DNA from: Candidatus Omnitrophota bacterium | Lineage (GTDB): Bacteria; Omnitrophota; Gorgyraeia; Zapsychrales; JANLHA01 | Direction of reading: 5' to 3' | Length of the DNA stretch: 64,000 bases | NCBI GenBank assembly: GCA_020632535.1 | Contig: JACKFJ010000001.1 | Span: 26,890-90,889, forward strand | Part shown: piece by piece, positions 1 through 64,000 of the stretch | How positions within the stretch are numbered: the first letter of the stretch is position 1 | Layout: each line of letters begins with the position of its first letter | Made by a program: the position numbers and the translations under genes | Notes under the pieces: generated by a model | What the model was told of the DNA's origin: nothing | Seen by the model: only the letters and a program-made list of their open reading frames with translations | Database searches by the model: none

Positions 1-2
1 TA

Positions 3-776
3 TACGGTACAAACGTCGCTTATCAATTAGGCGATCGTTGGCAAACAATGGTGGAAGGTTATGTTTGGGCCAAATTGGACCAAAGTGTTAACACCGTCGT
101 TGGTGCTAAAACAGATACCGTGTATATGCCGGGTATTCATGTCAGCACAAATCCAATCAAAGGGTTAAACCTTTCTGCGGAACTTGCAATACAAAGAGGT
201 AATAAATTCCAAGCAGCCAGCACGAACGTTAAGAGAGAAGCTACCGCTGGACAAATTATTGCTAATTACCAAGTTCCTGTAGCAATGATCGAAAAATATA
301 AGCCAACCGTTATGGGTGCTTATACGTATGTTTCTGGTGAAAAGAATCCTGCGGAAGCCGGAGCTCAAGATGAAACTCGTTACACAGCTTGGGATCCAAT
401 GTTTGAAAATCAAGCTGGTGGAACAATCTACAACACGATGTTTAGTTTATCCAATGCCCACATTCTTACAACCAAGGCATCTGTAAAGCCTATCGAAGAT
501 GTGACCGCATCGGTTCAATTAGACAATCTCTGGCTTGATAAAGAAGTCCGTGGTGGTTCTTTAACTGTTTTGCGTCCAGACGGGTCAACGTTGGCCGCAT
601 CGTCGACTACTAACAAATTCATTGGTAGTGAAATTGGTGTAGGTCTTGCTTACGCATACACCGATGACGTTACGTTGGGTGCTAAGTTTAACTGGTTTAC
701 GCCAGGCGAACTTTTTGCCTCATCGAATCAAAACGTTGCTTCACAAATCTTGGTTAACGCAAACGTTAACTTCTAA
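3..776 (+). CDS. Outer-membrane beta-barrel (porin-like) protein, C-terminal part; 5' end lies upstream of the window
   Basis: The frame is open from base 3, with no stop before the Met at 48, so the gene is cut by the window edge. It shows an alternating beta-strand-like pattern rich in G/N/T/Y. The C-terminus ...NANVNF ends in Phe, as in BAM-dependent OM barrels. The family could not be identified by eye. Confidence 0.5.
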   Translation, partial: YGTNVAYQLGDRWQTMVEGYVWAKLDQSVNTVVGAKTDTVYMPGIHVSTNPIKGLNLSAELAIQRGNKFQAASTNVKREATAGQIIANYQVPVAMIEKYKPTVMGAYTYVSGEKNPAEAGAQDETRYTAWDPMFENQAGGTIYNTMFSLSNAHILTTKASVKPIEDVTASVQLDNLWLDKEVRGGSLTVLRPDGSTLAASSTTNKFIGSEIGVGLAYAYTDDVTLGAKFNWFTPGELFASSNQNVASQILVNANVNF

Positions 777-808
777 GATTTAGTAAAGTTGCGGTATGTG
801 TTTTTGAT

Positions 809-848
809 AAGCCCCGTGGAGAAATCCATGGGGCTTGTCATTTTATTG
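809..848 (+). terminator. Putative intrinsic terminator after the porin gene
   Basis: Hairpin AAGCCCCGTGG-AGAAAT-CCATGGGGCTT (809-836, one G.U) is followed by GTCATTTTATT. The T-tract is interrupted. Confidence 0.45.
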
Positions 849-1012
849 CGGAATTATTTTGCGGTGATTTCTAGAATTAATACTTGTAATAATAAATAAG
901 CATCGTTGTTCAATTCTTCCGTCGATAATATTTATTTTGATTTATAAAAAAAAATAATTATTACTTTGAAAATCAGCATTATTTCGTTATTATAAAAACT
1001 AACATTATTACA

Positions 1013-1040
1013 TTGCAAGCTCATTCCCAGTTTTTAAAAT
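1013..1040 (+). promoter_or_regulatory. Candidate sigma70-type promoter for the 1066 gene
   Basis: TTGCAA (1013-1018), 16 nt, TAAAAT (1035-1040), inside a very AT-rich 230-bp intergenic region. Pattern match only. Confidence 0.3.
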
Positions 1041-1065
1041 ATAATAACGAGCGAGAATTTATTCT

Positions 1066-1641
1066 ATGACACGCGATGATATATATGATCATCTGGCTCA
1101 GGTTTATCTAGGCAAGAGAAGCAACCTAGAAAAAAAGAAAACGAAACAGCTGAATTCTTGGCTTGTTATTAACATCGTTATTACAGTTATTATTTTTGCG
1201 AGTTCGATTTATGGACTTACCGCGTTTTTGACACACAGAGGCGATGTTCTTCATAATAAAATTGTGTACGCCCTCAATAACGGCCCTATCCGTTTGAAAT
1301 ATAATCTTGAGCATCCATTCCCATCAGTTAAAACATTTAGTTTAAGTATTCCTAAGATGAATGTGGCCAAATACAAGGCTCTGCAGTTCTCTGTCCGCGC
1401 TTTGGACGAGGGAACGCCGGGTACTATTCGTATTGAACTTAAGAATCATAAAAATGAAATTGCGTTCGTGTTTGTTGAAAATGTTGATCGCGGCTGGAAG
1501 AATTATGAAATCAAGTTAGAGCGTTTTCAGCAGATATCAGATTGGTCAGATATCAATGAAATTTCTTTTGTCCTTGAGGCTTGGAATGCTCAGGATCGAA
1601 AAGGGATTATATTGATTGATGACGTAGCTTTTTCCAGCTAG
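1066..1641 (+). CDS. Single-pass membrane protein with a C-terminal beta-sandwich, possibly a carbohydrate-binding-module-like domain
   Basis: N-terminal cytoplasmic stretch, one TM helix (WLVINIVITVIIFASSIYGLTAFL), then a ~130-aa domain ending ...ISFVLEAWNAQDRKGIILIDDVAFSS, which resembles CBM11/CIA30-type sandwiches. The functional call is weak. Confidence 0.6.
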   Translation: MTRDDIYDHLAQVYLGKRSNLEKKKTKQLNSWLVINIVITVIIFASSIYGLTAFLTHRGDVLHNKIVYALNNGPIRLKYNLEHPFPSVKTFSLSIPKMNVAKYKALQFSVRALDEGTPGTIRIELKNHKNEIAFVFVENVDRGWKNYEIKLERFQQISDWSDINEISFVLEAWNAQDRKGIILIDDVAFSS

Positions 1642-1722
1642 TGCGCTATAGGCGCACTGTTGTACTGTGAACCACTATAAATAAACCAGATTACACAGTG
1701 CTAGCCAAGGGAGGTAAATGTT

Positions 1723-2886
1723 ATGCGAATTATTTCAATAGCAACTCAAAAGGGCGGATGTGGTAAGACCACGACAGCTATTAATTTAGCTGCAGCCTTG
1801 AGTGCCAATGGTAAGCGTACACTTCTCATTGATCTTGATCCTCAGGCACATGCCTCACTTGGACTCAATTTTGAAAATAAAGATAGCATATATAACGTTA
1901 TTTCAAAACTGACACCACGCAAACTTAATATCACGGATATTATTCGCAGCGCCGGTCCGAATTTTGATATTGTTCCGTCGAACATCCTTGTTGGGACACT
2001 GGAGCAGGAATTAGCTGATGAAATTGGCCGTGAATTAAAGCTGACGGATATTATTGCCAAAATTAAGGACAGTTATGATTATATTTTGATGGATTGCCCG
2101 CCGAGTCTTGGCTTTTTGACTGTTAATGCTTTACGTGCCTGCGATGAGGTTTTTATTCCTGTTGAGACGAGTCGTTTTTCTATGCAAGGGGTTGAGCATC
2201 TTTTGGATATTGTTAACTTAATTCGTGAGCGATTGAGTCATCCTGTTGAGTTTCGAATTTTGGTCACGATGTTTGATTCTCGATTACGGCATTCGTTTTC
2301 GATGCTTTCTCAGATTCGCGAAAAATTTTCTGGTGTGCTTTTTGACACAATTGTTCATACCAACGTTAAGCTTAAAGAATCTGTGGTCATGGGACAGACT
2401 GTCATTGATTATGATAAATATTGCCGCGGAGCTAAAGATTATTTTAGTCTCGCTAAGGAAATTATTTTCAAACAAGAAGTTCAGGAAAAAGTTTTGGAAC
2501 AACCAGCTGCGGCGGTTGTGCCACAGCGAGAGGCCGCGTCAGTTATTAAAGTTGAAGAGAATTTCCGTTTCTCCAACCGTATGCATTCGATGATGGAAGA
2601 AGGTCTCAATGGGATGCGTCTGACAACTTTTTCACTTGATGCCCCGGATGCTCGCTCGGTTTATGTGACGGGGAGTTTCAACGATTGGTCTTTGGATGAG
2701 AAGTGTCGTATGCGCTTGGAAAGTGGCCGCTGGCTTGTCGATGTTGGTCTTCGTCCGGGGGTTCATAAGTATCAATTTATCGTAGATGGTCGTTGGAGAG
2801 AAGATCCTGCCAACCCGCGGCAAGAGCGTAATTCTTTCGGGGATATCAATTCTTTGGTTGAGGTTCAGAATAATGGTAACGTATGA
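1723..2886 (+). CDS. ParA/MinD-family ATPase fused to a C-terminal CBM48 / AMPK-beta-type glycogen-binding domain
   Basis: Deviant Walker A at residues 9-16 (QKGGCGKTTT), ParA-like LLIDLDPQ and DCPPSLG motifs, and RBS GGGAGG upstream. The C-terminal ~85 aa (nt ~2617-2868) read TFSLDAPDARSVYVTGSFNDWS...GVHKYQFIVDGRWREDPANP...NSLVEV, a close match to the AMPK1_CBM/CBM48 pattern. Confidence 0.85.
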   Translation: MRIISIATQKGGCGKTTTAINLAAALSANGKRTLLIDLDPQAHASLGLNFENKDSIYNVISKLTPRKLNITDIIRSAGPNFDIVPSNILVGTLEQELADEIGRELKLTDIIAKIKDSYDYILMDCPPSLGFLTVNALRACDEVFIPVETSRFSMQGVEHLLDIVNLIRERLSHPVEFRILVTMFDSRLRHSFSMLSQIREKFSGVLFDTIVHTNVKLKESVVMGQTVIDYDKYCRGAKDYFSLAKEIIFKQEVQEKVLEQPAAAVVPQREAASVIKVEENFRFSNRMHSMMEEGLNGMRLTTFSLDAPDARSVYVTGSFNDWSLDEKCRMRLESGRWLVDVGLRPGVHKYQFIVDGRWREDPANPRQERNSFGDINSLVEVQNNGNV

Positions 2887-3199
2887 TGACGCCCACAAAG
2901 ATGATGTTCTTGAGGGCAAAGTCATAGCCATATTAGCGTATCTTTCGATTCTCTGCATTATTCCACTTCTGATTAAAAAAAATAATATTTTTGTCTTGGC
3001 GCACAGTAAGCAAGGTTTGGTTTTGTTTGTTGGGGAAGTTGCGGTTTTTATTTTGCACATTATTTTTGGAGTGTGGTTTTTGAAGTTAGGAATGTTTATT
3101 TTATTGACATTATCATTTGTGGGGCTTCTTGCCGTTCTTCGTGGTCAATATATCAAAATGCCTGTTGTGTCTTTAATCGCTGAAAAAATTACACTGTAA
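2873..3199 (+). CDS. Small multi-pass membrane protein (DUF4870-like)
   Basis: ATG at 2873 overlaps the ParA stop (2884-2886) by 14 nt. The ORF-track start at 2786 would lie deep inside the ParA gene. Motif ...KVIAILAYLSILCIIPLLIKKNNIFVLAHSKQGLVLF... resembles DUF4870. 2-3 TM helices. Confidence 0.6.
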   Translation: MVTYDDAHKDDVLEGKVIAILAYLSILCIIPLLIKKNNIFVLAHSKQGLVLFVGEVAVFILHIIFGVWFLKLGMFILLTLSFVGLLAVLRGQYIKMPVVSLIAEKITL

Positions 3200-3242
3200 G
3201 GAGTTTCTCATTTTAGATCAGTTAGTCAAAGCCCTGCAATCA

Positions 3243-3761
3243 ATGTTTAAGGGTCCAGTTCCGACGAAGAAAGTCAAGGCTAAGCGTTCTACTTCACAGT
3301 CTCGATACGTGGGACTTCCTGCCGGTAAGAAAAATAAAAAAACGAAAGCGAAAGAATCTTCTTCAAAGAGCGCAACGAAGCGTCGTCGTTTTGCAAAAAG
3401 TTATTTAAAATCGCCCGTTAAGAAGCCAATCAAAATTAAGACAAAAGCGATTAAATCGGTCGCTATCAATAAACTTAAGCGAAAAGAAAAAATTGTCAAA
3501 CCCGTGCCGGAATTTTATGTCGGGGAGATTACGCATTATTTTCAGAAAATTTCTGTAGTCGTGGTTAAGGTTTCTGAACATCCTATTCTTATCGGGGATT
3601 TGATCCACATTAAGGGAGGATCAACTGATTTTACGCAAAAAGTCGCGTCTTTGCAGGTTGAGAGCAAGGATGTCCGTTTCGCCCGTAAAGGGGAATTGGT
3701 TGGATTGCAAGTCATTGAAATTGCTAAGCCTGGCGATAAAGTTTATAAAATTAAGAAGTAG
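3243..3761 (+). CDS. Lys-rich basic N-terminal tail fused to an EF-Tu-domain-2-like beta-barrel (translation elongation factor-like protein)
   Basis: The first ~95 aa are K/R/S-rich and low-complexity (KKVKAKRSTSQ...KKNKKTKAKESSSKSATKRRR...). The C-terminal ~80 aa (GEITHYFQKISVVVVKVSEHPILIGDLIHIKGGSTDFTQKVASLQVESKDV..ARKGELVGLQV) match small EF-Tu D2-like barrel proteins as I recall them. Confidence 0.55.
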   Translation: MFKGPVPTKKVKAKRSTSQSRYVGLPAGKKNKKTKAKESSSKSATKRRRFAKSYLKSPVKKPIKIKTKAIKSVAINKLKRKEKIVKPVPEFYVGEITHYFQKISVVVVKVSEHPILIGDLIHIKGGSTDFTQKVASLQVESKDVRFARKGELVGLQVIEIAKPGDKVYKIKK

Positions 3762-3785
3762 TTTGTGGATTGGAGTAGGAAGGTA

Positions 3786-4013
3786 TTAGCGATGCCCACG
3801 ATCACGCATTTGGTCTTGGCGTTGTTGCATTAAATCGCGTTGTTGTTGTTTAAGGTCGGCGGTTTTTTGCGATTCGGTTTGCCATAAAGCTGTGTTCTCT
3901 GTTAAATCAGCTTTGGGGGCTGATTTCATGGTCTTTCCGACGACGAAAATGTAGCCATAGTAAAGACCACCTAGCACTGCTAATACAACTAAAAAAGCCA
4001 TTAATTCTTTCAT
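3786..4013 (-). CDS. Small membrane-anchored protein with a Gln-rich charged tail (hypothetical)
   Basis: One N-terminal TM helix (LMAFLVVLAVLGGLYYGYIFVV) followed by a polar Q/R/D-rich tail. Convergent with the 3243 gene. No family recognised. Confidence 0.45.
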   Translation of the reverse strand: MKELMAFLVVLAVLGGLYYGYIFVVGKTMKSAPKADLTENTALWQTESQKTADLKQQQRDLMQQRQDQMRDRGHR

Positions 4014-4117
4014 GCTGTAAGTATATAGCAGGGTGACGTTTATTCAAAATATTTTTTTTAAATAGTTTTGCTGTTTTGAGTCGGTATGGAAGTGTAAATG
4101 GCTGGGAAAATTTAAAC

Positions 4118-4146
4118 TTGACGACATTTAGACCCGATGTTATTAT
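4118..4146 (+). promoter_or_regulatory. Candidate sigma70 promoter of the rpsO-pnp operon
   Basis: TTGACG (4118-4123), 17 nt, TATTAT (4141-4146), about 55 nt upstream of the rpsO start. Confidence 0.5.
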
Positions 4147-4200
4147 AGCCCCAATCAAAAACGACGAAAAATAGAGAAATTGGAAAAAGGAGAAGCAAAA

Positions 4201-4470
4201 GTGGTTTTAGCAAAAGAAAGAAAGACAGAAGTTATCGATACCTTCAAGGTTCACGCCAAAGACACCGGTTCACCGGTCGTTCAAACCGCATTGTTAACGG
4301 AAAAGATCAACTATTTGGCCGAGCATCTTAAGAGCCACAAGCGCGATTTTCATTCGCGTCGTGGACTTTTAATGATGATTGGCAAGCGTCGCCGCCTGTT
4401 GGAATACCTTCAAAAGCACGACCAGAAAAAATACGAAGATACCGTTAGCAAACTCCATCTGCGTAAATAA
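4201..4470 (+). CDS. rpsO: 30S ribosomal protein S15
   Basis: A GTG start at 4201 gives the canonical 89 aa, and AAGGAG at 4187-4192 serves as RBS. The ORF-track TTG at 4180 sits upstream of that RBS. S15 hallmarks are present: ...[50 protein letters not shown]... Confidence 0.95.
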
Positions 4471-4588
4471 CTGATTGATCAGGGATTTGGGATTAGGATA
4501 ATTCGTAAGAACTTTTCGTACGGATTTGGTAATCTCATCATCTCGCATATCAATTTTTAATAATGAATTTAACAGTAAAGAGGCTTAT

Positions 4589-6691
4589 ATGAATTTAGGA
4601 CGCATTGAAATCCCATTTGGGGCAGAGAATTTAATTATTGAAAGCGGCAAATTGGCAAAACAGGCCAATGGCGCGGTAACAGTCACAATGGGCGGAACGA
4701 CCGTTTTGGTTACCGCTTGTATGTCTAGAAAACCTAAAGAAGGAACTGATTTCTTTCCGTTAATGGTTGAATATCAAGAAAAAACATATGCTGCCGGCCG
4801 AATTCCGGGCGGATTCTTTAAGAGAGAAGGTCGTCCCACCGAAAAAGAAATTTTAACATCCCGCGTTATTGATCGTCCGATCCGTCCATTATTCCCAGAA
4901 GGTTTTTTTCATGAAGTTCAGGTTGTCGCAACGGTTTTGAGCAGTGATGGACAAAATGATCCTGATATTCTAGGGCTTGTCGGCGCTTCTGCTGCATTGC
5001 ACATTTCCGATATCCCATTTGCCAGAGCTATTGCCGCGGTACGTATCGCGCAGATTGACGGAATATTTGTCGTTAATCCGACGTTTGAGCAACGCGCGAC
5101 TGCGACATCTGATTTTGTTGTTGCGGGTCATCAGGATGGTCTAGTTATGATTGAAGGCGAATCTGGTGTTATGCCGGAAGAGCAAGTTGTAGAAGCACTG
5201 CGTTTGGCGCAAGAGGCGCTTATTCCAGCTGTTAAAGCGCAGGAAGATCTTCGTAAAAAAATTGGCCAAGAAAAGACAAGTGTGATTATTCTTGAAACGA
5301 ATAAAGCCTTGTTTAGCAAAGTTCGTGAAATGGCTCATAGCCGTTTAACAGAAATTTATACCATCGCTGATAAAAGTAAACGCGAAGAAGCACTCAATGC
5401 TCTTCTTGATAATTTTACGAAGGACATTGCCGCATTTGAGGCGTGTAAACGTGATGAAAAGGAAACAATTACAGCTGGACAAATTCGCGCGATTTTTGAT
5501 CAGGTTGAATATGAAGTCGTTCGGACTTCGGTTTTTGAAAGAGGTATTCGTGCTGACGGCAGAGGACTCAATGAAGTGCGTAAGATTGATTGTGAAGTTG
5601 GGGTATTGCCACGGACGCATGGCGCTGGTCTTTTTACCCGTGGTCAGACGCAGAGTTTAGCGGTTGTTACACTTGGAACCCGTGATGATGAACAAATGGT
5701 CGAATCTCTTGAAGGAACTTCATATAAAAAGTTTATGTTACATTATAATTTCCCGTCATTTAGTGTGGGCGAGACCAAGCCAATGCGTGGACCGGGTCGT
5801 CGAGAGATTGGTCATGGTGCATTAGCGGGTAAAGCTTTTAAAGCCGTTCTTCCGTCAAAGGATGATTTTCCCTATACAGTTCGTGTGGTTTCGGAAATTT
5901 TGGAATCTAACGGTTCTTCCAGTATGGCTTCAGTTTGTGCCGGAACTTTATCTTTGATGGACGCAGGTGTTCCTATTACCGACGCGGTCGCTGGAATTTC
6001 TGTGGGTTTAATTTCGGATGCAAAAAAGGCAGTTTTGATTATTGATATCATGGGTTTAGAAGATCATTTTGGTGATATGGATTTCAAAGTTGCCGGGACT
6101 CGTAATGGTGTCACCGCGATACAATTAGATCTTAAGATCAAGCAAGTCAGTGTTGAACTTTTAGCTAAAGGTTTGACCATGGCGAAGGAAGCGCGATTGA
6201 TGATTCTTGATAATATGCAGAAATGCATTGCTTCTCCAAGAGCGGAGATTTCGGATTACGCGCCGCGTATTATTTTCACTCAAATTGACCCATCAAAGAT
6301 CGGTGAAGTTATTGGGCCGGGTGGTAAAATGATCAAGAAGATTATTGAAGAAACCGGTGTTTCGTCGATTGATATTGAAGATGATGGTAAGGTTCTTATT
6401 GCCTCGGCCAGCAAGGAATCCGCAGAAAAGGCTAAAGAAATCATTGATGGCATGACCGTGGCTCCGATTGTCGGGACAGTTTATAACGCGACGGTTAAGA
6501 AAGTCATGAACTTTGGAGCTTTTGTGGAATTTATGCCTGGAAAAGAAGGTTTGGTCCATGTCTCGGAACTGTCAAGCACTTACGTCAAAGATGTCGAATC
6601 GGTTGTAAAGATTGGCGATAAGTTCAAAGTCAAGTTAGTCGAGATTGACAAAATGGGCCGTCTAAACCTGAGCAAAAAGCAAGCAGAGTAA
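4589..6691 (+). CDS. pnp: Polyribonucleotide nucleotidyltransferase (PNPase)
   Basis: Two RNase PH domains, a KH domain (GPGGKMIKKIIEETG) and an S1 domain (GTVYNATVKKVMNFGAFVEF.PGKEGLVHVSEL). The start was moved to ATG 4589 (MNLGRIEIPFG), which follows RBS AAAGAGG. Classic rpsO-pnp synteny. Confidence 0.97.
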   Translation: MNLGRIEIPFGAENLIIESGKLAKQANGAVTVTMGGTTVLVTACMSRKPKEGTDFFPLMVEYQEKTYAAGRIPGGFFKREGRPTEKEILTSRVIDRPIRPLFPEGFFHEVQVVATVLSSDGQNDPDILGLVGASAALHISDIPFARAIAAVRIAQIDGIFVVNPTFEQRATATSDFVVAGHQDGLVMIEGESGVMPEEQVVEALRLAQEALIPAVKAQEDLRKKIGQEKTSVIILETNKALFSKVREMAHSRLTEIYTIADKSKREEALNALLDNFTKDIAAFEACKRDEKETITAGQIRAIFDQVEYEVVRTSVFERGIRADGRGLNEVRKIDCEVGVLPRTHGAGLFTRGQTQSLAVVTLGTRDDEQMVESLEGTSYKKFMLHYNFPSFSVGETKPMRGPGRREIGHGALAGKAFKAVLPSKDDFPYTVRVVSEILESNGSSSMASVCAGTLSLMDAGVPITDAVAGISVGLISDAKKAVLIIDIMGLEDHFGDMDFKVAGTRNGVTAIQLDLKIKQVSVELLAKGLTMAKEARLMILDNMQKCIASPRAEISDYAPRIIFTQIDPSKIGEVIGPGGKMIKKIIEETGVSSIDIEDDGKVLIASASKESAEKAKEIIDGMTVAPIVGTVYNATVKKVMNFGAFVEFMPGKEGLVHVSELSSTYVKDVESVVKIGDKFKVKLVEIDKMGRLNLSKKQAE

Positions 6692-6840
6692 ACTGTAAAG
6701 CTGTGTAAGAAGTGGTTTGATACAGCGTAACACCCCACTTTCATATGATGTTTTAAACTAATCTGAAAGTGCAGTAGCATCGCTTGCGTTTTGTGGTAAA
6801 ATGCTCTCATAACGTGTGAGAAAACCAACCTCAGGATCCC

Positions 6841-9117
6841 ATGAATCGTGAACATCTCAATGAAGTCAAAGGGATTATTGTCTTTGCCCTCGGTGTAATT
6901 TTGTTGGCAAGCTTGGTCTCGTTTGTTCCTGATGATTTGGCGTGGTATACAACGCATCCGAATTCACCCGCAAAGAATCTCATCCGTGTTGTCGGTGCTT
7001 ATAGCGCCGGCACACTTTTTTTTGTCTTTGGGTATAGTGTTTACTTCCTTGTGGTTTTTTTATTCTTCTGGAGTTGGAATAAATTCGCATCTCGCGAAAT
7101 CAAATTTACGGCCGCAAAGGCTATCAGTTTTCTAATTCTTTTTAGTGTCATCAGTGCTTTATTTAGTATGGCCGGCCCACAAGAAGCGTTTGCTCGATTC
7201 AGTCGAGGTGGTTTTGTTGGTTATACATGCGCGGACTTTCTTGTCAATTATTTGGGTCGTATGGGCGCATATGTTATTCTGACTGCCGTTGGAGCTTTGA
7301 CGTTTGTTATCACAGGAGAGCTTTTAGTATCTCCGCTATTGTTTAAAACAACATCGTCATTGAAAGATTTAGCCGCTCAGATGCGGGAAGGCATCAAAAA
7401 TCGTGACATTGATAAGAAAGAATCATCGTCTGCGCTTCGCGTTCGTCCGGCTGTCGTCCCCGACAAGAAAAAACTCTTCGAATTTCCAAAATTAAAGCTA
7501 CCTGTTGCTGTAGCAAATAAAGATAATGCTCAAAATGCTGGCGGCAAGGAGGAGCTGCAAAAAGCTTTGGCAGGAACAAAACCAACTGCGGATGCAACAA
7601 CAAACGTCAAGCCTGTCGATCCCCCCAAGCCCAATATCAAAATTTTAAAAGGCGATGATAAACCCGTCGCGCCATTACCTGAGCCACAAATTATAGGTGA
7701 GTATCATTTGCCGAGTTTGGAATTATTAAATAATCCACCCATTGTTCCGGCGAATCGTTTGCAAAGTGACCTTGCGCAAGGTGCCAAGATTTTGGAATCC
7801 ACATTGGCTGATTTTAATGTGAATGCGCGCGTCGCGGATATTGAGCATGGCCCAGTCATTACGCGGTATGAATTAGAACCGGCGCCGGGTGTTAAAGTAC
7901 AGAAAATTACGTCTCTCGCGGATGACATTGCGCTTGCTATGAAAGCGCAAACGGTACGCATTGTCGCTCCGATTCCGGGAAAAAATCGTGTGGGTATTGA
8001 AGTCCCTAATAGCTCGTCGGCTGCGGTTTATTTAAAAGACGTTTTAGCTCAAAGTCAATTTTCGAATAGCGGTTCAAAGTTGATGCTGGCTTTAGGGAAA
8101 GATATTACCGGCTCGCCACTGATCGCGGATTTGGCGGAGATGCCGCATTTATTGATTGCCGGAACTACGGGATCGGGTAAAACGGTTTGCGTGAACGCAA
8201 TTATTATGTCTATGCTTTTCAATGCTACACCCGATGAATTAAAGTTCTTGATGGTTGATCCTAAAATGGTTGAATTAAGTCAATACAATGATATGCCACA
8301 TATGCTTTGTCCCGCGGTAACGGATACATCGAAGGTTCCGGCCGCGCTAAATTGGGTTGTTGGTGAAATGGAAGCGCGATATCAAACTCTTTCCAAAGCG
8401 GGTGTTCGAAATATTAAAGGATATCACGCGCAGGGTCATAAACTTCCATACATTGTTTTGATTATTGATGAACTTGCGGATTTGATGCAAACCTCAGCCA
8501 AGACTGTTGAAAGCGCGATTACGCGATTGGCGCAATTGTCTCGCGCTGTAGGTATTCATTTGATTTTAGCCACACAGCGACCATCGGTAGACGTTATTAC
8601 GGGTGTTATTAAAGCAAATTTCCCGTCGAGGATTTCTTTTAAGGTCGCTTCCAAGGTTGATTCTCGTACGGTTCTTGATATGAATGGCGCGGAAAATCTT
8701 TTAGGAAAGGGAGACCTTTTATTCATTCGGCCGGGTGACGCTAAACCTATTCGTGGTCAATGTGGATTTGTAACTGATGATGAAGTTAAGCGTGTGATCG
8801 ATTTTATTAAGCCGCAGCAACAACCTGTATACAATGATAAGATTTTAATTCAACAAAAGGCAGCAACTGGTTCAGAAAACGCAATGGATGATGAGTTATA
8901 CGAAGAGGCTTTGCGTTTGGTTATTGAAATCAATCAGGCTTCGGTTTCTATTCTTCAGCGAAGAATGCGATTAGGTTATACCCGTGCGGCGCGACTTATC
9001 GATATTATGGAACAAAATGGTATTGTTGGTCCATATTGTGGCAGTAAGCCGCGTGACATTTTAGTTAATCGGGAAGAATGGCTAATGCGTAATTCGAATT
9101 CTAAAGACAATACTTAA
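6841..9117 (+). CDS. ftsK: DNA translocase FtsK/SpoIIIE
   Basis: N-terminal 4-TM domain, a P/K-rich linker, a motor domain with Walker A GTTGSGKTVCVNAII and Walker B LIIDELADL, and a C-terminal gamma winged helix (SVSILQRRMRLGYTRAARLIDIMEQNGIVG). Confidence 0.95.
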   Translation: MNREHLNEVKGIIVFALGVILLASLVSFVPDDLAWYTTHPNSPAKNLIRVVGAYSAGTLFFVFGYSVYFLVVFLFFWSWNKFASREIKFTAAKAISFLILFSVISALFSMAGPQEAFARFSRGGFVGYTCADFLVNYLGRMGAYVILTAVGALTFVITGELLVSPLLFKTTSSLKDLAAQMREGIKNRDIDKKESSSALRVRPAVVPDKKKLFEFPKLKLPVAVANKDNAQNAGGKEELQKALAGTKPTADATTNVKPVDPPKPNIKILKGDDKPVAPLPEPQIIGEYHLPSLELLNNPPIVPANRLQSDLAQGAKILESTLADFNVNARVADIEHGPVITRYELEPAPGVKVQKITSLADDIALAMKAQTVRIVAPIPGKNRVGIEVPNSSSAAVYLKDVLAQSQFSNSGSKLMLALGKDITGSPLIADLAEMPHLLIAGTTGSGKTVCVNAIIMSMLFNATPDELKFLMVDPKMVELSQYNDMPHMLCPAVTDTSKVPAALNWVVGEMEARYQTLSKAGVRNIKGYHAQGHKLPYIVLIIDELADLMQTSAKTVESAITRLAQLSRAVGIHLILATQRPSVDVITGVIKANFPSRISFKVASKVDSRTVLDMNGAENLLGKGDLLFIRPGDAKPIRGQCGFVTDDEVKRVIDFIKPQQQPVYNDKILIQQKAATGSENAMDDELYEEALRLVIEINQASVSILQRRMRLGYTRAARLIDIMEQNGIVGPYCGSKPRDILVNREEWLMRNSNSKDNT

Positions 9118-9130
9118 CCGATGGGGTTAT

Positions 9131-10057
9131 ATGGCAAATCCAGATGAAAAGCAAAATTCAAATAAAGTCACTCGCCGAGGGCTTCTTTTAAAGGAAACGC
9201 GTGAACGTAAAGGACTGAGTATTGAAACCGTTCATGAAATGACTAAGATTCCTCTCGACGTTTTGCATGCCATTGAAGAGGGTTATACCGTTCGTATGGT
9301 GTCAGCGTATTACTTTAAGGGTTTTATCAAGATGTATGCGAAGTTTTTGGGATTGGATTTTACTTTGGTTTTAGATGAGCCGGTATCAAAAGTATCGTCC
9401 ACTCATGAGGATTCTGATGAAAATGTTTCTGTCGTTTCTGATCCGCAGCATCGTAAGTTTAATGAGTACATTACACGTCAGAATAAGAAGCAAACGATTG
9501 TTGGACTTATTATTCTTGGTATCTGTGTTGTTATTGCTTTAATCGTACTTGTGATTTGGATGAATAGACCGCAGTCGGGAAATCGTGTGCCGGTAGTTAA
9601 AGTTAAAAAAGAAGTACCAAAGAAGAAGTTTCTTGAAAATCAAATTGCGGATCGAAAAATGTTAGATAAAACAAAGAAGAAATCTGTTGCTGAAACGAAG
9701 CCTGAAGTACGCCCGGTGGCAGCACAAACAAGACAAGCCGCAGTTACAGAAGTTGTTGAGGATGTGGTTTCAGAGCGAAATAAGGAAGTATCGAATAAAA
9801 AAGTCAGTTTGACGATTAAATCGCGTGCTGCGGGCTGGTTGCAGGTCAAAGTTGATGGTAATTTGGTTTTTCAATCCACACTACGTGCTGGCGCGGCGGA
9901 ATCATGGCAGGGTGAAAAAAGTATTGAACTTTCAGGAAAAAATATTAATAATCTTGAGTTTGAAGTAAATGGTAAAGTTTTAGGGCAACTTGGTAAATCT
10001 GATCGAGGTGCTCGACGGGTTCTTGTTACAAGTGATGGTTTGTCGGTTAAGAAATAA
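9131..10057 (+). CDS. rodZ: RodZ-like cytoskeleton-associated protein (HTH + TM + DUF4115)
   Basis: N-terminal HTH (LLKETRERKGLSIETVHEMTKIPLDVLHAIEEG), a single TM helix (IVGLIILGICVVIALIVLVIW), a charged linker, and a C-terminal DUF4115-like beta domain (WLQVKVDGNLVFQSTLRAGAAESW). Confidence 0.7.
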   Translation: MANPDEKQNSNKVTRRGLLLKETRERKGLSIETVHEMTKIPLDVLHAIEEGYTVRMVSAYYFKGFIKMYAKFLGLDFTLVLDEPVSKVSSTHEDSDENVSVVSDPQHRKFNEYITRQNKKQTIVGLIILGICVVIALIVLVIWMNRPQSGNRVPVVKVKKEVPKKKFLENQIADRKMLDKTKKKSVAETKPEVRPVAAQTRQAAVTEVVEDVVSERNKEVSNKKVSLTIKSRAAGWLQVKVDGNLVFQSTLRAGAAESWQGEKSIELSGKNINNLEFEVNGKVLGQLGKSDRGARRVLVTSDGLSVKK

Positions 10058-10067
10058 TGATATTAAT

Positions 10068-10167
10068 ATTGCGAGCCTCGGAGACTTAGAGGTCTTTTTA
10101 GGACGAGCCCCGAAGGGGCGTGGCAATTTATCTGATTGCTTCGTTACCCTGCGGGGTTCCTTGCAAT
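10068..10167. repeat. Palindromic intergenic repeat, family B (ATTGC...hairpin...GCAAT units), two units
   Basis: Unit 1: ATTGCgag...GCCCCgaaGGGGCgtgGCAAT (10068-10127). Unit 2: GATTGCttcgttACCCtgcgGGGTtccttGCAAT (10134-10167). Unit 2 aligns with 39424-39458. Confidence 0.7.
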
Positions 10168-10190
10168 GGGGCGTCAATTGAAATGAAGAT

Positions 10191-11519
10191 ATGATAAAAA
10201 AACGAAAAGATATTGATCAGGTTGTCACAACAGCCGATTTTCACAAAGAGCGATTGTCGACAGGACAAAAAATCGGTGTGATTAACCTTGGTTGCGCGCG
10301 AAATCTTGTAGATTCGCAAGAAATTCTAGGGCGCCTTAAAAAGAGCGGGCATCGCATTGTTGATATGGCGCACGCGGATGTGGCGATTGTTAATACCTGT
10401 TCTTTCGTGGCTGATGCCAAAAAAGAGTCTATTGATACCATTATTGAGCTCTTAGAATTAAAAAAACAGGGTAAATTAAAGAAGGTTATTGTTGCAGGCT
10501 GTTTGGCGCAGCGCTATGGCAAGGAACTGGCGGAGGAATTGCAAGGCATCGATGCAATTGTAGGAACGCCATCATTCTTGAAGAATGATGTTGTGGATCA
10601 GGTTTATTTAACACCAAAGCATTTTGCTTACGTTAAGATTTGTGAGAGTTGTTATAATCGTTGCAGTTTTTGCGCCATTCCCGGTATTAAGGGTAAGTTT
10701 TCGTCCCGCAAGATTGAGTCAGTGCTCGAGGAAGTGAAACGTTTGGATAAGGCTGGTGTTAAAGAAATTAATTTGATTGGACAAGACATTACCGCTTATG
10801 GTGTTGATTTGTATCGTGAAAAATCTTTAGCGCGATTGCTGAGGGAAATGGTTAAGGTCACGGATAATATTCAATGGATTCGCCTTTTGTATGCTTTCCC
10901 GGCGCATGTGACCGATGATCTTATTGAGGTTATGGCTAATGAACCTAAGATTTGTAAATATATTGATATGCCATTACAGCATATTAGTGATAATTTGCTT
11001 TTAAGCATGAATCGTGGGATTACGACAGAAAAAACAAAAAAGTTAATTAATGATATGCGTCAAAGAATTCCTGCTGGCAGTTTACGCACAACATTTATTG
11101 TTGGGATGCCCGGTGAAACTGAAGAAAATTTTGAAGAGCTTCGGCAATATGTTCGTGAGACTCGTTTTGAAAAAATGGGTGTTTTTGTTTATTCGCGTGA
11201 AGAGGGAACTGAGGCTTTTGATATGGCTGGTCAAGTTTCAGAGCAAATTAAGAAAAAACGTTTGAACATTTTAATGAGGGAACAGCAAAGCATTTCTCAT
11301 GATGTGCAACAATCATTTGTTGGGCGTAAATTAAAAGTTCTTATCGACGAAAAGGAAGATGGCAGTGAAGGTATTTATTTGGGAAGGTCTGAATATGATG
11401 CTCCTGATGTCGATGGTAGTGTTTTTGTTCATACCAAGCGAGTTCTAAAGTCTGGTGATTTTGTTAACGTTAGGATCACGGACGCTCTTGAGTATGACTT
11501 AGTTGGGCATGAAGAATGA
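10191..11519 (+). CDS. rimO: Radical-SAM methylthiotransferase, most likely ribosomal protein S12 methylthiotransferase RimO
   Basis: UPF0004 N-domain (KIGVINLGCARNLVDSQEILGRL, RimO-like), radical SAM CESCYNRCSFCAIP, and a C-terminal TRAM domain. About 440 aa, as for RimO; a MiaB/MtaB paralog cannot be excluded. Confidence 0.7.
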   Translation: MIKKRKDIDQVVTTADFHKERLSTGQKIGVINLGCARNLVDSQEILGRLKKSGHRIVDMAHADVAIVNTCSFVADAKKESIDTIIELLELKKQGKLKKVIVAGCLAQRYGKELAEELQGIDAIVGTPSFLKNDVVDQVYLTPKHFAYVKICESCYNRCSFCAIPGIKGKFSSRKIESVLEEVKRLDKAGVKEINLIGQDITAYGVDLYREKSLARLLREMVKVTDNIQWIRLLYAFPAHVTDDLIEVMANEPKICKYIDMPLQHISDNLLLSMNRGITTEKTKKLINDMRQRIPAGSLRTTFIVGMPGETEENFEELRQYVRETRFEKMGVFVYSREEGTEAFDMAGQVSEQIKKKRLNILMREQQSISHDVQQSFVGRKLKVLIDEKEDGSEGIYLGRSEYDAPDVDGSVFVHTKRVLKSGDFVNVRITDALEYDLVGHEE

Positions 11520-12094
11520 ATCTGCCAAACTTTTTAACAGTCCTGAGACTTTTCTTAACAATTGGATTTACTATTTATGCGCAAAAGTCTGGACTGTTTG
11601 CTTACGCTTTAGCGGCGGCCTTGTTTGTGATTGCTGCAATTACAGATTTTCTGGACGGATATATTGCTCGCAAATATAAGCTTTTTACCAATTTTGGAAA
11701 AATCATGGATCCGATCGCGGATAAGTTTTTGGTTTTATCTGCGTTCTTTGTTTTTATGATTCAAGGGCATATCGTGTCATGGATGTTTTTCATTATCGCT
11801 GGCCGCGAATTTGCAGTAACGGTTTCCCGTTTATTGTTAATGAAAAAAGGTAAAGTTCTCTCTGCAGAAAAAGAGGGAAAATTGAAAACTGTTTTGCAGA
11901 TGAGCGCGATTATTTGGATTCTCGGGTTTACTCTTTTGCAGAGAAGTACTAGTGACCCATCCTCGTGGGTGCATCAGCAATTTACATTGTATTGGGTTTA
12001 TATTACGACACAGCTTTTAATGTTTTGTGCTGTTGGGCTGACGCTGTATTCTGGTTTAAAATATTTTTGGAATAATCGAAAGATTTTGTTATGA
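11516..12094 (+). CDS. pgsA: CDP-diacylglycerol--glycerol-3-phosphate 3-phosphatidyltransferase
   Basis: CDP-alcohol phosphotransferase motif DFLDGYIARKYKLFTNFGKIMDPIADK, NLPNFLTVLRL at the N-terminus, and multiple TM helices. The start overlaps the rimO stop (ATGA). Confidence 0.9.
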   Translation: MNLPNFLTVLRLFLTIGFTIYAQKSGLFAYALAAALFVIAAITDFLDGYIARKYKLFTNFGKIMDPIADKFLVLSAFFVFMIQGHIVSWMFFIIAGREFAVTVSRLLLMKKGKVLSAEKEGKLKTVLQMSAIIWILGFTLLQRSTSDPSSWVHQQFTLYWVYITTQLLMFCAVGLTLYSGLKYFWNNRKILL

Positions 12095-12363
12095 AGACAC
12101 GCAAAGATTTATGTCCGTGGATTGTTGAAGCATTAGAAGGTTTACAGGGTTCAGCCAAGATTGTGAAGGTTAAGGAGTATATTTGGGATCATCATGGGGA
12201 TGAATTGCGTTCTAGCGGCAATTTGCATTTTTCATGGCATGATGATGTTTTTTGGGCCGCAACACAACTTCGTGCCAAAGGTGTTATAAAAAAGGCCAGC
12301 GCGACTTCAAAAAGTGTTTGGTCTCTCGTCGGACATATTGATCCAGTTAAAAGAAAAACATGA
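12091..12363 (+). CDS. Small cytoplasmic protein, possible winged-helix (Mrr-N-like) domain
   Basis: 90 aa, translationally coupled on both sides (ATGA overlaps at 12091 and 12360). The pattern W..AATQLRAKGVIKK....SVWSL resembles the N-terminal wHTH of Mrr-type proteins. Weak call. Confidence 0.4.
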   Translation: MKTRKDLCPWIVEALEGLQGSAKIVKVKEYIWDHHGDELRSSGNLHFSWHDDVFWAATQLRAKGVIKKASATSKSVWSLVGHIDPVKRKT

Positions 12364-12815
12364 AAGACCATATTACCGAATTTTTTTCAACATTTTGTTA
12401 TGTTGGTTATTTTCCATTTGCGGCCGGAAGTTTAGCCACTGTTGTCGGTGGGTTAATAGCTGGCGTTTTGGTTTTGCATCCTTTTGTCGTTCTTTTGCTT
12501 TTTGTGATTGTAACAGCGTTGGGTTTTTTGATGAGTAGCCGTATGGAGCAAATTGCTGGGGAGAAAGATCCGTCGTGTATTGTTATTGATGAGGTTTCTG
12601 GCGCTTTAATCGCTTTTTTTATGTTGCCGTTAAGTTGGCCGGTGTTTATGACGACATTCTTTGTTTTTCGTGCTTTTGATATGTGGAAAATTTATCCTGC
12701 AGATGTGTTTGAGAAGAAAAAGGGTGGTGTCGGTGTCATGATGGATGATATTGTCGCAGGAATTTATACGAATCTGATTATGCAAATTGCGATTCGACTT
12801 GCGGGGATAGTATAA
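12360..12815 (+). CDS. pgpA: Phosphatidylglycerophosphatase A
   Basis: PgpA motifs DPSCIVIDEVSGALIAFFMLP, FRAFDMWKIYPA and GVGVMMDDIVAGIYTNL. Confidence 0.85.
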   Translation: MKDHITEFFSTFCYVGYFPFAAGSLATVVGGLIAGVLVLHPFVVLLLFVIVTALGFLMSSRMEQIAGEKDPSCIVIDEVSGALIAFFMLPLSWPVFMTTFFVFRAFDMWKIYPADVFEKKKGGVGVMMDDIVAGIYTNLIMQIAIRLAGIV

Positions 12816-12816
12816 A

Positions 12817-12908
12817 ATAGGTTGGGTGGTAACCCATAGGCGAATTGAACGCAGCTCCTGCGAAGTAGGAGATCGTTCATTGAGCCGAGGGTTACTCACC
12901 CAACCTAT
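12817..12908 (+). repeat. Palindromic intergenic element, family A copy 1 (54-nt conserved core inside a private 19-bp stem)
   Basis: ATAGGTTGGGTGGTAACCC / core ATAGGCGAATTGAACGCAGCTCCTGCGAAGTAGGAGATCGTTCATTGAGCCGAG / GGTTACTCACCCAACCTAT. The core is ~89% identical to the reverse complement of 24894-24946. It lies between convergent pgpA and cinA. Confidence 0.85.
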
Positions 12909-13375
12909 TCCAAATATTTGGCTAGCATTCTCAATGCGGAATTAACCGCAGCGGTTTTAATATTTAAACGCGTTCCCTTAAAGTGGTATTTTTCACAAAC
13001 AACTTTTTCTTGTCTCGCCACCGCAATATAGGTCAATCCTACAGGTTTATCTTTTGTTCCTCCCGCTGGGCCCGCAATGCCGGTAATGCTTATACCAAAA
13101 TCTGATTTGAGAGTCTTTCGTATGGCTATTGCCATTTTTTCTGCGATGAGGCGACTCACTGCGCCATGTTTCTTAAGGAGCGTAGGAGAGACTTTTAAAA
13201 GTAATGATTTTGCGGTATTCGCATAGACAAGGACACCACCGATAAAATATTGTGAGCTTCCGGGAATGTTAGTCAAGCGATGGGCGAGAAGACCACCGGA
13301 ACAGGATTCGGCAACGCTTATGGTTTTGTGTTTCTTGATAAGACGTTTTGCGATGTGATGTTCAATATTCATCAA
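12905..13375 (-). CDS. pncC: CinA C-terminal-domain protein / nicotinamide-nucleotide amidohydrolase PncC
   Basis: SVAESCSGGLLAHRLTNIPGSSQYFIGGVLVYANTAK and ISITGIAGPAGGT..KPVGLTYIAV are typical CinA_C motifs. At 156 aa, there is no MoCF-binding N-domain. Confidence 0.85.
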   Translation of the reverse strand: MMNIEHHIAKRLIKKHKTISVAESCSGGLLAHRLTNIPGSSQYFIGGVLVYANTAKSLLLKVSPTLLKKHGAVSRLIAEKMAIAIRKTLKSDFGISITGIAGPAGGTKDKPVGLTYIAVARQEKVVCEKYHFKGTRLNIKTAAVNSALRMLAKYLE

Positions 13376-14199
13376 TGAATCGGGATTATATTTAGAAGAT
13401 TACTGATAAGGAGCATAGCGCAGAGCCCGGACATGACACCCCAAGCTGTTAAAGTTTGTCCGCCGTCTTTTAGAGATTCGGGTATTAAATCATCGAATAC
13501 AAGATAAAGCATGGCACCACCAGCAAAACCTAAACCAATGGGGAGAAGAGGAGCAAAAAACCATGTTAATAAAGCGGCTGGTACAGCCATGAGGGGTTGT
13601 GGAACACTTGTTAAAATCGCAATGAGCGCGCATTTGGGAGTTGAAACACCATCGGCTTTAAGTGGAAGTGAGACAGCGATCCCTTCGGGAATATTATGAA
13701 CGGTAATTGCCATAGCCATAATTAATCCAAACTGGAGATTCCCTGTTGCGAATCCGACCCCAATGGCGATACCTTCAGGAATGGAGTGGATAAACATTGC
13801 GATGAAAAGTAGTATTCCTCGTTGAGAAAGTCCATGCGCGAGAGGATGGTTTTCGATGTGATGTTTTTCAACGAACTGCTTTGTTAACCAATAAAACCCG
13901 GCGCCAGCCAAGAGTCCTAAAATGACGATATAATTCGCGTAAGGGAATCGGTCTTTGAGATTAATGGCTTCTTGGACAAGGGAAAAGACCGAAGCCGAAA
14001 TCATCATGCCTGCCGCAACCGAAGAGGCAAAAGCTCGAACCAGTTTGGAATTGTTTTTAACAAAATGAACTGGAATCGCGCCTAAACCCGTCGCTAGGGC
14101 GCTGATAATTCCGGTTGTCGCAGTCAGAAGAATAAGTGAGGATTGATCCATAGTGTAATTGGAAATTATAGTAGCATATGGACTATCTTTGAGAAACAA
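13372..14199 (-). CDS. ZIP-family divalent metal transporter (ZupT-like)
   Basis: Eight predicted TM helices and ZIP signatures HSIPEGIAIG and HNIPEGIAV. The start is ambiguous: TTG at 14199 is preceded by AAGGA, while ATG at 14151 (MDQSSLIL...) gives a more typical length. The stop overlaps the cinA start. Confidence 0.85.
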   Translation of the reverse strand: MFLKDSPYATIISNYTMDQSSLILLTATTGIISALATGLGAIPVHFVKNNSKLVRAFASSVAAGMMISASVFSLVQEAINLKDRFPYANYIVILGLLAGAGFYWLTKQFVEKHHIENHPLAHGLSQRGILLFIAMFIHSIPEGIAIGVGFATGNLQFGLIMAMAITVHNIPEGIAVSLPLKADGVSTPKCALIAILTSVPQPLMAVPAALLTWFFAPLLPIGLGFAGGAMLYLVFDDLIPESLKDGGQTLTAWGVMSGLCAMLLISNLLNIIPIH

Positions 14200-14262
14200 T
14201 ATTTTCCTTTATTCAGAAAAATCAAAGATGACAGAGCTTCAATAAATCATTATAATAACTAT

Positions 14263-14739
14263 ATGCGCTTAAAATATGCTGAAGATTATTATATAAGGGC
14301 TTTGTTTAAAAAAGTTAAGCTTCATGAGGTTATGGCTACGCCAGTAGTTTTTGTAAACGTGCGAGCACCCTTTCGAGATGTTGTCGGCCTGTTGCATGAG
14401 CGCCGCATTCGTCACTTACCTGTCGTTAATAGCGAAATGGAAGTTGTAGGCATTATTTCACAACGCGATTTATATAAATTGCAGCCTCCCCACAAAAATG
14501 AAGAAGGTGTCTGGATTTATGACATGGATGTGATGGACGGTTTTATTCTGGATAAAGCCATGACACCAAACCCTTTCACGTTGTCGCGTCAAAGTTTTTT
14601 GGCGGAAGCGATCCCACCTATGGTTACTCACAAGTACGGTTGTATTCCTATCGTTGATGAATCTAAAAAACTGTGCGGGATTATCACGCAATACGATATT
14701 TTGAAAATTGCTTTTGAAATTTTGCAAGAAGGACAATAA
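14263..14739 (+). CDS. CBS-domain pair protein
   Basis: Two CBS motifs (VMATPVVFV...IRHLPVVNSEMEVVGIISQRDL and MTPNPFTL...YGCIPIVDESKKLCGIITQYDIL). The start was moved to ATG 14263, because the ORF-track start at 14143 would overlap the divergent ZIP gene. Confidence 0.8.
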   Translation: MRLKYAEDYYIRALFKKVKLHEVMATPVVFVNVRAPFRDVVGLLHERRIRHLPVVNSEMEVVGIISQRDLYKLQPPHKNEEGVWIYDMDVMDGFILDKAMTPNPFTLSRQSFLAEAIPPMVTHKYGCIPIVDESKKLCGIITQYDILKIAFEILQEGQ

Positions 14740-14757
14740 AAGTCGGGAGGTAAGAGC

Positions 14758-16170
14758 ATGACTGGTTATATCGCTAAGGATAAACAGATCAATCTTCTTT
14801 TTGCCGATTCAGAAAAAATGTACCGCAATCTCATCGAATCCGTGCGCAACGGCATTTATATGGCCGACGTTAATGACATTCTTTTTTTCGTAAATCAATC
14901 ATTTGTTGAAATTCTTGGTTATCAAAATAAGGAAGAGCTCCTCGGTCGCAACATTGCGCAGGCGCTTTATCGACACCCACAAGAACGTGAAGAATTTTTG
15001 CGGCATATGCAAAAGCATGGTTTTGTTCGTGATTATGAATTTGAAATGATTGGTTGTAACGGGCGAATTGTGACGCTGTTGGCTACGAGTAATTTTATTA
15101 GAAATGAGCAGGGGCAAGTTATAGGTGTTGAGGGGATTGTGCACGATATTACCGAAAAAAAGGTTTTGGAGGCAGAATTGCAAAATGAAAAAGTAAAGCT
15201 TGAAGAAATTCTGGGCTTTGATGAAAGGGTTTCATCTATTCGTAATCTTGATCGCCTTGTGGATTTTGTTGTTGAGAAAGCTACGGCAATCTTGCGGGCG
15301 GACAAATGTTCATTGATGTTGTTTGATGATACTGTTGGGGAATTGTGTATTAAAAGCGCTAAGGGTCTGAGTGAGGAAGTCGTCACGCAGACACGGATTA
15401 AGCTTGGTGATTCCATCGCGGGTTGGGTGGCGAAAGAGGGTTTAGAAGTTCTTGTTAAGAATATTGAACAGGATAAGCGTTTTGTGAGGGCGAATTGCCC
15501 GTCTTATCAGGGCCGTTCTTTTATGTCTTCACCAATTCGGTTTAATGATCGTTTAATTGGGGTAGTCAATATTTCAGAGAAAGGTGCCGGCGCGGAACAG
15601 TTTAATGAAATGGATTTGAAAGTCTTGGGTGCTATTGTGCGTCAAGCTGCGATCGCGATTGAAAACGCAAAACTTTATCGCGAATTAGAATACCTTTCGG
15701 TGACGGATCCTTTAACCAATCTCTGGAATTATCGTTGTTTTATAAATAGCGTCGATGAAGAGATACAGCGCTTTAAGCGCTTTGCAAACACATTTTCACT
15801 TTTGATGATAGACGTAGATAATTTCAAGGGGTACAATGACTCCTACGGACATTTGGAAGGTGATATTTTTTTAAGAGATTTAGGAAAAATATTCACAGGT
15901 CATCTGAGGGTTATTGATAAAGTTTGCCGATATGGCGGTGATGAATTTGTTGTTCTTTTGCCGAGTTGTAATATCGATCAGGCAAAAATTGTGGCTGAAA
16001 AGTTACGACAGCTAGTTGAGCAATATTCATTTAAAGAAAAAATGACTGTGAGTATTGGTGTTGTAGAGTTTAGAAAAACTTTGAGTCGTTTTGAGTTTAT
16101 TATGCGTGTTGATCGTGCTTTATATGAAGCGAAGAATAAGGGGCGCAATCGAGTGTATGTTCACATTTAA
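14758..16170 (+). CDS. PAS-GAF-GGDEF diguanylate cyclase
   Basis: PAS (YRNLIESVRNGIYMADVNDILFFVNQSF...), GAF (ILRADKCSLMLFD...SIAGWVAKEG...RSFMSSPI) and GGDEF with an intact active site (RYGGDEFVVLL). An RxxD I-site was not evident. RBS GGGAGG upstream. Confidence 0.9.
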   Translation: MTGYIAKDKQINLLFADSEKMYRNLIESVRNGIYMADVNDILFFVNQSFVEILGYQNKEELLGRNIAQALYRHPQEREEFLRHMQKHGFVRDYEFEMIGCNGRIVTLLATSNFIRNEQGQVIGVEGIVHDITEKKVLEAELQNEKVKLEEILGFDERVSSIRNLDRLVDFVVEKATAILRADKCSLMLFDDTVGELCIKSAKGLSEEVVTQTRIKLGDSIAGWVAKEGLEVLVKNIEQDKRFVRANCPSYQGRSFMSSPIRFNDRLIGVVNISEKGAGAEQFNEMDLKVLGAIVRQAAIAIENAKLYRELEYLSVTDPLTNLWNYRCFINSVDEEIQRFKRFANTFSLLMIDVDNFKGYNDSYGHLEGDIFLRDLGKIFTGHLRVIDKVCRYGGDEFVVLLPSCNIDQAKIVAEKLRQLVEQYSFKEKMTVSIGVVEFRKTLSRFEFIMRVDRALYEAKNKGRNRVYVHI

Positions 16171-16179
16171 CGGAGAGTT

Positions 16180-16758
16180 ATGAGCGAAGAAAAAAAAGAA
16201 GAGAAACCTGCTGACGTTAAAGCTCCGGCTTCCGATCCTAAAGTGATTTTGCAAGCTTTAGATAAAAGTGCGGCAGCCGAAGTTGCTCAACCGGCTCCGG
16301 CCGCGCCACCAGAAGCCGTCGCTCCAAAAGAAGTTTCGCCACCGGCCTCAGCTGCACCGTCACCAGAATCTACCGCTCCAAAAGAAGTTCCACCACCGGC
16401 TCCAACTGCACCGTCACCAGAATCTGCCGCTCCAAAAGAAGTTCCACCACCGGCTCCAACTGCACCGTCAACAGAAGCCGTCGCTCCAAAAGAAGTTCCG
16501 CCACCGACTCCGACTGCGTCGCCACCCGAAGCTGTTACTCCTGCAGAAATTCCGTCGCCCGTTCCGGTTGTCCCGCCGTCGGCTATTACGCCTTCTGTTG
16601 TAGAATCGACACCGGCTGCTACTTTGGAAACGTCTACTTCTACACCTGAGTCCGTTGCTCCTTCGCCTGCGCCACCGCTGACAACTCCTTTACCCGGACC
16701 TCTTGTCACTGATGCCATGCGTCAGTTGGACGAACTATTAGCCCGTTTTCGTCAATGA
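16180..16758 (+). CDS. Proline-rich tandem-repeat protein (intrinsically disordered), hypothetical
   Basis: Four 18-aa units APKEV(P/S)PPA(P/S)(T/A)APSPES(A/T) plus degenerate flanking copies, with a short C-terminal amphipathic helix (TDAMRQLDELLARFRQ). No signal peptide or TM. The stop overlaps the next start (ATGA at 16755). Confidence 0.6.
   Translation: MSEEKKEEKPADVKAPASDPKVILQALDKSAAAEVAQPAPAAPPEAVAPKEVSPPASAAPSPESTAPKEVPPPAPTAPSPESAAPKEVPPPAPTAPSTEAVAPKEVPPPTPTASPPEAVTPAEIPSPVPVVPPSAITPSVVESTPAATLETSTSTPESVAPSPAPPLTTPLPGPLVTDAMRQLDELLARFRQ
16321..16536 (+). repeat. Tandem repeat, 4 x 54 bp, coding
   Basis: Units start at 16321, 16375, 16429 and 16483 (GCTCCAAAAGAAGTTCCACCACCGGCTCCAACTGCACCGTCACCAGAATCTGCC consensus). 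Locally GC-rich relative to the window. Confidence 0.9.
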
Positions 16759-19700
16759 CAACGCCATTTATGAAAAAGTTTTTACAAAGTAATTTTGGCA
16801 TCAGTCTGATGATTCTTGCCATAATATTCGGGTATTTTTATTTTGTTAGTTCGGTCAAAGCGGATCATTATCAGCTTTTTAATGTTAAAAAAACAATGAC
16901 TTGGGCGAAATCGGGAAACAGTCTGTATCGTACACATTCGCATAGGACAGTGGAAAATATCCTTTTGTCAGAAGATGGTTGGCGTGATTATATTTTGTCG
17001 TTTAAAGTTGCTAACCTCAAAGATTGTGGATTTGTTTTTGATTATGTTGACGCGCAAAATTATGGTTTTATATATTTGCGCAAAGATTCAAACTCTATTC
17101 TCAGCGGTAATCTGCAACAGGGTCAAACCCAGAATGTAAAGCTGCTCAAAGCCAATCTTGGTGATGTGATGGGTGTGAACGTCGAAAAAAAGGCAGGAAT
17201 TGTTTCTTTTACGGTCAATCAAAATCCTATCATTACAGTTCCTTCGCAAGTTTCTGACGGAAAAATCGGATTTCTCGTCAATGAAGCGAGTTATCCGCCG
17301 ATGCTTTTTCATCAGATTTCTATCAATGGAATTCTTGAATCCGGTCGAACATTGAGCCATGATGTAAACGCAAAATCGGAGAGCGGTTTATATGATATTC
17401 TTCGAAATTTCCTTCCTTTTTATTTGGCTTTCGTTGTTTTTGTGATCTGTTTTCCCATTCTCTTTCCTCGATTTCTTGAGACAATTTTCATTTTGAAGGT
17501 GTTTTCTTTTTTAAAATATGATTTCGTGCAAAATGTTGGCGCGGCATTGGTTCATCTGTTTTTAGCTGGGTGCTTTTTCTGGCCGTTTATATCTCGTGGG
17601 GAGGTGGCGGTTTTTAGTTATGACAATTTGGGGGAGATTTATCCACTTTTTTATTATGCCAAACATAATTTTATGAATATTTTGCAGGGTCACAGCCCTT
17701 GGTTGTGGAATTCGATCCTTCAAAATGGGTTTCCGTTTTATTCCAATCATTGGGACATGATTTACTATCCACTGAATTGGCTCGTGTTTTTGTTCTCTGA
17801 AAAAACGTTATTGACCGCATTGACATTGAAGTCTTTTGTGGAAGTGACTGCTTTAGGGATATTTGCTTACGGATTCTTTAGTTTGGAATTCAAAAATAAG
17901 CGCTGGGCACTTTTTTCGTCAGTGGTTTATCAGATGTGTTCGCTTTTGATTTTCACAATGGGCATTTTTCCTGCGACATCGACTTATTTTGCCATGACAT
18001 TTTACTTATATGTTCTTTGGTCTGTACCTCAAAGGCGAGCATTGACGAACTTTTTATTGTTAAGTTTTGCTGTCGTTTTGATTTTAACTTCCGCGAATGT
18101 GGCGTTTATTTTTTATGCATGTTTGGCATTGGCAGTCATTACGATTTATCGATTTGTTTCTGTCGGAAAGGAGGGGTCAAAACTTTTTGCTTTAACCGCA
18201 ATCGCTTGGCTTACGGGAACATTGATGTGTAGTGTGCGAATACTTTCCTGTTTGCAGGGTGTCACATCAAGTAATCGGATGGTAGAAAACTTTCATACTT
18301 TGCATGATCGCGCGTATATGGCGATACGGCTTTTTGTTCCTGAGATTGCAGGTTGGATGGGGCCCGACGCGCTTAATGTCTTGATGTCGCCAAATTTAAA
18401 GTTTATTTTTCAAAGCCTTGAATTGCCATCATCAAATCCGCAAAATAGTTTTTTTGTGTATTTTGGTGTTGTGCCGGCATTACTTCTTATCGTTAGTTTT
18501 TTGATCACGACAAAAGGCAAACATACTTTTTGGAAAATTTACAGTGTGATTGCTTTAGGGGTTGCTCTTTTGTGGCAGCCGATTTGGGGCGTTCTTAGCA
18601 TTCTGTGTTTGCCTCTTAATCACTACAGTTATCATGCGATCATTTTACCTGTTGGAATTTGTGCTTTGATTGGTTATACCGGAATGGCTTGGGAATTAAA
18701 AAGTTTTGAAAGTGTGAATTTTCGCCGTTATTTGACGGTGGCGATTGGGCTTGTGGTCGCGTATTTTTTTGTGTTTGTTACGTATTTGTTCCCATCATTA
18801 GCTTCGTTGACGCGAATTATTTTTCTCCTTATTGGTTTAGCCATCGCGATTTATTATGTTTTGCGCTATCGCAATGCGATTATTGGTGAAAAATTCCTAA
18901 GATTGATAGGTGGCGCGTTAAACGTTTTGATACTTGCGCTTTTGATTATTGTGACGATTATTCTGGTTGTTGCCCCTATTCCTAAAAAAGAGGATCTTGG
19001 CACGACAATGGTATTGCCGTTTTTATGGATTGCGGCTGCCAGCGCTTTGATGATAAGTTTTTATTATCGAAGAAGAGAAAATTCAAATTTGAAAGTTGCG
19101 TGCGGATTGTCTTTGATTCCGCCGGTTTTAGCCTTATTGGCTAGCGTCGGGTTTGTGATTTCTCCTCTTGGATCTTCGTTGTTGGGATGGGAGCAATCAC
19201 TTAGAGTTTATAGCATCGATATTCTTGTCGGATATATTCGTTTGCTGTTGCTTTTGCAAATAGGCATATTGGGATTTAGTGGTATTCAGAAAAAAATATT
19301 TTCCGTACAGGCGGTTTTTGCGGTGCTCTTGATTTTTACGATGATGGATTTGGTTGTTTTTAACGCGAGATTTAACAATATTACGGCGCCATTTTATTAT
19401 AAGAAAGCTTTTTACCCAAAAGATTTTACTTATAAGGATCTCAGTCCTGATTTTAGAAAACAAATGGATTTGGTCAATTATCGTGCGAGTCATTTGCATC
19501 ATCAGGATTTTAATGCCAACAAAAATTTAGTTTTCGATGTCCCAAGCTATAGCGGCACGGTCGGCTATATGACAAAGCGATTTTCTAAACTTCTTACGTC
19601 ATTTGGTTACCCCGATGGGATTTATATGCTTTATCCAGAAGATTCGACGGAGAATGCGCGTTTTCAGGATTTATCAGCTATTCGTTATGTTTTTGAAAAG

Positions 19701-20198
19701 AACGGACAGTTGACACAGCGACCAAGCGCTTTGGGTCGATTAAATCTCGTTTTTTCGGGGGAAGTGATTGAGGATGATGACAAGATGCTTTCGCGCTTAC
19801 AGGAAGAGTCTTTTGATCCGCATAAGTCTGTACTTTTTTCTCAACCTTTGTCCGCCTTAAAGAATCTGAACAAGGATTCGATCATTGTTCCGATTACGAA
19901 AGCTACGCCTAATCGTATTGAAAGTCGTTTTGATTCCGCGGCGCCGAGTTATATGCTCTTTAGTGAATCGTACGATGAAGGGTGGAAAGCTTTTGTCGAC
20001 AATGTTCAAGTCCCTGTTTTACGCGCTAATTACAATTTTATGGCCTGTGTGATTCTCACAGCAGGGAGCCATGAAATTCGTTTTGTATATGACCCACCGC
20101 AGTATAAACGCAATCTTCTTATAAGCCTCTTTGGATTGACGATTTTTGTATTTGCCGCATTAGTTGCTTTTTGGAGACGACTTTTTGCCGTAAAATAG
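16755..20198 (+). CDS. Large polytopic membrane protein, YfhO-like (GT-C-type glycosyltransferase candidate) with an N-terminal lectin/LamG-like insert
   Basis: More than 20 predicted TM helices. The C-terminal extracytoplasmic domain ends ...SESYDEGWKAFVDNVQVPVLRANYNFMACVILTAGSHEIRFVYDPPQYK + final TM, as in YfhO-family proteins. A ~190-aa beta-rich domain lies between TM1 and TM2. Confidence 0.55.
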   Translation: MTTPFMKKFLQSNFGISLMILAIIFGYFYFVSSVKADHYQLFNVKKTMTWAKSGNSLYRTHSHRTVENILLSEDGWRDYILSFKVANLKDCGFVFDYVDAQNYGFIYLRKDSNSILSGNLQQGQTQNVKLLKANLGDVMGVNVEKKAGIVSFTVNQNPIITVPSQVSDGKIGFLVNEASYPPMLFHQISINGILESGRTLSHDVNAKSESGLYDILRNFLPFYLAFVVFVICFPILFPRFLETIFILKVFSFLKYDFVQNVGAALVHLFLAGCFFWPFISRGEVAVFSYDNLGEIYPLFYYAKHNFMNILQGHSPWLWNSILQNGFPFYSNHWDMIYYPLNWLVFLFSEKTLLTALTLKSFVEVTALGIFAYGFFSLEFKNKRWALFSSVVYQMCSLLIFTMGIFPATSTYFAMTFYLYVLWSVPQRRALTNFLLLSFAVVLILTSANVAFIFYACLALAVITIYRFVSVGKEGSKLFALTAIAWLTGTLMCSVRILSCLQGVTSSNRMVENFHTLHDRAYMAIRLFVPEIAGWMGPDALNVLMSPNLKFIFQSLELPSSNPQNSFFVYFGVVPALLLIVSFLITTKGKHTFWKIYSVIALGVALLWQPIWGVLSILCLPLNHYSYHAIILPVGICALIGYTGMAWELKSFESVNFRRYLTVAIGLVVAYFFVFVTYLFPSLASLTRIIFLLIGLAIAIYYVLRYRNAIIGEKFLRLIGGALNVLILALLIIVTIILVVAPIPKKEDLGTTMVLPFLWIAAASALMISFYYRRRENSNLKVACGLSLIPPVLALLASVGFVISPLGSSLLGWEQSLRVYSIDILVGYIRLLLLLQIGILGFSGIQKKIFSVQAVFAVLLIFTMMDLVVFNARFNNITAPFYYKKAFYPKDFTYKDLSPDFRKQMDLVNYRASHLHHQDFNANKNLVFDVPSYSGTVGYMTKRFSKLLTSFGYPDGIYMLYPEDSTENARFQDLSAIRYVFEKNGQLTQRPSALGRLNLVFSGEVIEDDDKMLSRLQEESFDPHKSVLFSQPLSALKNLNKDSIIVPITKATPNRIESRFDSAAPSYMLFSESYDEGWKAFVDNVQVPVLRANYNFMACVILTAGSHEIRFVYDPPQYKRNLLISLFGLTIFVFAALVAFWRRLFAVK

Positions 20199-20224
20199 CC
20201 GCTTACACCGTGCTTTTTCACAAT

Positions 20225-20253
20225 TTGCTTTAATTGACGTCGAGTGGTATACT
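20225..20253 (+). promoter_or_regulatory. Candidate sigma70 promoter (with extended -10) for the 20340 gene
   Basis: TTGCTT (20225-20230), 17 nt, TATACT (20248-20253), preceded by TGG (TGn extended -10). Confidence 0.45.
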
Positions 20254-20339
20254 TTCACCTGTTCATTGTGTTAGTGTTGGTCAGTCAAATTTAGGACAAA
20301 GCTTGCATGCAAAGTCTCAACTCGTATAAAAAAATATCT

Positions 20340-23300
20340 ATGATTAAAAAAGTCATTTCTAGTTTGATGCTGGTACCTTTTGTTGTGTCAATGATCACGC
20401 CAGTAGGGGCGCAAATGTTGCCCGTCTCGGGAACTCGCGTCGGTTTAACCGCTGGCCTCGCCACGGATGGGCTCGGCATTCCCTCGGACATCGCTTCGCG
20501 GTCCTCGGTCAGCTTCCAACCGCCTGTGCTTTTGGGTCTCAAAATTCATCCTGAGAATCCGCTATTGTTTGACTTTATCGTTGATCAAGGGGAAAGCAGA
20601 CTTTCAGAGGACGATCTTAAAGCTGAAACTGAAAAGCTCGTAAAATATTTTCTTGCCGCGTTAACTATTCCTGATAAAGAAGTTTGGGTCAATTTGTCGC
20701 CTTATGAAAAAGACCGCATTATTCCTGATGTTTTGGGTCAGACGACAATGGGTAAGACAATGCTTGAGCAAGATTATCTTTTAAAGCAATTAGCGTCTTC
20801 GCTTACTAATCCCGAAGAAAAGTTAGGGCAGGAGTTTTGGGGTAAGGTGAAGGCACAAGTTGGTGGAAGTGATGTGCCAATGAATACGTTTAATAAAGTT
20901 TGGATTGTCCCGCAAAAAGCGGAAGTGTTAGAAAGTCAGGGTATTGTTTTGGTTGGTGAAAAGCGCTTAAAAGTTATGATGGCGGATGACTACACTGCGA
21001 TGAACATGTCATCCCCGCAATCTCAATCTCTGTCATCCCCGAATGCTCAATCTTTGTCATCCCCGCAATCTTTAAGCGGGGATCCACTGGCAAAGAATGG
21101 ATTCCCGATTAAAGATTTCGGGAATGACAAAAATATTAAAGCATTCGGGAATGATAACAGCAACGTTTCCTCCCAAGTCTTTCGCGACGTGATCCTTCCT
21201 AACATCGAAAAGGAAATCAATGAAGGCAAGAATTTTGCTGATGTTCGCCAGATTTATAATTCCGTCATTTTAGCCGCGTGGTATAAAAAAGCACTCAAAG
21301 AAAGTTTGTTGGGTAAAGTTTACACTGACAAAGGTAAGGTCGCGGGCGTTGAAACCGATGACAAGGATATGAAGCAGAGAATTTATGAGCAATATTTGTC
21401 CGCGTTTAAGAAGGGCGTGTATAACCTTATTAAGGAAGAGTCTGATGTGATAAGTGGTGACATTATTCCTCGTAAGTATTTTTCGGGAGGGTTGAATTTG
21501 TCGGGCGATCAATTGGAGCGTAAAGTTGTTGCTTTGGCAACTATTGAACAAAATTTAAACGCAAGTTCCGGGATTATTGTTGCGACTGTCCAAGGCGTTG
21601 AAAGCGGGGCGTCGGAGCAAGGAGCGGTACAAAGTCAAGTTTCTTCAAGCGCGGTGCAAAATGTGAATTCAACGCAAGCTGGACGGGTTCAGGAAATTGT
21701 TACTTGGTTAAAAAATAAGATGAGAGATTTATTCGGAGAAAAGAGTCTTGTCGAAGTGAAGTTTTCTTCTGATTTGCTTAATCGCTTGCAAGAAATAAGA
21801 GCAGTTAATAACGAAGCTCCTTTTGCTGGTGATATTAATGAGGATACTTTACGAAAAGTTGTTAATTTTCTTAATGGGCATTTTGATGATGCACTATATG
21901 GACAATCAAAGGTTTTATACTATCACAAGGGCTATCATGAACTATTTGCACTGAAAGCAAATGATTTTCTTCCGAATTCGGATGATAGTTTGACACAAAT
22001 TGCTGCGAAAGAAATCGCTTTAAACAATCGTCTTGATGCCGCTGTTGTGATTCTTCGTGATTTATTGAATTTCGAACCATGGACACTTGGGGAACAAGCA
22101 ATGTCTGAAGGGCAAAAGGTTTCTAAATTGGTCGTTTTGGGATTTAAAGTCAATGGACAGTGGGCGAGATATTCTGAATTAAAGCCTGAGTTGACGAAGT
22201 TAGGAGTAATCATTGCCTCAAGTGCGGTCAACAGCGACGGCAAGACAATGGCGGATGTGATTTTAGAAAATAGCGCTTTATTAGAAGGATCACAAAGCGC
22301 GCAATTGCATTTGCTTTGGTTGCTCCAAGAGGATCCATTGATACAATCCCAAAAGCAATCTGAAGATAGGTATAAAGATATTGCGATTTCAGCGGAAAGT
22401 AAATTTAGCGCGATGACCGATGAGCAATTGGGGCTGGAGTATTCGCGATTTGTCGGCCGAAGCCAACCATTTTATCAACCAGCCTTTGTGAAGAATGAGA
22501 ACAAGGGTATTGTCGGATTTCTTGATGTTCTTTCTTTGAAAGATACTAATTATGGTATGACTAAACTGACTAATTTTTTAGATGATTTTGTCGGTAACTT
22601 TAGAAATGTTAGGCCGGGTGCATTGGCAGTAGCGAATGATAATATTCTTGCTGTCTATATCGAAGCAAAAGCATGGATGCGCGAGGTTCTCTCTCGGTCA
22701 GGCGTGACAGCAGAAAGAGATGCAACATTTGAAGATTTAATTTCTGGTTTGCGGCAAAATAGTGCCCGTTCGACAAGTCAGCCAGCTCCAGAAAGTTATT
22801 GGCAATTTGAATTTGCGATTAATGCGTTATTGCAAGATGTCGCGCCTTATCCAGATGCTTTTAGGGAAGATATTTTTACAATCTTTATGAGCTCACTTGT
22901 TGAATACGAGAGGGTTGAGGAAACAAGATGGGTTGAGAGTATAACATTAGAAAATGGTAACAAAGCTTGGGTACTTAGCGACAATGGAGTACATGAAGAT
23001 TTGTTGCAGGATTATGATCGCTTTGCAAAGTTCTTTACTGCCGTTGGTGTTACAAAGGAGAAAGGTCTTAATAGACAAGTTTTGACATTGTCAGAGGATT
23101 TTATAAGTAAAATTAATGCTATTAAAGCTAATGCTTCTAGCGCGATTGAAGAAGCAGATACTGTCTCGGCGCCGATTGTCGCTCCGGGTGGTATTGACTT
23201 TGACCCAACGAATATGAATTTACAAATTAAGCGTGATGGTAAGGGGGTTCCTTTGCCGATTCCGCAGCAGAACTTTGAACAAATCAATATTCAAGGTCTT

Positions 23301-23417
23301 TCGCCTGTGATCATTAACATCATGCCGGTTAATGCGCAAACTTTACCGATATTTTTAGGACAAGCTTCCAAAGATCCTGCAATTGATCCGAAAGTAGCTT
23401 TGAGTACCGCGAGTTAA
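20340..23417 (+). CDS. Large secreted protein of unknown function (~1025 aa)
   Basis: The ATG at 20340 gives a Sec signal peptide, MIKKVISSLMLVPFVVSMITPVGAQ; the ORF track starts 11 codons earlier. No catalytic motif recognised. There is a conserved-looking C-terminal block APGGIDFDPTNMNLQIKRDGKGVPLPIPQQNFEQINIQGLSPVIINIMPV. The gene contains an in-frame palindromic repeat cluster (21008-21155). Confidence 0.7.
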   Translation: MIKKVISSLMLVPFVVSMITPVGAQMLPVSGTRVGLTAGLATDGLGIPSDIASRSSVSFQPPVLLGLKIHPENPLLFDFIVDQGESRLSEDDLKAETEKLVKYFLAALTIPDKEVWVNLSPYEKDRIIPDVLGQTTMGKTMLEQDYLLKQLASSLTNPEEKLGQEFWGKVKAQVGGSDVPMNTFNKVWIVPQKAEVLESQGIVLVGEKRLKVMMADDYTAMNMSSPQSQSLSSPNAQSLSSPQSLSGDPLAKNGFPIKDFGNDKNIKAFGNDNSNVSSQVFRDVILPNIEKEINEGKNFADVRQIYNSVILAAWYKKALKESLLGKVYTDKGKVAGVETDDKDMKQRIYEQYLSAFKKGVYNLIKEESDVISGDIIPRKYFSGGLNLSGDQLERKVVALATIEQNLNASSGIIVATVQGVESGASEQGAVQSQVSSSAVQNVNSTQAGRVQEIVTWLKNKMRDLFGEKSLVEVKFSSDLLNRLQEIRAVNNEAPFAGDINEDTLRKVVNFLNGHFDDALYGQSKVLYYHKGYHELFALKANDFLPNSDDSLTQIAAKEIALNNRLDAAVVILRDLLNFEPWTLGEQAMSEGQKVSKLVVLGFKVNGQWARYSELKPELTKLGVIIASSAVNSDGKTMADVILENSALLEGSQSAQLHLLWLLQEDPLIQSQKQSEDRYKDIAISAESKFSAMTDEQLGLEYSRFVGRSQPFYQPAFVKNENKGIVGFLDVLSLKDTNYGMTKLTNFLDDFVGNFRNVRPGALAVANDNILAVYIEAKAWMREVLSRSGVTAERDATFEDLISGLRQNSARSTSQPAPESYWQFEFAINALLQDVAPYPDAFREDIFTIFMSSLVEYERVEETRWVESITLENGNKAWVLSDNGVHEDLLQDYDRFAKFFTAVGVTKEKGLNRQVLTLSEDFISKINAIKANASSAIEEADTVSAPIVAPGGIDFDPTNMNLQIKRDGKGVPLPIPQQNFEQINIQGLSPVIINIMPVNAQTLPIFLGQASKDPAIDPKVALSTAS
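21008..21155 (+). repeat. Intragenic cluster of short palindromic repeat units, read through in frame
   Basis: There are three direct 24-nt copies (21008, 21032, 21056). A 30-nt hairpin unit GTCATCCCCGCAATCTTTAAGCGGGGATCC (21056-21085) has an inverted, covarying copy GGATTCCCGATTAAAGATTTCGGGAATGAC (21099-21128). GCATTCGGGAATGAT (21141-21155) is inverted relative to GTCATCCCCGAATGC (21032-21046). Confidence 0.8.
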
Positions 23418-23442
23418 AAAACATAAAAAGCAGTTTGGAGTT

Positions 23443-23475
23443 AACCTATTTCCTTTAAAGAAATAGGTTTTTTAA
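23443..23475 (+). terminator. Intrinsic terminator after the 20340 gene
   Basis: Perfect 10-bp stem AACCTATTTC / GAAATAGGTT (23443-23452 and 23460-23469), a 7-nt loop, then TTTTAATTT. Confidence 0.7.
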
Positions 23476-23551
23476 TTTGTAAGAAGAAGTCATGTTACTA
23501 TAATATTCTTAGTTACAAATTGGTGTAAGTTGGGAAAGGCGGGATTTTAGC

Positions 23552-23938
23552 ATGAGGCTGAATAAAAGACAATTATGGTCAATAGTGGTTTTGGCAATCG
23601 GTTTAGGTGTCTCGACAATTGCGTGCGAAGGTAATCTTGCTCAGAAAATGCTTTATAATCGTGCGCGTAATTTGCATGACCACGGAAAAATTGATAAGGC
23701 TATTGTCGTTTATTTGCGTGTTCTTGAAAAGGATGGCGATAATAGCGCCGTTCACTATGATCTTGGCGTCGCGTATGCAGATAAAGGTGACACCGAAAAA
23801 GCACGCGAACAAATTGTAATTTTAAGAAAACTTGATCGTGCTGATTTGGCAGATGTTCTTAACACGGTTGTTCGTGATTCAAATTCGGTTCGTGTCCGCA
23901 AACGATTGCAAGCTCAACATGATGCGAAAAATGAATAG
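23552..23938 (+). CDS. TPR-repeat lipoprotein
   Basis: Signal peptide with a lipobox-like ...GVSTIAC, then 2-3 TPR-like repeats (YNRARNLHDHGKIDKAIVVYLRVLEKDGDNSAVHYDLGVAYADKGDTEKA). Confidence 0.6.
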   Translation: MRLNKRQLWSIVVLAIGLGVSTIACEGNLAQKMLYNRARNLHDHGKIDKAIVVYLRVLEKDGDNSAVHYDLGVAYADKGDTEKAREQIVILRKLDRADLADVLNTVVRDSNSVRVRKRLQAQHDAKNE

Positions 23939-23973
23939 CATTCCCGCCGCTGTTCGATTATAATTTTGAAGTT

Positions 23974-24879
23974 ATGAAAGCTATTGAAATAAAAAATTTG
24001 ACCAAGGTTTATGCCAATGGCACACAAGCCTTGAAAAACGTCGACCTTGAAGTTGTGGAGGGTGATTTTTTTGCTCTTTTGGGCGCCAATGGGGCGGGCA
24101 AGACCACGATTATTGGGATTGTTACCGATTTGGTTAAGAAAACGTCCGGCGAAGTCAAAATTTTGGGATGCGATATTGAGCGTGATTTTTCCAAAGCGAA
24201 GAAATTTATTGGTGTTGTTCCGCAAGAAATCAATTTAAATATTTTTGAACGCGTTATTGATATCCTTGTCACGCAGGCGGGATATTTTGGTATTCCTCGG
24301 CGGGAAGCGTCTGTTCAGGCAGAAATGCTTTTGAAGCGGTTGGGGCTGTGGGAAAAACGTTTTGGTGTTCCACGCACTTTGTCCGGCGGAATGAAACGTC
24401 GCTTAATGATTGCCCGCGCGCTTATACATAAACCAAAGGTTTTATTTCTTGATGAACCGACAGCGGGTGTGGACGTCGAAATCCGTCATGAAATGTGGAA
24501 ATATTTAAGGGAACTTAATGGCGAGGGTTTAACGATCCTTTTGACTACGCATTATTTGGAAGAGGTCGAACAGATGTGCCGTAATGCCGCGATTATTAAA
24601 GGCGGGGAAATTATTATGTGTAATTCTGTTAAGAAGTTGGTTCAGTTTATGGATACGGAAGTTTATGTTGTTAGTGTCCAGCAGACTAAAGATGTTTCAT
24701 CATTGCAGCATTTTAAACCAAAAGTTTTGGATGAAACAACGCTTGAGGTAGAGTTAAGTCGGCAAGAAACAATTCATGATTTTGTTTTGGCTTTGACGAA
24801 AACAGGAATGATCATGACCGATATTCGGCCTAAAGGTCATCGTTTGGAAAAACTTTTTTTAGAAGTTTTAAATAAGTAG
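23974..24879 (+). CDS. yadG: ABC transporter ATP-binding protein (ABC-2 exporter, YadG-like)
   Basis: Walker A GANGAGKTT, signature LSGGMKRRL, Walker B VLFLDEPTAGVD. It pairs with a YadH-like permease downstream. Confidence 0.8.
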   Translation: MKAIEIKNLTKVYANGTQALKNVDLEVVEGDFFALLGANGAGKTTIIGIVTDLVKKTSGEVKILGCDIERDFSKAKKFIGVVPQEINLNIFERVIDILVTQAGYFGIPRREASVQAEMLLKRLGLWEKRFGVPRTLSGGMKRRLMIARALIHKPKVLFLDEPTAGVDVEIRHEMWKYLRELNGEGLTILLTTHYLEEVEQMCRNAAIIKGGEIIMCNSVKKLVQFMDTEVYVVSVQQTKDVSSLQHFKPKVLDETTLEVELSRQETIHDFVLALTKTGMIMTDIRPKGHRLEKLFLEVLNK

Positions 24880-24963
24880 CTTTATATTTGTCCTCGGCTC
24901 AATGGACGATCCCCTGCTTCGCAGGGGCTGCGTCTAATTCGCCTATGGACAAATATAAAGCTA
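24877..24963 (-). repeat. Palindromic intergenic element, family A copy 2 (inverted relative to copy 1)
   Basis: A perfect 17-bp private stem TAGCTTTATATTTGTCC / GGACAAATATAAAGCTA encloses the conserved core. The left arm starts on the yadG-like stop codon TAG. The element fills most of the 98-nt gap to the permease start. Confidence 0.85.
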
Positions 24964-24977
24964 CTAAGAAAGTACTT

Positions 24978-25757
24978 ATGCGCACAGCTTTTCAAGAACA
25001 GTGGATTGCTTTTGAAACAATTGTCCGAAGAGAAATCGCGCGGTTTACACGCATTTGGACACAGACCCTTTTGCCACCGGTCATTACTCAAACTTTGTAT
25101 TTTGTGATTTTTGGGAAATTTATCGGGGAGAGAATCGGTGATATTCAAGGTGTTAGCTACATGGCCTTTATTGTACCGGGACTTGTTATGATGGCGGTTA
25201 TCAATAGCGCGTTTTCAAATGTTGTGAGTTCATTCTTTAGTGTCAAGTTCCAACGCAGCATTGAAGAACTTCTTGTTTCTCCGACGTCAAATACGGCTAT
25301 TATTAGCGGTTATGTCATGGGGGGTGTCATTCGCGGTATTCTCGTGGGTGTGATTGTTTTTCTGGTTTCTATTTTTTTTACGCGGCCGACCATTCAACAT
25401 TTAGGGATCATCTTGATTTTTATAATATTGACCGCATTGGTTTTTTCACTGGCTGGTTTAATTAACGCGATTTTTGCGAAAAAATTTGATGATGTGTCGA
25501 TTTTTCCGGTATTTGTTTTGACACCACTGACGTATTTAGGAGGAGTTTTTTATTCCATACACAGTTTGCCGGGATTTTGGCAACAAGTTTCTCTATTTAA
25601 CCCAATTCTTTACATGGTCAATGGCTTTCGTTATGGTTTTTATGGATTATCGGATGTGAGCGTCGGAGGAAGTATTCTTTTTTTGCTCGTATTGACAGGT
25701 ATTTTGACATATGCTAATTTTTATCTTTTACAAAAAGGGACAGGAATCAAAAGTTAA
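24978..25757 (+). CDS. yadH: ABC-2 type transporter permease (YadH-like)
   Basis: From ATG 24978 (MRTAFQEQW...) the protein is collinear with E. coli YadH as I recall it (FTRIWTQTLLPPVITQTLYFVIFG...FIVPGLVMM...LTPLTYLGGVFYS...NPILYMVNGFRYGF). The ORF-track start at 24888 would translate the repeat element. Confidence 0.85.
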   Translation: MRTAFQEQWIAFETIVRREIARFTRIWTQTLLPPVITQTLYFVIFGKFIGERIGDIQGVSYMAFIVPGLVMMAVINSAFSNVVSSFFSVKFQRSIEELLVSPTSNTAIISGYVMGGVIRGILVGVIVFLVSIFFTRPTIQHLGIILIFIILTALVFSLAGLINAIFAKKFDDVSIFPVFVLTPLTYLGGVFYSIHSLPGFWQQVSLFNPILYMVNGFRYGFYGLSDVSVGGSILFLLVLTGILTYANFYLLQKGTGIKS

Positions 25758-27097
25758 TGAAAACTGAAACGCGCATATTGCTTCCCGTTGATCTTAAGCC
25801 TGTTTTGTCTTTGGATGCTTACAAGGCCACAGGCGGAATCCGTGGTATTGAGCGTGCCCGTGCGATGACACCACGCGCTGTTATTGATGAAATTAAGAAA
25901 GCTGGTTTGCGCGGACGTGGTGGGGCAGGTTTCCCTACGGCAATCAAATGGACCACGATTTTTGAAGACCCAAGTCCCAAAAAATATATCGTCGTCAACG
26001 GTTCGGAAGGCGAGCCCGGTACATACAAAGATCGGTATCTTCTGCAAAGAAATCCTTATAAGCTTGTTGAGGGAGCGCTCATTGCTGCGTATGTGATTAA
26101 CGCTCAGCAAGTTTTTCTTGGCATTAAAGGAAAATTTAAGCAGGAAATTGCCAATGTTCAGCGTGCTATTGATGAAATGGTCAAAGATCATATTTTAGCT
26201 AAAGGGTATATGGAAATTGTCCCCGGGCCTGATGAATATTTGTTTGGTGAGGAAAAAGCACTTCTGGAAGTTGTCGACGGACGTGGTGCCATGCCGCGCA
26301 ATATGCCGCCGTTTCTTTTTGGCGTGCGTTGCAGTCCGACGGAATATAATCCCACGATTGTTAATAATGTGGAGAGCATGAGTCATGTTGCGAATATTAT
26401 GTGCAATAGCCCAGAATGGTTTCGCCAGCATGGTTCTGAGGATACTCCCGGTACGATGATTTTTACTTTGTGCGGTGACGTTAAAAAACCTGGCATGTAT
26501 GAGTTGGCTTTGGGAACAACATTGCGAGAATTGCTTTATGATTTTGGTGGCGGACCGGTTTCAGAGAAGCCGATTAAAGCGGTTTTTTCCGGTGTGGCCA
26601 ATAAAGTTATGACTCCAGAAATTTTTGATACACCGATGGGTTTTGGAACTTTGCGAGAGGCCGGAGGCGGTTTGGGTTCTGCGGGATTTATTGTATATGA
26701 TGAAGGCGCATCGATGGTCAAGGTTGCGGCGATGTTCTCCAGTTTTCTCGCAGCCGAATCGTGTGGTCAATGCATTCCATGTAATCGAGGTAGTCGTATA
26801 ATTACCGAACTTTTGCGTAAGTTTACACACGGCACAGCACAGATGGACGACATTGATCAGGTTTTATTTGAATGCGGACGGGTTACAAATCAAACTCGCT
26901 GTTTTTTACCGCAGGAAGAGGCGATTTTGATTACGAGTATCGTAAAAACTTTCCGTCGAGAATTTGAAGAGTATGTTAAGAACCCACCGTCAGATCCGAC
27001 CGAGCCACCTGTGCCGCTTATCAGTTCGTTTGATGAAAATACACATACGTTTACGTATGCCATTCCAAAGTCTTTTGCCAACTTTCCCGTCGCATGA
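25757..27097 (+). CDS. NuoF-like NAD(H)-binding FMN/[4Fe-4S] flavoprotein (complex I 51-kDa subunit family), stand-alone
   Basis: [16 protein letters not shown] (FMN site), a Gly-rich NADH region, SLBB, and C-terminal [13 protein letters not shown] (N3-type cluster). No NuoE/NuoG neighbours. The start overlaps the permease stop (TAATG) and the stop overlaps the metH start. Confidence 0.8.
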
Positions 27098-30000
27098 AAT
27101 TAATTGCTCAGGGGCACCCACTAGTCGAAATTCTTAATCGCCGCATTGTTATCATTGATGGTGCGATGGGCACCATGATTCAGCGTTATAAACTTACCGA
27201 AAGTGATTATCGCGGAAAACAATTTGCTGATTATGCTCAGGATTTGAAAGGGAATAATGACCTTTTGTCTCTGACGCAGCCGCAGATTATTGAAGCGATT
27301 CATTGTGAGTATCTTGCTGCTGGCGCGGATATTATTGAAACAAATACTTTTAACTCCAATGCCGTGAGTATGGCGGATTATCAAATGGAGAGAGAAGTTT
27401 ATAATATCAACTTTGCGTCCGCAAAGATTGCTCGTAAAGCCGCGGATCAATTCACAAAACAGAATCCGGACAAGCCGCGTTTTGTGGCTGGTGCTCTTGG
27501 TCCGACGACAAAGACGACGTCGCTGTCGCCGGATGTCAATGACCCGGGATATCGAGCGATCAATTTTGATGAACTTGTCGCCGCGTATACGGAACAATTG
27601 CGTGGTCTGATTGATGGTGGCGTGGATTTGGTTTTGATTGAAACTATTTTTGATACTTTAAATTCAAAAGCCGCTATTTTCGCGGTGTTGACATATGGCG
27701 AAAAGATTGGGAGACAATTGCCGCTGATGATTTCCGGGACAATTACCGACGCTAGTGGTCGCACTCTTTCAGGACAGACAACGGAGGCGTTTTGGATTTC
27801 GGTAGCGCACGGTGAGCCATTATCAATTGGTTTAAATTGTGCTTTGGGTGCGTCGGATATGCGGCCGTATCTCGCTGAGCTTTCTCGTATTGCGGATTGT
27901 TACGTGAGTTGTTATCCCAATGCTGGTCTTCCCAATGCGTTTGGTGAATATGATCAAAGCGACAAAGAAATGGCTGATATTATTCGTGAATTCGCGCGTG
28001 ATGGATTTCTCAATATTGTCGGTGGTTGTTGCGGAAGTACGCCGGCGCATATCAAAGCCATTGCGGACGCGGTTAAAGGAATTGCACCGCGTAAAATTCC
28101 AACAATAGCACCGTATACTGCATTAAGCGGATTGGAGCCTTTGATCATTCGGCCAGATACAAATTTTGTTAATGTCGGGGAGCGCACCAATGTCACGGGA
28201 TCAAAAAAATTTGCCAAATTGATACTCGCGGGAAATTATGATGAAGCTTTGTCTGTCGCCCGTCAGCAAGTGGAAGCCGGCGCGCAGGCGATTGATGTGA
28301 ATATGGACGAAGCGATGCTTGATTCCGAGAAGGCGATGGTGAAGTTTTTGAATTTGGCTTCCGCCGAGCCGGATATCGCGCGCGTTCCTTTTATGATTGA
28401 TTCGTCGAAATGGTCAGTTATTGAAGCTGGCTTAAAATGTGTGCAGGGCAAGTCGATTGTCAATTCGATTAGTCTTAAGGAAGGTGAGGCGATCTTTAAA
28501 GAGCAGGCTAGGAAAGTTCGTCGCTATGGCGCGGCCGCGGTGGTCATGGCTTTTGACGAGAATGGTCAGGCTGATACATTTGAGCGCCGTATTAAAATCT
28601 GTCAGCGTGCCTATAAAATTTTGACGGAAGACATTGGTTTTCCGCCGCAGGACATTATTTTTGACCCTAATATTTTTGCGATCGCTACCGGCATTGAGGA
28701 ACATAATAATTACGCGGTCGATTTTATTAATGCGACCCGTGAAATTAAGAAACTTATGCCTTTGGTTAAAATCAGCGGCGGTGTGAGTAATGTTTCATTT
28801 TCATTCCGTGGCAATGATCCTGTTCGCGAAGCGATGCATTCGGCATTTCTTTTTCACGCTATCAAGGCGGGTATGGACATGGGCATTGTGAACGCGGGCA
28901 TGATTGCGGTTTATGATCAAATTTCGCAAGAGCTTTTGACTCTTGTTGAAGATGTTATTCTCAATCGGAAAAGTGACGCGACGGAAAAGTTGACGACATA
29001 TGCTGAGAATTTTAAAGGCGCGGGCAAGCAGTTGGTCGAGGACCTTTCGTGGCGGAATGTTTCTGTGGAAGAAAGGCTGAGTCACGCTCTTGTTCGCGGG
29101 ATTGTGGAATATATTGATCAGGATGTGGAAGAAGCGCGCAAGCAGTATTCTCGTCCGATTGAGATTATTGAAGGTCCGCTGATGAAGGGGATGAACATTG
29201 TTGGTGATTTGTTCGGCGAAGGAAAAATGTTTCTTCCGCAAGTCGTTAAAAGTGCGCGGGTCATGAAAAAAGCGGTTGCGTATTTGACACCATTTATTGA
29301 AAAGGAAAAGGTTGGCGGGGCTAAGAACGCGGGTACGGTTGTTATGGCTACGGTTAAAGGTGATGTTCATGATATTGGCAAGAATATCGTTGGTGTCGTC
29401 TTGGGTTGTAACAATTTTCGAATTATTGATCTGGGCGTTATGGTTCCTAGTCAGAAAATTCTTGATACTGCGCGCGCGGAAAAAGCTGACATGATTGGTT
29501 TGAGCGGTTTAATTACTCCTTCGCTGGAGGAGATGGTGAATGTCGCCAGTGAAATGGAACGTCAGGGATTTCATTTGCCGCTGTTAATTGGTGGTGCCAC
29601 AACATCGCCAAATCATACTGCTGTTAAAATTGCGCCGAGCTATCACGATATTGTTATTCATGTTAAAGACGCGTCGCGCAGTGTCGGCGTGTGCCGCGCT
29701 TTGATGGAGAAAGAAAATCGTAAAGAATTGACCATAAAAATCAAAGGTGAATATGAATCATTGCGTCAAGAACATGCTAGTCGTCAGAAGACACAAAAGT
29801 TTTTAAGTCTAGCTGAAGCTCGTCGGGAAAGAATGCAGTCCGATTGGAAAACAGTCCCGATTGTTAAGCCGACGTTTTTTGGAACAAAAGTTTTTCGTGA
29901 TGTTCCGATCCGTGAACTTGTTGATTATATTGATTGGTCGCCATTTTTTATTGTTTGGGGATTAAAGGGAAAGTATCCGAATATTCTTAAAGACGCCAAA

Positions 30001-30774
30001 GTTGGACAGCAGGCAAAGGAAGTTTTTGACAATGCGCAGGATTTTTTGAAAAAAGTCATCGCGCAAAAATCACTGACCGCTAATGCGGTTGTTGGGTTTT
30101 ATCCTGCGAATAGTATTGGTGATGACATTGAGATTTATACAGACGATACTCGTCACGAAGTTTTGGCTAAATTCTGCACACTGCGTCAGCAAAACGAGAA
30201 ACAAGATGGTGAACCGTATTATGCGCTCGCCGATTTTATCGCGCCGAAAGAATCCGGCGTGAAAGATTATTTGGGAACATTTGCGATTACCGCTGGATTA
30301 GGTATTGAGGAAATTATTGCCGAAGCGCAAAAAGATCATAATGACTTCGATATCATAATGGCTAAAGCGATTGCGGATCGCTTAGCGGAGGCTATGGCGG
30401 AATGGCTACACGAAAAAGTGCGCAAAGAATTATGGAGTTATTCTTCGGATGAGCATTTTACGAATGATGAATTGATTCAATGCAAATATAGTGGTATTCG
30501 TCCCGCGCCGGGTTATCCTGCTCAGCCAGATCACACCGAAAAACCGTTATTGTTTAAGCTTCTTGATGTGGAAAAGAGTATTGGCGCGACTTTGACTGAA
30601 AATTATGCCATGTGGCCCGCGTCGTCGATTTGCGGATTGTATTTTGCTCATCCCAAGTCTAAATATTTTTATGTTGGTAAAATCATTAAAGATCAAGTTG
30701 AAGATTATGCTCGTCGGAAGAATATGCCGATTGCCGAAGTTGAAAAGTGGTTAGCTCCAATTCTAGGATATTAA
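27094..30774 (+). CDS. metH: Cobalamin-dependent methionine synthase (full length)
   Basis: 1226 aa with all modules: Hcy S-methyltransferase ([11 protein letters not shown]), pterin-binding, B12 cap and B12-binding ([15 protein letters not shown]), and the AdoMet reactivation domain ([15 protein letters not shown]). Confidence 0.97.
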
Positions 30775-30786
30775 ACAAAAACCAAG

Positions 30787-30887
30787 TAACTCTATTCGGC
30801 GAGTTCCGCAGCAAAGTCGCTTGCCTTAATGCTTTCATTCATAGATAAGCGACTTGTGCGAGGACTGTTTGAGCATGGATAGAGTTA
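30787..30887. repeat. Palindromic intergenic element, distant relative of family A (element C)
   Basis: Private 9-bp arms TAACTCTAT / ATAGAGTTA. It shares the blocks GGCGAGTTCCGCAG and TTTGAGCATGG with family A, and has an inner perfect 9-bp stem AAGTCGCTT / AAGCGACTT (30814-30822 and 30847-30855). It lies immediately 3' of metH and is followed by TTTTT at 30893. Confidence 0.65.
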
Positions 30888-30967
30888 ATCCATTTTTGTT
30901 ATTCATGATTTAAATAATGCACCTTTTGCTTGTCTTCGTAAAATTTAATGATTAAAATAACGCCATT

Positions 30968-31357
30968 ATGAATGGTTCTGCAAAATCCCGCATTCTCATT
31001 ATTGATGATGATCCGACGATCATTAAGCTCACCGAGAGTATTTTGACCACAAATGGGTACGAAACATTAACGACATCGGATGCGCCAATTGGTCTTGAGA
31101 TGGCGATGAAGGAAAAAGTTGATTTAATCATTCTCGACGTTATGTTGCCCATTATTAATGGTTTTAATATTTGTCGTCTGTTAAAGTCCCAAGAAAAGTA
31201 TAAAATGATTCCGATTATTCTTTTGACTTCGCGCACTGAGGAGGAAGATCGTAAAATTGGTTATGAAGTGGGTGCCGATGACTATATCGCTAAGCCATTA
31301 AATCGTGAGAACTTTTTAAAAATTATTGCCGACCTTTTACTCAAAAGCCAAAAATAA
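30968..31357 (+). CDS. Stand-alone response-regulator receiver domain (CheY-like)
   Basis: RILIIDDDP...DLIILDVMLP (phospho-acceptor Asp)...PIILLTS...KP. No output domain. Confidence 0.85.
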   Translation: MNGSAKSRILIIDDDPTIIKLTESILTTNGYETLTTSDAPIGLEMAMKEKVDLIILDVMLPIINGFNICRLLKSQEKYKMIPIILLTSRTEEEDRKIGYEVGADDYIAKPLNRENFLKIIADLLLKSQK

Positions 31358-31371
31358 TCGCCGTTGTCGCT

Positions 31372-32169
31372 ATGATAAAATTTCTTGAATCTATTGGTAC
31401 AAACATTCTCTCTTGGATCAAAATTACACAGGGTTTTTTGTCTTTAGTCGGACAAACTTTTTATTGGATTTTTTTTGGTTTTCGAAAAAAGCGACCATTA
31501 AAACAAGAGCCTATTCTTGATCAAATGGTTTTTATGGGAGCGCGGTCGATCATTATTGTGTTCTTTGTTACATTTTTTACCGGTATTGTTTTAGCCATGC
31601 AGTCAGCGCAGCAACTTTCAAAGCTTGGCGGCACAATTTATGTCGCGAGCTTAGTTTCGATTTCAATTTGCCGTGAATTGGGGCCGGTTTTAACGGCATT
31701 AGTGATTGCCGGACGAATCGGCGCGGCCATTACCGCCGAAATTGGTTCTATGCAGGTTAATGAACAGATTGAGGCGTTGGACACAATGGCGATCAATCCA
31801 GTGCGCTTTCTTGTTGTTCCAAAAGTTGTCGCGTTGTTTTTTATGCTGCCGTGTCTGACTGTTATCGGGGATCTTTCCGGAATGTTGGGCGGATATATTA
31901 TTGGTGTGAATAATCTTGGGATCAACTCGCATCTGTACATTCAAACAGCTTTTGAATATTTGACTTTAAAAGATATTTATACCGGTTTATCAAAGTCTTT
32001 GGTTTTTGCTCTTATTATCGCGTTCGTTGGATGTTATCAAGGTTTAAATACTCGCGGTGGCGCGGTCGGCGTCGGGCGAGCTACGACAATTAGTGTGGTA
32101 ACCAGTTTTATTTTGATTATTGTTGCGGATTGTTTTGTAACCGGTATTTATTATTTCACGAATCTATGA
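31372..32169 (+). CDS. mlaE: Mla/Ttg2-type ABC transporter permease
   Basis: MlaE-like topology and motifs (ELGPVLTALVIAGRIGAAITAEIGSMQVNEQIEAL..MAINP). Confidence 0.8.
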   Translation: MIKFLESIGTNILSWIKITQGFLSLVGQTFYWIFFGFRKKRPLKQEPILDQMVFMGARSIIIVFFVTFFTGIVLAMQSAQQLSKLGGTIYVASLVSISICRELGPVLTALVIAGRIGAAITAEIGSMQVNEQIEALDTMAINPVRFLVVPKVVALFFMLPCLTVIGDLSGMLGGYIIGVNNLGINSHLYIQTAFEYLTLKDIYTGLSKSLVFALIIAFVGCYQGLNTRGGAVGVGRATTISVVTSFILIIVADCFVTGIYYFTNL

Positions 32170-32966
32170 GAGAACACAAAGTTGCCATATCAGTGCAGAA
32201 TCTTGTTAAATTCTTTGACGGTCGCAAAGTCTTAGATGGAATCAGTCTTGAAGTTTATCAAGGTGAAACTTTTGTGATTATGGGCGGGTCGGGATGTGGG
32301 AAAAGTACGCTTTTGCGGCACATGACCGGCGCGATGAAGCCGGAATCAGGAAAAATATTTTTCGGTGATAAGGATTTAACGACTCTTAATTCCGACGAAA
32401 CGGAAGCTGTTAAGCGGCGGTTTGGGATGTGTTTTCAGTCGGCGGCTTTACTGGATTATTTGAATGTTGAGGAAAATGTGAGTTTGCCATTGCGTGAGCA
32501 CACGACGCTGGATCCTAAAATTATTCGTATTCTTGTTAAAATGAAATTAAATTTGGTTGGACTTTCAGGATTTGAAAATTTGATGCCGAGCATGCTTTCT
32601 GGTGGTATGAAAAAAAGAGTAGGTCTCGCGCGCGCGATTTCGATGGATCCGGAAGCTGTTTTTTATGACGAGCCTACAGCAGGACTTGACCCGATTGTCT
32701 GCGCGGTCGTCGATAAATTGATTTTGGATCTTAATAAAAAATTGCTTTTGACTTCAGTCGTTGTGACACACAACATGGAAAGTGTGTTTCGTATCGCCGA
32801 TCGCGTGGCGATGCTTCACAAGGGACGAGTTTTGCAGATTGGTACACCCGAGGAGATTAAAAATTCGCAAGACCCAATTGTTCAGCAATTTATCAATGGC
32901 CGGCTCGAAGGGCCGATTAATTTTGCGGAAAATATTGACGATGTCAATTTTGCCGGAGAGGGCTAG
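32166..32966 (+). CDS. mlaF: Mla-type ABC transporter ATP-binding protein
   Basis: ATG 32166 overlaps the mlaE stop (ATGA). Walker A GGSGCGKST, signature LSGGMKKRVGLARA, Walker B VFYDEPTAGLD. Confidence 0.8.
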   Translation: MREHKVAISVQNLVKFFDGRKVLDGISLEVYQGETFVIMGGSGCGKSTLLRHMTGAMKPESGKIFFGDKDLTTLNSDETEAVKRRFGMCFQSAALLDYLNVEENVSLPLREHTTLDPKIIRILVKMKLNLVGLSGFENLMPSMLSGGMKKRVGLARAISMDPEAVFYDEPTAGLDPIVCAVVDKLILDLNKKLLLTSVVVTHNMESVFRIADRVAMLHKGRVLQIGTPEEIKNSQDPIVQQFINGRLEGPINFAENIDDVNFAGEG

Positions 32967-32985
32967 CAACTAGAGGAGTTACTTT

Positions 32986-33732
32986 ATGAAACTGACCAAT
33001 GAAGCTAAAATCGGAATTTTAGTAATGTCTGTATTGATCATTCTTGCTGTTTTAACATGGCGAACCGGCAGGTACAGTTTTGTTCCGGATGGGTATATGA
33101 TCAAAGTTAATTTTCTTGATGTCCAAGGGCTTTCCAAAAATGCGCCGGTCACTTTAAATGGTCTTGAAGAAGGTCGTGTCAAAGATATTAAAGTTGTGTA
33201 TAGCGATGTACCGCAAATTGAATTGACATTATGGCTTAAGTCCGAAGCAAAAATACCGCAAAACGCTAAGGCATTTATCCGTACAATGGGTTTTATGGGC
33301 GAAAAGTTTGTTGCTATTGAAATGAAGGACAGTCAGGCGGGGTTTTTAGCACCAGGGGCGACAATCGCAGGAGAGGCGCCTGCTAGTATTGAAAAACTCC
33401 TAGGTGAAGGTTTGGTTATTGCCGAAAATTTAAAAATCATTTCCGGAGAAATAAAAGATCATCTTAAAAATAATCATGACGAAATTGACACAATGATAAG
33501 CAATTTGAGTGTGACGTCAAAGAATTTAAACTCTATTACCACAAATGTTAATGAGCGTTTGGCTGTCAATAGCAAATACATTGATGAAATGATTGGGAAC
33601 TTCAATTCGACGAGCAGTAATCTTGAAGAAATGAGTTATGATCTCAAGTTAAACCCGTGGAAGTTGTTGTATAAGGAAAAAACGGTCAAAAAAGCGCCCA
33701 AAAAGGCGCCCAAAAAGGCGTCTCCACAATAA
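32986..33732 (+). CDS. mlaD: MCE-domain substrate-binding protein (MlaD-like)
   Basis: N-terminal TM anchor, an MCE domain (YMIKVNFLDVQGLSKNAPVTLNGLEEGRVKDIK), a helical C-terminal region and a KKAPKKAPKKA tail. Confidence 0.7.
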   Translation: MKLTNEAKIGILVMSVLIILAVLTWRTGRYSFVPDGYMIKVNFLDVQGLSKNAPVTLNGLEEGRVKDIKVVYSDVPQIELTLWLKSEAKIPQNAKAFIRTMGFMGEKFVAIEMKDSQAGFLAPGATIAGEAPASIEKLLGEGLVIAENLKIISGEIKDHLKNNHDEIDTMISNLSVTSKNLNSITTNVNERLAVNSKYIDEMIGNFNSTSSNLEEMSYDLKLNPWKLLYKEKTVKKAPKKAPKKASPQ

Positions 33733-33828
33733 ACTGGCTAGCTGGTTTTTATCTTTTAAATTATAAGTCTGTCAGGTATACTTTTAGTACTATTCTTGCG
33801 ATGTCTCGAGTTGCTAATTAGGAGATCC

Positions 33829-35323
33829 TTCCTTGAAGTTCAATCAAAAAGCCCAACAAGTCATTGAATATCTGCTCATTATGGCAGCTGTGGTCGCCGG
33901 TGTTTTGGGTATTGCCGGACCTTCTGGGCCGATGCGTAATGCTGTTGAAAAATCTTTAAATAAAGCTGTTGAAACAATCTATCAAGGTTACACATGGCGA
34001 TTAGGTTCGCCGGGTCCCTGTTCTGCGTCATGCGGAATAGGTACGGCTTCGCGTGGTGTATCTTGTCAACGTGAAGACGGCGTTAATGTGGCTGATTCAT
34101 TTTGCGAAGAAGCCAGTGGTGTCACTCGGGCATCTTTAGAAACGGTTGCATGTGATTCTGGAGTTTGCGGAAGCTATGCTTGGGTAGGCGGTGGATTTGG
34201 TGCATGCAGTGCTCTCTGTGGAGGCGGAACACAAACACAAACAGTTATCTGTCGTGATTCAGGGGGAGCAACTGTTGCAGATACATTTTGTGCGAGCGCT
34301 GGGCCTAAGCCAGTCAGCCAGCCTTGTAATACGGGGGCTTGTTATGTTTGGCAATCGGGTGGAGCATGTACAACAACATGTACCGTAGCTTGTGGTATTG
34401 GAAGTTGTTCTCAAGACGTTAGTTGTAAAGACACCGTGTCGGGGACAACGACTGCCGATAGCAACTGTCCTTCCGGAACAAAGCCATCTACTACGATACC
34501 GTGTAATACATCATTAACGTGTGGTTTTCAATGGCAGGTGGGTAGTTGGAGTGCTTGTACTGTGGCGTGTGGAGGTGGAACGAGAACCAGAACAGTGCAG
34601 TGTATTCGTCAGTCTGATGGAACCGCTGTTGCCGATACCAATTGCGATGCAGGATCAAAGCCATCTTCCAGCGGCACGTGCAATACCGTTTCATGTAATC
34701 ATTGGGAATTGACGAGTTCTTGGGGACCTTGCAATAGTGTTTGTGGGTCAGGAACACAGGAAATTATTGTAGAGTGTAAGAATTTGCAAGGAATTGTATT
34801 AGCTGATGATCAATGCGATATTGCGACAAAGCCCAGTAGTACGAGGGCGTGTCCAAGCTTACCGTCTTGTGGATATAGTTGGGGAAGTAGCTTGTGGGGG
34901 TCATGCAGTGTTACATGCGGAACGGGAACGCAAAATCGCACGGTATTTTGTACAAGAACTTTTGATGGCACAAATGTCGATGTTTCTTATTGTCAGGCGG
35001 CAGATCCTAGCGGGGAACCAGCGGCAAGTCAGTCTTGTACAATAGAATGTTATTCTTGGGTTGCTACGTCGTGGGGAGATTGTAGCACGACATGTGGAAC
35101 GGGAACACAATCAAGAAATTATGAGTGTCGTGACGGTAATGGAAATGGTTCTGTAGTCGGCAATAATTTTTGTATTAATGCTCTTGGAGCGCCACCGACA
35201 ACGACTCAAAATTGTAGTGATACATCATCATGTTGTGGAAATGGGACGTGTGATAATTTGCAATCGGTTGGTTATGTCGAGACTTGCAATACCTGTGTGA
35301 ATGATTGCGGTGTTTGTCCGACT
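33829..35323 (+). repeat. Direct duplication, copy 1 (~1.5 kb; 5' part of the TSR gene)
   Basis: Collinear with 36103-37597 at a constant offset of 2274 nt, with no indels seen. My hand alignment found roughly 40-50 substitutions (~97% identity), decaying sharply after ~35255. Confidence 0.9.
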
Positions 35324-35914
35324 TGTTCTGATGGGATACAAAATCAAGGCGAAACCGGTGTTGATTGCGGCGGGCCAAATTGTTCTGCTTGTCCGACATG
35401 TTCTGATGGCATACGGAATCAATCGGAATCAGGAGTTGATTGCGGTGGTCCCTGCCCAGCTTGCGTGACATGTTGGGATGGGATACGAAATCAGGGAGAA
35501 GCTGGTGTCGATTGCGGTGGGCCGTGTCCTGCACCTTGTGCAACATGTGGAGATTTTGTGCAAAACCAAGGTGAAACCGGCGTTGATTGCGGTGGTCCTT
35601 GTCCCGCTTGTCCGACATGTTACGACGGGGTAAAAAATCAAGGAGAAACTGGTGTCGATTGTGGGGGGACGTGTGTAGCTTGCCCTCCTTTACAAATAAC
35701 CGGTTGTGGCTGCGGTAGCTGCCCTGCTGGGGCAATTCCTACAGTTGGTACATTTCCTTTTGGAAGTTTAGGTATGAGGTGTAATAATCCTGGTGGTGGG
35801 TTGAATGGTTATAGTCAATGGCCTGGACTTGGAATATGGATACCCGATACTGCCACACCGTTGTGTTCGAGTCAGTGGTTTGGAGGAGATATGTGCTGGT
35901 TGTTCGCTCCTTAA
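33833..35914 (+). CDS. Prepilin-like (Flp/class III signal) secreted protein with 7 ADAMTS-type thrombospondin type-1 repeats and 5 C-terminal Cys-rich GVDCGG repeats (paralog 1)
   Basis: TTG start with AGGAGA 7 nt upstream, and an in-frame stop at 33815. The N-terminus is MKFNQKA/QQVIEYLLIMAAVVAGVLGIAG. It carries seven ~57-60-aa units of the type FQWQVGSWSACTVACGGGTRTRTVQCIRQSDGTAVADTNCDAGSKPSSSGTCNTVSC, and is extremely Cys-rich. Confidence 0.85.
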   Translation: MKFNQKAQQVIEYLLIMAAVVAGVLGIAGPSGPMRNAVEKSLNKAVETIYQGYTWRLGSPGPCSASCGIGTASRGVSCQREDGVNVADSFCEEASGVTRASLETVACDSGVCGSYAWVGGGFGACSALCGGGTQTQTVICRDSGGATVADTFCASAGPKPVSQPCNTGACYVWQSGGACTTTCTVACGIGSCSQDVSCKDTVSGTTTADSNCPSGTKPSTTIPCNTSLTCGFQWQVGSWSACTVACGGGTRTRTVQCIRQSDGTAVADTNCDAGSKPSSSGTCNTVSCNHWELTSSWGPCNSVCGSGTQEIIVECKNLQGIVLADDQCDIATKPSSTRACPSLPSCGYSWGSSLWGSCSVTCGTGTQNRTVFCTRTFDGTNVDVSYCQAADPSGEPAASQSCTIECYSWVATSWGDCSTTCGTGTQSRNYECRDGNGNGSVVGNNFCINALGAPPTTTQNCSDTSSCCGNGTCDNLQSVGYVETCNTCVNDCGVCPTCSDGIQNQGETGVDCGGPNCSACPTCSDGIRNQSESGVDCGGPCPACVTCWDGIRNQGEAGVDCGGPCPAPCATCGDFVQNQGETGVDCGGPCPACPTCYDGVKNQGETGVDCGGTCVACPPLQITGCGCGSCPAGAIPTVGTFPFGSLGMRCNNPGGGLNGYSQWPGLGIWIPDTATPLCSSQWFGGDMCWLFAP
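35324..35689 (+). repeat. Five tandem coding repeats of 24-25 codons (C-x-D-G-[IV]-x-N-Q-[GS]-E-x-G-V-D-C-G-G-P-C-P-A-C)
   Basis: The units are CSDGIQNQGETGVDCGGPNCSACPT, CSDGIRNQSESGVDCGGPCPACVT, CWDGIRNQGEAGVDCGGPCPAPCAT, CGDFVQNQGETGVDCGGPCPACPT and CYDGVKNQGETGVDCGGTCVACPP. They occur only in paralog 1. Confidence 0.9.
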
Positions 35915-35916
35915 GT

Positions 35917-35945
35917 TGACAAATTTTTTATTTTGTCATTTTTAA
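35917..35945 (+). terminator. Weak candidate terminator between the two TSR paralogs
   Basis: TGACAAA-TTTTTTAT-TTTGTCA followed by TTTTTAAAA. The stem is only 7 bp and AT-rich, so stability is doubtful. Confidence 0.3.
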
Positions 35946-36102
35946 AACAATGTTGTGTCTCTTAAGGATTCGCAGACCAATAAAGAGCGAAAATTTGTTT
36001 TTGTTAAGTTATATGATAAAGATCTCCCTTCAGAAATAAAAGCAATGCTTTTAAAGGAAACTGCAGACGGAACATCAAATTTGAATAAAGAAAAATTGAG
36101 GT

Positions 36103-37597
36103 AACCTTGAAGTTCAATCAAAAAGCCCAACAAGTCATTGAATATCTGCTCATTATGGCAGCTGTGGTCGCCGGTGTTTTGGGTATTGCCGGACCTTCTG
36201 GGCCGATGCGTAATGCTGTCGAAAAATCCTTAAATAAAGCTGTTGAAACAATCTATCAAGGTTACACATGGCGATTAGGTTCGCCGGGTCCCTGTTCTGC
36301 GTCATGCGGAATAGGTACGGCTTCGCGTGGTGTATCTTGTCAACGTGAAGACGGCGTTAATGTGGCTGATTCATTTTGCGAAGAAGCCAGTGGTGTCACT
36401 CGGGCATCTTTAGAAACGGTCGCATGTGATTCTGGAGTTTGCGGAAGCTATGCTTGGGTAGGCGGTGGATTTGGTGCATGCAGTGTCCTCTGTGGAGGCG
36501 GAACACAAACACAAACAGTTATCTGTCGTGATTCAGGGGGAGCAACTGTTGCGGATACATTTTGTGCGAGCGCTGGGCCCAAGCCAGATAGCCAGCCGTG
36601 TAATACGGGAGCTTGTTATGTTTGGCAATCGGGTGGAGCATGTACAACAACATGTACCGTAGCTTGTGGTATTGGAAGTTGTTCTCAAGACGTTAGTTGT
36701 AAAGACACTGTGTCGGGGACAACAACTGCTGATAGTAATTGCCCTTCTGGAACAAAGCCATCTACCACGATACCGTGTAATACATCATTAACGTGTGGTT
36801 TTCAATGGCAGGTGGGTAGTTGGAGTGCTTGTACTGTGGCGTGTGGAGGTGGAACGAGAACCAGAACAGTGCAGTGTATTCGCCAATCTGATGGAACCGC
36901 TGTTGCTGATACCAATTGCGATGCAGGATCAAAGCCATCTTCCAGCGGCACGTGCAATACCGTTTCATGTAATCATTGGGAATTGACGAGTTCTTGGGGA
37001 CCTTGCAATAGTGTTTGTGGGTCAGGAACACAGGAAATTATTGTAGAGTGTAAGAATTTGCAAGGAATCGTATTAGCGGATAATCAATGTGATATTGCGA
37101 CAAAGCCCAGTAGTACGAGGGCGTGTCCAAGCTTACCGTCTTGTGGATATAGTTGGGGAAGTAGCTTGTGGGGGTCATGCAGTGTTACATGCGGAACGGG
37201 AACGCAAAATCGCACGGTATTTTGTACAAGAACTTTTGATGGTACAAATGTTGATGTTTCCTTTTGTCAGGCGGCAGATCCTAGCGGGGAACCAGCGGCA
37301 AGTCAGCCTTGTACAATAGGATGTTATTCTTGGGTTGCTACGTCGTGGGGAGCGTGTAGCACGACATGTGGAATAGGAACACAATCAAGAAATTATGAGT
37401 GTCGTGATGGTAATGGAACTGGTCCGGTTGTTGGCGATAATTTTTGTATTGATGCTCTTGGAGCGCCACCGACAACGACTCAAAATTGTAGTGATACGTC
37501 ATCATGTTGTGGAAATGGGACGTGTGATAATTTCCCATCGCTTGGATATACTGAACCGTGTGATACTTGTTCGAATGATTGTGGGACTTGTGTTACT
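36103..37597 (+). repeat. Direct duplication, copy 2
   Basis: See copy 1. Homology starts 4 nt before the TTG start codon, so each copy has its own upstream region and RBS. Confidence 0.9.
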
Positions 37598-38407
37598 TTT
37601 TCTTGTACAGGTACTCCTGTCAATCGGTCAGAGATTTGCCCCGGAGCGGATGTGGGGCTAACGGCAAACACGCCATATAGGTTTTCGCCGGTATGTAACG
37701 GAACCAAGTGCCAAACAGTTTGTTCTTATGGATATTATTATTTTAATTCTAATAATTGTCGTACAAATCGGTGTTTAGGTGTCTCAGGAGGAGCTCAACT
37801 TTGTGGTAATGGACAGGATACGAATATTCCCACACACAATTATCGCGGGACTTTGGCGGCAAGCTGTGATGGTGTGACCAAATGTCAATCAACGTGTCGT
37901 AGCGGATATACATTTACTGGTAGTGCTTGTTATATTGATTATGAGTGGAGGACTGCTTCATGCGGAGCGTGTAATGCAATTTGTGGAGGCGGGACACAAG
38001 TGTGTACATATGCCTGTTATCAAAAATCGACTAATTTGCCTGTTGGATCTTCAGAATGCACGAGCCGAGGGATAGCTTCTCCCCCAGCAAATCAATCTTG
38101 TAATACAATTTCCTGTTGCGGAGCTGGGTATCTTTCTAATCCTAGATATGGCGGGTATGATTTGTTTGGTAGCGGTTCTTACGTTGCTAGTACAGCGACG
38201 GCTTATTGTCAATCAATAGGGTGCACAGGAAATAATGGTTATACGGTGACGACAGCAGGTGGACCGTTTCCTTGTGAATTTGCATATGTGACTGCGCCTC
38301 TGGTTATCGGCAATGTGAATTGTGCAGCTAATTCGTGGTGTGGTGTGTGTGTTGGGGGTAGTTTTATTGGATTTCAATATAAAATGAATTCAGTGAGTTG
38401 TTATTAG
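36107..38407 (+). CDS. Prepilin-like secreted protein with 7+1 ADAMTS-type thrombospondin type-1 repeats and a different Cys-rich C-terminal head (paralog 2)
   Basis: TTG start with GAGGT upstream. The first ~497 aa are nearly identical to paralog 1. The unique C-terminal ~270 aa contain two C..C...C..GY.F....C modules and an eighth TSR (YEWRTASCGACNAICGGGTQVCTYACYQKS...SSECTSRGIASPPANQSCNTISC). Confidence 0.85.
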   Translation: MKFNQKAQQVIEYLLIMAAVVAGVLGIAGPSGPMRNAVEKSLNKAVETIYQGYTWRLGSPGPCSASCGIGTASRGVSCQREDGVNVADSFCEEASGVTRASLETVACDSGVCGSYAWVGGGFGACSVLCGGGTQTQTVICRDSGGATVADTFCASAGPKPDSQPCNTGACYVWQSGGACTTTCTVACGIGSCSQDVSCKDTVSGTTTADSNCPSGTKPSTTIPCNTSLTCGFQWQVGSWSACTVACGGGTRTRTVQCIRQSDGTAVADTNCDAGSKPSSSGTCNTVSCNHWELTSSWGPCNSVCGSGTQEIIVECKNLQGIVLADNQCDIATKPSSTRACPSLPSCGYSWGSSLWGSCSVTCGTGTQNRTVFCTRTFDGTNVDVSFCQAADPSGEPAASQPCTIGCYSWVATSWGACSTTCGIGTQSRNYECRDGNGTGPVVGDNFCIDALGAPPTTTQNCSDTSSCCGNGTCDNFPSLGYTEPCDTCSNDCGTCVTFSCTGTPVNRSEICPGADVGLTANTPYRFSPVCNGTKCQTVCSYGYYYFNSNNCRTNRCLGVSGGAQLCGNGQDTNIPTHNYRGTLAASCDGVTKCQSTCRSGYTFTGSACYIDYEWRTASCGACNAICGGGTQVCTYACYQKSTNLPVGSSECTSRGIASPPANQSCNTISCCGAGYLSNPRYGGYDLFGSGSYVASTATAYCQSIGCTGNNGYTVTTAGGPFPCEFAYVTAPLVIGNVNCAANSWCGVCVGGSFIGFQYKMNSVSCY

Positions 38408-38432
38408 CTTTTTGATTTATTGAGGAGCAAAG

Positions 38433-38960
38433 ATGCTTAGTAAAATAGTTTTAATCATTTTAATTTTATTTTTGTCCAGCATGCGAGTTTTTGCGGGAGA
38501 GCAGGAGAAAATTAGCCAAAGTTTTGAAAAGGTACAGACAATGCCCAATGTCGTACAATTGAGTATCAAAGAGTATGTTGATCGTGAGAATAAAGATGTT
38601 GGAAGTTTGATTGTTCCTGATTCGCAGTTAAGCAAAGATCGTAAATTACGTTTTGTTAAGTATCTTGGTGAAGTAGGAATGTCTGGCAAAGATGTTTTGG
38701 CTTCCGCGCAATTTAAAGATTTAGAAACAAACGATATTCTTGATGTTGTTTTTTATGTGAAAATTGAGAAAGATAATGTTGCCGAGATTTTCGAAACTGT
38801 AATTTATAAAGTAAATGATCAAGAGCGATTTAAATTTGATCAACATGGTAAAAGATGGCCAATAATTCAAAATATAATTGATGATTTTAAAGTACCTTCA
38901 GAGTTTGAAAAATTAGGAATGCAGGTTGTCATTAAAGATGAAAATGCCGCAAAGCAATAA
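38433..38960 (+). CDS. Secreted/periplasmic protein, hypothetical
   Basis: Signal peptide MLSKIVLIILILFLSSMRVFAGE. RBS GAGGAG sits 26 nt after the paralog-2 stop, so the gene is probably co-transcribed with it. No family recognised. Confidence 0.6.
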   Translation: MLSKIVLIILILFLSSMRVFAGEQEKISQSFEKVQTMPNVVQLSIKEYVDRENKDVGSLIVPDSQLSKDRKLRFVKYLGEVGMSGKDVLASAQFKDLETNDILDVVFYVKIEKDNVAEIFETVIYKVNDQERFKFDQHGKRWPIIQNIIDDFKVPSEFEKLGMQVVIKDENAAKQ

Positions 38961-39366
38961 ATTCTTACCTCACGAAATTAATCTCATCCGTCGTTATTTG
39001 CTGTGGTGCTTTAAGACGACTCGCGAAGATTTAGACCGCATTGATCGCTACTTTACGCAAGCCTTGGTTGACCGTCGTTTTTTAGATATACTGCTAAAGA
39101 ATAAAGAAAACAGTAGTGAATATCAAAAAAAGATCGCGGATTTTCAGAGTTATATGGATATCAAAGAGAAAAATGCGCTAGGGAAGAAATATCTTAATTT
39201 AAAGAAAAAAACCCTTCAGCCAGAGTATTGGTATTTGCAAGCCCGTCTGGCCGCAATAGAGCAGGTGATTGTTGAATTTTTAGGTAAAAGAGAGTTAAAG
39301 TCTATTCAAGGCCTCTACGAAAATGAAATGACCCGCCGTATTCTTGAAGCTCGTGAACATGCTTAA
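38926..39366 (+). CDS. Cytoplasmic alpha-helical protein, hypothetical
   Basis: No signal peptide or TM; predicted helical. The start is ambiguous (ATGs at 38926, 38938 and 38944) and overlaps the end of the previous gene. Confidence 0.5.
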   Translation: MSLKMKMPQSNKFLPHEINLIRRYLLWCFKTTREDLDRIDRYFTQALVDRRFLDILLKNKENSSEYQKKIADFQSYMDIKEKNALGKKYLNLKKKTLQPEYWYLQARLAAIEQVIVEFLGKRELKSIQGLYENEMTRRILEAREHA

Positions 39367-39368
39367 CC

Positions 39369-39520
39369 ATTGCACGGAACGTAGTGACGAAGTCCAGAAA
39401 GGACTTAGTTTGTGCGCAATCTAGATTGCCGCGTCGTCCCTACGGGACTCCTCGCAATGGGTATCAAAATAAATTTACCTTGCGGGACTCCTCGCAATAG
39501 GCATTAAAATAAATTTATCT
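39369..39520. repeat. Palindromic intergenic repeat, family B: two full units plus a 37-nt local tandem duplication
   Basis: Unit 1: ATTGC...AGTCCagaaaGGACT...GCAAT (39369-39420). Unit 2: GATTGCcgcgtcGTCCCtacGGGACtcctcGCAAT (39424-39458). GGGACTCCTCGCAATGGGTATCAAAATAAATTTACCT (39444-39480) is repeated at 39484-39520 with 4 differences. Confidence 0.75.
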
Positions 39521-39554
39521 TTGCATTTTTGTGTGTTTGGAGTGACAATAAACT

Positions 39555-40226
39555 ATGCATATTTCAGGAACATTGTTAGATTATTTATTAGCGTTTGGTA
39601 GTGGTGTTTTAGTCAGCTTTACCCCATGCGTTTATCCTGTTTTGCCAATGACCGCGACTTTTATCGCCGGCATGAACTCCAAAGGGTCAAAATGGTTTGG
39701 ATTCTTGATTTCCCTTGTTTATGTTTTTGGGATGGCCTTAACATATTCCGCGTTTGCCGTTTTTGCCGCATTATCAGGTAAAATTTTTGGTCAGTTACAA
39801 AATAATCCGATTATTTTTATTATTGTCGCGAATATCATTTTAATTTTTGCTTTCGTTATGCTTGATATTATTCATTTGCCACATTTTGGTAAAAATACGC
39901 ATAAAAAGCGGCCGCAAAATTTATGGGCAGTTCTCTTGTTTGGGATGTCATCGGGATTGGTTGTCGGCCCATGCACCGCGCCTGCTTTAGGAACACTTTT
40001 AGCCTATGTCGCTTCGAAGCAGAATATTGTTAATGGCGTTTTTCTTGTATTTGTTTTTGCGTATGGCGTCGGAGCTTCGCTTATTCTCGTCGGGACATTT
40101 AGTGGTCTTCTGGCGAGTTTGCCAAAGTCTGGTCGTTGGTTGCTTTATATTAAGCGGTTTTGCGCACTAATTTTGATTATCGTTGCGGAATATTTCTTAA
40201 TCAAGGCGGGAAGTTTTTTCTTTTAA
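39555..40226 (+). CDS. ccdA: CcdA/DsbD-family transmembrane thiol-disulfide electron transporter
   Basis: Six TM helices with the two signature Cys-Pro motifs (SFTPCVYPVLPM and VVGPCTAPALG). Confidence 0.8.
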   Translation: MHISGTLLDYLLAFGSGVLVSFTPCVYPVLPMTATFIAGMNSKGSKWFGFLISLVYVFGMALTYSAFAVFAALSGKIFGQLQNNPIIFIIVANIILIFAFVMLDIIHLPHFGKNTHKKRPQNLWAVLLFGMSSGLVVGPCTAPALGTLLAYVASKQNIVNGVFLVFVFAYGVGASLILVGTFSGLLASLPKSGRWLLYIKRFCALILIIVAEYFLIKAGSFFF

Positions 40227-40279
40227 TTTGGTTTTATCATACTCACGCGATTTAACCGTGATTAACGAAAGGAACTCAT

Positions 40280-40561
40280 ATGCAAGCTTTTGTCATGTTG
40301 GGGAAATACTCGTCGGAAGCTGTGAGGGATATTAGCGCGAATCGGACTGATAAATCATTGGGTCTGATCAAAGAATTGGGTGGTAAGGTGATATCGATGT
40401 ACACCTTGTTGGGTGGATATGATGTTGTTCTTACTGCGGAATTTCCGAATTTGGAAGCCGCGATGAGAGCGTCTCTTGGGTTGACTATTTTAACGGGGAT
40501 TGGTTTTTCGAGTTATCCGGCTATTTCCGTTTCAGATTTTGATAAAATGATTGGCAAGTAG
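40280..40561 (+). CDS. GYD-domain protein
   Basis: 93 aa, MLGKYS.EA....ANRTDK...IKELGGKVISMYTLLGGYDVVLTAEFPN.EAAM, containing the eponymous GYD motif. Confidence 0.7.
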   Translation: MQAFVMLGKYSSEAVRDISANRTDKSLGLIKELGGKVISMYTLLGGYDVVLTAEFPNLEAAMRASLGLTILTGIGFSSYPAISVSDFDKMIGK

Positions 40562-40622
40562 TTGTGCTGTTTTTAAATTAAATATTTACTGCAGCAATGC
40601 GCGCGATGCCTCGTTTGTGTAT

Positions 40623-41495
40623 TTAGCTTTTTACACTTTTGAGAATATCAGCGACCGGGTGGAGTTTGTTTAAAGCGTAGAAGTGTAGTCCGGGCGCGCC
40701 GCCCCACAATAGTTCGCGACATTGTTTAACAGCAAAATCAACACCGGCCTTTTGGGTTTTTTCTTTATCATTGACAATCGGTTCGAAAATATTTTTGACT
40801 TCATCTGAGATTGTGGCTCCGCAGAGATTGCAAAATCGTACTAAACTATTGTAGTCGGTAATCGGTAAAATTCCGGGTATGATGCGGGCGCTGACGCCAA
40901 TTTTACGTAAACGTTTGACATAGTCAAAGTAATCTTTGTTATTAAAGAATAACTGTGTGATCACATAATCTGCGCCATTGTTGACTTTGAGTTTTAGAAA
41001 TTCTGCATCTTTGTCTCGATCAGGGCAGAGAAGATGTCCTTCGGGAAAGCCAGCAACTCCAATGCTAAAATGTTCACCAAATGAAGAACGAATCGCTTGG
41101 CATAGTTCACTCGAGTATTTGAAATTGTCTGGTCCCGCGACCCAGTTGGGATTATCCTTCGGTGGATCACCGCGTAAGGCCAGAACATTTGCGACACCGC
41201 GGCGCTTAATTTCGGTTAAAATATTTAGAATTTCTTCCCTTGTGTGGCAGACGCATGTTAAGTGCGCGACGCCGGGAATATGATGTTGTTTTTGAATATG
41301 TTCGACGATATCAAAAGTTTTGTCTCGGCTTCCACCGCCCGCGCCATAGGTGCAGGAAATAAAGTCAGGCTTTAATACTGCGAGGTCATCAATGGTGTTT
41401 AAGAGCTGCTGATACCCGTTTTCGGTCTTCGGCGGAAAAAGCTCAAAGGAAAAGGTGCGCTCTTGGGATTTAAAAATGTCGTTGATTTTTTTCAT
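40623..41495 (-). CDS. metF: 5,10-methylenetetrahydrofolate reductase
   Basis: FSFELFPPKT, FISCTYGAGG, HLTCV, LALRGDPP and DYVITQLFF are typical MetF motifs. 290 aa. Confidence 0.9.
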   Translation of the reverse strand: MKKINDIFKSQERTFSFELFPPKTENGYQQLLNTIDDLAVLKPDFISCTYGAGGGSRDKTFDIVEHIQKQHHIPGVAHLTCVCHTREEILNILTEIKRRGVANVLALRGDPPKDNPNWVAGPDNFKYSSELCQAIRSSFGEHFSIGVAGFPEGHLLCPDRDKDAEFLKLKVNNGADYVITQLFFNNKDYFDYVKRLRKIGVSARIIPGILPITDYNSLVRFCNLCGATISDEVKNIFEPIVNDKEKTQKAGVDFAVKQCRELLWGGAPGLHFYALNKLHPVADILKSVKS

Positions 41496-41605
41496 GGCTT
41501 ACTCTTTCGGAAACGCGATTATTATAACATGTGAAGTAAAATAATCATTTTTACTTAAATTTAATTTTTATCGACGACTTTTTATATTACAATGCTTCTC
41601 ATATT

Positions 41606-43006
41606 ATGCTTAAAGACATTAGTGCTCACTATGACCGCTTAGCGTCGCAACGGGATTCTTACCGCGCGAAAAACTCTTATTATTATTCACTCCTTGTGAA
41701 GGAGTATTGCTATTTTGTTGCGGCCGGCAAAAAAGTTTTGGAAGTGGGGTGTTCCACCGGCGATCTTTTATACGCGCTTAAACCGTCTGTCGGGGTGGGA
41801 ATTGATATCAGTCCTGCGACAATCAAAATTGCCAAAGACAAATATTCTCAATATCAGTTTGTAGACGGCACAATCAGTGACTTTAAGAGCGATGAAAAAT
41901 TTGATTATATTATTCTCTCCGGACTTCTAGGAGAACTGGATGATATTCAGAAGTTTTTTGCCGATTTGCAGAAATTTTGTCACCCGCATACGCGAATTAT
42001 TATTGAGTATTATAGTTATCTGTGGCAATACCTTTTGAAATTTGCTGAACATACTGATTCGAAAATGCCGCAAAAGAATCAAAATTGGATTACATACCAT
42101 GATGTTTGTAATTTTCTCGCCTTAACCGGTTATGAACCCATTAAAACCGAACGATCGATTTTATTTCCGAAAAAAATTTGGGGTTTAAGTTATCTTCTTA
42201 ATCGCTTTGTCGCGAAATTGCCGATTTTTAATGCCTTAACTTTGAATCATTTTGTGATTGCGAGGCCGATTGTTCATCATGAACAGAAATATGATGTGAC
42301 CGTTCTTGTGCCGTGTCGCAATGAGAAGGGAAATATTGAACAGGCTGTCACTCGTCTTCCGGATTTTGGCCGTAGTGTGGAGTTGATTTTTGTTGAGGGA
42401 GGGTCCAAAGACGGCACGTACGAGGAAGTTGAACGGATTATGAAGGCTTATCCTCTTAAAGATATCAAATTATTTCGACAGACTGGTAAAGGTAAGGGCG
42501 ATGCGGTGCGTTTGGGCTTTAGCAAAGCACGTGGGCAAGTTCTTATGATTCTAGACGCAGATTTGACAGTCGCGCCTGAGGATATGCCGAAGTTTTATGA
42601 CGCGATTTGTGACGGACGTGGTGAGTTTATAAATGGTTGCCGATTGGTTTATCCAATGGAAAAAGAAGCGATGCGTTTTTTAAATTTGCTTGCAAACAAA
42701 TTCTTTGGCGTATTTTTCTCTTGGCTTTTAGGACAGCGGTTTAAGGATACGTTGTGCGGCACGAAGGTTTTATTCAAATCGCACTACGAAGAAATTGTTG
42801 CGAATCGTTCTTATTTTGGGGAATTTGACCCTTTTGGTGATTTTGATTTGATTTTTGGCGCGGTCAAGTTGAACTTGAAAGTCATTGAACTGCCGATTCG
42901 TTATAAAGAACGTTTGTACGGAACAACCAATATTCAGCGTTTTCGTCAAGGTTTTATTCTTTTGCAAATGTGTGCTTTTGCAATGAAAAAAATCAAGTTT
43001 CGATAG
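41606..43006 (+). CDS. Bifunctional class I SAM-methyltransferase / GT2 glycosyltransferase (polyprenyl-phosphate sugar synthase-like)
   Basis: N-terminal motif I VLEVGCSTGDLL. The C-terminal GT2 part has VLVPCRNEKGNI and DADLTV (DxD), resembling DPM1/ArnC-type enzymes. Confidence 0.75.
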   Translation: MLKDISAHYDRLASQRDSYRAKNSYYYSLLVKEYCYFVAAGKKVLEVGCSTGDLLYALKPSVGVGIDISPATIKIAKDKYSQYQFVDGTISDFKSDEKFDYIILSGLLGELDDIQKFFADLQKFCHPHTRIIIEYYSYLWQYLLKFAEHTDSKMPQKNQNWITYHDVCNFLALTGYEPIKTERSILFPKKIWGLSYLLNRFVAKLPIFNALTLNHFVIARPIVHHEQKYDVTVLVPCRNEKGNIEQAVTRLPDFGRSVELIFVEGGSKDGTYEEVERIMKAYPLKDIKLFRQTGKGKGDAVRLGFSKARGQVLMILDADLTVAPEDMPKFYDAICDGRGEFINGCRLVYPMEKEAMRFLNLLANKFFGVFFSWLLGQRFKDTLCGTKVLFKSHYEEIVANRSYFGEFDPFGDFDLIFGAVKLNLKVIELPIRYKERLYGTTNIQRFRQGFILLQMCAFAMKKIKFR

Positions 43007-43070
43007 GCACAGTATTTCCAGAAATCGTTTGGTGCTAAGTTTTCTGATTAACTTTTGAGTAGAGGGGAGT

Positions 43071-43502
43071 ATGGAATTATCAAAGAGATCAACTCATTTG
43101 TTGCTGGATTTTGTTTCCAAGAATTATATGCTAAATATTCACTCCAGTCGCATTGATAGCGAGTTGGGTAAATTTGTAAGGGTATCAAAATCCTTTTATT
43201 CGTTGGGAAAAGCAGAGGTCATGTTTGATTTTCTAAATCAAAGAATTATTAAATCGTCGATATGTCTTGGTTTTAAAAGCCAAGAATTCACGTCGTTTCC
43301 AAAACAAGGTGCAATCAAGTTGTCGCGACGTCCGGCGTCATCCAAGCCGGATTCAAGTCATTATTATTTTATTAAAGTTCATCCGTTTAATGAAACATGG
43401 TTCTATTCCTACCGTGATTATAATGCCGCTTTAGCGTTTGCTTATCAGCTTGCGCAATTATTATCATTCCCATTCGAAAATCATGTTCAAGTAAGCTCAT
43501 GA
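43071..43502 (+). CDS. Hypothetical protein
   Basis: 143-aa ORF with GGGGAG upstream. The stop overlaps the next start (ATGA). No motif recognised. Confidence 0.45.
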   Translation: MELSKRSTHLLLDFVSKNYMLNIHSSRIDSELGKFVRVSKSFYSLGKAEVMFDFLNQRIIKSSICLGFKSQEFTSFPKQGAIKLSRRPASSKPDSSHYYFIKVHPFNETWFYSYRDYNAALAFAYQLAQLLSFPFENHVQVSS

Positions 43503-44677
43503 TGCAAAGATCATTGCTGATTTGGAGCACTTCTTTTTTCCTTTTTATTGTTTTGATGTTTATGGGGCTGCGCATTGCGAGTCAAAAACCTCTTTGGAAC
43601 GATGAGATTTTTAGCCAAATATCCAGCGTTGAACAATTATCTTATCCTGAAATTGTATTAGGTCGTGTCGGAGAGGGGAATGCCACGCCATTGTTTTACT
43701 TAACACAGAAAGCTTTGTGTCAGACATTCAATTATTCTTCGCCGGTGGAATGGAAGAAGGGGACGAAGTTCTGGGATTTTGACCGACCGCGGGATCGAAT
43801 CATTTTGCGAATTGGCCCAGTTTTGGTGGTTGCTTTTGCGATAACGTTGATTTTTCTTTATTTTGCGCAGTATCATTCCTTCGGCGCCGCGTTTTTTTCG
43901 CTTTTTCTCGCTTTGTCATGCGAAATGCTTTTAAGATATTGGGCTGAAGCAAGGCCGTACGCGTTGTGGATGTCGTTGACAACAATGCAGATTTTATTAT
44001 TTCTGTGTTTTATTCAGACTAAGAAATTTGGAGTCAGAATTTTGCAGGGACTGGCGACGGTGCAAATTCTTTTATCGTGTACGGTTGTTTTAAGCCTGCC
44101 GCAGATTCTATTGGTTTCTTTTTTATTGTGGGTTTATGGGATGCGCAGTTGGAAATATTATCTTGTATTATTGGTATTGCCGGTCATCATCGGAATGATT
44201 TACTATGGTCTTTCTCCTCATTATCCCTTTGCGTTAATTTTTACCATTGAACAATATATTCGTGCCAATATTTCTCGAGATCGGTTTTACGTCGCGATAT
44301 TATTTATACTGTTATTGGCTTTTTATGGGGTTCAGGAAAGATTGAAACTTCGTCAAATATTAGATTCAGCCATTCTTAAGGGATTGCCGGCCTTAGGAAT
44401 ATTTTTAGGAGCAGTGGCTGGGGCTTGTGCAATTTTAGGGGCATTTATTATCAAGGCAGGACCGGTCATGCAATTTCCTGTAACGGAAAAGTATTTTATT
44501 TTTCTCGTCCCTGTCGGTATCATCTCGGTAACTGTGTTTACGGATGTTATCATTCGTGCTTTTAAAATGCAGGGATTAAAGTTTGTGATGATCATAATGA
44601 TTGCTGGTATGACGATACCGCGCGCGATTAAGGTTGTCGGAGAATTTCTTAATCAATATCCACAAATATTTTCTTGA
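43499..44677 (+). CDS. GT-C-fold membrane glycosyltransferase candidate (ArnT/PMT-like), paralog a
   Basis: About 11 TM helices. The first extracytoplasmic loop carries PLWNDEIFSQISS..LSY.EI......EGNATPLFYLTQK, an acidic DE motif placed as in ArnT/PMT. Clear paralog of the next gene. Confidence 0.55.
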   Translation: MMQRSLLIWSTSFFLFIVLMFMGLRIASQKPLWNDEIFSQISSVEQLSYPEIVLGRVGEGNATPLFYLTQKALCQTFNYSSPVEWKKGTKFWDFDRPRDRIILRIGPVLVVAFAITLIFLYFAQYHSFGAAFFSLFLALSCEMLLRYWAEARPYALWMSLTTMQILLFLCFIQTKKFGVRILQGLATVQILLSCTVVLSLPQILLVSFLLWVYGMRSWKYYLVLLVLPVIIGMIYYGLSPHYPFALIFTIEQYIRANISRDRFYVAILFILLLAFYGVQERLKLRQILDSAILKGLPALGIFLGAVAGACAILGAFIIKAGPVMQFPVTEKYFIFLVPVGIISVTVFTDVIIRAFKMQGLKFVMIIMIAGMTIPRAIKVVGEFLNQYPQIFS

Positions 44678-44686
44678 GGGAAGTGT

Positions 44687-45859
44687 ATGGTTATTTTGAA
44701 TAAACAAAAGTGGGGGATTTTTTATCAAACATTTGCCGTCTTTATTGTGGCATTATCTATTGGATGTTTTCTTTCGATACAGAAACCACTTGAGAATGAC
44801 GAACTATTTACTCACATAAGTTCGGTAGAGAATTTATCGTATACTCAGATTTTGACCGTTAAGATCGCTGAGGGCAATGTCAGCCCTTTGTTTTATTTAA
44901 CACAAAAGGGTTTTTTGGATTTAATTCAATTCCGGTTGCCATTTGTATGGAATGGAGATTGGTTTGTTAAGGATATTCCGTCACAGATTGCGTTGCGGTG
45001 TTTGGCGAATCTTTTTATTTCCCTATCAATTACATTAGTATTCTTTTTCTTCACTAGGCTTTATTCGATCTGGGCAGGAATTTATGGTGCATTGGTTTCG
45101 GTATCATCATTCATGATTTTGACATATTGGGTTGTAGCTAGGCCGTACGCTTTATGGAATTTTCTGACGACATTGCAGGTGCTTTTATTCTTGTACATAT
45201 TGCGGTGTAGTTGCTCCTCAAAAAAAGCTTGGTGGCTTTTGATTGTCACACATTTTTTATTGTCTTTGACTGTGACTTTTAGTGCTGTACAAATTGCGGC
45301 AGTCTCATTGATTTTATTATTCTGTAAGAATGAGCGTAGTATTTTACGTTATATTCTTTTAACAATTGTCCCGATCGCTCTTTGTTTGGTTTATTATTTT
45401 GCTGCGCCCAAGTATGCTTTTTTCTTTACGGATAGTCCGATGCAGTTGATTTGTGCCAGTTTTCCGAAGGAACGTTTAGCGCTTGTGTTTTTGTTTGGGA
45501 TCATGCTTTGTACGATGGCTTATCAGAATAATAAGGGGCGTATTATTTCGACATTAAAAGATCCTCGTGTTGCGTATTTTGCTTTTATTGGCATAATGTT
45601 TTTTCTGACGGCAGTGTTGTTAGGCATTTTTCTTCTTAAGGCGCAGGGAAAGAATGAGGGTTTTCCTTTGTCGAATCGATATTTTATTTACTTGACGCCG
45701 ATCGGTATTATTGCCGTGGTATTGTTTACGGCAGAAATGTGGCGAGCTTTAAAGGGAAAATTAGGCTTGCGCGTATTTTTATTGTTAACCGTGATATCGT
45801 TATTGGTTTTTCGTCTGTGGTGGTCGTGGAGTCTTGTGCGTAAGAGTTATGCTTTATAA
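44687..45859 (+). CDS. GT-C-fold membrane glycosyltransferase candidate, paralog b
   Basis: Same architecture, with the motif PLENDELFTHISSVENLSYTQIL....EGNVSPLFYLTQK and ARPYALW shared with paralog a. Confidence 0.55.
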   Translation: MVILNKQKWGIFYQTFAVFIVALSIGCFLSIQKPLENDELFTHISSVENLSYTQILTVKIAEGNVSPLFYLTQKGFLDLIQFRLPFVWNGDWFVKDIPSQIALRCLANLFISLSITLVFFFFTRLYSIWAGIYGALVSVSSFMILTYWVVARPYALWNFLTTLQVLLFLYILRCSCSSKKAWWLLIVTHFLLSLTVTFSAVQIAAVSLILLFCKNERSILRYILLTIVPIALCLVYYFAAPKYAFFFTDSPMQLICASFPKERLALVFLFGIMLCTMAYQNNKGRIISTLKDPRVAYFAFIGIMFFLTAVLLGIFLLKAQGKNEGFPLSNRYFIYLTPIGIIAVVLFTAEMWRALKGKLGLRVFLLLTVISLLVFRLWWSWSLVRKSYAL

Positions 45860-47277
45860 TAGCGTTGAACCAGATAAGCGATCCCGCAGAGAAAAAGCGG
45901 TGCAGTCGGCACGGAATATCGTGCGCCGAGGAGAAAAAGGGAATAGACCGCGGTATAAAATACAATGAGACTAAGAAGAAAGAATAGCGTGATGAATTGT
46001 CCATCATCCATTTTGCTGTCTGGACGATCATTTCGCCACAGCATCCTAATAATATAACAAATTCCCGTCAAAGAAAATCCTGCCATGACAAGTCGCAGGG
46101 CATTTTTAAATAATATTTGATCATAAATTGCTGTGAGCCATGGGGGATAAATGACAAAACCTAACTTTGTGCTTTCCCAAAAGAAAATTTTGAATCCTTC
46201 AAGCCCAGTAAAAAAAAGATATTGAATGGGTTTGGATTGAACTTTTTGTAGTGAGAGGCGTATCATTTCCTTGTCAATGGCTTCGCCCTGAATCCCTGAG
46301 TTTGTGACTTCCTGCAGTTTGCCCATACCAAAAGTGTCGGATGAGAATATTGACCAAAAATAACATTTTTCATTACCAAATAACATATTGCAAGCACCTT
46401 CACCCGGAATATAAGCCAAAGCTGTTAATAATCGTTCGCGTGTTAAGGGTTCTACTCGACGAGCCGCATAACCATATAAAGCCCAAGCTCCGCGGTTTGT
46501 TAACGTGTAAACGCCATTGGTGTGTTTATTGATGAATTTGTATGAGGAAAGTCCGGAGTAAAAGGTCAGCAAGCAGACAAAAATTAGTATTACGTATCTT
46601 TTGAGTAAATTTTTTGTTTTGTAAAATCGTTTCAACATAAACATAGAGCTTAAAATGATCAGAGGACCAGAAATTTCAAAAATGCCTTTCACAAACGTGA
46701 GAGTAAGAAGGATGATGCCAAGAATTAATCCCCACATCATGATTTTGTGGAGAGAGTATTTGTTTAGATTTATAAAGACATGGCTCATGATAAATATGGT
46801 CATAGGGATAAGCATGATGATGAGTATTTCTGAATATAGGCTTAAAGCACAGTTGATTAAAGCGGGAGAGATGCCGATATAAAGGATAACGAGCGCGGTT
46901 AATAGGGGTTTGATATTAATTCTTTGTAGGATTTTAAGCGTGAAAAATTGCGTCAGAAATAATAAGGCAAACTGTAAAACTGCGAGCATTTTAAGATAAT
47001 GAATGTGTAGCCCGTCAGCGAAAAACATTGAGATTGATATTAGAAGGGGATAAAGCGGTTCACGATTGGGCCCAGTTCTAAAAAATTCACCCCAGCCTTG
47101 ATGGTAGATCATATATCCAAGATTTTGATAATCTAAGGAATCCCATTTGATTTCGGTTTGACTCGTGCAAAGAAGATATATCCAGTAAATAAATGAAAAA
47201 CCGAAAGCGAATCGAAAATACCAAAGAGATGAGTTTTGCTCATGTGTGCGTGGTGGTGTGGGGGTATTTTTTTTCAT
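45847..47277 (-). CDS. GT39/PMT_2-like membrane glycosyltransferase (GT-C)
   Basis: Polytopic. The first loop (WDSLDYQNLGYMIYHQGWGEFF.TGPNREPLYPLLIS) matches the D..Y...A..L......R.PLYP pattern of family-39-like enzymes. Its 3' end overlaps the convergent gene by 13 nt. Confidence 0.6.
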   Translation of the reverse strand: MKKNTPTPPRTHEQNSSLWYFRFAFGFSFIYWIYLLCTSQTEIKWDSLDYQNLGYMIYHQGWGEFFRTGPNREPLYPLLISISMFFADGLHIHYLKMLAVLQFALLFLTQFFTLKILQRINIKPLLTALVILYIGISPALINCALSLYSEILIIMLIPMTIFIMSHVFINLNKYSLHKIMMWGLILGIILLTLTFVKGIFEISGPLIILSSMFMLKRFYKTKNLLKRYVILIFVCLLTFYSGLSSYKFINKHTNGVYTLTNRGAWALYGYAARRVEPLTRERLLTALAYIPGEGACNMLFGNEKCYFWSIFSSDTFGMGKLQEVTNSGIQGEAIDKEMIRLSLQKVQSKPIQYLFFTGLEGFKIFFWESTKLGFVIYPPWLTAIYDQILFKNALRLVMAGFSLTGICYIIRMLWRNDRPDSKMDDGQFITLFFLLSLIVFYTAVYSLFLLGARYSVPTAPLFLCGIAYLVQRYYKA

Positions 47278-47370
47278 ATGAGTAAATTGTGCTGCTAATC
47301 TTAACTGAAGTTTAGGCTAAAAACAATCTTTCTTAAGGGTTTTTGCTGATTTTAATGAAGGAATTATTCC

Positions 47371-47398
47371 TTGACACACCGCCGGCAAATTCTATAAT
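47371..47398 (+). promoter_or_regulatory. Consensus sigma70 promoter for the glycan cluster
   Basis: Perfect TTGACA (47371-47376), 16 nt, perfect TATAAT (47393-47398). This implies a ~125-nt leader before ATG 47532. Confidence 0.6.
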
Positions 47399-47531
47399 AA
47401 GGTCTTCGTGAATATGAAATGTGCCTGTGCTTTTAATTCACATGAACTTTGTTAAAGAATACAACTTGTTTATTTACAATATCTTGGAATTATTTCGGTT
47501 TTATAAACCAACATTTTCGCGGTAATACTCA

Positions 47532-48575
47532 ATGCTAAATGGTAAAAATATTCTGATTACAGGCGGGACCGGCTCTTTTGGTAAGAAAATGGTTCAAATT
47601 GTTCTGTCCCACTATAAACCTAAGAGTTTGGTCATTTTTAGTCGCGATGAACTCAAGCAATTTGAGATGGCTCAAATTTTTAGCCCCTTAAAATATCCGT
47701 GTCTTAAGTACGTTCTTGGTGATGTGCGTGATCGCGAACGTTTGACAAGAATTTTTAATGGTTTGGATTATGTGATTCACTCCGCCGCGTTAAAACAAGT
47801 GCCTGCCGCTGAATTAAATCCTGAAGAATATATCAAAACCAATGTACTTGGCGCGATGAATGTGATTGATGCCGCGTTAGACAATGGTGTTAAAAAAGTC
47901 ATTGCTTTGTCGACGGATAAAGCCGCGAATCCTATTAATTTATATGGTGCAACAAAGTTGTGTTCTGACAAGCTTTTTGTGGCTGCAAATGTGCACAGCG
48001 CAATTGAAGGGACCAAGTTCGCTGTTGTCCGTTATGGCAATGTTTTGGGCAGTCGTGGTTCGGTTATTCCATTTTTTAAGGAACGCGCCGCAACTGGTGT
48101 GTTGCCAATCACCGATGAAAGAATGACACGTTTTTGGATTACATTGGATCAAGCGGTTCATTTTGTTATCAATTCGCTGGAAACATCTAAAGGTGGCGAA
48201 ATTTTTGTTCCGCGTATTCCGTCAATGCGCATCACGGATTTGGCTAAGGCGATTGCGCCGCAGTGTAAATTAGAATTTGTTGGAATCCGTGCTGGTGAAA
48301 AATTGCACGAGACTTTGATCAGCGAGGACGAAGCTCGCAATTCTGTTGAGTTTAAACAGTGCTATATTATTCAGCCCGATTCGGTAAGACGAGAGAAGCT
48401 TTTGGGAAACTCTAAAAAAGGTGGCGGAACCATATGCGAAGAAAGTTTCCGCTATACCAGCGACGGGAATCAAGATTGGCTGACAGTCAAGCAATTGCGC
48501 GCGTTGACAGAAAAAATTCACAAGGATTATGAAATTGAAGATTCGCGCTGGTCAATGAATGATATTCCTCGATAA
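47532..48575 (+). CDS. UDP-GlcNAc 4,6-dehydratase (PseB/FlaA1 - CapE/FnlA family)
   Basis: ILITGGTGSFGKKMV Rossmann motif, SRDE.KQ, STDKA and YGATK catalytic motifs. ~347 aa. Confidence 0.8.
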   Translation: MLNGKNILITGGTGSFGKKMVQIVLSHYKPKSLVIFSRDELKQFEMAQIFSPLKYPCLKYVLGDVRDRERLTRIFNGLDYVIHSAALKQVPAAELNPEEYIKTNVLGAMNVIDAALDNGVKKVIALSTDKAANPINLYGATKLCSDKLFVAANVHSAIEGTKFAVVRYGNVLGSRGSVIPFFKERAATGVLPITDERMTRFWITLDQAVHFVINSLETSKGGEIFVPRIPSMRITDLAKAIAPQCKLEFVGIRAGEKLHETLISEDEARNSVEFKQCYIIQPDSVRREKLLGNSKKGGGTICEESFRYTSDGNQDWLTVKQLRALTEKIHKDYEIEDSRWSMNDIPR

Positions 48576-48577
48576 GA

Positions 48578-49486
48578 ATGAAAAAGATTTTAATTACCGG
48601 TGTCAGTGGATTATTGGGAAGTAATTTGGCGTATTGTTGGCGCAAACGGTATGATATTTTTGGCATTTATAATCAGCATCCTTGGATTTTTGATGGGATT
48701 AGAACGAAACAGGCGGACTTGGCTGATCCGCAAGCGGTAAAAGCTCTTTTAAAAGACTTTAAACCAGATGTGATTATTCACGCGGCTGCTTCGGTTGATG
48801 TTGATCGCTGTGAAGAAGACCCGCAATGGGCTTGGCGCGGCAATGTGATGATGACGAAATGTCTTGTGGATGCCGTGGATTCACAGACAAAATTTGTTTA
48901 TATTTCGACGGACTTAGTTTATGACGGTCAGCGTGGCGGTTATGTGGAGACAGATCCGGTTAATTTGATCAATGTCTATGCCACTACCAAATTCGCGGGT
49001 GAACAGGCTGTTGTGCCGCTGCCAAATGCTTTGATTGTGCGAACAAATATTTTTGGTTGGAATGTGCAGGATAAAACGTGTTTCGCAGAGCGAGTAATTA
49101 AAGAAGCTAAGACTAAGACGATTAACGGATTTACAGATTCATTCTTTAGTTCTTTATATACATTTGATTTGGCAGAGTTGTTGAGTGCCGCTTTGGAAAA
49201 GGATTTAAAAGGTATTTATCATTTTGCAAGTTCAACGGCTGTGAGTCGCTATGATTTCGCGGATTCTTTGGCGCAAAAGTTAGGTTATGCTAGTGGTTTG
49301 ATTCATGCTTCGTCGATGAATGGTTTTCCGTTTAAAGCCCGACGATCACCAAATCTTTCATTGAATATTGATAAATTACAGCAAGCCTTGGGGAGTAAAA
49401 TTGTAACCATAGAGAATAGTATTGATCATTATGTGGCTGATTATAAAAATGGAGTCGTTTTAAAATTAAAAGGAGAAGTGGTGTGA
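48578..49486 (+). CDS. NAD(P)-dependent sugar-nucleotide reductase/epimerase (RmlD-like)
   Basis: ILITGVSGLLGSNL, STDLVYDG and YATTKFAGE motifs. ~300 aa, as for dTDP-4-dehydrorhamnose reductase-like enzymes. Confidence 0.7.
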   Translation: MKKILITGVSGLLGSNLAYCWRKRYDIFGIYNQHPWIFDGIRTKQADLADPQAVKALLKDFKPDVIIHAAASVDVDRCEEDPQWAWRGNVMMTKCLVDAVDSQTKFVYISTDLVYDGQRGGYVETDPVNLINVYATTKFAGEQAVVPLPNALIVRTNIFGWNVQDKTCFAERVIKEAKTKTINGFTDSFFSSLYTFDLAELLSAALEKDLKGIYHFASSTAVSRYDFADSLAQKLGYASGLIHASSMNGFPFKARRSPNLSLNIDKLQQALGSKIVTIENSIDHYVADYKNGVVLKLKGEVV

Positions 49487-50610
49487 TCGATATCCCATGG
49501 TCAAAGTTTTATTATGATGAGGATGAAAAGAATCAGGTTTTGGAGGTTTTTGAAACTGGTTGGTTTTCATCAGGACCCAAAGTTGAAGAATTTGAAAAGC
49601 GTATGGCGGATTATGTTGGTGTCAAATATGCCGTTGCAGTTAGTACGGGTACGGCCGCTTTGGATATCGCGCTTAAAATAGTCGGTGTCAAGCGTGATGA
49701 CGAGGTGATTATTCCGGCAATGACATATATTGCGACGGCGAATGCGGTTTGTTATCAAGATGCCACACCGGTTTTTGCCGATATTGATCCCAAAACATTT
49801 ACGATTGATCCCAATGTGATTGAAAAATTGATCACGGCAAAAACGCGCTGCATTATTCCCGTTGATTACGCTGGGCATGCAGCAGATTATGATCGGATTA
49901 ACGCAATTGCGCGGAAATATAAACTCGCGGTAGTCGAAGATGGTGCGCCGGGATTGTGTGGTTCGTACAAGGGTAAGAAATTGTGTTCATTCGGTGATAT
50001 GGCGATTACGAGTTTTCACGTTGCCAAAATCTTTTCGACCATTGAAGGCGGCATGCTTTTTACAAATAATGAAGATTATTATAAAAAAGCTCGTATTATT
50101 CGTTGGCAGGGGGAAGATCCTAAGAAAAAATATTATCATCCTCTTATAGGATTTAATTATCGGATGACCGATCTTCACGCAGCGATCGGATTGGCGCAAA
50201 CATCACCTAAACGTGTTGCTGCGGTTTTAGAATCTCGTCGGAGTGGCGCGGAATATTATTTTAAGCGTTTGGAGGGGGTTTCGGGAATTACCTTGCCTTA
50301 TGTTTCTGCGGATTGTATTCACCCATGGTTTTTATTCCCGACACTTGTGGCTAATCGTGATCAAATTCAGCAATTTCTACTTGAAAAGGGGATAAAGGCT
50401 AATGTCTCTTGGCCGCTTCCAGTTTATAAACAGGAAGCTTATGAAAAATATCAACACTATGTCTGTCCAGTTACAGAAAGAATAACTTCGTCAGTCTTAT
50501 GTTTGCCGCTTTTTTTCAAAATTACGCGTGAAGATCAGGACCATGTTATTGATGCGCTTCTCGCGGCTTTAGAAAAGTTTAGCGGTTTGCAAACTCAAAA
50601 AATTTCATAA
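49483..50610 (+). CDS. DegT/DnrJ/EryC1/StrS-family PLP-dependent sugar aminotransferase (PseC-like)
   Basis: Typical length and motifs (FEKRMADYVGVKYAVAVSTGTAALDIAL; SFHVAKIFSTIEGG with the PLP lysine). Confidence 0.8.
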   Translation: MIDIPWSKFYYDEDEKNQVLEVFETGWFSSGPKVEEFEKRMADYVGVKYAVAVSTGTAALDIALKIVGVKRDDEVIIPAMTYIATANAVCYQDATPVFADIDPKTFTIDPNVIEKLITAKTRCIIPVDYAGHAADYDRINAIARKYKLAVVEDGAPGLCGSYKGKKLCSFGDMAITSFHVAKIFSTIEGGMLFTNNEDYYKKARIIRWQGEDPKKKYYHPLIGFNYRMTDLHAAIGLAQTSPKRVAAVLESRRSGAEYYFKRLEGVSGITLPYVSADCIHPWFLFPTLVANRDQIQQFLLEKGIKANVSWPLPVYKQEAYEKYQHYVCPVTERITSSVLCLPLFFKITREDQDHVIDALLAALEKFSGLQTQKIS

Positions 50611-50625
50611 GGCATTTTAAAAATC

Positions 50626-51684
50626 ATGGCGTTCTCAAAGTCAGTTCAAGTCGGCCCATTTACAATTGGCCAAGGACATCCTGTTTTTATTATCGCGGAG
50701 GCGGGTGTTAATCATAACGGCGATATTAAGATGGCTAAGCGTCTTATCGACGCTGCCAAAGCCGCGGGTGCCGATTCAGTTAAATTCCAAACGTTTAAAG
50801 CTGAAAATCTCAATACGCGTGCCGCACCAAAATCCACCTATCATGTTGAAACCACAGGAAAGAAGGGATCATGGTTTGACCTTCTAAAAACGCAGGAACT
50901 TGATCGCAAAGCCCACCAAATTTTAATTGAATATTGCCGTAAAAAGAAAATCTTATTCTTGTCGACACCATATGATGAAGAGAGCGCGGACCTTTTGGAT
51001 GAACTTGGTGTCGCGGCTTTCAAAATTGCCTCGACGGATGCTAATAATATTCCATTACTCAAACATTTAGCTAAAAAGAAAAAGCCGATTTTATTGTCAA
51101 CTGCCATGTGCACGCTTGTTGAAGTCCGTGAAAGTGTGCAAGCGATTGCCAAAGCCGGTTGTCACGAGCTCGTGCTTTTTCACTGTACTGCGAATTATCC
51201 GACGCAATTAGCTGATTGTAATTTACGCGCGATGGCGACATTGGCACAAAAATTTGGTGTGCCGGTTGGATATTCGGATCATGTCCCTAATGTCTTTGTT
51301 CCCGTCGCGGCCGTCGCGCTTGGCGCATTGTCATATGAAAAGCATTTTACGTTAGATCGGAATTTGCCCGGGCCGGATCATCGCGCGTCATTGGAACCGC
51401 AAGAATTAGCCGCAATGGTTCAGTCGATTCGTCAGGCTGAAGTGTTGTTGGGCAATGCAAAGAAAAAGTCTTTAGCATGCGAAATCGAAAATCGGATTAA
51501 ACTGCGCAAAAGTCTTGTTGCTCGACGGGATATTCAGAAAGGTGAACGGATAAGTGTAGAGAATCTGTGTGTCAAGAGACCAGCAAAGGGTTTGGATCCA
51601 ATTTATTTTGAAAAGATGCTTGGCCGGCGCGTGAAACGTGATATTCGTGCAGATGATTTTATTTTCGCGAAGGATGTGATGTAA
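50626..51684 (+). CDS. Nonulosonic acid synthase (NeuB/PseI/LegI family) with a C-terminal SAF domain
   Basis: PVFIIAEAGVNHNGDIKMAKRLIDAAKAAGADSVKFQTF, IASTD, YSDH, and the SAF-like tail (RDIQKGERISVENLCVKRP). Confidence 0.85.
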   Translation: MAFSKSVQVGPFTIGQGHPVFIIAEAGVNHNGDIKMAKRLIDAAKAAGADSVKFQTFKAENLNTRAAPKSTYHVETTGKKGSWFDLLKTQELDRKAHQILIEYCRKKKILFLSTPYDEESADLLDELGVAAFKIASTDANNIPLLKHLAKKKKPILLSTAMCTLVEVRESVQAIAKAGCHELVLFHCTANYPTQLADCNLRAMATLAQKFGVPVGYSDHVPNVFVPVAAVALGALSYEKHFTLDRNLPGPDHRASLEPQELAAMVQSIRQAEVLLGNAKKKSLACEIENRIKLRKSLVARRDIQKGERISVENLCVKRPAKGLDPIYFEKMLGRRVKRDIRADDFIFAKDVM

Positions 51685-52325
51685 TGGCAAAATTAAAGAC
51701 GGTGATCTTTGGCGCGGGTGGGTTTGGGCGTGAAGTGTTACCGTTTGCGCGTTTGAATAAAAAGTTAGCGGTTATTCGTTTCGTGGATATTAAACCACAG
51801 GCCGATAAGATTGATGGTATTCCGGTTATGGAGGAAAAAGATTTTTGGGCGAAATATAAAAAGTTAGGGGTTAAAGTTGTTGTGGTTGCTGTCGGAGAGC
51901 CGCAAATTCGTGAAAAGATCTTTCGAGATGCTCGTAAAGCAAAGTTGCAATTGCCTTCGATCATTCACCCTAGCGCGGTTTTGGCAGAAGACTTTGTTTG
52001 CGGCGAGGGTACGATTATTTATCCTCTGGTTACGGTGCAAATACGTGGTCGTGTTGGAGAGGGTGTGCTTTTGAATGCCGGCTGTACTTTGGGGCATGAC
52101 ACAATCATTGAGAATTTTGTGAACATCAATCCCGGTGTTAATATTGCCGGCAATGTTCGTATTCATAAATTTGCATATTTGGGGATTGGCAGTACAGTTG
52201 TCGAAAAAATTACCATTGGTGAAAATACGACCATTGGTGCGGGCGCGGTTGTGATTGATCATATGCCCGCGCACGTTATTTCCGTCGGTATTCCAGCAAA
52301 AATTATTCGTAATCTCAAAAGTTAG
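51684..52325 (+). CDS. NeuD/PglD-family hexapeptide-repeat sugar N-acetyltransferase
   Basis: N-terminal Rossmann-like GAGGFGREV, a left-handed beta-helix repeat region, and C-terminal ...VGIPAKIIR. Confidence 0.75.
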   Translation: MAKLKTVIFGAGGFGREVLPFARLNKKLAVIRFVDIKPQADKIDGIPVMEEKDFWAKYKKLGVKVVVVAVGEPQIREKIFRDARKAKLQLPSIIHPSAVLAEDFVCGEGTIIYPLVTVQIRGRVGEGVLLNAGCTLGHDTIIENFVNINPGVNIAGNVRIHKFAYLGIGSTVVEKITIGENTTIGAGAVVIDHMPAHVISVGIPAKIIRNLKS

Positions 52326-52333
52326 GATTTATT

Positions 52334-53194
52334 ATGCCCGCATTTGTTTCAACATCAGTTTTTGCAAACGGTACGTCTGTGGAGACGGCCATTGAATCGC
52401 TTTTAGACTTGGATATTCATAATATTGAATTGAGTTCGGTTCATGCTTATGAAGAGAATATTCTTGTCACGGTCGCGCATTATGACGCGCATTTCTTGAC
52501 TCATAATTTTTTCCCACCGGCTAAGGAGCGGTTAGTTCTTAATATCGCTTCGGGGGATGAGAAAATCCGTAAGCAGAGTGTGACGTTTATTAAAGAAGGA
52601 ATTGATTTTGCGGAAAAGATGGACATTCCTCTTTACACGATTCACCCGGGATTTGCCGCTGATCCAATTGGTGAAAGCAGTACAAAGGACAATTATGATT
52701 TTCAATTTGCGCAAAATGTTGTGGGGGAACACAAATCCGCCTTTGAGCGTTTTTTAAACAGCATGTATGAAATTGAGAAATATCTAGAGAATAAAGAGAC
52801 CAAAATTGCCGTCGAGACGCAAGGCGCGGTGGATAAGAAAGATTTGGTTCTGCTTGCGCGTCCACAAGAACTCGCGAAATTTTTGACAACGGTGCGAAGT
52901 AAAAAAATTGGTTTGAATTTGAATTTGGGTCATTTGAATTTAGCGGCAAACGCTTGGGGTTTTGATCGTCAAGAATTTGTGGATCAAGCCAAGGAAAATA
53001 TTTTTGCAGTGGAAGTCACTCACAATGAGGGTGTCAATGATGAGCATAAACCTTTGAAGGCCGGGAGCTGGTACATGAGCGTTTTAAAAGACGAAATTTT
53101 TAAAACAGTCCCGGTGATTTTTGAGGGTCGCTTTACAACAGAGAACGATATTATGGATTCTTATAATTTGCTCGCTGCTGTTGTTGGGGAATAA
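52334..53194 (+). CDS. Xylose-isomerase-like TIM-barrel protein (sugar isomerase/epimerase superfamily)
   Basis: Pattern ...IELSS.H...; ...YTIHPGF...; ...IAVETQ...; ...LNLGHLNL... fits the AP-endonuclease-2/TIM family. Specific function unknown. Confidence 0.5.
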   Translation: MPAFVSTSVFANGTSVETAIESLLDLDIHNIELSSVHAYEENILVTVAHYDAHFLTHNFFPPAKERLVLNIASGDEKIRKQSVTFIKEGIDFAEKMDIPLYTIHPGFAADPIGESSTKDNYDFQFAQNVVGEHKSAFERFLNSMYEIEKYLENKETKIAVETQGAVDKKDLVLLARPQELAKFLTTVRSKKIGLNLNLGHLNLAANAWGFDRQEFVDQAKENIFAVEVTHNEGVNDEHKPLKAGSWYMSVLKDEIFKTVPVIFEGRFTTENDIMDSYNLLAAVVGE

Positions 53195-53198
53195 CGTT

Positions 53199-54221
53199 AT
53201 GTCCGCAAGGATTCAAGAGCGTTTTTCAAAGAGCATGGACATGCGTAAGCTCAATCGTTCTGTGAGCTGGCGGTTAAGTGCGTCATCTCGTCGCAAAGAA
53301 GACGCTGAACGTTTTTGTCGGGAGACCGTTCGCGCGGTATGCCCAGTATGCGCGAAAGATAAGAGTACTCCTCAGGCAATTATTTATGGATTTCAGTATG
53401 TGATATGCAAAAGTTGTACGCATGTTTATGTGCGAAATGTTCCGCCTTTAGACCGCCTCAAAGCATTTTATGAAAATACTTTGGCAAAAGTCGCGATGCG
53501 CCCGTCGGAAGATTTGACGCAAAAGAAGTTGTATTTTACGCGCGTGAAGGATATTTCATTGCCCAAGATTGATTATGTCACAAAGTCACTCGGCAAAAAG
53601 GGTGTGTGGGTCGATATTGGTTGTGGATCCGGTGAATTGTTATATGCCGCCAAGAAGCGCGGTTGGAAAACTCTTGGGTATGAAATTGACCCACAGGAAA
53701 TCACATTAGCTAAGGATGTTTTTGGTCTGGATGTTCGTCGTGGATATCTTGACGAAGACAATGCCGCCACAATGCTTAAAGACGCAGATGTGGTATCGTT
53801 TTTTAGCGTTTTGGAGCATGTGCCCGCACCGTCAAAACTTCTAAACTTGGTTAAGAAATATGGAAAGAAAAATGTGGCCGTGGTCTTAGAATTGCCGCGC
53901 CATCCGTCGGTCAGTGCTTTTGTGAATATGGCTTTCCCAAAAGCAGTGGCTCGTCATATGCTGCCGCCAAATCACCTGAGTCTTTTTACGGATCAATCGG
54001 TAAAAACATTTTTATCTAAGAGCAGTTTTGCCCCGTCACATATTTGGTATTATGGTCAAGATTTTTATGAATTGATCGGTACCGTCGCATCGATGGCGGG
54101 TTATAAAGATGAAAAAACACTTAATGCTTTGCTTGATCAATTTAATGATGTTCAGAATATTTTTGATAAAAGTAAATTGTGCGATGAATTTATCGTGATT
54201 GCGAAACGGAAAACTAGGTAG
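53199..54221 (+). CDS. Class I SAM-dependent methyltransferase with an N-terminal Cys4 zinc-ribbon
   Basis: The start was moved to ATG 53199, 5 nt after the upstream stop; the ORF-track start at 53121 overlaps the previous gene. CPVC...CKSC ribbon and motif I VWVDIGCGSGELL. Confidence 0.7.
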   Translation: MSARIQERFSKSMDMRKLNRSVSWRLSASSRRKEDAERFCRETVRAVCPVCAKDKSTPQAIIYGFQYVICKSCTHVYVRNVPPLDRLKAFYENTLAKVAMRPSEDLTQKKLYFTRVKDISLPKIDYVTKSLGKKGVWVDIGCGSGELLYAAKKRGWKTLGYEIDPQEITLAKDVFGLDVRRGYLDEDNAATMLKDADVVSFFSVLEHVPAPSKLLNLVKKYGKKNVAVVLELPRHPSVSAFVNMAFPKAVARHMLPPNHLSLFTDQSVKTFLSKSSFAPSHIWYYGQDFYELIGTVASMAGYKDEKTLNALLDQFNDVQNIFDKSKLCDEFIVIAKRKTR

Positions 54222-54976
54222 TGGAAATCGCAAAGAAAAGAATTGTTGCTATCATACAGGCGAGGATGGGTTCAACACGCCTTCCCCAAAAGTCGCTTAT
54301 GCCTCTTGCGGGTATTCCTCTTGTTGATCATGTTTTTGAACGCGCTTTGTTGAGCAGGCTTATTGATAAAGTTGTTGTTGCTGTGCCTGCGACGCCGGAT
54401 AATGAGTTAATTGTACAGCGGGCAGAACGTTTGGGTTTGGGGATTTTTCGTGGGAGTGAGAATGACCTGGTGAGGCGTTATTATGACGCGGCCTTAGGTT
54501 TTAAAGCCGATATTGTTGTGCGTCTGTGCGCGGACAATCCCCTCATTCACGCGAGTGAAATTGACCGAAATATCCGTTTTTTTCTTGACCACAAATACGA
54601 CTTTGTTTCTAATGTCGGTCCGGTCATGGGCAATGATTACCCTGACGGACTTGGCGCGGAAGTATTCAGTTTTACCGCGCTCAAGTGGATCCATGAGAAT
54701 ATGCATGACGCTTATTGCCGCGAACATGTTCACGAGAATTTTTATCGCAATAAAAATCGTTTTAAGCTTGGGACAATAATGTGTCCAAAGGAATTTGCTT
54801 GCCCCGACATTGTGCTGGATATCAATACGAAAGAAGAGTATGATTTCATCTCAAAGCTTTTTGCTGATTTACAAAAGCCCGGAGAGCATATCAATATTAT
54901 GGAAATTATTCCTTGGTATCGGGAAAATGCCGCTTTGATACCAGTGACTTATAAACATTCAGAGGGAAAGTTATGA
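54221..54976 (+). CDS. Cytidylyltransferase (CMP-nonulosonate synthetase / SpsF-PseF-like)
   Basis: GTG start. IVAIIQARMGSTRLPQKSL.PLAG.PL is the hallmark of the CTP_transf_3 family. Confidence 0.75.
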   Translation: MEIAKKRIVAIIQARMGSTRLPQKSLMPLAGIPLVDHVFERALLSRLIDKVVVAVPATPDNELIVQRAERLGLGIFRGSENDLVRRYYDAALGFKADIVVRLCADNPLIHASEIDRNIRFFLDHKYDFVSNVGPVMGNDYPDGLGAEVFSFTALKWIHENMHDAYCREHVHENFYRNKNRFKLGTIMCPKEFACPDIVLDINTKEEYDFISKLFADLQKPGEHINIMEIIPWYRENAALIPVTYKHSEGKL

Positions 54977-55953
54977 AAAACGGTAAATTGCAAAATTATA
55001 TTGCGTATGTTGATGGAAAGTTTGTGCCACAAACTGAAGCCAAGATTTCAATTTATGATTCAGCTTTGATGTTTGGTGATATGGTTTTTGAAATGATGCG
55101 GACATTTAATCACGAGCATTTCCTTTTGGATGAACATTTGGAGCGCCTTTATGCGGGGATGAAATTTCTTAAAATTCCTGAACCCATGTCTCGACTCGAA
55201 ATGAAAAAACTTTATAATGAAACTATGGAAAAAAATGCCGATTTTTTTGATGAAAAAGAAGAGATGCGGCCTTTGATTAATGTTTCGCGTGGGATTCTCC
55301 CCATTTATCAGGATGTTTATGGGCAGGCCCTGAAACCCAACTTAGTCATTTCTGTTTTTCCATTGCGCTGGACGATTGGCGCGACATATCCTAATTACCT
55401 AAACGGTATTAGCATGTACGTCGCAAGTCAGCGCGCGATTCCGGCTGACCTTTTGGAACCGAAAGTCAAAAATCGTAGTCGCATGCATTATCAATTGGCA
55501 AACCTTGAAATGCGCGAAATCGGTCCACACGCGTGGGCGCTCTTGCTTGATACCGATGGATTTATCGCGGAAGGCACGGGTTCAAACATTTTTTTGGTTA
55601 AGAACGGCAAGATTTACACGCCAGAAGGCCGCAATGTTTTGCGCGGCATTACTCGTCGCTACGTAATGAGTTTGGCGGAAGAGCTAAAGATTTCGTGCGA
55701 AGAAAAGAATTTGAATGTTTATGATCTTTATCAGGCGGATGAAGCATTTGTTACCAGTACGCCTTATTGTATTGTTCCTGTGACAAAGATCAATGGGGTT
55801 GCGATTGGTAACGGAAAACCGGGACCGATGGTCACGAAGCTTTTAGATTTTTGGAACAAAAAAGTGGGTGTTGATATTGTGGGACAAGTAAAATACTATT
55901 CGGAAACAGGAACGCAGTCGTCGTCAAATCCATTTGTGGAATTAAAGCGCTAA
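54973..55953 (+). CDS. Class IV (fold-type IV) PLP aminotransferase (branched-chain / D-amino-acid aminotransferase family)
   Basis: Length and motifs (FGDMVFEMMRTF, EGTGSNIFLVKNGKIYTP, VLRGITRR, EAFVTST) fit the BCAT/DAAT fold. Confidence 0.7.
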   Translation: MKNGKLQNYIAYVDGKFVPQTEAKISIYDSALMFGDMVFEMMRTFNHEHFLLDEHLERLYAGMKFLKIPEPMSRLEMKKLYNETMEKNADFFDEKEEMRPLINVSRGILPIYQDVYGQALKPNLVISVFPLRWTIGATYPNYLNGISMYVASQRAIPADLLEPKVKNRSRMHYQLANLEMREIGPHAWALLLDTDGFIAEGTGSNIFLVKNGKIYTPEGRNVLRGITRRYVMSLAEELKISCEEKNLNVYDLYQADEAFVTSTPYCIVPVTKINGVAIGNGKPGPMVTKLLDFWNKKVGVDIVGQVKYYSETGTQSSSNPFVELKR

Positions 55954-55963
55954 TATTTAGTTG

Positions 55964-56095
55964 CGGTTGATCTGGAGTTGGACGTTGCGAGGACGAGCGG
56001 GCATGGTTCTCTCCAAAGGAGAGAGAGCGAGTCCGAGCATCGAGCGCAGTCAGCCACGCAGGGGCTGACAAGCGATCTGGCGGAATGATCAACCG
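55964..56095. repeat. Composite palindromic intergenic element (element D), related to families A/C
   Basis: Private arms CGGTTGATC / GATCAACCG, and inner hairpins TCTCTCC-aaa-GGAGAGA (56008-56024) and TCAGCC-acgcagg-GGCTGA (56050-56068). It shares TTGCGAGGAC...CATGG with element C, and GAG(T)CCGAG / GGCG(G)AAT blocks with family A but in swapped order. Confidence 0.6.
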
Positions 56096-56121
56096 AAGAT
56101 AAATCGTAATCGAATAACAAT

Positions 56122-56922
56122 ATGAAAATTTTTGATCTCTCAGGAAAAACGATTCTTGTCACTGGTGCCAATGGCTGGTTAGCCAGCGGTTTTATTGAAC
56201 CGTGTTTGTCATTTGGCGCGCGCATCATCATGGTTGATAGCAGTCCTGCTGTTAAAGACACCGCAGTTAAACTTTCTAAAAAGTATCCTAGAAAAGTTGA
56301 CACCGTAATTGTCGATATGTTTGATCAAAAAGCATATCAACAAGCTTTAAATAAAATCGCTAAGACGCATCAAATGTACGGCATTATCAATAATGCCTTT
56401 TGTTTCGGAAAATCTAACGTTGAGACCGGAGCGGAAGGCGATTTTATGAGTTTGAGTGACGAACAATGGATGACGGCGTTTGAATCCGGCATTCTCTGGG
56501 CTGTACAAACAGTAAAACCTTTTTTACCGGCAATGCGCAAAAATAAAGGAGGGTCTATTATTAACATATGTTCCATGTATGCCTTGATTGCTCCAAATCC
56601 GAATTTGTATAGCGGCGAGTTTAAAAAATATTTGAGTCAGCCGACGTATACGTCAGCGAAGCATGGGCTTTGGGGATGGACCAAGTATATGGCATCTTTT
56701 TTAGCAAAGGACCAAGTTCGTTGCAATGCGATTGCGCCCGGCGCATTTTCAAAACCCGCGACGGACGCAAAATTTATCAAACGACTAAAGGATATCATTC
56801 CCCTGCAAACGATCGGAAAACCAGCTGATCTTGCTGGTGCTGTTATCTACTTACTTTCTGAGAGTTCCTCGTATATGACAGGCCAGTGTTTGACAATTGA
56901 CGGCGGTTGGACCGTGAGGTAA
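56122..56922 (+). CDS. Short-chain dehydrogenase/reductase (SDR)
   Basis: TGANGWLASG cofactor motif, NNAF, and catalytic YTSAKHG (YxxxK). Confidence 0.8.
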   Translation: MKIFDLSGKTILVTGANGWLASGFIEPCLSFGARIIMVDSSPAVKDTAVKLSKKYPRKVDTVIVDMFDQKAYQQALNKIAKTHQMYGIINNAFCFGKSNVETGAEGDFMSLSDEQWMTAFESGILWAVQTVKPFLPAMRKNKGGSIINICSMYALIAPNPNLYSGEFKKYLSQPTYTSAKHGLWGWTKYMASFLAKDQVRCNAIAPGAFSKPATDAKFIKRLKDIIPLQTIGKPADLAGAVIYLLSESSSYMTGQCLTIDGGWTVR

Positions 56923-56925
56923 TTC

Positions 56926-57777
56926 ATGTCCCACGATGAAATCGGTGATATCGCAAAAGCCCGCGAAACTTTTGTCGCTCCTTTTATCACGACAAAAAAA
57001 GATTTAAAACAAGCCTTTAAAAAGATTGGTGTGCGGCCCGGTATGTGCGTTATGCTACACGCCGCCATGAAAGATCTTGGCTATGTCGTCAACGGCCCGC
57101 ATGATGTAATTGATGGACTGTTGGAAACTCTTACGGCAAAAGGTACGTTGATGGTTTCTGCAAATACCAGTCAATTGACTGATCCGGCAGAATGGAAAGC
57201 TCCCGCAGTACCAAAATCGTGGGTCAATATTATTCGTAAGAACATGCGCCCGTTTGACACCAAAACAACATTGATTCGCGGACGGGGGCTGTTACCATTA
57301 AGTTTTTTGCTTTATCCAAAAGTTTTTCGCAGTTCTCATCCTGTAAAATCAATTGCGGCAAAGGGGAAGCTGGCAAAAAAAATAACTAGTCGGCATGCTT
57401 TTGATACCAGTGAAGGAAAAGGAAGCCCGATTTATCAACTGTATTTGCAAAAGGGATATGCTTTGATGTTGGGTGTTGATCTCGTGCATTGCACCGCTTT
57501 GCATTTGGCTGAGCATTTGGTGAATGTCCCATATTTAACAGCGCCGAAATTTAAGTGTCTTGCTTCTGCTGCAGCAAAGAATCAATTTAAAGCAATGAAA
57601 AAATATCCAATTACGTCAAAGTATTTTTACAAGCTTCACGCGCCGCTTAAAGCGAAGGGGTTTTTGAAGGAGAGCAGGTATCGTAATTGTCCGCTTATTC
57701 TTTTAGATGTTTTTCGTTCCGTGAACTATGTTGCTGGTCTTTTGAAAAAAGATAGCAACTTTCTGCTTAAGCCTTAA
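56926..57777 (+). CDS. AAC(3)-family (Antibiotic_NAT fold) N-acetyltransferase, probably acting on an amino sugar
   Basis: GVRPGMCVMLHAAMKDLGYVVNGPHDVIDGLLETLTAKGTLMV matches the N-terminal signature of aminoglycoside 3-N-acetyltransferase-like proteins. The context is a glycan cluster. Confidence 0.6.
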   Translation: MSHDEIGDIAKARETFVAPFITTKKDLKQAFKKIGVRPGMCVMLHAAMKDLGYVVNGPHDVIDGLLETLTAKGTLMVSANTSQLTDPAEWKAPAVPKSWVNIIRKNMRPFDTKTTLIRGRGLLPLSFLLYPKVFRSSHPVKSIAAKGKLAKKITSRHAFDTSEGKGSPIYQLYLQKGYALMLGVDLVHCTALHLAEHLVNVPYLTAPKFKCLASAAAKNQFKAMKKYPITSKYFYKLHAPLKAKGFLKESRYRNCPLILLDVFRSVNYVAGLLKKDSNFLLKP

Positions 57778-57786
57778 ATCAGTCAA

Positions 57787-59601
57787 ATGTCAGCCCCAAA
57801 ACTCAAACCTTTATTCTTTGTGCATACCATTGACCCGATTCTTTGGGTTTGCCTCATGTTATTTATTCGTCCGTTCTTTCGTATTGTGTGTTTTCAATAT
57901 CGCAATATTAAGGAGATAGGATTTAAAAGATTAGAAATTTCCATACTTTCCGCTCAAGAGTTTGAGAATTGTAATTTGGCAGGGTTAGAATTTGCGAAAA
58001 GGAATAATTTTGCAAAACTCTGTGCTATTCATGGAAGAATCACAACGCATGATTTGGACTTTACAAACTATTTTGCTAAAGAGATGCTGCGTTCATACAC
58101 CGATTTATTATTGTCAGCACAAATGATTCGAAAATTACCTGATCCGCAAGGTTTTTTTATTTTAACACGGCAGTTTTTTGGCCGAGTGCTCCGTGAAAAA
58201 GTAGAGATTTCGATTGCTCAGGCCAGTGGTTTAAAATGTGTCCGTAGATTATGGACTGTTTTTCGTTGGTTGCAGATTCCGATACGTATTTTTTTCGCAT
58301 TATTTAATTTCTGGGCGGCTGTTGTTGTGATTTTGTTGAAAAAGAAAACAATCACTAAAGTTAATCTCGATCAGAAAATCATTGTTGTAGCCAATACCGT
58401 TTCAGAACTGCAGTCAGATTTCATTCGACAATTATCAGTAGGGTTTTTTATCGACGGTAAGCGATTTAAGAAAGAGGATGTGATTTTCTTGACACGCCGT
58501 GGGCCAGAAGCAGGTAAATGGCGTGAGGAAGGATATTTTGCCTATAATCTCATTGATTTGGCTAATCATATTTTGCATTTTCAAGCGATTATTCGACTTT
58601 TGACAATGTTTTTTATGCATCCACGGCTTTCGGTAGGCTTGATCGTTTTTTTCCCGCCATGGGTTTTGTATTATTTGGTTTTGAGTGATAGTTTAGTTTT
58701 AGAAAACAAGTTTCGCGGCCTTGTTTATACCAATTCCGACGTAACTATTGAACCGATTTTTTCGGTGCCGTTTTTGGCGCACAGTATTCCAGTTGTTCTG
58801 TTTTATTATTCTGCGAGTACATTCCCGAATTCCATGTGGGCATTTTTACAGGCCAGTCATATTTTTGTATGGAATAAAGATATGATCGATTTTCTTTGTG
58901 AACATCCGCAAAATGAGAAAAAAACGTTTCTCGTGTCAGGGCCTTTGATGCAAGCTGAAGATCAATTTGGCGAGGGAGATTTGCAAAGATTACGCGCCGA
59001 GTTTAAAATTCCCTTTGAATCAAAAAATCAAATCAATATCGGGATATTCGATATTGCTCCCGCTAGGCGAGATCATTTAGAGCAGATCCGATTTGTACAA
59101 AATCCAAAATTGACACAGGAATTGCATAAGGATTTTTTGTTCGATATTTTTTCATTGGGTCAGAATGTTGATGAAGTTCGAATGATGCTCAAGCCTAAAC
59201 GTTGGACATTCAAGCACGAAATTTCACCGCGCATCAATGAATATATTGAGAATAATTTAAATCGAGTTATTTTATTACCGCCTTCTATAAATCCACAGAT
59301 TGCGATTCAAAGTTGCCAAGCTGTTATTTGCTTTCCATTTACGTCAATATTTTTTGCAGCATTACAAAAAGGAATTCCCGCGATTTTTTACTATCCTTTC
59401 GAGGATGATGGATTAAAGAAAGTAAGTCATTTGCAGGAATTTACGATTTACGGCAAGCATAATTTAGTAAAATGGTTTGTTTCTTTTCGGGAAGGTAAAG
59501 TCTATATTCCATCACAGGAGCAAATCAAGAATCTTTGTGGATTAGAAAAAGACCGCAACGTACGAGATCACTTTATTTCGCAATTGGTTGAAGTTTTATG
59601 A
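57787..59601 (+). CDS. Hypothetical membrane-associated protein, possible glycosyl/nonulosonate transferase
   Basis: 604 aa with N-terminal hydrophobic segments. The C-terminal half has a Rossmann-like alternation (..INIGIFDIAP.., ..AVICFPFTSIFFAALQKGIPAIFY). No firm motif. Confidence 0.4.
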   Translation: MSAPKLKPLFFVHTIDPILWVCLMLFIRPFFRIVCFQYRNIKEIGFKRLEISILSAQEFENCNLAGLEFAKRNNFAKLCAIHGRITTHDLDFTNYFAKEMLRSYTDLLLSAQMIRKLPDPQGFFILTRQFFGRVLREKVEISIAQASGLKCVRRLWTVFRWLQIPIRIFFALFNFWAAVVVILLKKKTITKVNLDQKIIVVANTVSELQSDFIRQLSVGFFIDGKRFKKEDVIFLTRRGPEAGKWREEGYFAYNLIDLANHILHFQAIIRLLTMFFMHPRLSVGLIVFFPPWVLYYLVLSDSLVLENKFRGLVYTNSDVTIEPIFSVPFLAHSIPVVLFYYSASTFPNSMWAFLQASHIFVWNKDMIDFLCEHPQNEKKTFLVSGPLMQAEDQFGEGDLQRLRAEFKIPFESKNQINIGIFDIAPARRDHLEQIRFVQNPKLTQELHKDFLFDIFSLGQNVDEVRMMLKPKRWTFKHEISPRINEYIENNLNRVILLPPSINPQIAIQSCQAVICFPFTSIFFAALQKGIPAIFYYPFEDDGLKKVSHLQEFTIYGKHNLVKWFVSFREGKVYIPSQEQIKNLCGLEKDRNVRDHFISQLVEVL

Positions 59602-61055
59602 CATACCAGAGTCGTCATGTGAAATCCGGATTATTGTATTTGGGTGCCACATTAGTCGATAGTGTCGTTCCTTTCATAACTTTACCATTTTTTACACGTG
59701 TATTGACGGTAGGAGATTTTGGTGTGCTCGCTTTGGCTCAGGTTTTTGCTTTGGTGGCGGGTGGTTTAGCAAATTTTGGTATGGCAACAGCTTATAACAG
59801 GAATTACTTTGAATTTTATGAGGATAAAAAGAAAACCGGTGAGCTGTTTTTTACAACCATTGGTTTTGTCGCAATATTAGGTGCGATTCTCGGGTGTGTC
59901 ACTTTTTTTCTTCAAGATTCTTTATCGCAATGGATTATTCGCTCTGCGCATTATGGTCAACTTTTATTTTTTGCTTTGCTCGGAAATATTCTTATCAATT
60001 TACGATTATTCTTTTTGACATACTTGCGAAATGTTGATCGGCCAAAGCAATATGTTGGTAATACCGTAGTCTTGTCGATTCTTAACTTGGGCTTATCCCT
60101 TTATTTTGTGGTCATTGCTAAAGTCGGGGTCATTGGAATTATTTATGCTCAAGTGATATCAGCATCGATTATTCTAGTTGGTTTACTTATGCAGTTCCTT
60201 AAGGAATTACCTTTGGGTTGGAATACCAAATTTCTAGTTGATGAAATAAAAATCGGCAGTCCGACTGTTCCTATGGTTTTCTTTAGCGCGGTTAGTACGC
60301 ATTTTGATAAGTATCTTCTCGGCCTTCTTTCGACAATTGATGGCGTAGGTATTTATAGTATTGGCCAGAAGATTGCGACACTTAACTTTACTTTTATGAC
60401 ATCCTTGCAAAATGTTTTTTCACCGCAGGTTTATAAGAAAATGTTTGTTGGGACAGAAGAAAGCCGGGCCGAAATTGGTCATTATCTTATTCCTTTCGCG
60501 TATGTGGTTTGTTTTGTGGGTCTTTGCATTGTTTTATTTGCGGATGAAATTTTGCGCATCCTTGTGCCGCCAGCATTTTATGGCGCTTGCGACATCGTTA
60601 TTATTTTGACGCTTTTTTATGCAATTCTATTTTTTGCAAAAATCAATGGCGATCAATTGATTTATGCTAAGAAAACATTTTTGACGACGGGTTTATTGAT
60701 GTTGGCCGCGATATTAAATATTATGGTCAATATTTTTTTTATTCAAAAGTGGGGAGCTCCCGGCGCGGCGTGGGCAACATTTATTGCTCGACTTTTATCT
60801 GCTTGTATTATTTTTAAGGTTGCGCAGAGTTTTGTTCGGATCAGTTGGCAGGTTAAAACCATGACACTGATTTTTGGGACACTTTTTTTAGCGGCGATTG
60901 GCTTGCTTATTTTGCGGCAGCAATCATTTGCGTATAGTTATCAATTGATTTACAAATTATTGTTTGTTGGCGTTTATTTGTTTGTTGGTAAGAATGTGGG
61001 GTTGTTGACGAAATCCAATATCACAGCGGTTTTTAAGAAATCCACATTGGGCTGA
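59598..61055 (+). CDS. wzx: Wzx-type oligosaccharide flippase (MOP/PST family)
   Basis: About 12-14 TM helices, a polysaccharide-biosynthesis-protein pattern, and a location inside the glycan cluster. Confidence 0.7.
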   Translation: MTYQSRHVKSGLLYLGATLVDSVVPFITLPFFTRVLTVGDFGVLALAQVFALVAGGLANFGMATAYNRNYFEFYEDKKKTGELFFTTIGFVAILGAILGCVTFFLQDSLSQWIIRSAHYGQLLFFALLGNILINLRLFFLTYLRNVDRPKQYVGNTVVLSILNLGLSLYFVVIAKVGVIGIIYAQVISASIILVGLLMQFLKELPLGWNTKFLVDEIKIGSPTVPMVFFSAVSTHFDKYLLGLLSTIDGVGIYSIGQKIATLNFTFMTSLQNVFSPQVYKKMFVGTEESRAEIGHYLIPFAYVVCFVGLCIVLFADEILRILVPPAFYGACDIVIILTLFYAILFFAKINGDQLIYAKKTFLTTGLLMLAAILNIMVNIFFIQKWGAPGAAWATFIARLLSACIIFKVAQSFVRISWQVKTMTLIFGTLFLAAIGLLILRQQSFAYSYQLIYKLLFVGVYLFVGKNVGLLTKSNITAVFKKSTLG

Positions 61056-61105
61056 TGGACAGTGCGTGATATGCTGTCATTATAAATATTTCAAGTGAGG
61101 AAAAT

Positions 61106-61882
61106 ATGGATTTAATGCAAGCTTTGATTTTGGGAGTTGTCGAAGGGATTAGTGAGTTTTTGCCGATCTCTTCAACAGGACATTTGATTCTTGCGTCAGA
61201 AATTCTTGGTATTCCTGCGAGTGAATTTGTGAAAAGTTTTGAAATTGCAATTCAGCTGGGCGCTATTCTTGCGGTTGTTGTCCTCTATGGGCGTTCGCTT
61301 TTGTTAGATTTTAAAATTCTTCAAAGAGTTGCGGTGGCGTTTGTTCCAACAGCAATTTTGGGTCTGATATTTTATAAGCTGATCAAAAAGTTTCTATTAG
61401 GTAATAGCATGGTCGTGGTTTGGGCATTATTTATTGGGGGTATTATATTAATTGTTTTTGAGCTTTGGCATCGTGAGAAGGAGGATGTTAATGAGGACTT
61501 GCGCACCATTCCGTTTAAGACAGCTTTCTTTATCGGTGTTTTTCAGTCTTTTGCGATGGTTCCCGGAGTGTCTCGCTCTGCGGCGACGATCATCGGTGGT
61601 TTGATGTTGGGTTTGAAACGCCGCACCATTGTGGAGTTCTCTTTTTTGCTCGCAATTCCGACGATGACGGCAGCGGCTGGGCTTGATCTATTAAAAAGTG
61701 GACATGATTTTAGTAGTCATCAGATTGCCTGTTTGGGTGTCGGTTTTGGTGTTTCGTTTATTGTTGCTTTATTGAGCATAAAATTTTTACTGCACTTTAT
61801 TAAGAATAACAATTTTATTTCCTTTGGAATTTATCGAATTGTTGTTGCCGTCTTATTTTATTTTCTTTTAATACGAGCTTAG
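61106..61882 (+). CDS. uppP: Undecaprenyl-diphosphate phosphatase
   Basis: GVVEGISEFLPISSTGHLIL and PGVSRSAATIIGG are BacA/UppP signatures. 258 aa, 8 TM helices. Confidence 0.9.
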   Translation: MDLMQALILGVVEGISEFLPISSTGHLILASEILGIPASEFVKSFEIAIQLGAILAVVVLYGRSLLLDFKILQRVAVAFVPTAILGLIFYKLIKKFLLGNSMVVVWALFIGGIILIVFELWHREKEDVNEDLRTIPFKTAFFIGVFQSFAMVPGVSRSAATIIGGLMLGLKRRTIVEFSFLLAIPTMTAAAGLDLLKSGHDFSSHQIACLGVGFGVSFIVALLSIKFLLHFIKNNNFISFGIYRIVVAVLFYFLLIRA

Positions 61883-61887
61883 GGAAT

Positions 61888-63759
61888 ATGCTAAAAGTTC
61901 TTTTATTGCAAGACACAGGTTTTTCTCATTCTGTGCGTATTCATTGGGATGCTGTCTTTGAAAACCGTGAAATTCTCTTTCTTGATCCCCCAACAGAACA
62001 TGATTTGCAGTGTTATCAAAAAGAAAATTTTACGCAAATAACTGCACCAGACATTAGTAATCAGGACCGAGAGAAATTTCTTTTTGAATATGTTGATTTC
62101 ATTGGACAATTGAGTCAACAATTCCATGATCGTTTATGGTGGGCCACCGATCTTTCTTCTAAAAATAGGTTTAACTCCAATCTCCCGCTATATTTACAGC
62201 ATATTCTTACGATACGCAAAATACTTTTTGCTCGTCTTCCTGACGGGGAAGGAAAGGAATCTGTCCTTGTCATTGCCGGCGTGCCATGGCAAATGATGAA
62301 TGATTTGAATCAATATTTAGCTTATCAGGGAGTAATGTGCTTGAGTTTTGAAAAAGTATTTCAAAATAAAGCTGTAGTTTGCCTGACGTTTGTGCGACGT
62401 ACTTTGGCATTGTTGCGGCAATATTGCGTCACGATTTATCGATCCATAAGGGCCAAACAAGTACTCGGGAGTTTTTTGCAAAAGCAATTTGCTGACAGTT
62501 CAAAGTGTACTCTTATTAAGACATTTATTTATGATCACTCGTTTGTAAAGCAAGGCGAATATCATGATGCATTTTTTTGCGATCTGGTTTCGAATTTACA
62601 AAAAGAAGGGCCAGTTGTTATTTTTGCAAATATTCTTGGCAACTTTGAATATTGTTTGAAAAAAATTCGCGACATTAGGGGTATCACAATTATTCCTATG
62701 GAATATTTGGCTGACCCTTTGACAATTCTTCGCGCGCATTGGCAAGCTTGGACGTATCGGATCAAGATTAAAAAGCATATGCTGTTTGATGGCATACCAA
62801 TTCTTTCTACAGTGAATAATGAATTGTTGAGCACGTTTTGTCGGATACGCCCGTATCAACTATTGCATTATGATTATTTGTCTCAATTGCTTAAAAAAAT
62901 CTCTGTTGATCGTTTTATTACCAGTTTTGAAAATAATCCATGGGAAAAAATGTGTTTTTTGGCTTTGCGGCAATTTTCTCCGCAAACAGCTATTATCGGC
63001 TATCAGCATACGGTTGTGCCGCAGGCATCTGTGAATATGTTCATAAGTAAACTTGAGGAGAGCATGATTCCACATCCGGATCGCTTATTGACGGTTGGCG
63101 AAGAACCATGTCATATTATTCAGAAGTATTCTTCCGCAAAAAGTTTTCCTGTGGAATCATCTTGCGCGTTACGATTCAAATACCTTTTTAATCTCAAAAC
63201 CCAACCTCGCCGCAATACAAAAACGATTTTGTTGGGTTTAGAGGGGATATTCGACGTTTATCATATGGTCAATTATGTCATGAAATATTTGTCACCGGAT
63301 TCAGGTTACAATGTGATTTTACGAACGCATCCGGTTTTGCCGTTGAAGGATTTTGAGCATAAGCTTAAATTTTCGATTAGCGAATTTAAAAACTTTACTG
63401 TCTCCAAAGGTTTATCCTTAAAGGATGATATTGAGCGATGTGACGCGGCCATTTATTGGGGCAGTACGGTAGGACTTGAGTCGCTTTGGGTTGGCCGGCC
63501 AGTTATTCATTACGACAATGGTTTCATATTAAGCTATGATCCGCTTTTTCAATGTCAAGATTTGAAATGGGTGGTTAAAGAAAACGATTCCCTTTTAGAC
63601 GTTTTAAAGCATATCTATTCAATGCCAGAGCAAGAGTTTGTCTTTCAACAGCAATCAGCCCGTAAATATCTTGAAAATTACTTCCATCCGATTGAACCTA
63701 AAGCCCTTAATTTGTTTACACTTAGGCCTCAAAATTTCTCCGTGAAAACCCCGTTTTAA
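61888..63759 (+). CDS. Hypothetical protein, possible GT-B-like surface-carbohydrate biosynthesis protein
   Basis: 623 aa and soluble. The C-terminal region ...CDAAIYWGSTVGLESLWVGRPVIHYD... resembles the C-terminal Rossmann half of GT-B enzymes. Weak call. Confidence 0.4.
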   Translation: MLKVLLLQDTGFSHSVRIHWDAVFENREILFLDPPTEHDLQCYQKENFTQITAPDISNQDREKFLFEYVDFIGQLSQQFHDRLWWATDLSSKNRFNSNLPLYLQHILTIRKILFARLPDGEGKESVLVIAGVPWQMMNDLNQYLAYQGVMCLSFEKVFQNKAVVCLTFVRRTLALLRQYCVTIYRSIRAKQVLGSFLQKQFADSSKCTLIKTFIYDHSFVKQGEYHDAFFCDLVSNLQKEGPVVIFANILGNFEYCLKKIRDIRGITIIPMEYLADPLTILRAHWQAWTYRIKIKKHMLFDGIPILSTVNNELLSTFCRIRPYQLLHYDYLSQLLKKISVDRFITSFENNPWEKMCFLALRQFSPQTAIIGYQHTVVPQASVNMFISKLEESMIPHPDRLLTVGEEPCHIIQKYSSAKSFPVESSCALRFKYLFNLKTQPRRNTKTILLGLEGIFDVYHMVNYVMKYLSPDSGYNVILRTHPVLPLKDFEHKLKFSISEFKNFTVSKGLSLKDDIERCDAAIYWGSTVGLESLWVGRPVIHYDNGFILSYDPLFQCQDLKWVVKENDSLLDVLKHIYSMPEQEFVFQQQSARKYLENYFHPIEPKALNLFTLRPQNFSVKTPF

Positions 63760-63762
63760 CCA

Positions 63763-63791
63763 TTGACACCCGAGGGATATTTGGATAGAAT
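63763..63791 (+). promoter_or_regulatory. Candidate sigma70 promoter for the carbamoyltransferase gene
   Basis: TTGACA (63763-63768), 17 nt, TAGAAT (63786-63791). RBS GGGAG precedes ATG 63845. Confidence 0.5.
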
Positions 63792-63844
63792 TCTGCCTTA
63801 ATCAAAGGCGTAAAGATACTTTAATTTCCTACCCTTGGGAGCTT

Positions 63845-64000
63845 ATGTCAGCCATATATGTCTTGGGCATTAATGTCAGTCATGACATTTCTGCGTGTCT
63901 TGTTAAAAATGGGGCTTTAGTGACCGCGATTGCCGAAGAGCGACTCAACCGGGTTAAAAGGTTTACCGGAGGAGTTGACCAAGAGGGGATGACAAATAAG
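63845..64000 (+). CDS. Carbamoyltransferase (NodU/CmcH family), N-terminal fragment; continues beyond the window
   Basis: MSAIYVLGINVSHDISACLVKNGALVTAIAEERLNRVKR matches the N-terminal ILGI..SHD.SA.L..DG....A.EEER..R.K pattern of the family. Confidence 0.7.
   Translation, partial: MSAIYVLGINVSHDISACLVKNGALVTAIAEERLNRVKRFTGGVDQEGMTNK

Follow-up and report, generated by a model that had tools for sequence, protein, structure and literature searches.

What would a ParA-type ATPase do with a glycogen-binding domain at its C-terminus? A gene on the plus strand of the window, the 64,000-nucleotide stretch of Candidatus Omnitrophota DNA analysed here, encodes such a protein (positions 1723-2886; 387 amino acids plus stop). 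ATPases of the ParA/MinD type are a general bacterial means of placing large cytoplasmic objects. To our knowledge, each known ParA/MinD cargo came with a separate adaptor protein, and neither we nor the literature that we searched know of a ParA system assigned to glycogen. A literature search whose coverage excluded many subscription-journal papers also returned no published description of a ParA-CBM48 fusion. We propose, at a probability of roughly 0.45, that the protein is an ATP-gated tether or distributor joining glycogen particles to the nucleoid, an orphan Soj-type ParA that carries its cargo adaptor in cis.

The fusion gene is an open reading frame preceded by a Shine-Dalgarno sequence, AGGGAGG, which can be read directly at 1708-1714 on the plus strand, 8 nt 5' of the ATG. 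A homologue search found the product to be 100% identical to an NCBI entry named 'AAA family ATPase [Candidatus Omnitrophica bacterium]'. Three parts make up the protein: an ATPase domain (residues 1-250), a disordered linker of 48 residues and a C-terminal CBM48 domain. The motifs from which the earlier note had read this layout (KGGCGKTT, DLDPQ, DCPPSLG, GSFNDW, VDGRW and NSFGDINS) are all present in the sequence, and profile searches with AAA_31, CbiA and AMPK1_CBM (PF16561) each matched the 1723-2886 product. The protein has no signal peptide, its N-terminus opening straight into the P-loop strand, and it is predicted to be cytoplasmic. A frameshift or assembly artefact that joined two genes can be ruled out because hundreds of independent assemblies show the same architecture, and both domains occur in 120 of the 120 closest homologues. 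A seemingly natural split into a ParA of 257 residues and a stand-alone CBM of 112 (locus L005) was discounted because pnp, ftsK and phoU on the same nanopore contig are also split by frameshifts.

The fusion belongs to an old, widespread family that spans about 12 phyla. Leaving aside the top match, 126 of the best 147 representatives of 50%-identity clusters have it, as do nearly all of the 80 GTDB species genomes or loci examined. Its carriers include Omnitrophota (the phylum of the window's organism), Planctomycetota, Myxococcota, Desulfobacterota, Nitrospirota, Gemmatimonadota, Zixibacteria and others. Within Omnitrophota, identity is 79% for the ATPase, 75% for the CBM and 22% for the linker; family-wide, the corresponding values are 40%, 36% and 12%. 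By these values, constraint is much the same on the ATPase and the CBM and is not shared by the linker.

The ATPase domain (1723-2472) is of Soj type. Pfam matched AAA_31 over residues 1-173 (E 3e-54) and CbiA (E 1e-17), and with its catalytic residues intact the domain is the complete deviant-Walker-A ATPase that the earlier note had described. The deviant Walker A motif with its signature lysine, QKGGCGKTT, lies at residues 9-17, and both K10 and K15 are invariant (126/126 members). So are the Walker A'/B residues across the same 126 diverse family members, namely D37, D39 and Q41 around the DLDPQ motif and D124 in DCPP. When the N-terminal 257 residues were searched by sequence against the PDB, ParA 8ray came top (E 4e-49), followed by HpSoj and TtSoj. 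Structural comparison was based on an AF2 model of the fusion protein built from a deep alignment, with a pLDDT of 87 (against 69 with an Omnitrophota-only alignment). Foldseek placed the B. subtilis Soj model 9a6n first, then the solved ParA 8ray and TtSoj 1wcv, in a list filled by ParA structures; the Soj/ParA matches had TM scores (target) of 0.91-0.93 and rmsd of 1.5-1.8 Å, with about 37% of the structurally aligned residues identical.

Nucleoid binding by B. subtilis Soj needs R189 and R218 (PMC6393308). We used these two residues, together with HpSoj K199/K227/K230/K247, as reference basic residues for non-specific DNA binding. In the alignment to B. subtilis Soj, R187 of the fusion corresponds to R189, K216 to R218 and R199 to K201. 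Across the family, the R187 position is R in 108/126 members, the K216 position K or R in 98/126 and the R199 position K or R in 75/126. The domain thus appears to keep the Soj nucleoid-binding residues and is a putative DNA binder.

The linker that follows (residues 251-298; 2473-2616, plus strand) is predicted to be disordered, with pLDDT below 50 at residues 267-283 of the AF2 model, and at ~48 residues it is close to the ~45 estimated earlier. A short conserved helix (residues 285-294) sits directly before the CBM. Across the family the linker is rich in A, E, P and S and ranges from 2 to 357 residues, with a median of 46.

Residues 299-384 (2617-2874, plus strand) form a CBM48 domain of the AMPK-beta type, as the earlier note had recognized. 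AMPK1_CBM (PF16561) matched residues 309-384 with E 8e-16 and 58.5 bits, above its gathering score of 26.8. The best PDB match of the C-terminal 99 residues by sequence was the AMPK beta1 CBM 1z0n (E 7e-11), and CBM48 domains of GlgB, pullulanase, SEX4 and LSF1 came after it. Aligning residues from AMPK beta1 to the window protein pairs W100 with W322, K126 with Q351, W133 with W358, L146 with F372 and N150 with N376, which together outline a putative glucan site; the N150 and L146 equivalents are kept. In AMPK and PTST, the corresponding tryptophans are needed for glycogen or starch binding (PMC9788615, PMC4339375). Among 126 diverse members, the W322 position is W in 126 and the W358 position W in 122, and the N376 position is N or D in 115; the position equivalent to K126 is R or K in 123. 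The domain thus seems to keep an AMPK-beta-type Trp-Trp-Asn glucan site and is a putative glycogen binder. Family members have a median of 0 residues beyond the CBM. A homologue search with the CBM alone yielded chiefly fragments from short contigs and revealed little about other architectures; this type of CBM does also occur in secreted multi-repeat relatives.

Could this C-terminal E-set domain have lost carbohydrate binding and become a protein-protein interaction module? In AMPK, the beta-subunit CBM touches the kinase domain as well, and two features of the window protein lean the same way: the sister model CBM_48 (PF02922) scores under its gathering threshold (18.2 versus 22.4), although many orthologues have a precomputed match to it, and the K126 equivalent is Gln in Omnitrophota. 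Yet among members no more than 30-45% identical, near-invariance falls on exactly the glucan-stacking tryptophans, the Asn and the Gly/Ser of the loop, as a retained sugar site would predict, and the secreted multi-repeat relatives also argue against such a loss. We consider the chance that binding was lost to be very small indeed.

With both domains in place, the question becomes what the ATPase works with. The earlier note had called the protein an orphan, and the wider search upheld this description. A scan of 35 window ORFs found no parB, and the window has no parS site within 3 mismatches. Neither in 80 species loci nor in 5 further loci with precomputed Pfam annotation was parB adjacent; a search of ORFs called from the 80 loci for a ParB homologue, made with a B. 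subtilis Spo0J query and without a positive control, was also negative. The sole ParB_N-domain gene seen (locus L006) lies about 5 kb off on the opposite strand. The 35 window ORFs contained no glg gene, and at no locus examined were parB, parS or glg adjacent. A regex scan for GlgA, GlgC, GlgP, GH13 and GH77 in 1.17 Mb of flanking sequence gave one dubious match, a weak negative only because the sensitivity of the scan is low. Glycogen synthesis is, by published account, encoded by Omnitrophota MAGs (PMC8542988). The loci in Planctomycetota are monocistronic with unrelated neighbours, and across phyla we found no neighbour conserved family-wide and no min or division gene consistently adjacent.

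These loci bear on whether the fusion is simply the cell's chromosome-partition Soj, served by a distal ParB/parS, with an acquired glucan-binding appendage at its C-terminus. The Soj-like ATPase domain, as measured by its match to ParA 8ray and its structural-alignment identity, and the retained Soj DNA-binding residues are what such a protein would display. JGI annotates relatives as 'chromosome partitioning protein', and in Planctomycetota one copy has dnaN-gyrB about 6 kb away. However, chromosomal parA and parB normally form an operon, and in the 80 species loci and the 5 further ones parB never adjoins the fusion; the one ParB_N gene is distant and oppositely oriented, and the window has no parS. 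The Walker A motif also differs, being KGGCGKT in the family and its closest CBM-less relatives versus KGGVGKT in the Soj/ParA sequences compared. Finally, canonical ParABS is known in Myxococcota and Desulfobacterota, and therefore the fusion in these phyla is an extra copy. We regard a role as the partition Soj as very unlikely.

Within Omnitrophota, the surroundings of the fusion are more orderly. Upstream lies the gene for a 191-residue single-pass membrane protein (1066-1641, plus strand), the probable first gene of an operon and a candidate lineage-specific partner. Its product has a cytoplasmic N-terminal peptide, a poly-Lys stretch, a transmembrane helix and an extracytoplasmic beta-rich domain, and the N-terminal motif MxK/RxEIYxHLAxVYL is its most conserved segment. 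The protein had no significant Pfam, NCBIfam or PDB match; the hints are a sub-threshold Pfam MAM score (20.3 bits versus a cut-off of 26.4) and, with a family profile against the PDB, two beta-sandwich chains only, at a non-significant E of about 1. Downstream, the gene call for a 108-residue DUF4870/MamF_MmsF-like small membrane protein (2873-3199, plus strand) overlaps the end of the fusion gene by 14 nt (2873-2886), just as first noted. Its orthologues match PF09685 weakly, and the window copy has no Pfam match. It is followed by the gene for a 172-residue protein (3243-3761, plus strand) with a histone-H1-like polybasic N-terminal tail (37% K+R; 0.32-0.56 for K+R fractions in the alignment) and a conserved C-terminal domain of ~85 residues. 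The likeness of this domain to EF-Tu domain 2 is weak: one orthologue weakly matched PF03144, and the window protein had no Pfam, NCBIfam or PDB match.

For these neighbours the earlier note had claimed adjacency only. Within Omnitrophota there is more to it, for synteny is strong. The 191-residue protein is encoded at -1 on the same strand in 21/21 Omnitrophota-type loci, mostly with gaps of 12-40 nt; the 172-residue protein is encoded at +1 or +2 in 18/21, and the DUF4870-like gene stands at +1 in 13 Omnitrophota loci and is absent from others (for example L003). Farther upstream is a syntenic gene for an AlgE-like porin, and 3' of it in the window is a strong intrinsic-terminator-like hairpin (805-840, plus strand; 16-bp stem with 8 GC pairs and a T-tract) that separates the porin gene from the putative 1066-3761 operon. 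The three flanking genes and the fusion probably form an operon, in Omnitrophota only. They are not universal partners because they are absent from the fusion loci of other phyla. At delta-proteobacterial loci, a 297-residue +1 neighbour was considered as a degenerate P-loop ATPase, which HMM search did not support.

The conserved membrane-protein neighbours in Omnitrophota point partly to the envelope rather than the nucleoid. The fusion might there act in a BcsQ-like manner with the 191-residue protein and the DUF4870-like protein to place or regulate a complex related to the membrane or to polysaccharides, its CBM binding a glucan product or primer and not granules. The invariable, closely spaced 191-residue gene and the syntenic porin gene speak for this, as does a significant match of the fusion to the BcsQ family (CBP_BcsQ, PF06564; 45.8 bits versus a cut-off of 21.3). 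In addition, ParA-activating peptides are basic, and the conserved cytoplasmic N-terminal peptide of the 191-residue protein is basic too. Because these neighbours are absent from fusion loci in all other phyla, they cannot define the function of the family. Moreover, the porin gene is set apart by its terminator, the extracytoplasmic domain of the 191-residue protein lacks a significant match and the Soj matches of the ATPase are far stronger than the BcsQ ones. An envelope role is, on our reading, decidedly improbable.

We therefore return to the glycogen-nucleoid tether. From the domain identities, the intact catalytic, DNA-site and glucan-site residues, the family-wide architecture and the orphan status, we infer a protein that would bind both glycogen and DNA and link the two in the cell. 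With ATP bound, the ATPase domain would form the usual sandwich dimer and bind nucleoid DNA non-specifically. One CBM48 would hang from each subunit by the flexible ~48-residue linker, and each would grip alpha-1,4/1,6-glucan (glycogen) chains through its Trp-Trp-Asn site. Through a large number of these bivalent dimers, glycogen particles would be fastened to the chromosome by a reversible link that depends on ATP. Granules would then be expected to spread along the nucleoid and pass to both daughters, in contrast to the polar glycogen of E. coli. In that bacterium, glycogen that nothing positions forms condensates at the old pole, and nucleoid position, division and inheritance become skewed as a result (PMC12706056). 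Accumulation of this kind is a problem that a glycogen-nucleoid tether would solve.

Known ParA positioning is driven by ATPase stimulation localized at the cargo. The suggestion that the adaptor is built into the ATPase gains strength from the spread over about 12 phyla, the constraint on both domains and the co-conservation of DNA and glucan residues; the accompanying idea of a positioning motor fares less well. A tether is the better supported of the two because an adaptor in cis supplies by itself no ATPase-stimulating partner for a ParA ratchet, and a tethering or hitch-hiking mode is likelier than a ParB-like ratchet because no partner is conserved across the family. In Omnitrophota, ATPase stimulation could be supplied by the co-operonic 191-residue membrane protein or the polybasic 172-residue protein, both of them candidates by synteny.

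The same lack of a conserved cargo-specific partner would also suit a glycogen sensor that moves nothing. Its CBM would read the state of the store and sequester the ParA ATPase or alter it allosterically, thereby coupling some other ParA output, such as segregation timing, division-site placement or nucleoid organization, to carbon reserves. The closest relative of the CBM, that of AMPK beta, belongs to a glycogen sensor that inhibits the kinase (PMC9788615), and the nearest counterparts of the ATPase domain are chromosomal Soj/ParA proteins. On the other hand, a linker this long, variable and disordered speaks against a tight allosteric link between the domains, and no regulated target could be identified at loci where neither parB nor min nor division genes are consistently adjacent. 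We consider a sensor unlikely, as we do its coupling to these other outputs.

How does the proposed tether compare with known systems? Relative to chromosomal Soj/ParA of type Ib (B. subtilis Soj, TtSoj 1WCV/2BEK, HpSoj 6IUB and ParA 8RAY), the fold is alike (TM 0.87-0.93), and the fusion shares the signature-lysine deviant Walker A, DxDPQ, DCPP and the DNA-binding basic residues. It differs in having no parB/parS alongside, a Cys in its Walker A (KGGCGKTT) and about 135 extra C-terminal residues that comprise the disordered linker and CBM48. Like McdA of the carboxysome system McdA/McdB, whose structures were recovered as fold relatives of the ATPase domain by PDB sequence search and Foldseek, the fusion is a parB-unlinked ParA ATPase that presumably uses the nucleoid as matrix for a non-DNA cytoplasmic cargo. 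There, however, the adaptor is a separate, ATPase-stimulating protein and the cargo a protein shell, whereas the fusion has its cargo module in cis and no family-wide partner, and its cargo would be a polysaccharide. The signature lysine, present in the fusion, is atypical in cyanobacterial McdA.

On the glucan side, the fusion shares its domain family and Trp-Trp-Asn site with the AMPK beta CBM and plant PTST, SEX4 and LSF1. In those proteins CBM48 is joined to a kinase scaffold, a coiled coil or a phosphatase, in place of the ParA ATPase seen here; the fusion is also bacterial and predicted to be cytoplasmic, with Gln for K126 in the Omnitrophota clade. The CBM48 of PTST has an adaptor role, recruiting another protein to starch granules (PMC4339375). 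The proposed role has its nearest conceptual counterpart in PhaF/PhaM, with which the fusion has no sequence relationship. There, a single bifunctional protein connects DNA with a storage granule and thereby lets both daughters receive granules; unlike the fusion, it lacks an ATPase switch, binding DNA passively in a histone-like manner, and attaches to a polyester granule via a phasin domain. BcsQ of cellulose secretion is likewise a ParA/MinD-fold ATPase tied to polysaccharide biology, but the likeness to it is much weaker than to Soj, and BcsQ, which has no CBM, works at the membrane together with BcsR and BcsE. Unlike MinD, the fusion has no C-terminal amphipathic membrane-targeting helix and ends in the CBM beta-sandwich.

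Together, these comparisons frame what the family may represent. It is possible, at somewhat less than even odds, that this ParA with a cis CBM48 is the first dedicated ATP-driven system for the spatial organization and inheritance of a polysaccharide granule, contained in one polypeptide. Glycogen would then stand beside chromosomes, plasmids and carboxysomes on the list of ParA cargoes, and a ParA would be able to dispense with a separate adaptor. The fusion would be a natural cis-fused cargo adaptor, useful for defining the minimal requirements of ParA positioning and for engineering. It offers a directly testable candidate that combines ATPase, tether and CBM48, with W322/W358, K15, D39, R187 and K216 as sites for point mutants. 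Work on polar glycogen in E. coli (PMC12706056) makes active glycogen management in other bacteria a concrete question, and the carriers of this family are environmentally important, mostly uncultured phyla.

The fusion protein (387 aa) is encoded by an intact ORF (1723-2886, +) with a Shine-Dalgarno sequence, AGGGAGG (1708-1714, +), 8 nt 5' of its ATG, and every motif quoted in the earlier note is present in it. That note had read the product as a ParA-type ATPase joined to a CBM48 domain, and profile searches bear this out. In Pfam, AAA_31 covers residues 1-173 (E 3e-54), CbiA also matches, BcsQ, MipZ and NifH match more weakly, and AMPK1_CBM (PF16561) covers residues 309-384 (E 8e-16; 58.5 bits against a gathering score of 26.8); its sister model CBM_48 (PF02922) scores just below threshold. 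Matches to the NCBIfam equivalogs ParA, RepA, MinD and BcsQ are all sub-threshold, placing the fusion outside any named equivalog. By sequence search of the PDB, the first 257 residues best match ParA 8ray (E 4e-49), then Helicobacter pylori and Thermus thermophilus Soj. The last 99 residues best match the carbohydrate-binding modules of AMPK beta1/beta2 (1z0n, E 7e-11), followed by the CBM48 domains of pullulanase, GlgB, SEX4 and LSF1. Since the N-terminus opens with the P-loop strand and carries no signal peptide, the protein is predicted to be cytoplasmic.

An AlphaFold2 model built from a 75-sequence alignment (pLDDT 87) comprises a Soj-like alpha/beta domain (residues 1-259), a disordered stretch (267-283, pLDDT <50), a short helix (285-294) and a beta-sandwich (299-381, pLDDT 88-96). 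Foldseek against the PDB ranked the Bacillus subtilis Soj model 9a6n, the solved ParA 8ray, and T. thermophilus and H. pylori Soj at the top (TM 0.87-0.93), with McdA, MinD, BcsQ and FlhG behind them. Within Omnitrophota, identity is 79% in the ATPase, 22% in the linker and 75% in the CBM; family-wide, the respective values are 40%, 12% and 36%. Linker length varies widely (2-357 aa, median 46), its composition favours A, E, P and S, and the CBM almost always forms the extreme C-terminus. Regional identity, together with the variable linker, indicates that purifying selection acts about equally on the two domains and that the linker is a free tether.

The fusion is also widespread. A Candidatus Omnitrophica MAG protein at NCBI shares 100% identity with it. 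The 120 best homologues (61-100% identity) all have both domains; many stem from separate assemblies and several lie on contigs of 0.3-3.4 Mb, ruling out the artefactual joining of two genes that the earlier note had raised. When 1.84 billion 50%-identity cluster representatives were searched exhaustively, the entire Omnitrophota clade fell into one cluster; 128 of the next 147 representatives carry ATPase and CBM in a single chain (126 essentially full-length), at 30-46% identity with the window protein. Scanning one genome per GTDB species recovered at least 592 relatives, and almost all of the 80 best align with the fusion from end to end. These 80 loci, all MAGs, come from Omnitrophota, Planctomycetota (Phycisphaerae, Tepidisphaerales, Sedimentisphaerales and others), Myxococcota, Desulfobacterota, 'delta proteobacteria', Zixibacteria, Eisenbacteria, Rokubacteria, Gemmatimonadales, Margulisbacteria, Auribacter, Spirochaetaceae and Bacteriovoracaceae; organism names from other searches added Nitrospirota and confirmed Planctomycetota. 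One apparent natural split into separate ParA and CBM genes (ERZ26871208 contig_245298_np1212) was discarded, as nanopore frameshifts there break ParA-CBM, pnp, ftsK and phoU each into two ORFs.

Most residues at the sugar site are strongly retained. In the AMPK beta1-cyclodextrin structure, W100 and W133 stack against the sugar, K126 and N150 hydrogen-bond and L146 pierces (PMC9788615); in plant PTST, the equivalent Trp pair is needed for starch binding (PMC4339375). Mapped by phmmer alignment and scored across 126 diverse family members, W100 corresponds to W322 (W in 126/126), W133 to W358 (W in 122), N150 to N376 (N/D in 115), L146 to F372 (F/Y/L in 98) and K126 to Q351 (R/K in 123, with Gln in Omnitrophota). 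This near-invariance makes it very improbable that the CBM has turned into a protein-binding module, and we infer a glucan ligand. In the ATPase, K10, K15, D37, D39, Q41 and D124 are invariant in the same set. Nucleoid binding by B. subtilis Soj is mediated by R189 and R218 (PMC6393308), which align with fusion R187 (R in 108/126) and K216 (K/R in 98/126), using a Soj sequence whose numbering agreed with the four residues named in that paper. In the Walker A motif, KGGCGKTT, 119/126 members share the Cys, as do most of the nearest CBM-less relatives; the compared Soj/ParA sequences have Val.

The window is chromosomal, with housekeeping genes including rpsO, pnp, ftsK, rodZ and metH. Elsewhere in the window, a nonulosonic-acid-like sugar cluster (47532-55953, +) encodes a Polysacc_synt_2 dehydratase, RmlD-like reductase, DegT aminotransferase, NeuB synthase, methyltransferase and class IV aminotransferase; past ORF 56122-56922 lies an aminoglycoside 3-N-acetyltransferase-family gene (56926-57777). 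Five thrombospondin type-1 repeats (PF19030 TSP1_ADAMTS, E 3e-53 and 1e-58), an animal-type adhesion repeat, are present in each of two adjacent paralogous ORFs (33833-35914 and 36107-38407, +; 693 and 766 aa). Two consecutive very large ORFs (16755-20198 and 20307-23417, +; 1147 and 1036 aa) match no Pfam family at E <= 1e-5.

As the earlier note had stated, no ParB or parS partner lies nearby: the 35 window ORFs scanned include neither parB nor a glg gene, and the window has no parS at <=3 mismatches. ORFs called from the best 80 species loci contain no ParB homologue, crude, low-sensitivity motif matching over 1.17 Mb of flanking DNA (all loci plus the window) gave no convincing sign of a glycogen enzyme, and Planctomycetota copies are monocistronic among unrelated neighbours. 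The ATPase is therefore a true orphan. It could still be the cell's chromosome-segregation Soj, carrying an appendage and served by a distal ParB, but this is quite unlikely given that adjacent parB is consistently missing and that the fusion occurs in phyla known for canonical ParABS. In a single Sedimentisphaerales locus, L006, the fusion gene (10001-11275) sits ~6 kb upstream of dnaN-dciA-gyrB (17702-21275), possibly near the origin.

Synteny is tight within Omnitrophota. A gene for a 191-aa single-pass membrane protein (1066-1641, +) lies at -1 in 21/21 loci, mostly with gaps of 12-40 nt; a DUF4870/MamF_MmsF-like 108-aa membrane protein gene (2873-3199, +), missing in some, accompanies 13 and overlaps the fusion by 14 nt, as previously noted; and a polybasic 172-aa protein gene (3243-3761, +) lies at +1 or +2 in 18. 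Upstream, an AlgE-like porin gene is set apart by a strong putative terminator (805-840). Conservation in the 191-aa protein is highest in its N-terminal, cytoplasmic peptide, where MxK/RxEIYxHLAxVYL precedes poly-Lys (22 aligned sequences; window 1066-1155). The peptides with which ParB- or McdB-type partners activate ParA are likewise short, N-terminal and basic. The outer domain of the 191-aa protein resembles MAM and other beta-sandwich domains non-significantly. In the 172-aa protein, a histone-H1-like tail (32-56% K+R) precedes a conserved C-terminal domain of ~85 aa weakly matching EF-Tu domain 2. The suggestion that these neighbours form one module with the fusion is supported by synteny within Omnitrophota but not in other phyla, where none accompanies it. 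A role at the envelope together with the membrane proteins of the probable operon, confined to Omnitrophota, is accordingly improbable, as it leaves the rest of the family unexplained. Separate clades elsewhere have their own recurrent same-strand neighbours (five loci each) of 297 (L055 9094-9987), 498 (L061 2744-4240), 214 (L036 10165-10809) and 266 aa (L013 1076-1876), none with a Pfam domain; the last looks like a longer relative of the 191-aa protein. Two Desulfobacterota or delta-proteobacterial loci encode a stand-alone ~100-aa CBM48 protein within ~2 kb of the fusion gene (L041 6337-6642, -; L060 6264-6551, +).

The fusion has the tested features of the Soj-type ParA fold and, in sequence and apart from the K126 position, of PF16561/CBM48. 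It lacks the operon of ParABS, the separate adaptor of McdB-type systems and the membrane helix of MinD. The glycogen-nucleoid bridge proposed below would resemble McdAB of carboxysomes, but with the adaptor in cis. PhaF and PhaM, which act on PHA granules, are alike in concept; the proposed bridge adds an ATP switch. In databases the fusion and its relatives go by no more specific name than 'AAA family ATPase' or 'chromosome partitioning protein', and a full-text literature search turned up no publication that connects ParA-family ATPases with glycogen or CBM48. What appears new is a ParA positioning ATPase with a presumptive new cargo and a cis-fused adaptor. A library protein, P0326 (468 aa), carries an N-terminal bactofilin domain (PF04519) and no C-terminal CBM; its ATPase is a close relative (45% identity, also KGGCGKT), making it another ParA with a scaffold or adaptor in cis. 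Giant proteins (P0187, 1812 aa with 18 repeats; P0202, P0204, P0323 and P0316) contain the fusion's CBM subtype in tandem arrays of 4-18 copies, and four of the five have signal-peptide-like N-termini, indicating extracellular use as well.

The simplest model drawing on every conserved feature is a glycogen-nucleoid tether, to which we give a probability of roughly 0.45. The ATP-bound dimer would bind nucleoid DNA in the manner of Soj while its two tethered CBM48 domains grip glycogen, and many dimers together would act as a multivalent bridge, reversible with ATP, from glycogen particles to the chromosome. Because a cis adaptor gives no cargo-localised ATPase stimulation, tethering or hitch-hiking seems likelier to us than a ratchet like that of ParB; in Omnitrophota, an activator might, speculatively, be the 191-aa protein's basic N-terminal peptide or else the polybasic protein. 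An AMPK-like glycogen sensor gating another ParA output is hard to tell apart from this model by sequence, and we consider it unlikely. Omnitrophota MAGs are reported to encode glycogen synthesis (PMC8542988), and in E. coli, which has no such protein, glycogen gathers into condensates at the old pole, disturbing both nucleoid position and division (PMC12706056); the tether model fits with both. A bridge of this kind would distribute granules over the nucleoid so that they are reliably inherited.

Follow-up and report, generated by a model that had tools for sequence, protein, structure and literature searches.

What is a long, nearly perfect hairpin doing in the entire gap between two convergent genes of an Omnitrophota bacterium, and why does a second hairpin with almost the same center and unrelated arms lie 12 kb away, in the opposite orientation? 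Both hairpins occur in the window (the whole 64-kb stretch of DNA analyzed here), and we refer to them as Family A. Our analysis indicates that Family A is a real structured element that is under selection and that has a mobile origin. It fits best among the REP-like interspersed hairpins, as a variant with a new architecture. Much is known about interspersed palindromic repeats from Proteobacteria, and our literature search found nothing on such repeats in Omnitrophota, which are known almost solely from metagenomes.

Two copies of an interrupted hairpin

Exactly two copies of Family A are present in the 64 kb. This count was obtained both with a covariance model (core plus 7 bp of arm, filters off) and with a mismatch-tolerant scan for two conserved blocks, and the two methods agree. 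Copy 1 spans positions 12816-12909 on the + strand, and copy 2 spans 24877-24963 on the - strand (Table 1). A repeat finder reports the core as an inverted match of 89% identity (12834-12890 versus 24892-24948) and also detects the self-complementary arms that flank both copies. The core is taken to be 57 nt long because the innermost CC/GG pair of the arms is conserved too.

Re-reading the window bore out the sequences and coordinates that an earlier sequence-only reading had given for both copies, and the palindrome of copy 1 proved to be one base longer on each side than the 12817-12908 stated there. The two cores differ at 6 positions, which include two compensatory pairs as had been claimed, and the A.C mismatch described at that time is real and resides in copy 2. 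One difference had been assigned to the apical loop. The T/C change itself stands, but its location does not, as it falls in the 7-bp apical stem that closes the GAA triloop, at the second pair, where copy 1 has G.T and copy 2 has G-C. In copy 1 the arms form 18-20 bp interrupted by one bulge, and in copy 2 they pair perfectly over 17 bp. Apart from the inner few pairs, the arms of the two copies are unrelated, and they fit the earlier description of arms that share no sequence yet are nearly perfectly complementary.

Folding yields a long interrupted hairpin for both copies. The RNA folding energies are -55.5 kcal/mol for copy 1 and -46.8 kcal/mol for copy 2 (z of about -9 to -10), and no shuffled sequence is as stable. 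When folded as DNA, the two copies have z values of -9.4 and -10.4. The reverse strands of both copies fold nearly as well.

Table 1. Coordinates and properties of the Family A copies and their neighboring genes in the window.
Feature	Position	Strand	Content, pairing or basis	Comparison among copies or genomes
Copy 1 5' arm (outer closing stem, copy-specific)	12816-12833	+	Pairs with 12891-12909, one bulged T	Differences from the orthologous sister-genome arm are mirrored
Copy 1 invariant block A, CCATAGGCGAATT	12834-12846	+	Closing CC, loop ATA, GGC strand, loop GAAT, first middle-stem T	Identical in 5/5 known copies except R (A or G) at position 3
Copy 1 middle stem, 5' strand TGAACG	12846-12851	+	Pairs with 12874-12879	G-C to A-T relative to other copies, compensated
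Copy 1 variable apical domain	12852-12873	+	Loop CAG, 7-bp stem CTCCTGC/GTAGGAG with one G.T, GAA triloop, loop AT	Stem has one compensated pair and one G-C to G.T change
Copy 1 middle stem, 3' strand CGTTCA	12874-12879	+	Folding, pair counts	
Copy 1 invariant block B, TGAGCCGAGG	12881-12890	+	Loop (T)TGA, GCC strand, loop GA, closing GG	Identical in 5/5 copies
Copy 1 3' arm	12891-12909	+	Includes the cinA stop (CTA on the + strand at 12905-12907)	
Copy 2, whole hairpin	24877-24963	-	Arms 24949-24963 and 24877-24891; core 24892-24948	
14-nt spacer, CTAAGAAAGTACTT	24964-24977	+	Between copy 2 and the permease ATG; weak Shine-Dalgarno-like AAGAAAG	Among the DNA missing from empty sites; sister genome has GAGAAGG
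pgpA, left flank of copy 1	12360-12815	+	PF04608	
cinA (PncC-type domain), convergent, right flank of copy 1	12905-13375	-	PF02464	
ABC-2-type transporter ATPase, upstream of copy 2	23974-24879	+	Homology	
ABC-2 permease, downstream of copy 2	24978-25757	+	Homology	

Gene context and transcription

The position of copy 1 between the convergent stops of pgpA and cinA, which had been recognized before, is exact: the pgpA stop codon (12813-12815) ends directly before arm base 12816, and the cinA stop codon (12905-12907) lies inside the 3' arm, such that the element occupies the entire gap. Copy 2 occupies the gap between the ATPase and permease genes of an ABC-2 transporter, where it is antisense to the operon. 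The ATPase stop codon TAG (24877-24879) forms the first three bases of the copy 2 arm, and the permease ATG is at 24978.

No sigma-70-like promoter was found at the element. The element must be co-transcribed with its neighbors, as the gaps leave no space in which it could have its own promoter. The strand on which it might act is less easily assigned. Its purine-rich loops and its C-GAA-G triloop are present on one strand only, and the operon mRNA at the ABC site carries the opposite strand of the element. Wobble pairs divide evenly (1:1) between the strands, as copy 1 has a G.T in the element strand, and the A.C of copy 2 corresponds to a G.T on the other strand.

A hairpin as stable as that at site 1, located exactly between two convergent stops, could be taken for a bidirectional transcription terminator, as was previously suggested, and Family A would then be an intrinsic terminator that has been duplicated. 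This explanation is highly improbable. The stem is not followed by a T-run on either strand, and a search for terminators composed of a hairpin plus a T-run found none that matches the full hairpin at either copy, on either side. Furthermore, copy 2 and an additional copy described below (L020) are located between two genes of an ABC transporter operon, and a terminator would have no need for 23 invariant bases that are unpaired or reside in a mini-helix.

Filled and empty sites in related genomes

A sister genome (Omnitrophota_Kpj58rc, an ENA MAG, hereafter Kpj58rc) is colinear with window positions 2431-34884 at 88-91% DNA identity and has the element at each of the two orthologous sites, oriented as in the window. 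Another copy is present on a Logan contig (L020) that encodes an ATPase 85% identical to that of the window. The ABC junction of this contig is 121 nt long and holds a 99-nt hairpin (-68.9 kcal/mol, z of -12) in the orientation of copy 2. The known copies therefore number five and represent two loci: w1 and w2 in the window, k1 and k2 at sites 1 and 2 of Kpj58rc, and L020. The basal arms of L020 are unrelated to those of the other copies, and its middle stem (GGTCC/GGACC versus GGACG/CGTCC) differs at both members of two pairs. In place of the apical domain there is an unrelated stem of 12 bp that closes a 9-nt loop.

Empty sites were found in four to five other relatives (L011/L012, L013, L015, L016, and L019). 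At these sites, pgpA and cinA are separated by 20 nt in L011 and overlap in L013 and L016, and the gap between the ATPase and permease genes is 1 nt in L011 and L019 and 3 nt in L015, with an overlap in L013. Because the genes at empty sites overlap or are only 1-20 nt apart, the whole 90-120 nt, including the arms, must be regarded as an insertion.

These comparisons bear directly on the earlier proposal that the element inserts into the loops of hairpins or terminators that are already in place. If the 57-nt core did so at gene ends, the unrelated arms of the different copies would be explained. Some REP families indeed sit within palindromes, including GTAG-23 of T. roseum and CGTC-1 of H. 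neapolitanus (PMC3733652), and a 9-bp hairpin extends across the pgpA stop codon of L011. However, the ABC junctions of four relatives, where the two genes overlap or are 1-3 nt apart, have no hairpin, and the overlap of pgpA and cinA in L013 and L016 likewise argues against a resident target. The window is also nearly devoid of other perfect hairpins of at least 15 bp that could serve as targets, and the L011 hairpin has only a 5-mer in common with the window arms. We consider insertion of this kind very unlikely. The arms would instead have arrived with the insertion, or would have arisen afterwards.

Derivation of the arms from the flanks of empty sites was also considered and was rejected, since the 5-mer shared with the L011 hairpin is not significant. 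Possible target-site repeats are present at some copies. The trinucleotide TAA, which is frequent at gene ends, flanks k1 and L020, and TAAG flanks copy 2 of the window. Window copy 1 and k2 have no clear flanking repeat.

The distribution of filled and empty sites can be compared with a tree based on 541 aligned residues from three genes. L020 groups with the empty-site relatives L015 and L019 (bootstrap 100%), and the window and Kpj58rc form a separate clade (100%). Two independent gains at the ABC junction are favored on grounds of parsimony, since a single gain would have to be followed by three precise losses. The whole Family A hairpin thus inserted near the 3' ends of unrelated genes at two or more sites, probably at least three times in all, and was subsequently inherited vertically. 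Two independent insertions at the same junction would imply real mobility, together with a preference for certain targets or, alternatively, strong filtering that leaves only tolerated sites.

Covarying stems and the evolution of the arms

The arms, the middle stem, and the apical hairpin all vary by mirrored substitutions. In a count of base pairs, 7 of 23 pairs are changed on both sides, 97.8% of cells are paired, and none of 500 shuffles equals this result. Controls in which the pairing partners were slid collapse. When L020 is added, 5 of the 7 basal-stem pairs (the inner arm) are changed on both sides. Within the lineage of copy 1, five transitions have produced two compensated pairs and one G.T, whereas the probability that two or more compensated pairs would form at random is 2e-4. 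The covariation among the five copies is strong, and the unpaired blocks are under purifying selection (see below), both of which uphold the earlier suggestion of a structured module in which stems are free to vary and loops are conserved.

The orthologous arms of the window and the sister genome provide a closer view of how these stems change. Site 1 shows 4 substitutions and 3 inserted bases between the two genomes, and site 2 shows 3 substitutions and 2 inserted bases. All of the substitutions have a mirrored counterpart in the partner arm, as do the 2-nt indels, and the arms within each genome are 95-100% complementary. Both members are altered in 7 of 33 aligned pairs, and no pair shows a change in just one member. 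Unconstrained drift would be expected to yield about 14 one-sided changes and 1 two-sided change. Two-sided change proceeds at 0.21 per pair, a value near the neutral rate per site. Five of the 7 changes are of the transversion type and could not have proceeded via a wobble intermediate, and none of the approximately 78 base pairs in the arms is G.T or G.U. From this small sample of AT-rich arms, which are hard to align, we infer that hairpin template switching corrects one arm to match the other at the level of DNA, either beside or in place of selection for paired mutations.

Hairpin template switching is known for quasi-palindromes in E. coli (PMC7202029), and copying of one arm from the other predicts what is seen in Family A, namely arms that remain near-perfect while diverging at an approximately neutral rate and that carry mirrored indels. 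Quasi-palindrome correction is a process rather than a family of elements, however, and it differs from Family A in that the asymmetric internal loops of the latter stay invariant. Because arm-to-arm correction would erase asymmetric loops, yet these loops are retained, selection on the loops is also needed. The arms therefore offer a natural experiment on whether hairpins are maintained by selection or by templated correction.

The origin of the arms is a separate matter. In Kpj58rc the inner 7 bp are still similar between the two sites (TAAGCCC in k1 and TAAGTCC in k2), and the arms may have been carried by the element and since randomized, or they may have been generated locally. One form of local generation, which we judge to be unlikely, is that only the core hairpin is mobile and that it constructs outer arms for itself wherever it inserts. 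The core hairpin would prime fold-back or template-switch synthesis that copies the local flank in inverted form, the palindrome would grow until it reached the neighboring stop codons, and continual arm-to-arm correction would keep the arms perfect during neutral drift. If this were true, it would constitute a mode of repeat propagation and palindrome birth that has not been described for REPs or MITEs, and it could coexist with a host-selected role for the invariant loops.

An invariant bipartite motif

Only two parts of the element, CCRTAGGCGAATT and TGAGCCGAGG, are invariant, and both are exact in L020 and in the other four copies. Together they form two purine-rich internal loops around a GGC/GCC mini-helix, in the order closing CC/GG, loop RUA/GA, helix GGC/GCC, and loop GAAU(U)/YUGA with tandem G.A pairs. 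A mini-helix of this kind beside tandem G.A pairs had been drawn for the two window copies, and its unpaired blocks hold in all five. Judged from these sequences, the family is defined by a bipartite internal-loop motif that has variable helices on both sides.

The extent of constraint can be estimated from the divergence between the window and Kpj58rc. At 4-fold sites this divergence is 31% (1081 of 3468 sites), and 62% of the differences are transitions. Relative to this neutral value, the 21 unpaired core positions differ in only 1 of 42 comparisons (P=3e-6), and the whole core differs in 9 of 114 (P=2e-9). The low divergence of the core is not an effect of ascertainment because the Kpj58rc copies were not used to find the element. 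It seems, then, that the invariant motif is under purifying selection at each locus or is homogenized from other copies. Purifying selection on the resident copies would in turn imply a role at each locus. The bipartite motif of 23 nt is thus invariant across lineages whose synonymous sites are near saturation, while the helices that surround it turn over.

Two further explanations are barely credible in light of these data. The quasi-palindromic character of the core is a feature that might be found in a double-stranded DNA operator for a dimeric DNA-binding protein, but mirrored substitutions and indels are not expected of such a site. Alternatively, the element could be a functionless relic in decay, in which case a drift of 31% would be expected rather than the 2-8% seen.

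Searches for known motifs, additional copies, and associated enzymes

No covariance model of Rfam 15 matches the window at its gathering score. A more permissive scan around copy 1 (E<=10) returned only a chance match to traJ_5, and a scan at E<=1 of L008 and L010, the element-bearing loci of the sister genome, returned no match. The possibility that Family A belongs to a described Rfam family, which the sequence-only reading had left to be checked, is thus answered in the negative for both the window and L008/L010.

Several well-known structures were compared with the motif by inspection and were rejected. A kink-turn consists of a C-stem and a 3-nt bulge followed by tandem G.A/A.G pairs on the bulged strand. 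In Family A, the 3-nt loop RUA is followed by GGC rather than GA, and the tandem G.A pairs occupy a symmetric 4x4 loop that lacks a bulge. The topology CC[3 nt]G / C[2 nt]GG is the same as that of the 11-nt tetraloop receptor, and the loop bases are different. The sarcin-ricin/loop E motif, domain V of group II introns, and CRISPR repeats were likewise ruled out. Integron attC sites have conserved outer R''/R' boxes and a variable center. This architecture is reversed in Family A, where the outer arms vary and the center is conserved.

Further copies were sought in several collections. A scan of GTDB representative genomes and JGI metagenome contigs for ATAGGCGAATT..CATTGAGCCGA gave only four chance matches, all in coding DNA. 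This pattern was set before L020 was known, and it misses copies of the L020 type (GTAG tag, CTGAGCC). Four scans of IMG/VR viral contigs, including one with the broader TAGGCGAATT..TGAGCCGAGG, gave nothing. Nor did anything score when a profile of four ORFs that run through the core was compared with 5.8 billion proteins, a search for copies within over-extended ORFs. Extension of the window by approximately 4 kb with Logan contigs revealed no new copy.

No gene for a transposase, integrase, or RAYT is present in the 64-kb window, in approximately 39 kb of sister-genome sequence, or in L005-L022. The genes of the window and of the sister-genome loci are devoted to housekeeping functions and polysaccharide biosynthesis.

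Resemblance to REPs and MITEs

Among known elements, the GTAG REPs resemble Family A most extensively in their described features. Their palindrome is imperfect and has an unpaired tag at its foot, di- or trinucleotides that are not complementary separate the stem from the loop, the inner helices are GGC/GCC, and sub-families are related by compensatory changes. They lie within about 20 bp of ORF 3' ends, between convergent or co-directional genes, and their termini often supply the stop codon of a neighboring ORF (PMC3733652). Family A similarly has an imperfect palindrome that contains a GGC/GCC inner helix and has an unpaired G/ATAG tag at its foot, and its stems show compensatory changes within the family. 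The element is extragenic and near ORF 3' ends at all three loci, 0-5 nt from the upstream stop and between convergent or co-directional ORFs, and its outer arms include stop codons of its neighbors. Like REPs, it also appears to be vertically inherited and to persist for long periods (PMC3733652, PMC3116915, PMC8266576).

The differences from REPs are no less distinct. The tag is GTAG in k1 and L020 and is ATAG in w1, w2, and k2 (3 of the 5 copies). This change at the first position is outside the published degeneracies of the GTAG tag, which affect positions 2-3 or yield GTGG and in no case alter position 1 (PMC3733652). The tagged palindrome is 53 nt long in the window and Kpj58rc and approximately 65 nt long in L020, compared to 20-40 nt for REPs, and whereas REPs have a stem of 5-13 bp, the Family A unit is enclosed in a further copy-specific stem of 17-23 bp. 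REPs form inverted doublets, and Family A occurs as single units. In REPINs, the ends are conserved and the spacer is free and compensating (PMC3116915), whereas Family A is conserved internally and its outer stem is specific to each copy, so that the usual layout of conserved ends and a free middle is reversed. Its copy number also appears to be low (2 in 64 kb) for a REP, and, unlike in a REP/RAYT system, no RAYT is encoded in the window or in L005-L022. The REP-like interpretation that was offered at the outset gains support from the G/ATAG tag, the GGC/GCC helix, and the location at ORF 3' ends.

Family A can also be compared with MITEs such as Correia/CREE of Neisseria, ERIC/IRU of enterobacteria, and RUP/BOX of pneumococcus, each of which is a non-coding insertion of approximately 100 bp that forms a long hairpin (PMC2649163, PMC2229807, PMC10969869). 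As with Correia, ERIC, and RUP, it resides in transcribed intergenic DNA, and as with MITEs in general, its presence or absence varies between related genomes, as judged by filled versus empty sites and by phylogeny. However, MITEs have conserved terminal inverted repeats and defined target duplications (e.g., TA), whereas the Family A arms are unrelated between copies. Specifically, the arms of w1, w2, and L020 share nothing beyond the inner pairs, which speaks against the possibility, considered earlier, that they are the terminal repeats of an ordinary MITE.

A hairpin that might be read as a folded single strand

Given these resemblances, we tentatively favor the view that Family A is a lineage-restricted, non-coding, REP-like mobile hairpin that is read as a folded single strand and is kept by selection in situ. 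The functional unit would be the folded strand, which begins with a basal stem of 17-23 bp that is free in sequence and continues with a 3x2 internal loop (RUA/GA), the invariant GGC/GCC helix, a purine-rich loop, and finally a free middle stem and apical hairpin. The invariant bipartite motif is a putative recognition surface for a trans-acting protein that reads this folded strand, and the most likely candidate for such a reader is an HUH/Y1 (RAYT-like) enzyme acting on single-stranded DNA. TnpA-REP, for example, requires a folded single-stranded palindrome that has a bulge and is preceded by a conserved motif (PMC8266576). The element must also be co-transcribed into the 3' or intercistronic part of neighboring mRNAs as a very stable hairpin. 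Its near-perfect arms would be maintained in part by arm-to-arm templated correction, and not solely by selection on two independent mutations. In any case, the motif presents a compact and well-defined candidate site for either a RAYT-like enzyme or an RNA-binding factor.

Two further observations sit less comfortably with the reading we favor. Only five copies at two loci are known, and purifying selection on resident copies is not predicted for a purely selfish repeat.

The second of these observations gives some appeal to a possible, though more doubtful, explanation in which Family A is a domesticated cis-acting RNA motif. In 3' UTRs and intercistronic regions, it would be bound or processed by a protein of the host, whether an RNA-binding protein or an RNase (for example, RNase III or a loop-specific protein), and would control mRNA decay, mRNA processing, or the expression ratio of adjacent genes. 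Mobility would then account only for the spread of the element. Purifying selection on the resident copies at each locus would reflect a role in situ, covarying stems combined with invariant loops are a classic signature of functional RNA, and the element must be co-transcribed since its own promoter has no room. There are also precedents in Correia and ERIC, whose co-transcribed hairpins affect mRNA stability or are cut by RNase III (PMC2229807, PMC2649163).

However, the genes that flank the element are functionally unrelated, and no Rfam family matches it. At the ABC site, it is the reverse complement that is present in the mRNA, and C.U/U.C mismatches there take the place of the tandem G.A pairs. 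The lack of any G.U among the approximately 78 arm base pairs and the prevalence of transversion-type changes in the arms are also difficult to reconcile with an RNA function. Lastly, the C-GAA-G triloop is better known as a DNA mini-hairpin, and Hirao et al. reportedly found it to be a very stable one.

If the pattern observed here holds genome-wide, a REP-like mobile hairpin of this type would broaden the REP/RAYT picture by one phylum and one architecture. If the element exists in only a handful of copies, it would be a curiosity.

Another hairpin at the ABC junction

In a further lineage, L021, the same ABC junction holds an unrelated hairpin of 116 nt that has the opposite orientation. 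This hairpin was rejected as a member of Family A, as its score is 9.3 bits (E of about 1) and blocks A and B are absent. The ABC junction nevertheless seems prone to acquiring hairpins.

Hairpin elements at gene junctions

The boundary between the ABC ATPase and permease genes, where the window carries one of its copies of the Family A hairpin element, appears to be a recurrent landing place of hairpin elements. At this junction, a further Omnitrophota lineage (L021) carries a 116-nt hairpin with a folding energy of -60.9 kcal/mol (z -5.8). The center of this hairpin, CC-GUA-G..C-GA-GG, is reminiscent of the Family A outer loop. However, the hairpin is without blocks A and B, the two invariant sequence blocks that define Family A, and it reaches 9.3 bits (E about 1) against this family.

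The space separating metH from a response-regulator gene holds a 131-nt hairpin element, which may represent either a segment capable of inversion or a second family of hairpin elements. When the versions from the window and from the sister genome Omnitrophota_Kpj58rc are compared by global alignment, the score is 94 for the reverse complement versus 26 for the direct orientation. L011 and L015, two relatives with empty Family A sites, have no 131-nt hairpin element at this junction. The element is bounded by terminal inverted repeats of 22 nt each, and its orientation is opposite in the window and the sister genome.

Two additional hairpins were observed. The nested hairpin in the window is composed of 24-nt units (TGTCATCCCCGCAATC..) and complements of these, and the region is not alignable with the sister genome. 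In L011, a perfect 9-bp hairpin (GCTGGTTGC-TATTA-GCAACCAGC, L011:2565-2587) lies across the pgpA stop codon, and has only a 5-mer in common with the window Family A arms.

Hairpins and repeats in the window and related loci
Feature	Window position	Other loci	Context	Description
Hairpin element	30769-30900	L009:16807-16937 (sister genome)	Between metH and response-regulator gene	131 nt
Hairpin unrelated to Family A		L021:9103-9218; L022:1582-1697	ABC ATPase/permease junction	116 nt
Nested long hairpin	21007-21154			Arms of 37 nt, 86% complementary
Tandem array	16304-16573		Within large ORF	4-5 copies of 54-nt unit, 71-90% identical
Cysteine-rich repeat proteins	33833-35914; 36107-38407		Neighboring ORFs	Two large proteins
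40-nt repeat	10147-10186; 39438-39477; 39478-39517		Directly upstream of genes	Type GATTGC..CCCTRCGGGRYTCCTYGCAATGG

Representation in sequence collections

Scans of GTDB representative genomes and of JGI metagenomes did not return the window's own Family A copies, and therefore the source genome is absent from or masked in both collections. Sequence identical to the window was found only in short Logan contigs (SRR12358675/6).

Repeats within and upstream of coding sequences

The two cysteine-rich repeat ORFs share a 300-nt stretch (33831-34130 versus 36105-36404) with 99% identity. In Kpj58rc, the counterpart of these ORFs matches Pfam TSP1_ADAMTS, a thrombospondin type 1 repeat, which is a eukaryote-like domain. 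For the tandem array, the matching sister-genome region gives an alignment of just 75%. The sister genome also has the 40-nt type of repeat (L006:7788-7811), which may resemble a hairpin repeat that is frequent in groundwater MAGs and often mistranslated as short hypothetical proteins.

Follow-up and report, generated by a model that had tools for sequence, protein, structure and literature searches.

A probable CGTC-type REP hairpin dimer in frame in a hypervariable loop of an Omnitrophota secreted-protein family

The closest described relatives of the locus reported here are the REPs of the CGTC-tagged superfamily defined by Di Nocera, De Gregorio & Rocco (2013), the members of which include the Neisseria dRS3/NTS repeats and the Rickettsia elements RPE-4 and RPE-6, assigned as CGTC-4 and CGTC-1 REPs, respectively (PMC3733652). 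A unit of this superfamily consists of a CGTC tag (TGTC or CCTC in many units), an 8-9-bp stem with complementary A and T at positions 1-2, a 4-5-nt loop, and a short unpaired tail with the consensus CCA; loops of other lengths have been noted in a few species (PMC3733652). The units mostly form head-to-head dimers with the tags outermost, and tens to thousands of units are found per genome (PMC3733652). Occasional in-frame, intragenic dimers contribute 20-30 amino acids to a protein and clusters contribute 43-82 (PMC3733652). The related NTS repeats are rarely intragenic (2% in N. meningitidis 8013), and ssn, which encodes a small GIY-YIG protein (cd10448), is often flanked by Ssn-related motifs (SRM) (PMC11893778). 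In-frame insertion of palindromes at fold-compatible sites of unrelated protein genes is best known from the Rickettsia palindromic elements (Ogata et al. 2000, 2002; reviewed in PMC10969869), and a further group is formed by the GTAG-tagged REPs with their RAYT transposases (Nunvar 2010; Ton-Hoang 2012, as cited in PMC3733652).

We find that positions 21007-21157 of the window (the whole 64-kb stretch of DNA analyzed, from a 'Candidatus Omnitrophica' MAG) contain a head-to-head dimer of two 32-nt hairpin units, flanked on both ends by partial tandem copies (Table 1). Three direct 24-nt copies occupy 21007-21030, 21031-21054, and 21055-21078 (TRF period 24, score 107). The outer half sites (21033-21047 and 21140-21154) are 93% complementary, and the whole segment therefore represents a nested hairpin of ~120 nt, with the extra 5' copy (21007-21030) remaining unpaired. 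The cluster is read in frame and without a stop by its host gene, as ...MSSPQSQSLSSPNAQSLSSPQSLSGDPLAKNGFPIKDFGNDKNIKAFGNDN... A previous sequence-only reading had listed these direct repeats, the hairpin with its inverted copy, the additional half site, and the stop-free read-through, all of which are in the sequence. Its claim of stem covariation holds as well, as the stems of units 1 and 2 differ at two positions and both changes are compensated. Spacers similar in length and composition separate the units of other Omnitrophota dimers (L002:10795, L002:14510, and L124:10513). Most probably, the segment is a head-to-head dimer of CGTC/TGTC-tagged REP hairpins, located in frame in a hypervariable disordered loop that belongs to the conserved N-terminal domain of a secreted protein of Omnitrophota. 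It is a selfish-DNA insertion of a known kind, now in a new lineage (Omnitrophota).

Table 1. Features of the palindrome cluster and its host gene (positions in the window)
Feature	Position	Strand	Description
Host ORF	20307..23417	+	Longest ORF; 1036 aa from the first ATG
Second in-frame insert, LATDGLGIPSDIASRSSVS	20455..20511	+	Missing in the syntenic ortholog
Partial 5' copy 1	21007..21030	+	TGTC tag, 5' stem arm, and duplicated loop start; without 3' arm or complementary partner
Partial 5' copy 2	21031..21054	+	Pairs with the partial 3' copy (21135-21157) as the outermost layer of the long hairpin
REP unit 1	21055..21086	+	32 nt; 8-bp stem ATCCCCGC/GCGGGGAT (21059-21066 and 21076-21083), 9-nt loop AATCTTTAA; tag TGTC 21055-21058, tail CCA 21084-21086
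Dimer spacer, CTGGCAAAGAA	21087..21097		11 nt, head-to-head arrangement
REP unit 2 (inverted)	21098..21129	-	Stem ATTCCCGA/TCGGGAAT, loop AATCTTTAA; read on the minus strand, tag TGTC 21126-21129 and CCA tail (TGG 21098-21100)
Partial 3' copy	21135..21157	+	Direct repeat of 21108-21130 (27-nt spacing, 87%); 3' stem arm and tag

Comparison of the window units with the described CGTC REPs (PMC3733652) revealed a terminal TGTC tag, an 8-bp stem with AT start, and a CCA tail in both units, and a common tendency to form head-to-head dimers, including heterodimers with differing stems. In the window dimer (21055-21129) both tags lie outside, as they do in L002, L124, L187, and 91 metagenome dimers among the matches listed. 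The window differs in its 9-nt loops (4-5 nt in the definition), in its short spacer, and in the partial tandem copies at both ends. Omnitrophota are moreover not among the reported host phyla, nor has it been described that such elements recur in the same loops across a single, very large paralog family (PMC3733652). Loops of 9 nt are the most frequent in our collection (73 of 130 units), and we treat the window units as a long-loop (9-nt) variant of the CGTC superfamily, with loop length being no ground for exclusion. A covariance model (R1) built from 75 units, all from other loci, recognizes unit 1 with 49.4 bits (E 4.5e-11) and unit 2 with 52.9 bits (E 5.2e-12), and returns nothing else with E < 0.4 over the 64 kb. 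The degenerate SRM motif HGTCWYN(0-2)YYVSBRHN(0-5)WNVSBRGN(0-2)RNCYNB (PMC11893778) has its sole match in the window at unit 1 (21055-21087; the shuffle mean is 0.06), and a check by hand showed that unit 2 deviates from it at one stem position, where an A-T pair replaces S. We do not class the element as a MITE: it has inverted termini, the whole dimer being a palindrome, but inspection of the window, L002 (two copies), L124, and L187 revealed no consistent flanking direct repeat (target-site duplication).

The window shares with the NTS/SRM repeats the core GTCATTCCCG...CGGGAATCC, a conserved 5' flank, and the C after the stem (PMC11893778), and an NTS-gene-NTS arrangement from which the gene is removed resembles the window inverted pair. 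NTS in Neisseria have a 4-nt loop, are present in hundreds of copies, and adjoin ssnA (PMC11893778), whereas the window contains a single, intragenic locus in 64 kb and ssn was not found nearby. RPE-1 and other RPE families, unlike the window element, are ~100-150 bp long, specify a conserved peptide, and reside in dozens of genes of an obligate intracellular alphaproteobacterium. The link to Rickettsia is closer than analogy; it rests on the assignment of RPE-4 and RPE-6 to the CGTC superfamily (PMC3733652). GTAG palindromes, in turn, are found in the loops of homologs of the host protein, whereas the tag in the window is TGTC.

Constraint acts on the DNA hairpin, namely on the tag, on the AT-start stem with its compensated changes, and on the CCA tail; the peptide it encodes shows no conservation. 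Of 130 distinct units, 125 have a complementary Y/R stem pair (T-A in 91, C-G in 34), the next stem pair is Watson-Crick in 90% of the units (n = 130) with three pair types, and pairing ends after the eighth pair in the wider family (n = 130 units). In a set of 205 related units, 64% have a TGTC tag and 29% a CGTC tag, and 191 (93%) have A as the third tail base, a position forced by no search pattern. Homologs with a similar peptide (L002, L124) always have the nucleotide hairpins, and their stems differ by compensated changes; the case that would speak for a protein motif, a homologous peptide without the palindromes, was thus not encountered. A protein search with the 51-aa insert peptide produced four candidates, none of them significant.

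The arrangement of the palindromes is not due to chance. TCCCCG-N(4-14)-CGGGGA is found once in the window (0.00 expected from shuffles), as is TTCCCG-N(4-14)-CGGGAA (0.04 expected). The folding z-score is -8.2 when the segment is folded as RNA (21000-21165; predicted -65.9 kcal/mol) and -8.0 as DNA (21050-21135), and no shuffled sequence folded as well in either case. The only Rfam match, to the plant miRNA family MIR4239, stayed below threshold (50 bits compared with a gathering score of 100); it reflects the long hairpin rather than the sequence, and we rejected it.

The host gene (H6754_00220) is annotated at NCBI with a start at 20340 and a product of 1025 aa. Its protein comprises a signal-peptide-like N terminus (called by eye from the sequence), a conserved N-domain of ~330 aa, a middle part that varies, and, at the C terminus, a conserved GGIDFDPTNMNLQIKRDG... 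module. It has at least 3888 homologs; a search of Pfam and NCBIfam assigned it to no family, and Foldseek returned no match for the domain fold in the PDB at E <= 0.001. In the AlphaFold2 model the insert corresponds to residues ~179-228 and is predicted to be disordered (mean pLDDT per 10-residue block is 39-42 for residues 191-220 and 53-59 in the two edge blocks), with no predicted secondary structure except for a 4-residue helix at its start. It is placed between helices with block-mean pLDDT values of 79 and 91. The host would gain ~50 residues of predicted disorder. On each strand of the dimer only one of the three frames is free of stops, and this open frame specifies a peptide with much Ser, Pro, Gly, and Asp; therefore, an insertion would survive only if it used the open frame and fell in a tolerant loop.

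The idea of a selfish, Rickettsia-like palindrome inserted in frame had been put forward in the sequence-only reading, and it is supported by the orthologs, by dispersed copies, and by the loop, which is the predicted disordered region described above. The segment is not common to orthologs and paralogs: in the syntenic ortholog L001, whose protein is 76% identical, an unrelated palindrome occupies this position, and many homologs have a short native loop instead of the insert. Others contain GTAG-type REPs, among them perfect 28-nt GTAGGG...CCCTAC palindromes, or other palindromes, such that several unrelated palindrome families are found in the same loops of this protein family and loop length varies from ~10 to ~90 residues. 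In the Omnitrophota loci, the insert columns of the domain contain 9.1 GC-rich hairpins per kb, compared with 0.13 in other long ORFs and 0.52 outside long ORFs. In one homolog (L194:5461) the hairpin unit lies in another reading frame (VIPAKAGIH). A paralog on another contig of the same MAG (P0003) has an identical insert, and P0068 has its left junction in common with the window copy (AMNM|SSP). The window copy may thus be inherited or gene-converted rather than recently inserted.

Further copies, for which the sequence-only reading had suggested a search, exist both between and within genes of other loci, whereas the 64-kb window has the hairpin unit at no second place. Near-identical dimers are located between genes in other Omnitrophota. 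The first unit of one intergenic dimer (L002:14508-14596) differs from the window unit at two loop positions, and additional intergenic units are present in L183, L195 (beside tRNA-Asn), L141, and L132. We located in-frame units in genes for pantothenate kinase and, in metagenomes, for an Lhr helicase, a FolC-like (Mur-ligase) protein, a GH1 glycosidase, and a histidine kinase. A scan of a viral collection with the single unit and a scan of metagenomes with the dimer each gave at least 120 matches; in the viral-collection loci, units in long open frames are cited as single examples only, their count being unreliable in GC-rich contigs. Among the metagenome dimers in the matches listed, 67 of 91 lie outside ORFs. 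One locus in 64 kb and only 19 units in 1.2 Mb from other Omnitrophota indicate, at best, a low copy number for this family within the phylum.

The element may have spread in the form of a single-stranded DNA hairpin on which an enzyme supplied in trans acts, and gene conversion between the many paralogs of the family would provide a second route. The 24-nt and 27-nt partial copies at its ends probably arose by slippage at the hairpin, and both lengths are multiples of three, so that the reading frame was kept. To our knowledge, the GIY-YIG single-strand nuclease Ssn is the only protein that acts on a CGTC-type hairpin. Our jackhmmer searches of six-frame ORFs, with E. coli YhbQ and the L196 protein as seeds, detected no GIY-YIG/Ssn ORF in the window or in ~3 Mb of hairpin-bearing loci. 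L196 contains the one Omnitrophota GIY-YIG gene that we found (Pfam E 7.5e-16), and there are no such hairpins beside it.

Among the alternatives to a selfish insertion, the one that survives best, and which we still consider unlikely, is that the hairpins are kept for an action in cis. They could affect mRNA stability or translation pausing, act as DNA sites that steer recombination or transformation near a surface-protein gene, as proposed for NTS/Ssn, or form breakpoints for the shuffling of paralog N-modules. The very stable predicted structure is consistent with such a role, as is the clustering of Neisseria NTS repeats beside surface-protein genes (PMC11893778). With ~5 sites in 75 kb, the family N-domain contains the unit at the same density as non-coding DNA and at ~70-fold the density of other coding DNA, yet a permissive loop together with gene conversion between paralogs explains this density without invoking a function. 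In L133, L137, and L140 the loop palindrome and ~15 nt on each side are 100% identical, with flanks that differ at ~12-15% of positions; this identical stretch of 60 nt suggests gene conversion around the loops. P0001 and the paralog P0003 have N-modules in common and unrelated middles, as module shuffling would predict, but the breakpoint maps to YFSGG, away from the palindromes. An action in cis is further argued against by the absence or replacement of the element in the syntenic ortholog and in most homologs, by the occupation of the same loops by several unrelated palindrome families, and by the insert itself, in which we detected no terminator-like or promoter-like site.

A bolder variant, to which we assign a slightly lower probability still, holds that the exposed loops of the N-module are preferred landing or exchange sites for several REP families (CGTC-type, GTAG-type, and others), and that the cell uses the hairpins, via a single-strand nuclease or transposase and paralog recombination, to diversify or reshuffle this very large set of secreted proteins. 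If true, this would amount to REP-driven surface-protein variation rather than passive tolerance of selfish DNA.

Much less probably, coding repeats that slipped during replication gave rise to an ordinary low-complexity linker in which the palindromes are incidental. The tandem 24-nt and 27-nt copies and the Ser/Pro/Gly-rich, predicted disordered peptide fit such an origin, and ordinary coding tandem repeats are present in other genes of the 64-kb window. A model built from unrelated loci nevertheless recognizes both units (E ~1e-11), the tag, tail, and stem covariation characterize the family as DNA, and the same dimer occurs in non-coding DNA (L002:14508), where most of the listed metagenome dimers are also found. 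Slippage accounts only for the partial end copies, and the linker explanation is largely refuted. An assembly or binning artefact that wrongly joined a palindromic repeat into the gene, conceivable for a MAG since palindromes can cause misassembly, is the least credible of all, as the frame is intact over 150 nt, the flanks align to homologs on both sides, the same insert recurs in the paralog P0003, which was assembled independently on a different contig of this MAG, and analogous in-frame dimers are present in independent assemblies (L002, L124, L187).

With the selfish-insertion reading, protein-coding palindromes extend from Rickettsia to Omnitrophota and to several unrelated metagenome enzymes, and become tied to one hairpin superfamily (CGTC REP/NTS/SRM), for which the description of a partner enzyme, Ssn, is recent. 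Within the CGTC superfamily, the analysis identifies a long-loop variant that is widespread. Several palindrome families share a few loops of one very large secreted family, which thus offers a convenient natural system for the study of repeat movement and protein variation. For annotation, the strings SSPxxxxGDP...GFPxKxxGND, VIPAKAGI, and SFPRKRES inside proteins should be regarded as translated repeats and not as protein motifs. The host gene contains a second in-frame insert (Table 1), which is unrelated to the palindrome cluster yet represents the same phenomenon in the same gene.

The hairpin segment occupies window positions 21007-21157, within an ORF on the plus strand (20307-23417), and its core consists of two hairpin units that face each other and are flanked by partial copies. 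The stems of the two units differ at two positions, both of which are compensated, and the sequence-only reading had described repeats, hairpins, covarying stems, half-site and open frame correctly in every detail. The whole segment forms a nested hairpin of ∼120 nt, because the inner left partial copy is complementary to the right copy. Folding of the segment as RNA yields -65.9 kcal/mol (z = -8.2) and folding as DNA a z of -8.0, with none of the shuffled sequences being as stable in either case. Each simple stem pattern has a single occurrence in the window (chance expectation 0.00–0.04), and the 64 kb hold no further GC-rich hairpin of this type. On the coding strand only one of the three frames of the segment is free of stops; it is the one in use and reads MSSPQSQSLSSPNAQSLSSPQSLSGDPLAKNGFPIKDFGNDKNIKAFGNDN. 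Rfam gave a hit below threshold to MIR4239, a precursor family of plant miRNAs (21034-21154, E = 3e-9, 50.3 bits where the gathering score is 100). It was rejected, as it results from the long hairpin shape rather than from sequence in common; miRNA precursor models can give scores to long bacterial palindromes.

Repeat features of the window, and sites found by the covariance model R1 in comparison loci (L-numbers, Omnitrophota)
Feature	Position	Strand	Description
REP unit 1	21055-21086	+	tag TGTC; stem ATCCCCGC / GCGGGGAT; loop AATCTTTAA; tail CCA
Spacer between units 1 and 2			11 nt
REP unit 2	21098-21129	-	tag TGTC; stem ATTCCCGA / TCGGGAAT; loop AATCTTTAA; tail CCA
Partial 24-nt copies of 5' half	21007-21030, 21031-21054		left of core
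Partial copy of 3' half	21135-21157		right of core; 27-nt spacing from repeated stretch
Tandem repeat	16307-16535		54-nt period, 4.2 copies; Pro-rich linker
Tandem repeat	35314-35661		75-nt period, 4.8 copies; Cys-rich CxxCxDGxxNQGExGVDCGG modules in a 698-aa ORF
Tandem repeat	39443-39521		40-nt repeat, 2 copies; stop codon in every crossing frame
R1 sites, in frame in N-domain of the family	L124, L002, L194 (2 sites), L187
R1 site, in frame in another gene	L194:4581		type III pantothenate kinase
R1 sites, intergenic or 5' of a gene	L183, L195, L002:14508, L141, L132, L127:9850, L194:1483		L195 site adjoins tRNA-Asn

CGTC-tagged REPs have been defined by a terminal CGTC/TGTC tag, stems of 8–9 bp starting with AT, a loop of 4–5 nt, a CCA tail and a predominance of head-to-head dimers (Di Nocera et al. 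2013, PMC3733652). The window units share all of these features except loop length. CGTC-1 corresponds to dRS3 in Neisseria; in Rickettsia conorii, CGTC-1 is RPE-6 and CGTC-4 is RPE-4, and intragenic dimers coding for 20–30 residues are on record (PMC3733652). Hairpins of the same kind, named NTS/SRM and seldom intragenic, are cut as single-stranded DNA by the GIY-YIG nuclease SsnA (PMC11893778), and the degenerate SRM motif from this 2025 study has its sole match in the window at unit 1. The window element is thus an intragenic CGTC-tagged REP dimer, a long-loop variant of the class to which RPE-4 and RPE-6 belong. Intragenic palindromes are an established phenomenon; our literature search returned no mention of repeats of this kind in Omnitrophota. 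What is new is that they extend to this phylum and to unrelated enzymes from metagenomes, and that the same loops of a very large secreted-protein family are used recurrently.

R1 was trained on 75 units, none of them from the window, and searches were run with filters off. It recovered both window units (52.9 and 49.4 bits, E ∼1e-11, E-values being rough), with nothing better than E = 0.4 in the rest of the 64 kb. In a further 1.2 Mb of Omnitrophota DNA it located 19 units, distributed over 13 sites. Further copies, for which the sequence-only reading proposed a search, exist both in frame and between genes in other Omnitrophota DNA but not elsewhere in the window. In the intergenic dimer at L002:14508, the first unit matches window unit 1 except for two positions in the loop. 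Scans returned at least 120 matches to the single unit in viral contigs and at least 120 to the dimer in metagenome contigs. Among the matches listed, 67 of 91 metagenome dimers are located outside ORFs, 17 are ambiguous and 7 fall in long open frames, four of which are, by Pfam, real genes with the dimer in frame (Lhr helicase, FolC-like Mur ligase, GH1 glycosidase and histidine kinase). Of 130 distinct units, 125 have a complementary variable stem pair (T-A in 91, C-G in 34), and at the closing position 90% have a Watson-Crick pair, drawn from three pair types, with no pairing beyond it. In a set of 205 units, 64% carry the tag TGTC and 29% CGTC, and tail base 3 is A in 93%. The element is a dispersed hairpin repeat under constraint at the DNA level, found between and inside genes.

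Intergenic clusters at L141:8360-8550 and L132:4435-4502 contain CGTC-type units amid other palindromes (CATTGCGA...GAAGCAATC and others), similar to mosaic REP clusters in Neisseria. The annotated N-terminus of the homolog P0011 (MFIGFWLNCVGCHPRERGSIKMNTH...) crosses a CGTC-type unit (L127:9850-9877); a more plausible start (MNTHNHRKF) is found downstream, the repeat having been absorbed into the gene model.

The host gene (H6754_00220) is annotated by NCBI as coding for a 1025-aa hypothetical protein from a 'Candidatus Omnitrophica' MAG, with no family in Pfam or NCBIfam. It has at least 3888 homologs, labelled Omnitrophota nearly throughout, which form a very large uncharacterised family with several members per genome, often on one contig; contigs carrying the label 'Planctomycetales' seem to belong to this group as well. 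The N-terminus resembles a signal peptide and leads into a conserved N-domain of ∼330 residues (HPENP...RKYFSGG), followed by a variable or unrelated middle and a conserved C-terminal module (GGIDFDPTNMNLQIKRDG...VIINI). The host protein and its paralog P0003 from the same MAG have N-modules that are 94% identical and different middles, which suggests module shuffling. An AlphaFold2 model of the N-domain (mean pLDDT 72.9, pTM 0.72) matched no PDB fold at E ≤ 0.001. The insert (residues ∼179–228) shows 10-residue block-mean pLDDT values of 39–42 over residues 191–220 and 53–59 in its two edge blocks, and no secondary structure other than a 4-residue helix at its start; the flanking helices have block means of 79 and 91. 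The element is thus placed in a predicted disordered, length-variable loop between confident helices, where it can be read in one frame only.

Relatives fill this loop differently. At the syntenic locus L001, which shares the upstream 1146-aa membrane protein and the downstream TPR and ABC-transporter genes, the ortholog P0002 (76% identical) lacks the window element and carries another palindrome (CCATTGCGAGGAGCCCGCAGGGCGACGAAGCAATCTC ... GAGATTGCTTC..CTCGCAATGG). Among 120 homologs the loop ranges from ∼10 to ∼90 residues. In the insertion-prone loops of the N-domain, many homologs hold a short native sequence only; others contain window-type dimers (L002 and L124, stems differing from the window by compensated changes), a short-loop unit, GTCATTCCCGCGAAAGCGGGAATCC, in another reading frame (L194, VIPAKAGIH), perfect 28-nt GTAGGG...CCCTAC palindromes or several further palindromes. 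A DNA alignment of 49 domain copies defines three insertion hotspots, and L187 uses a fourth position. Perfect GC-rich hairpins (stem ≥8 bp, sampled Omnitrophota DNA) occur at 9.1 per kb in insert columns of the N-domain, compared with 0.38 in its core columns, 0.13 in other long ORFs and 0.52 outside long ORFs. Given these varied contents, the other frame in L194 and the hairpin density, the encoded peptide is not what is conserved. The proposal that selfish, RPE-like palindromic repeats inserted in frame is supported by the hairpin-level constraint, the genic and intergenic copies and the disordered loop.

With the window left out, unit density in the N-domain (∼5 sites in 75 kb) equals that in non-coding DNA (∼7 in 110 kb) and is ∼70 times higher than in other coding DNA (1 in ∼1.05 Mb). 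A permissive loop together with many paralogs can explain this density; targeting or a cis function is a less probable cause. Insertions or paralog conversions may occur at many places, and only copies in the open frame and in tolerant loops would persist. The partial copies at the two ends, whose lengths of 24 and 27 nt are both divisible by three, could have been generated by slippage at the hairpin, and similar half-unit duplications recur in L124, P0079, P0008 and P0013 (type B). Loop alleles would spread among paralogs by gene conversion; P0003 carries an identical insert inside its N-module. A perfect 28-nt GTAG palindrome (L133:10559-10586, L137:10499-10526 and L140:8857-8884) is 100% identical together with ∼15 nt on each side (∼60 nt), whereas the flanks differ by ∼12–15%. 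At another hotspot (L137:10363-10386 and L140:8719-8746), identical flanks enclose different perfect palindromes. These patterns suggest, on comparison of the three loci, that palindromes are converted or replaced at fixed sites.

Ssn is the sole candidate from the literature for a mobilising enzyme; neither the window nor the surroundings of hairpins in ∼3 Mb of loci yielded a GIY-YIG gene. A small GIY-YIG gene at L196:8034-8418 (8045-8335, Pfam E = 7.5e-16), with no CGTC-type hairpins beside it, lies immediately upstream of tRNA-His (8341-8418). The first ∼18 nt of this tRNA (GGTGGGTGTAGCTCAGTT) are duplicated ahead of the gene, as if it had been inserted into the 5' end of the tRNA.

The host gene contains a second in-frame insert (20455-20511), whose 57 nt encode LATDGLGIPSDIASRSSVS; it includes four CTCGG motifs, all on the same strand, but no palindrome. 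The ortholog at the syntenic locus L001 lacks this insert cleanly, and near-identical DNA is found in L124, at the corresponding site, and in L127, at two different positions.
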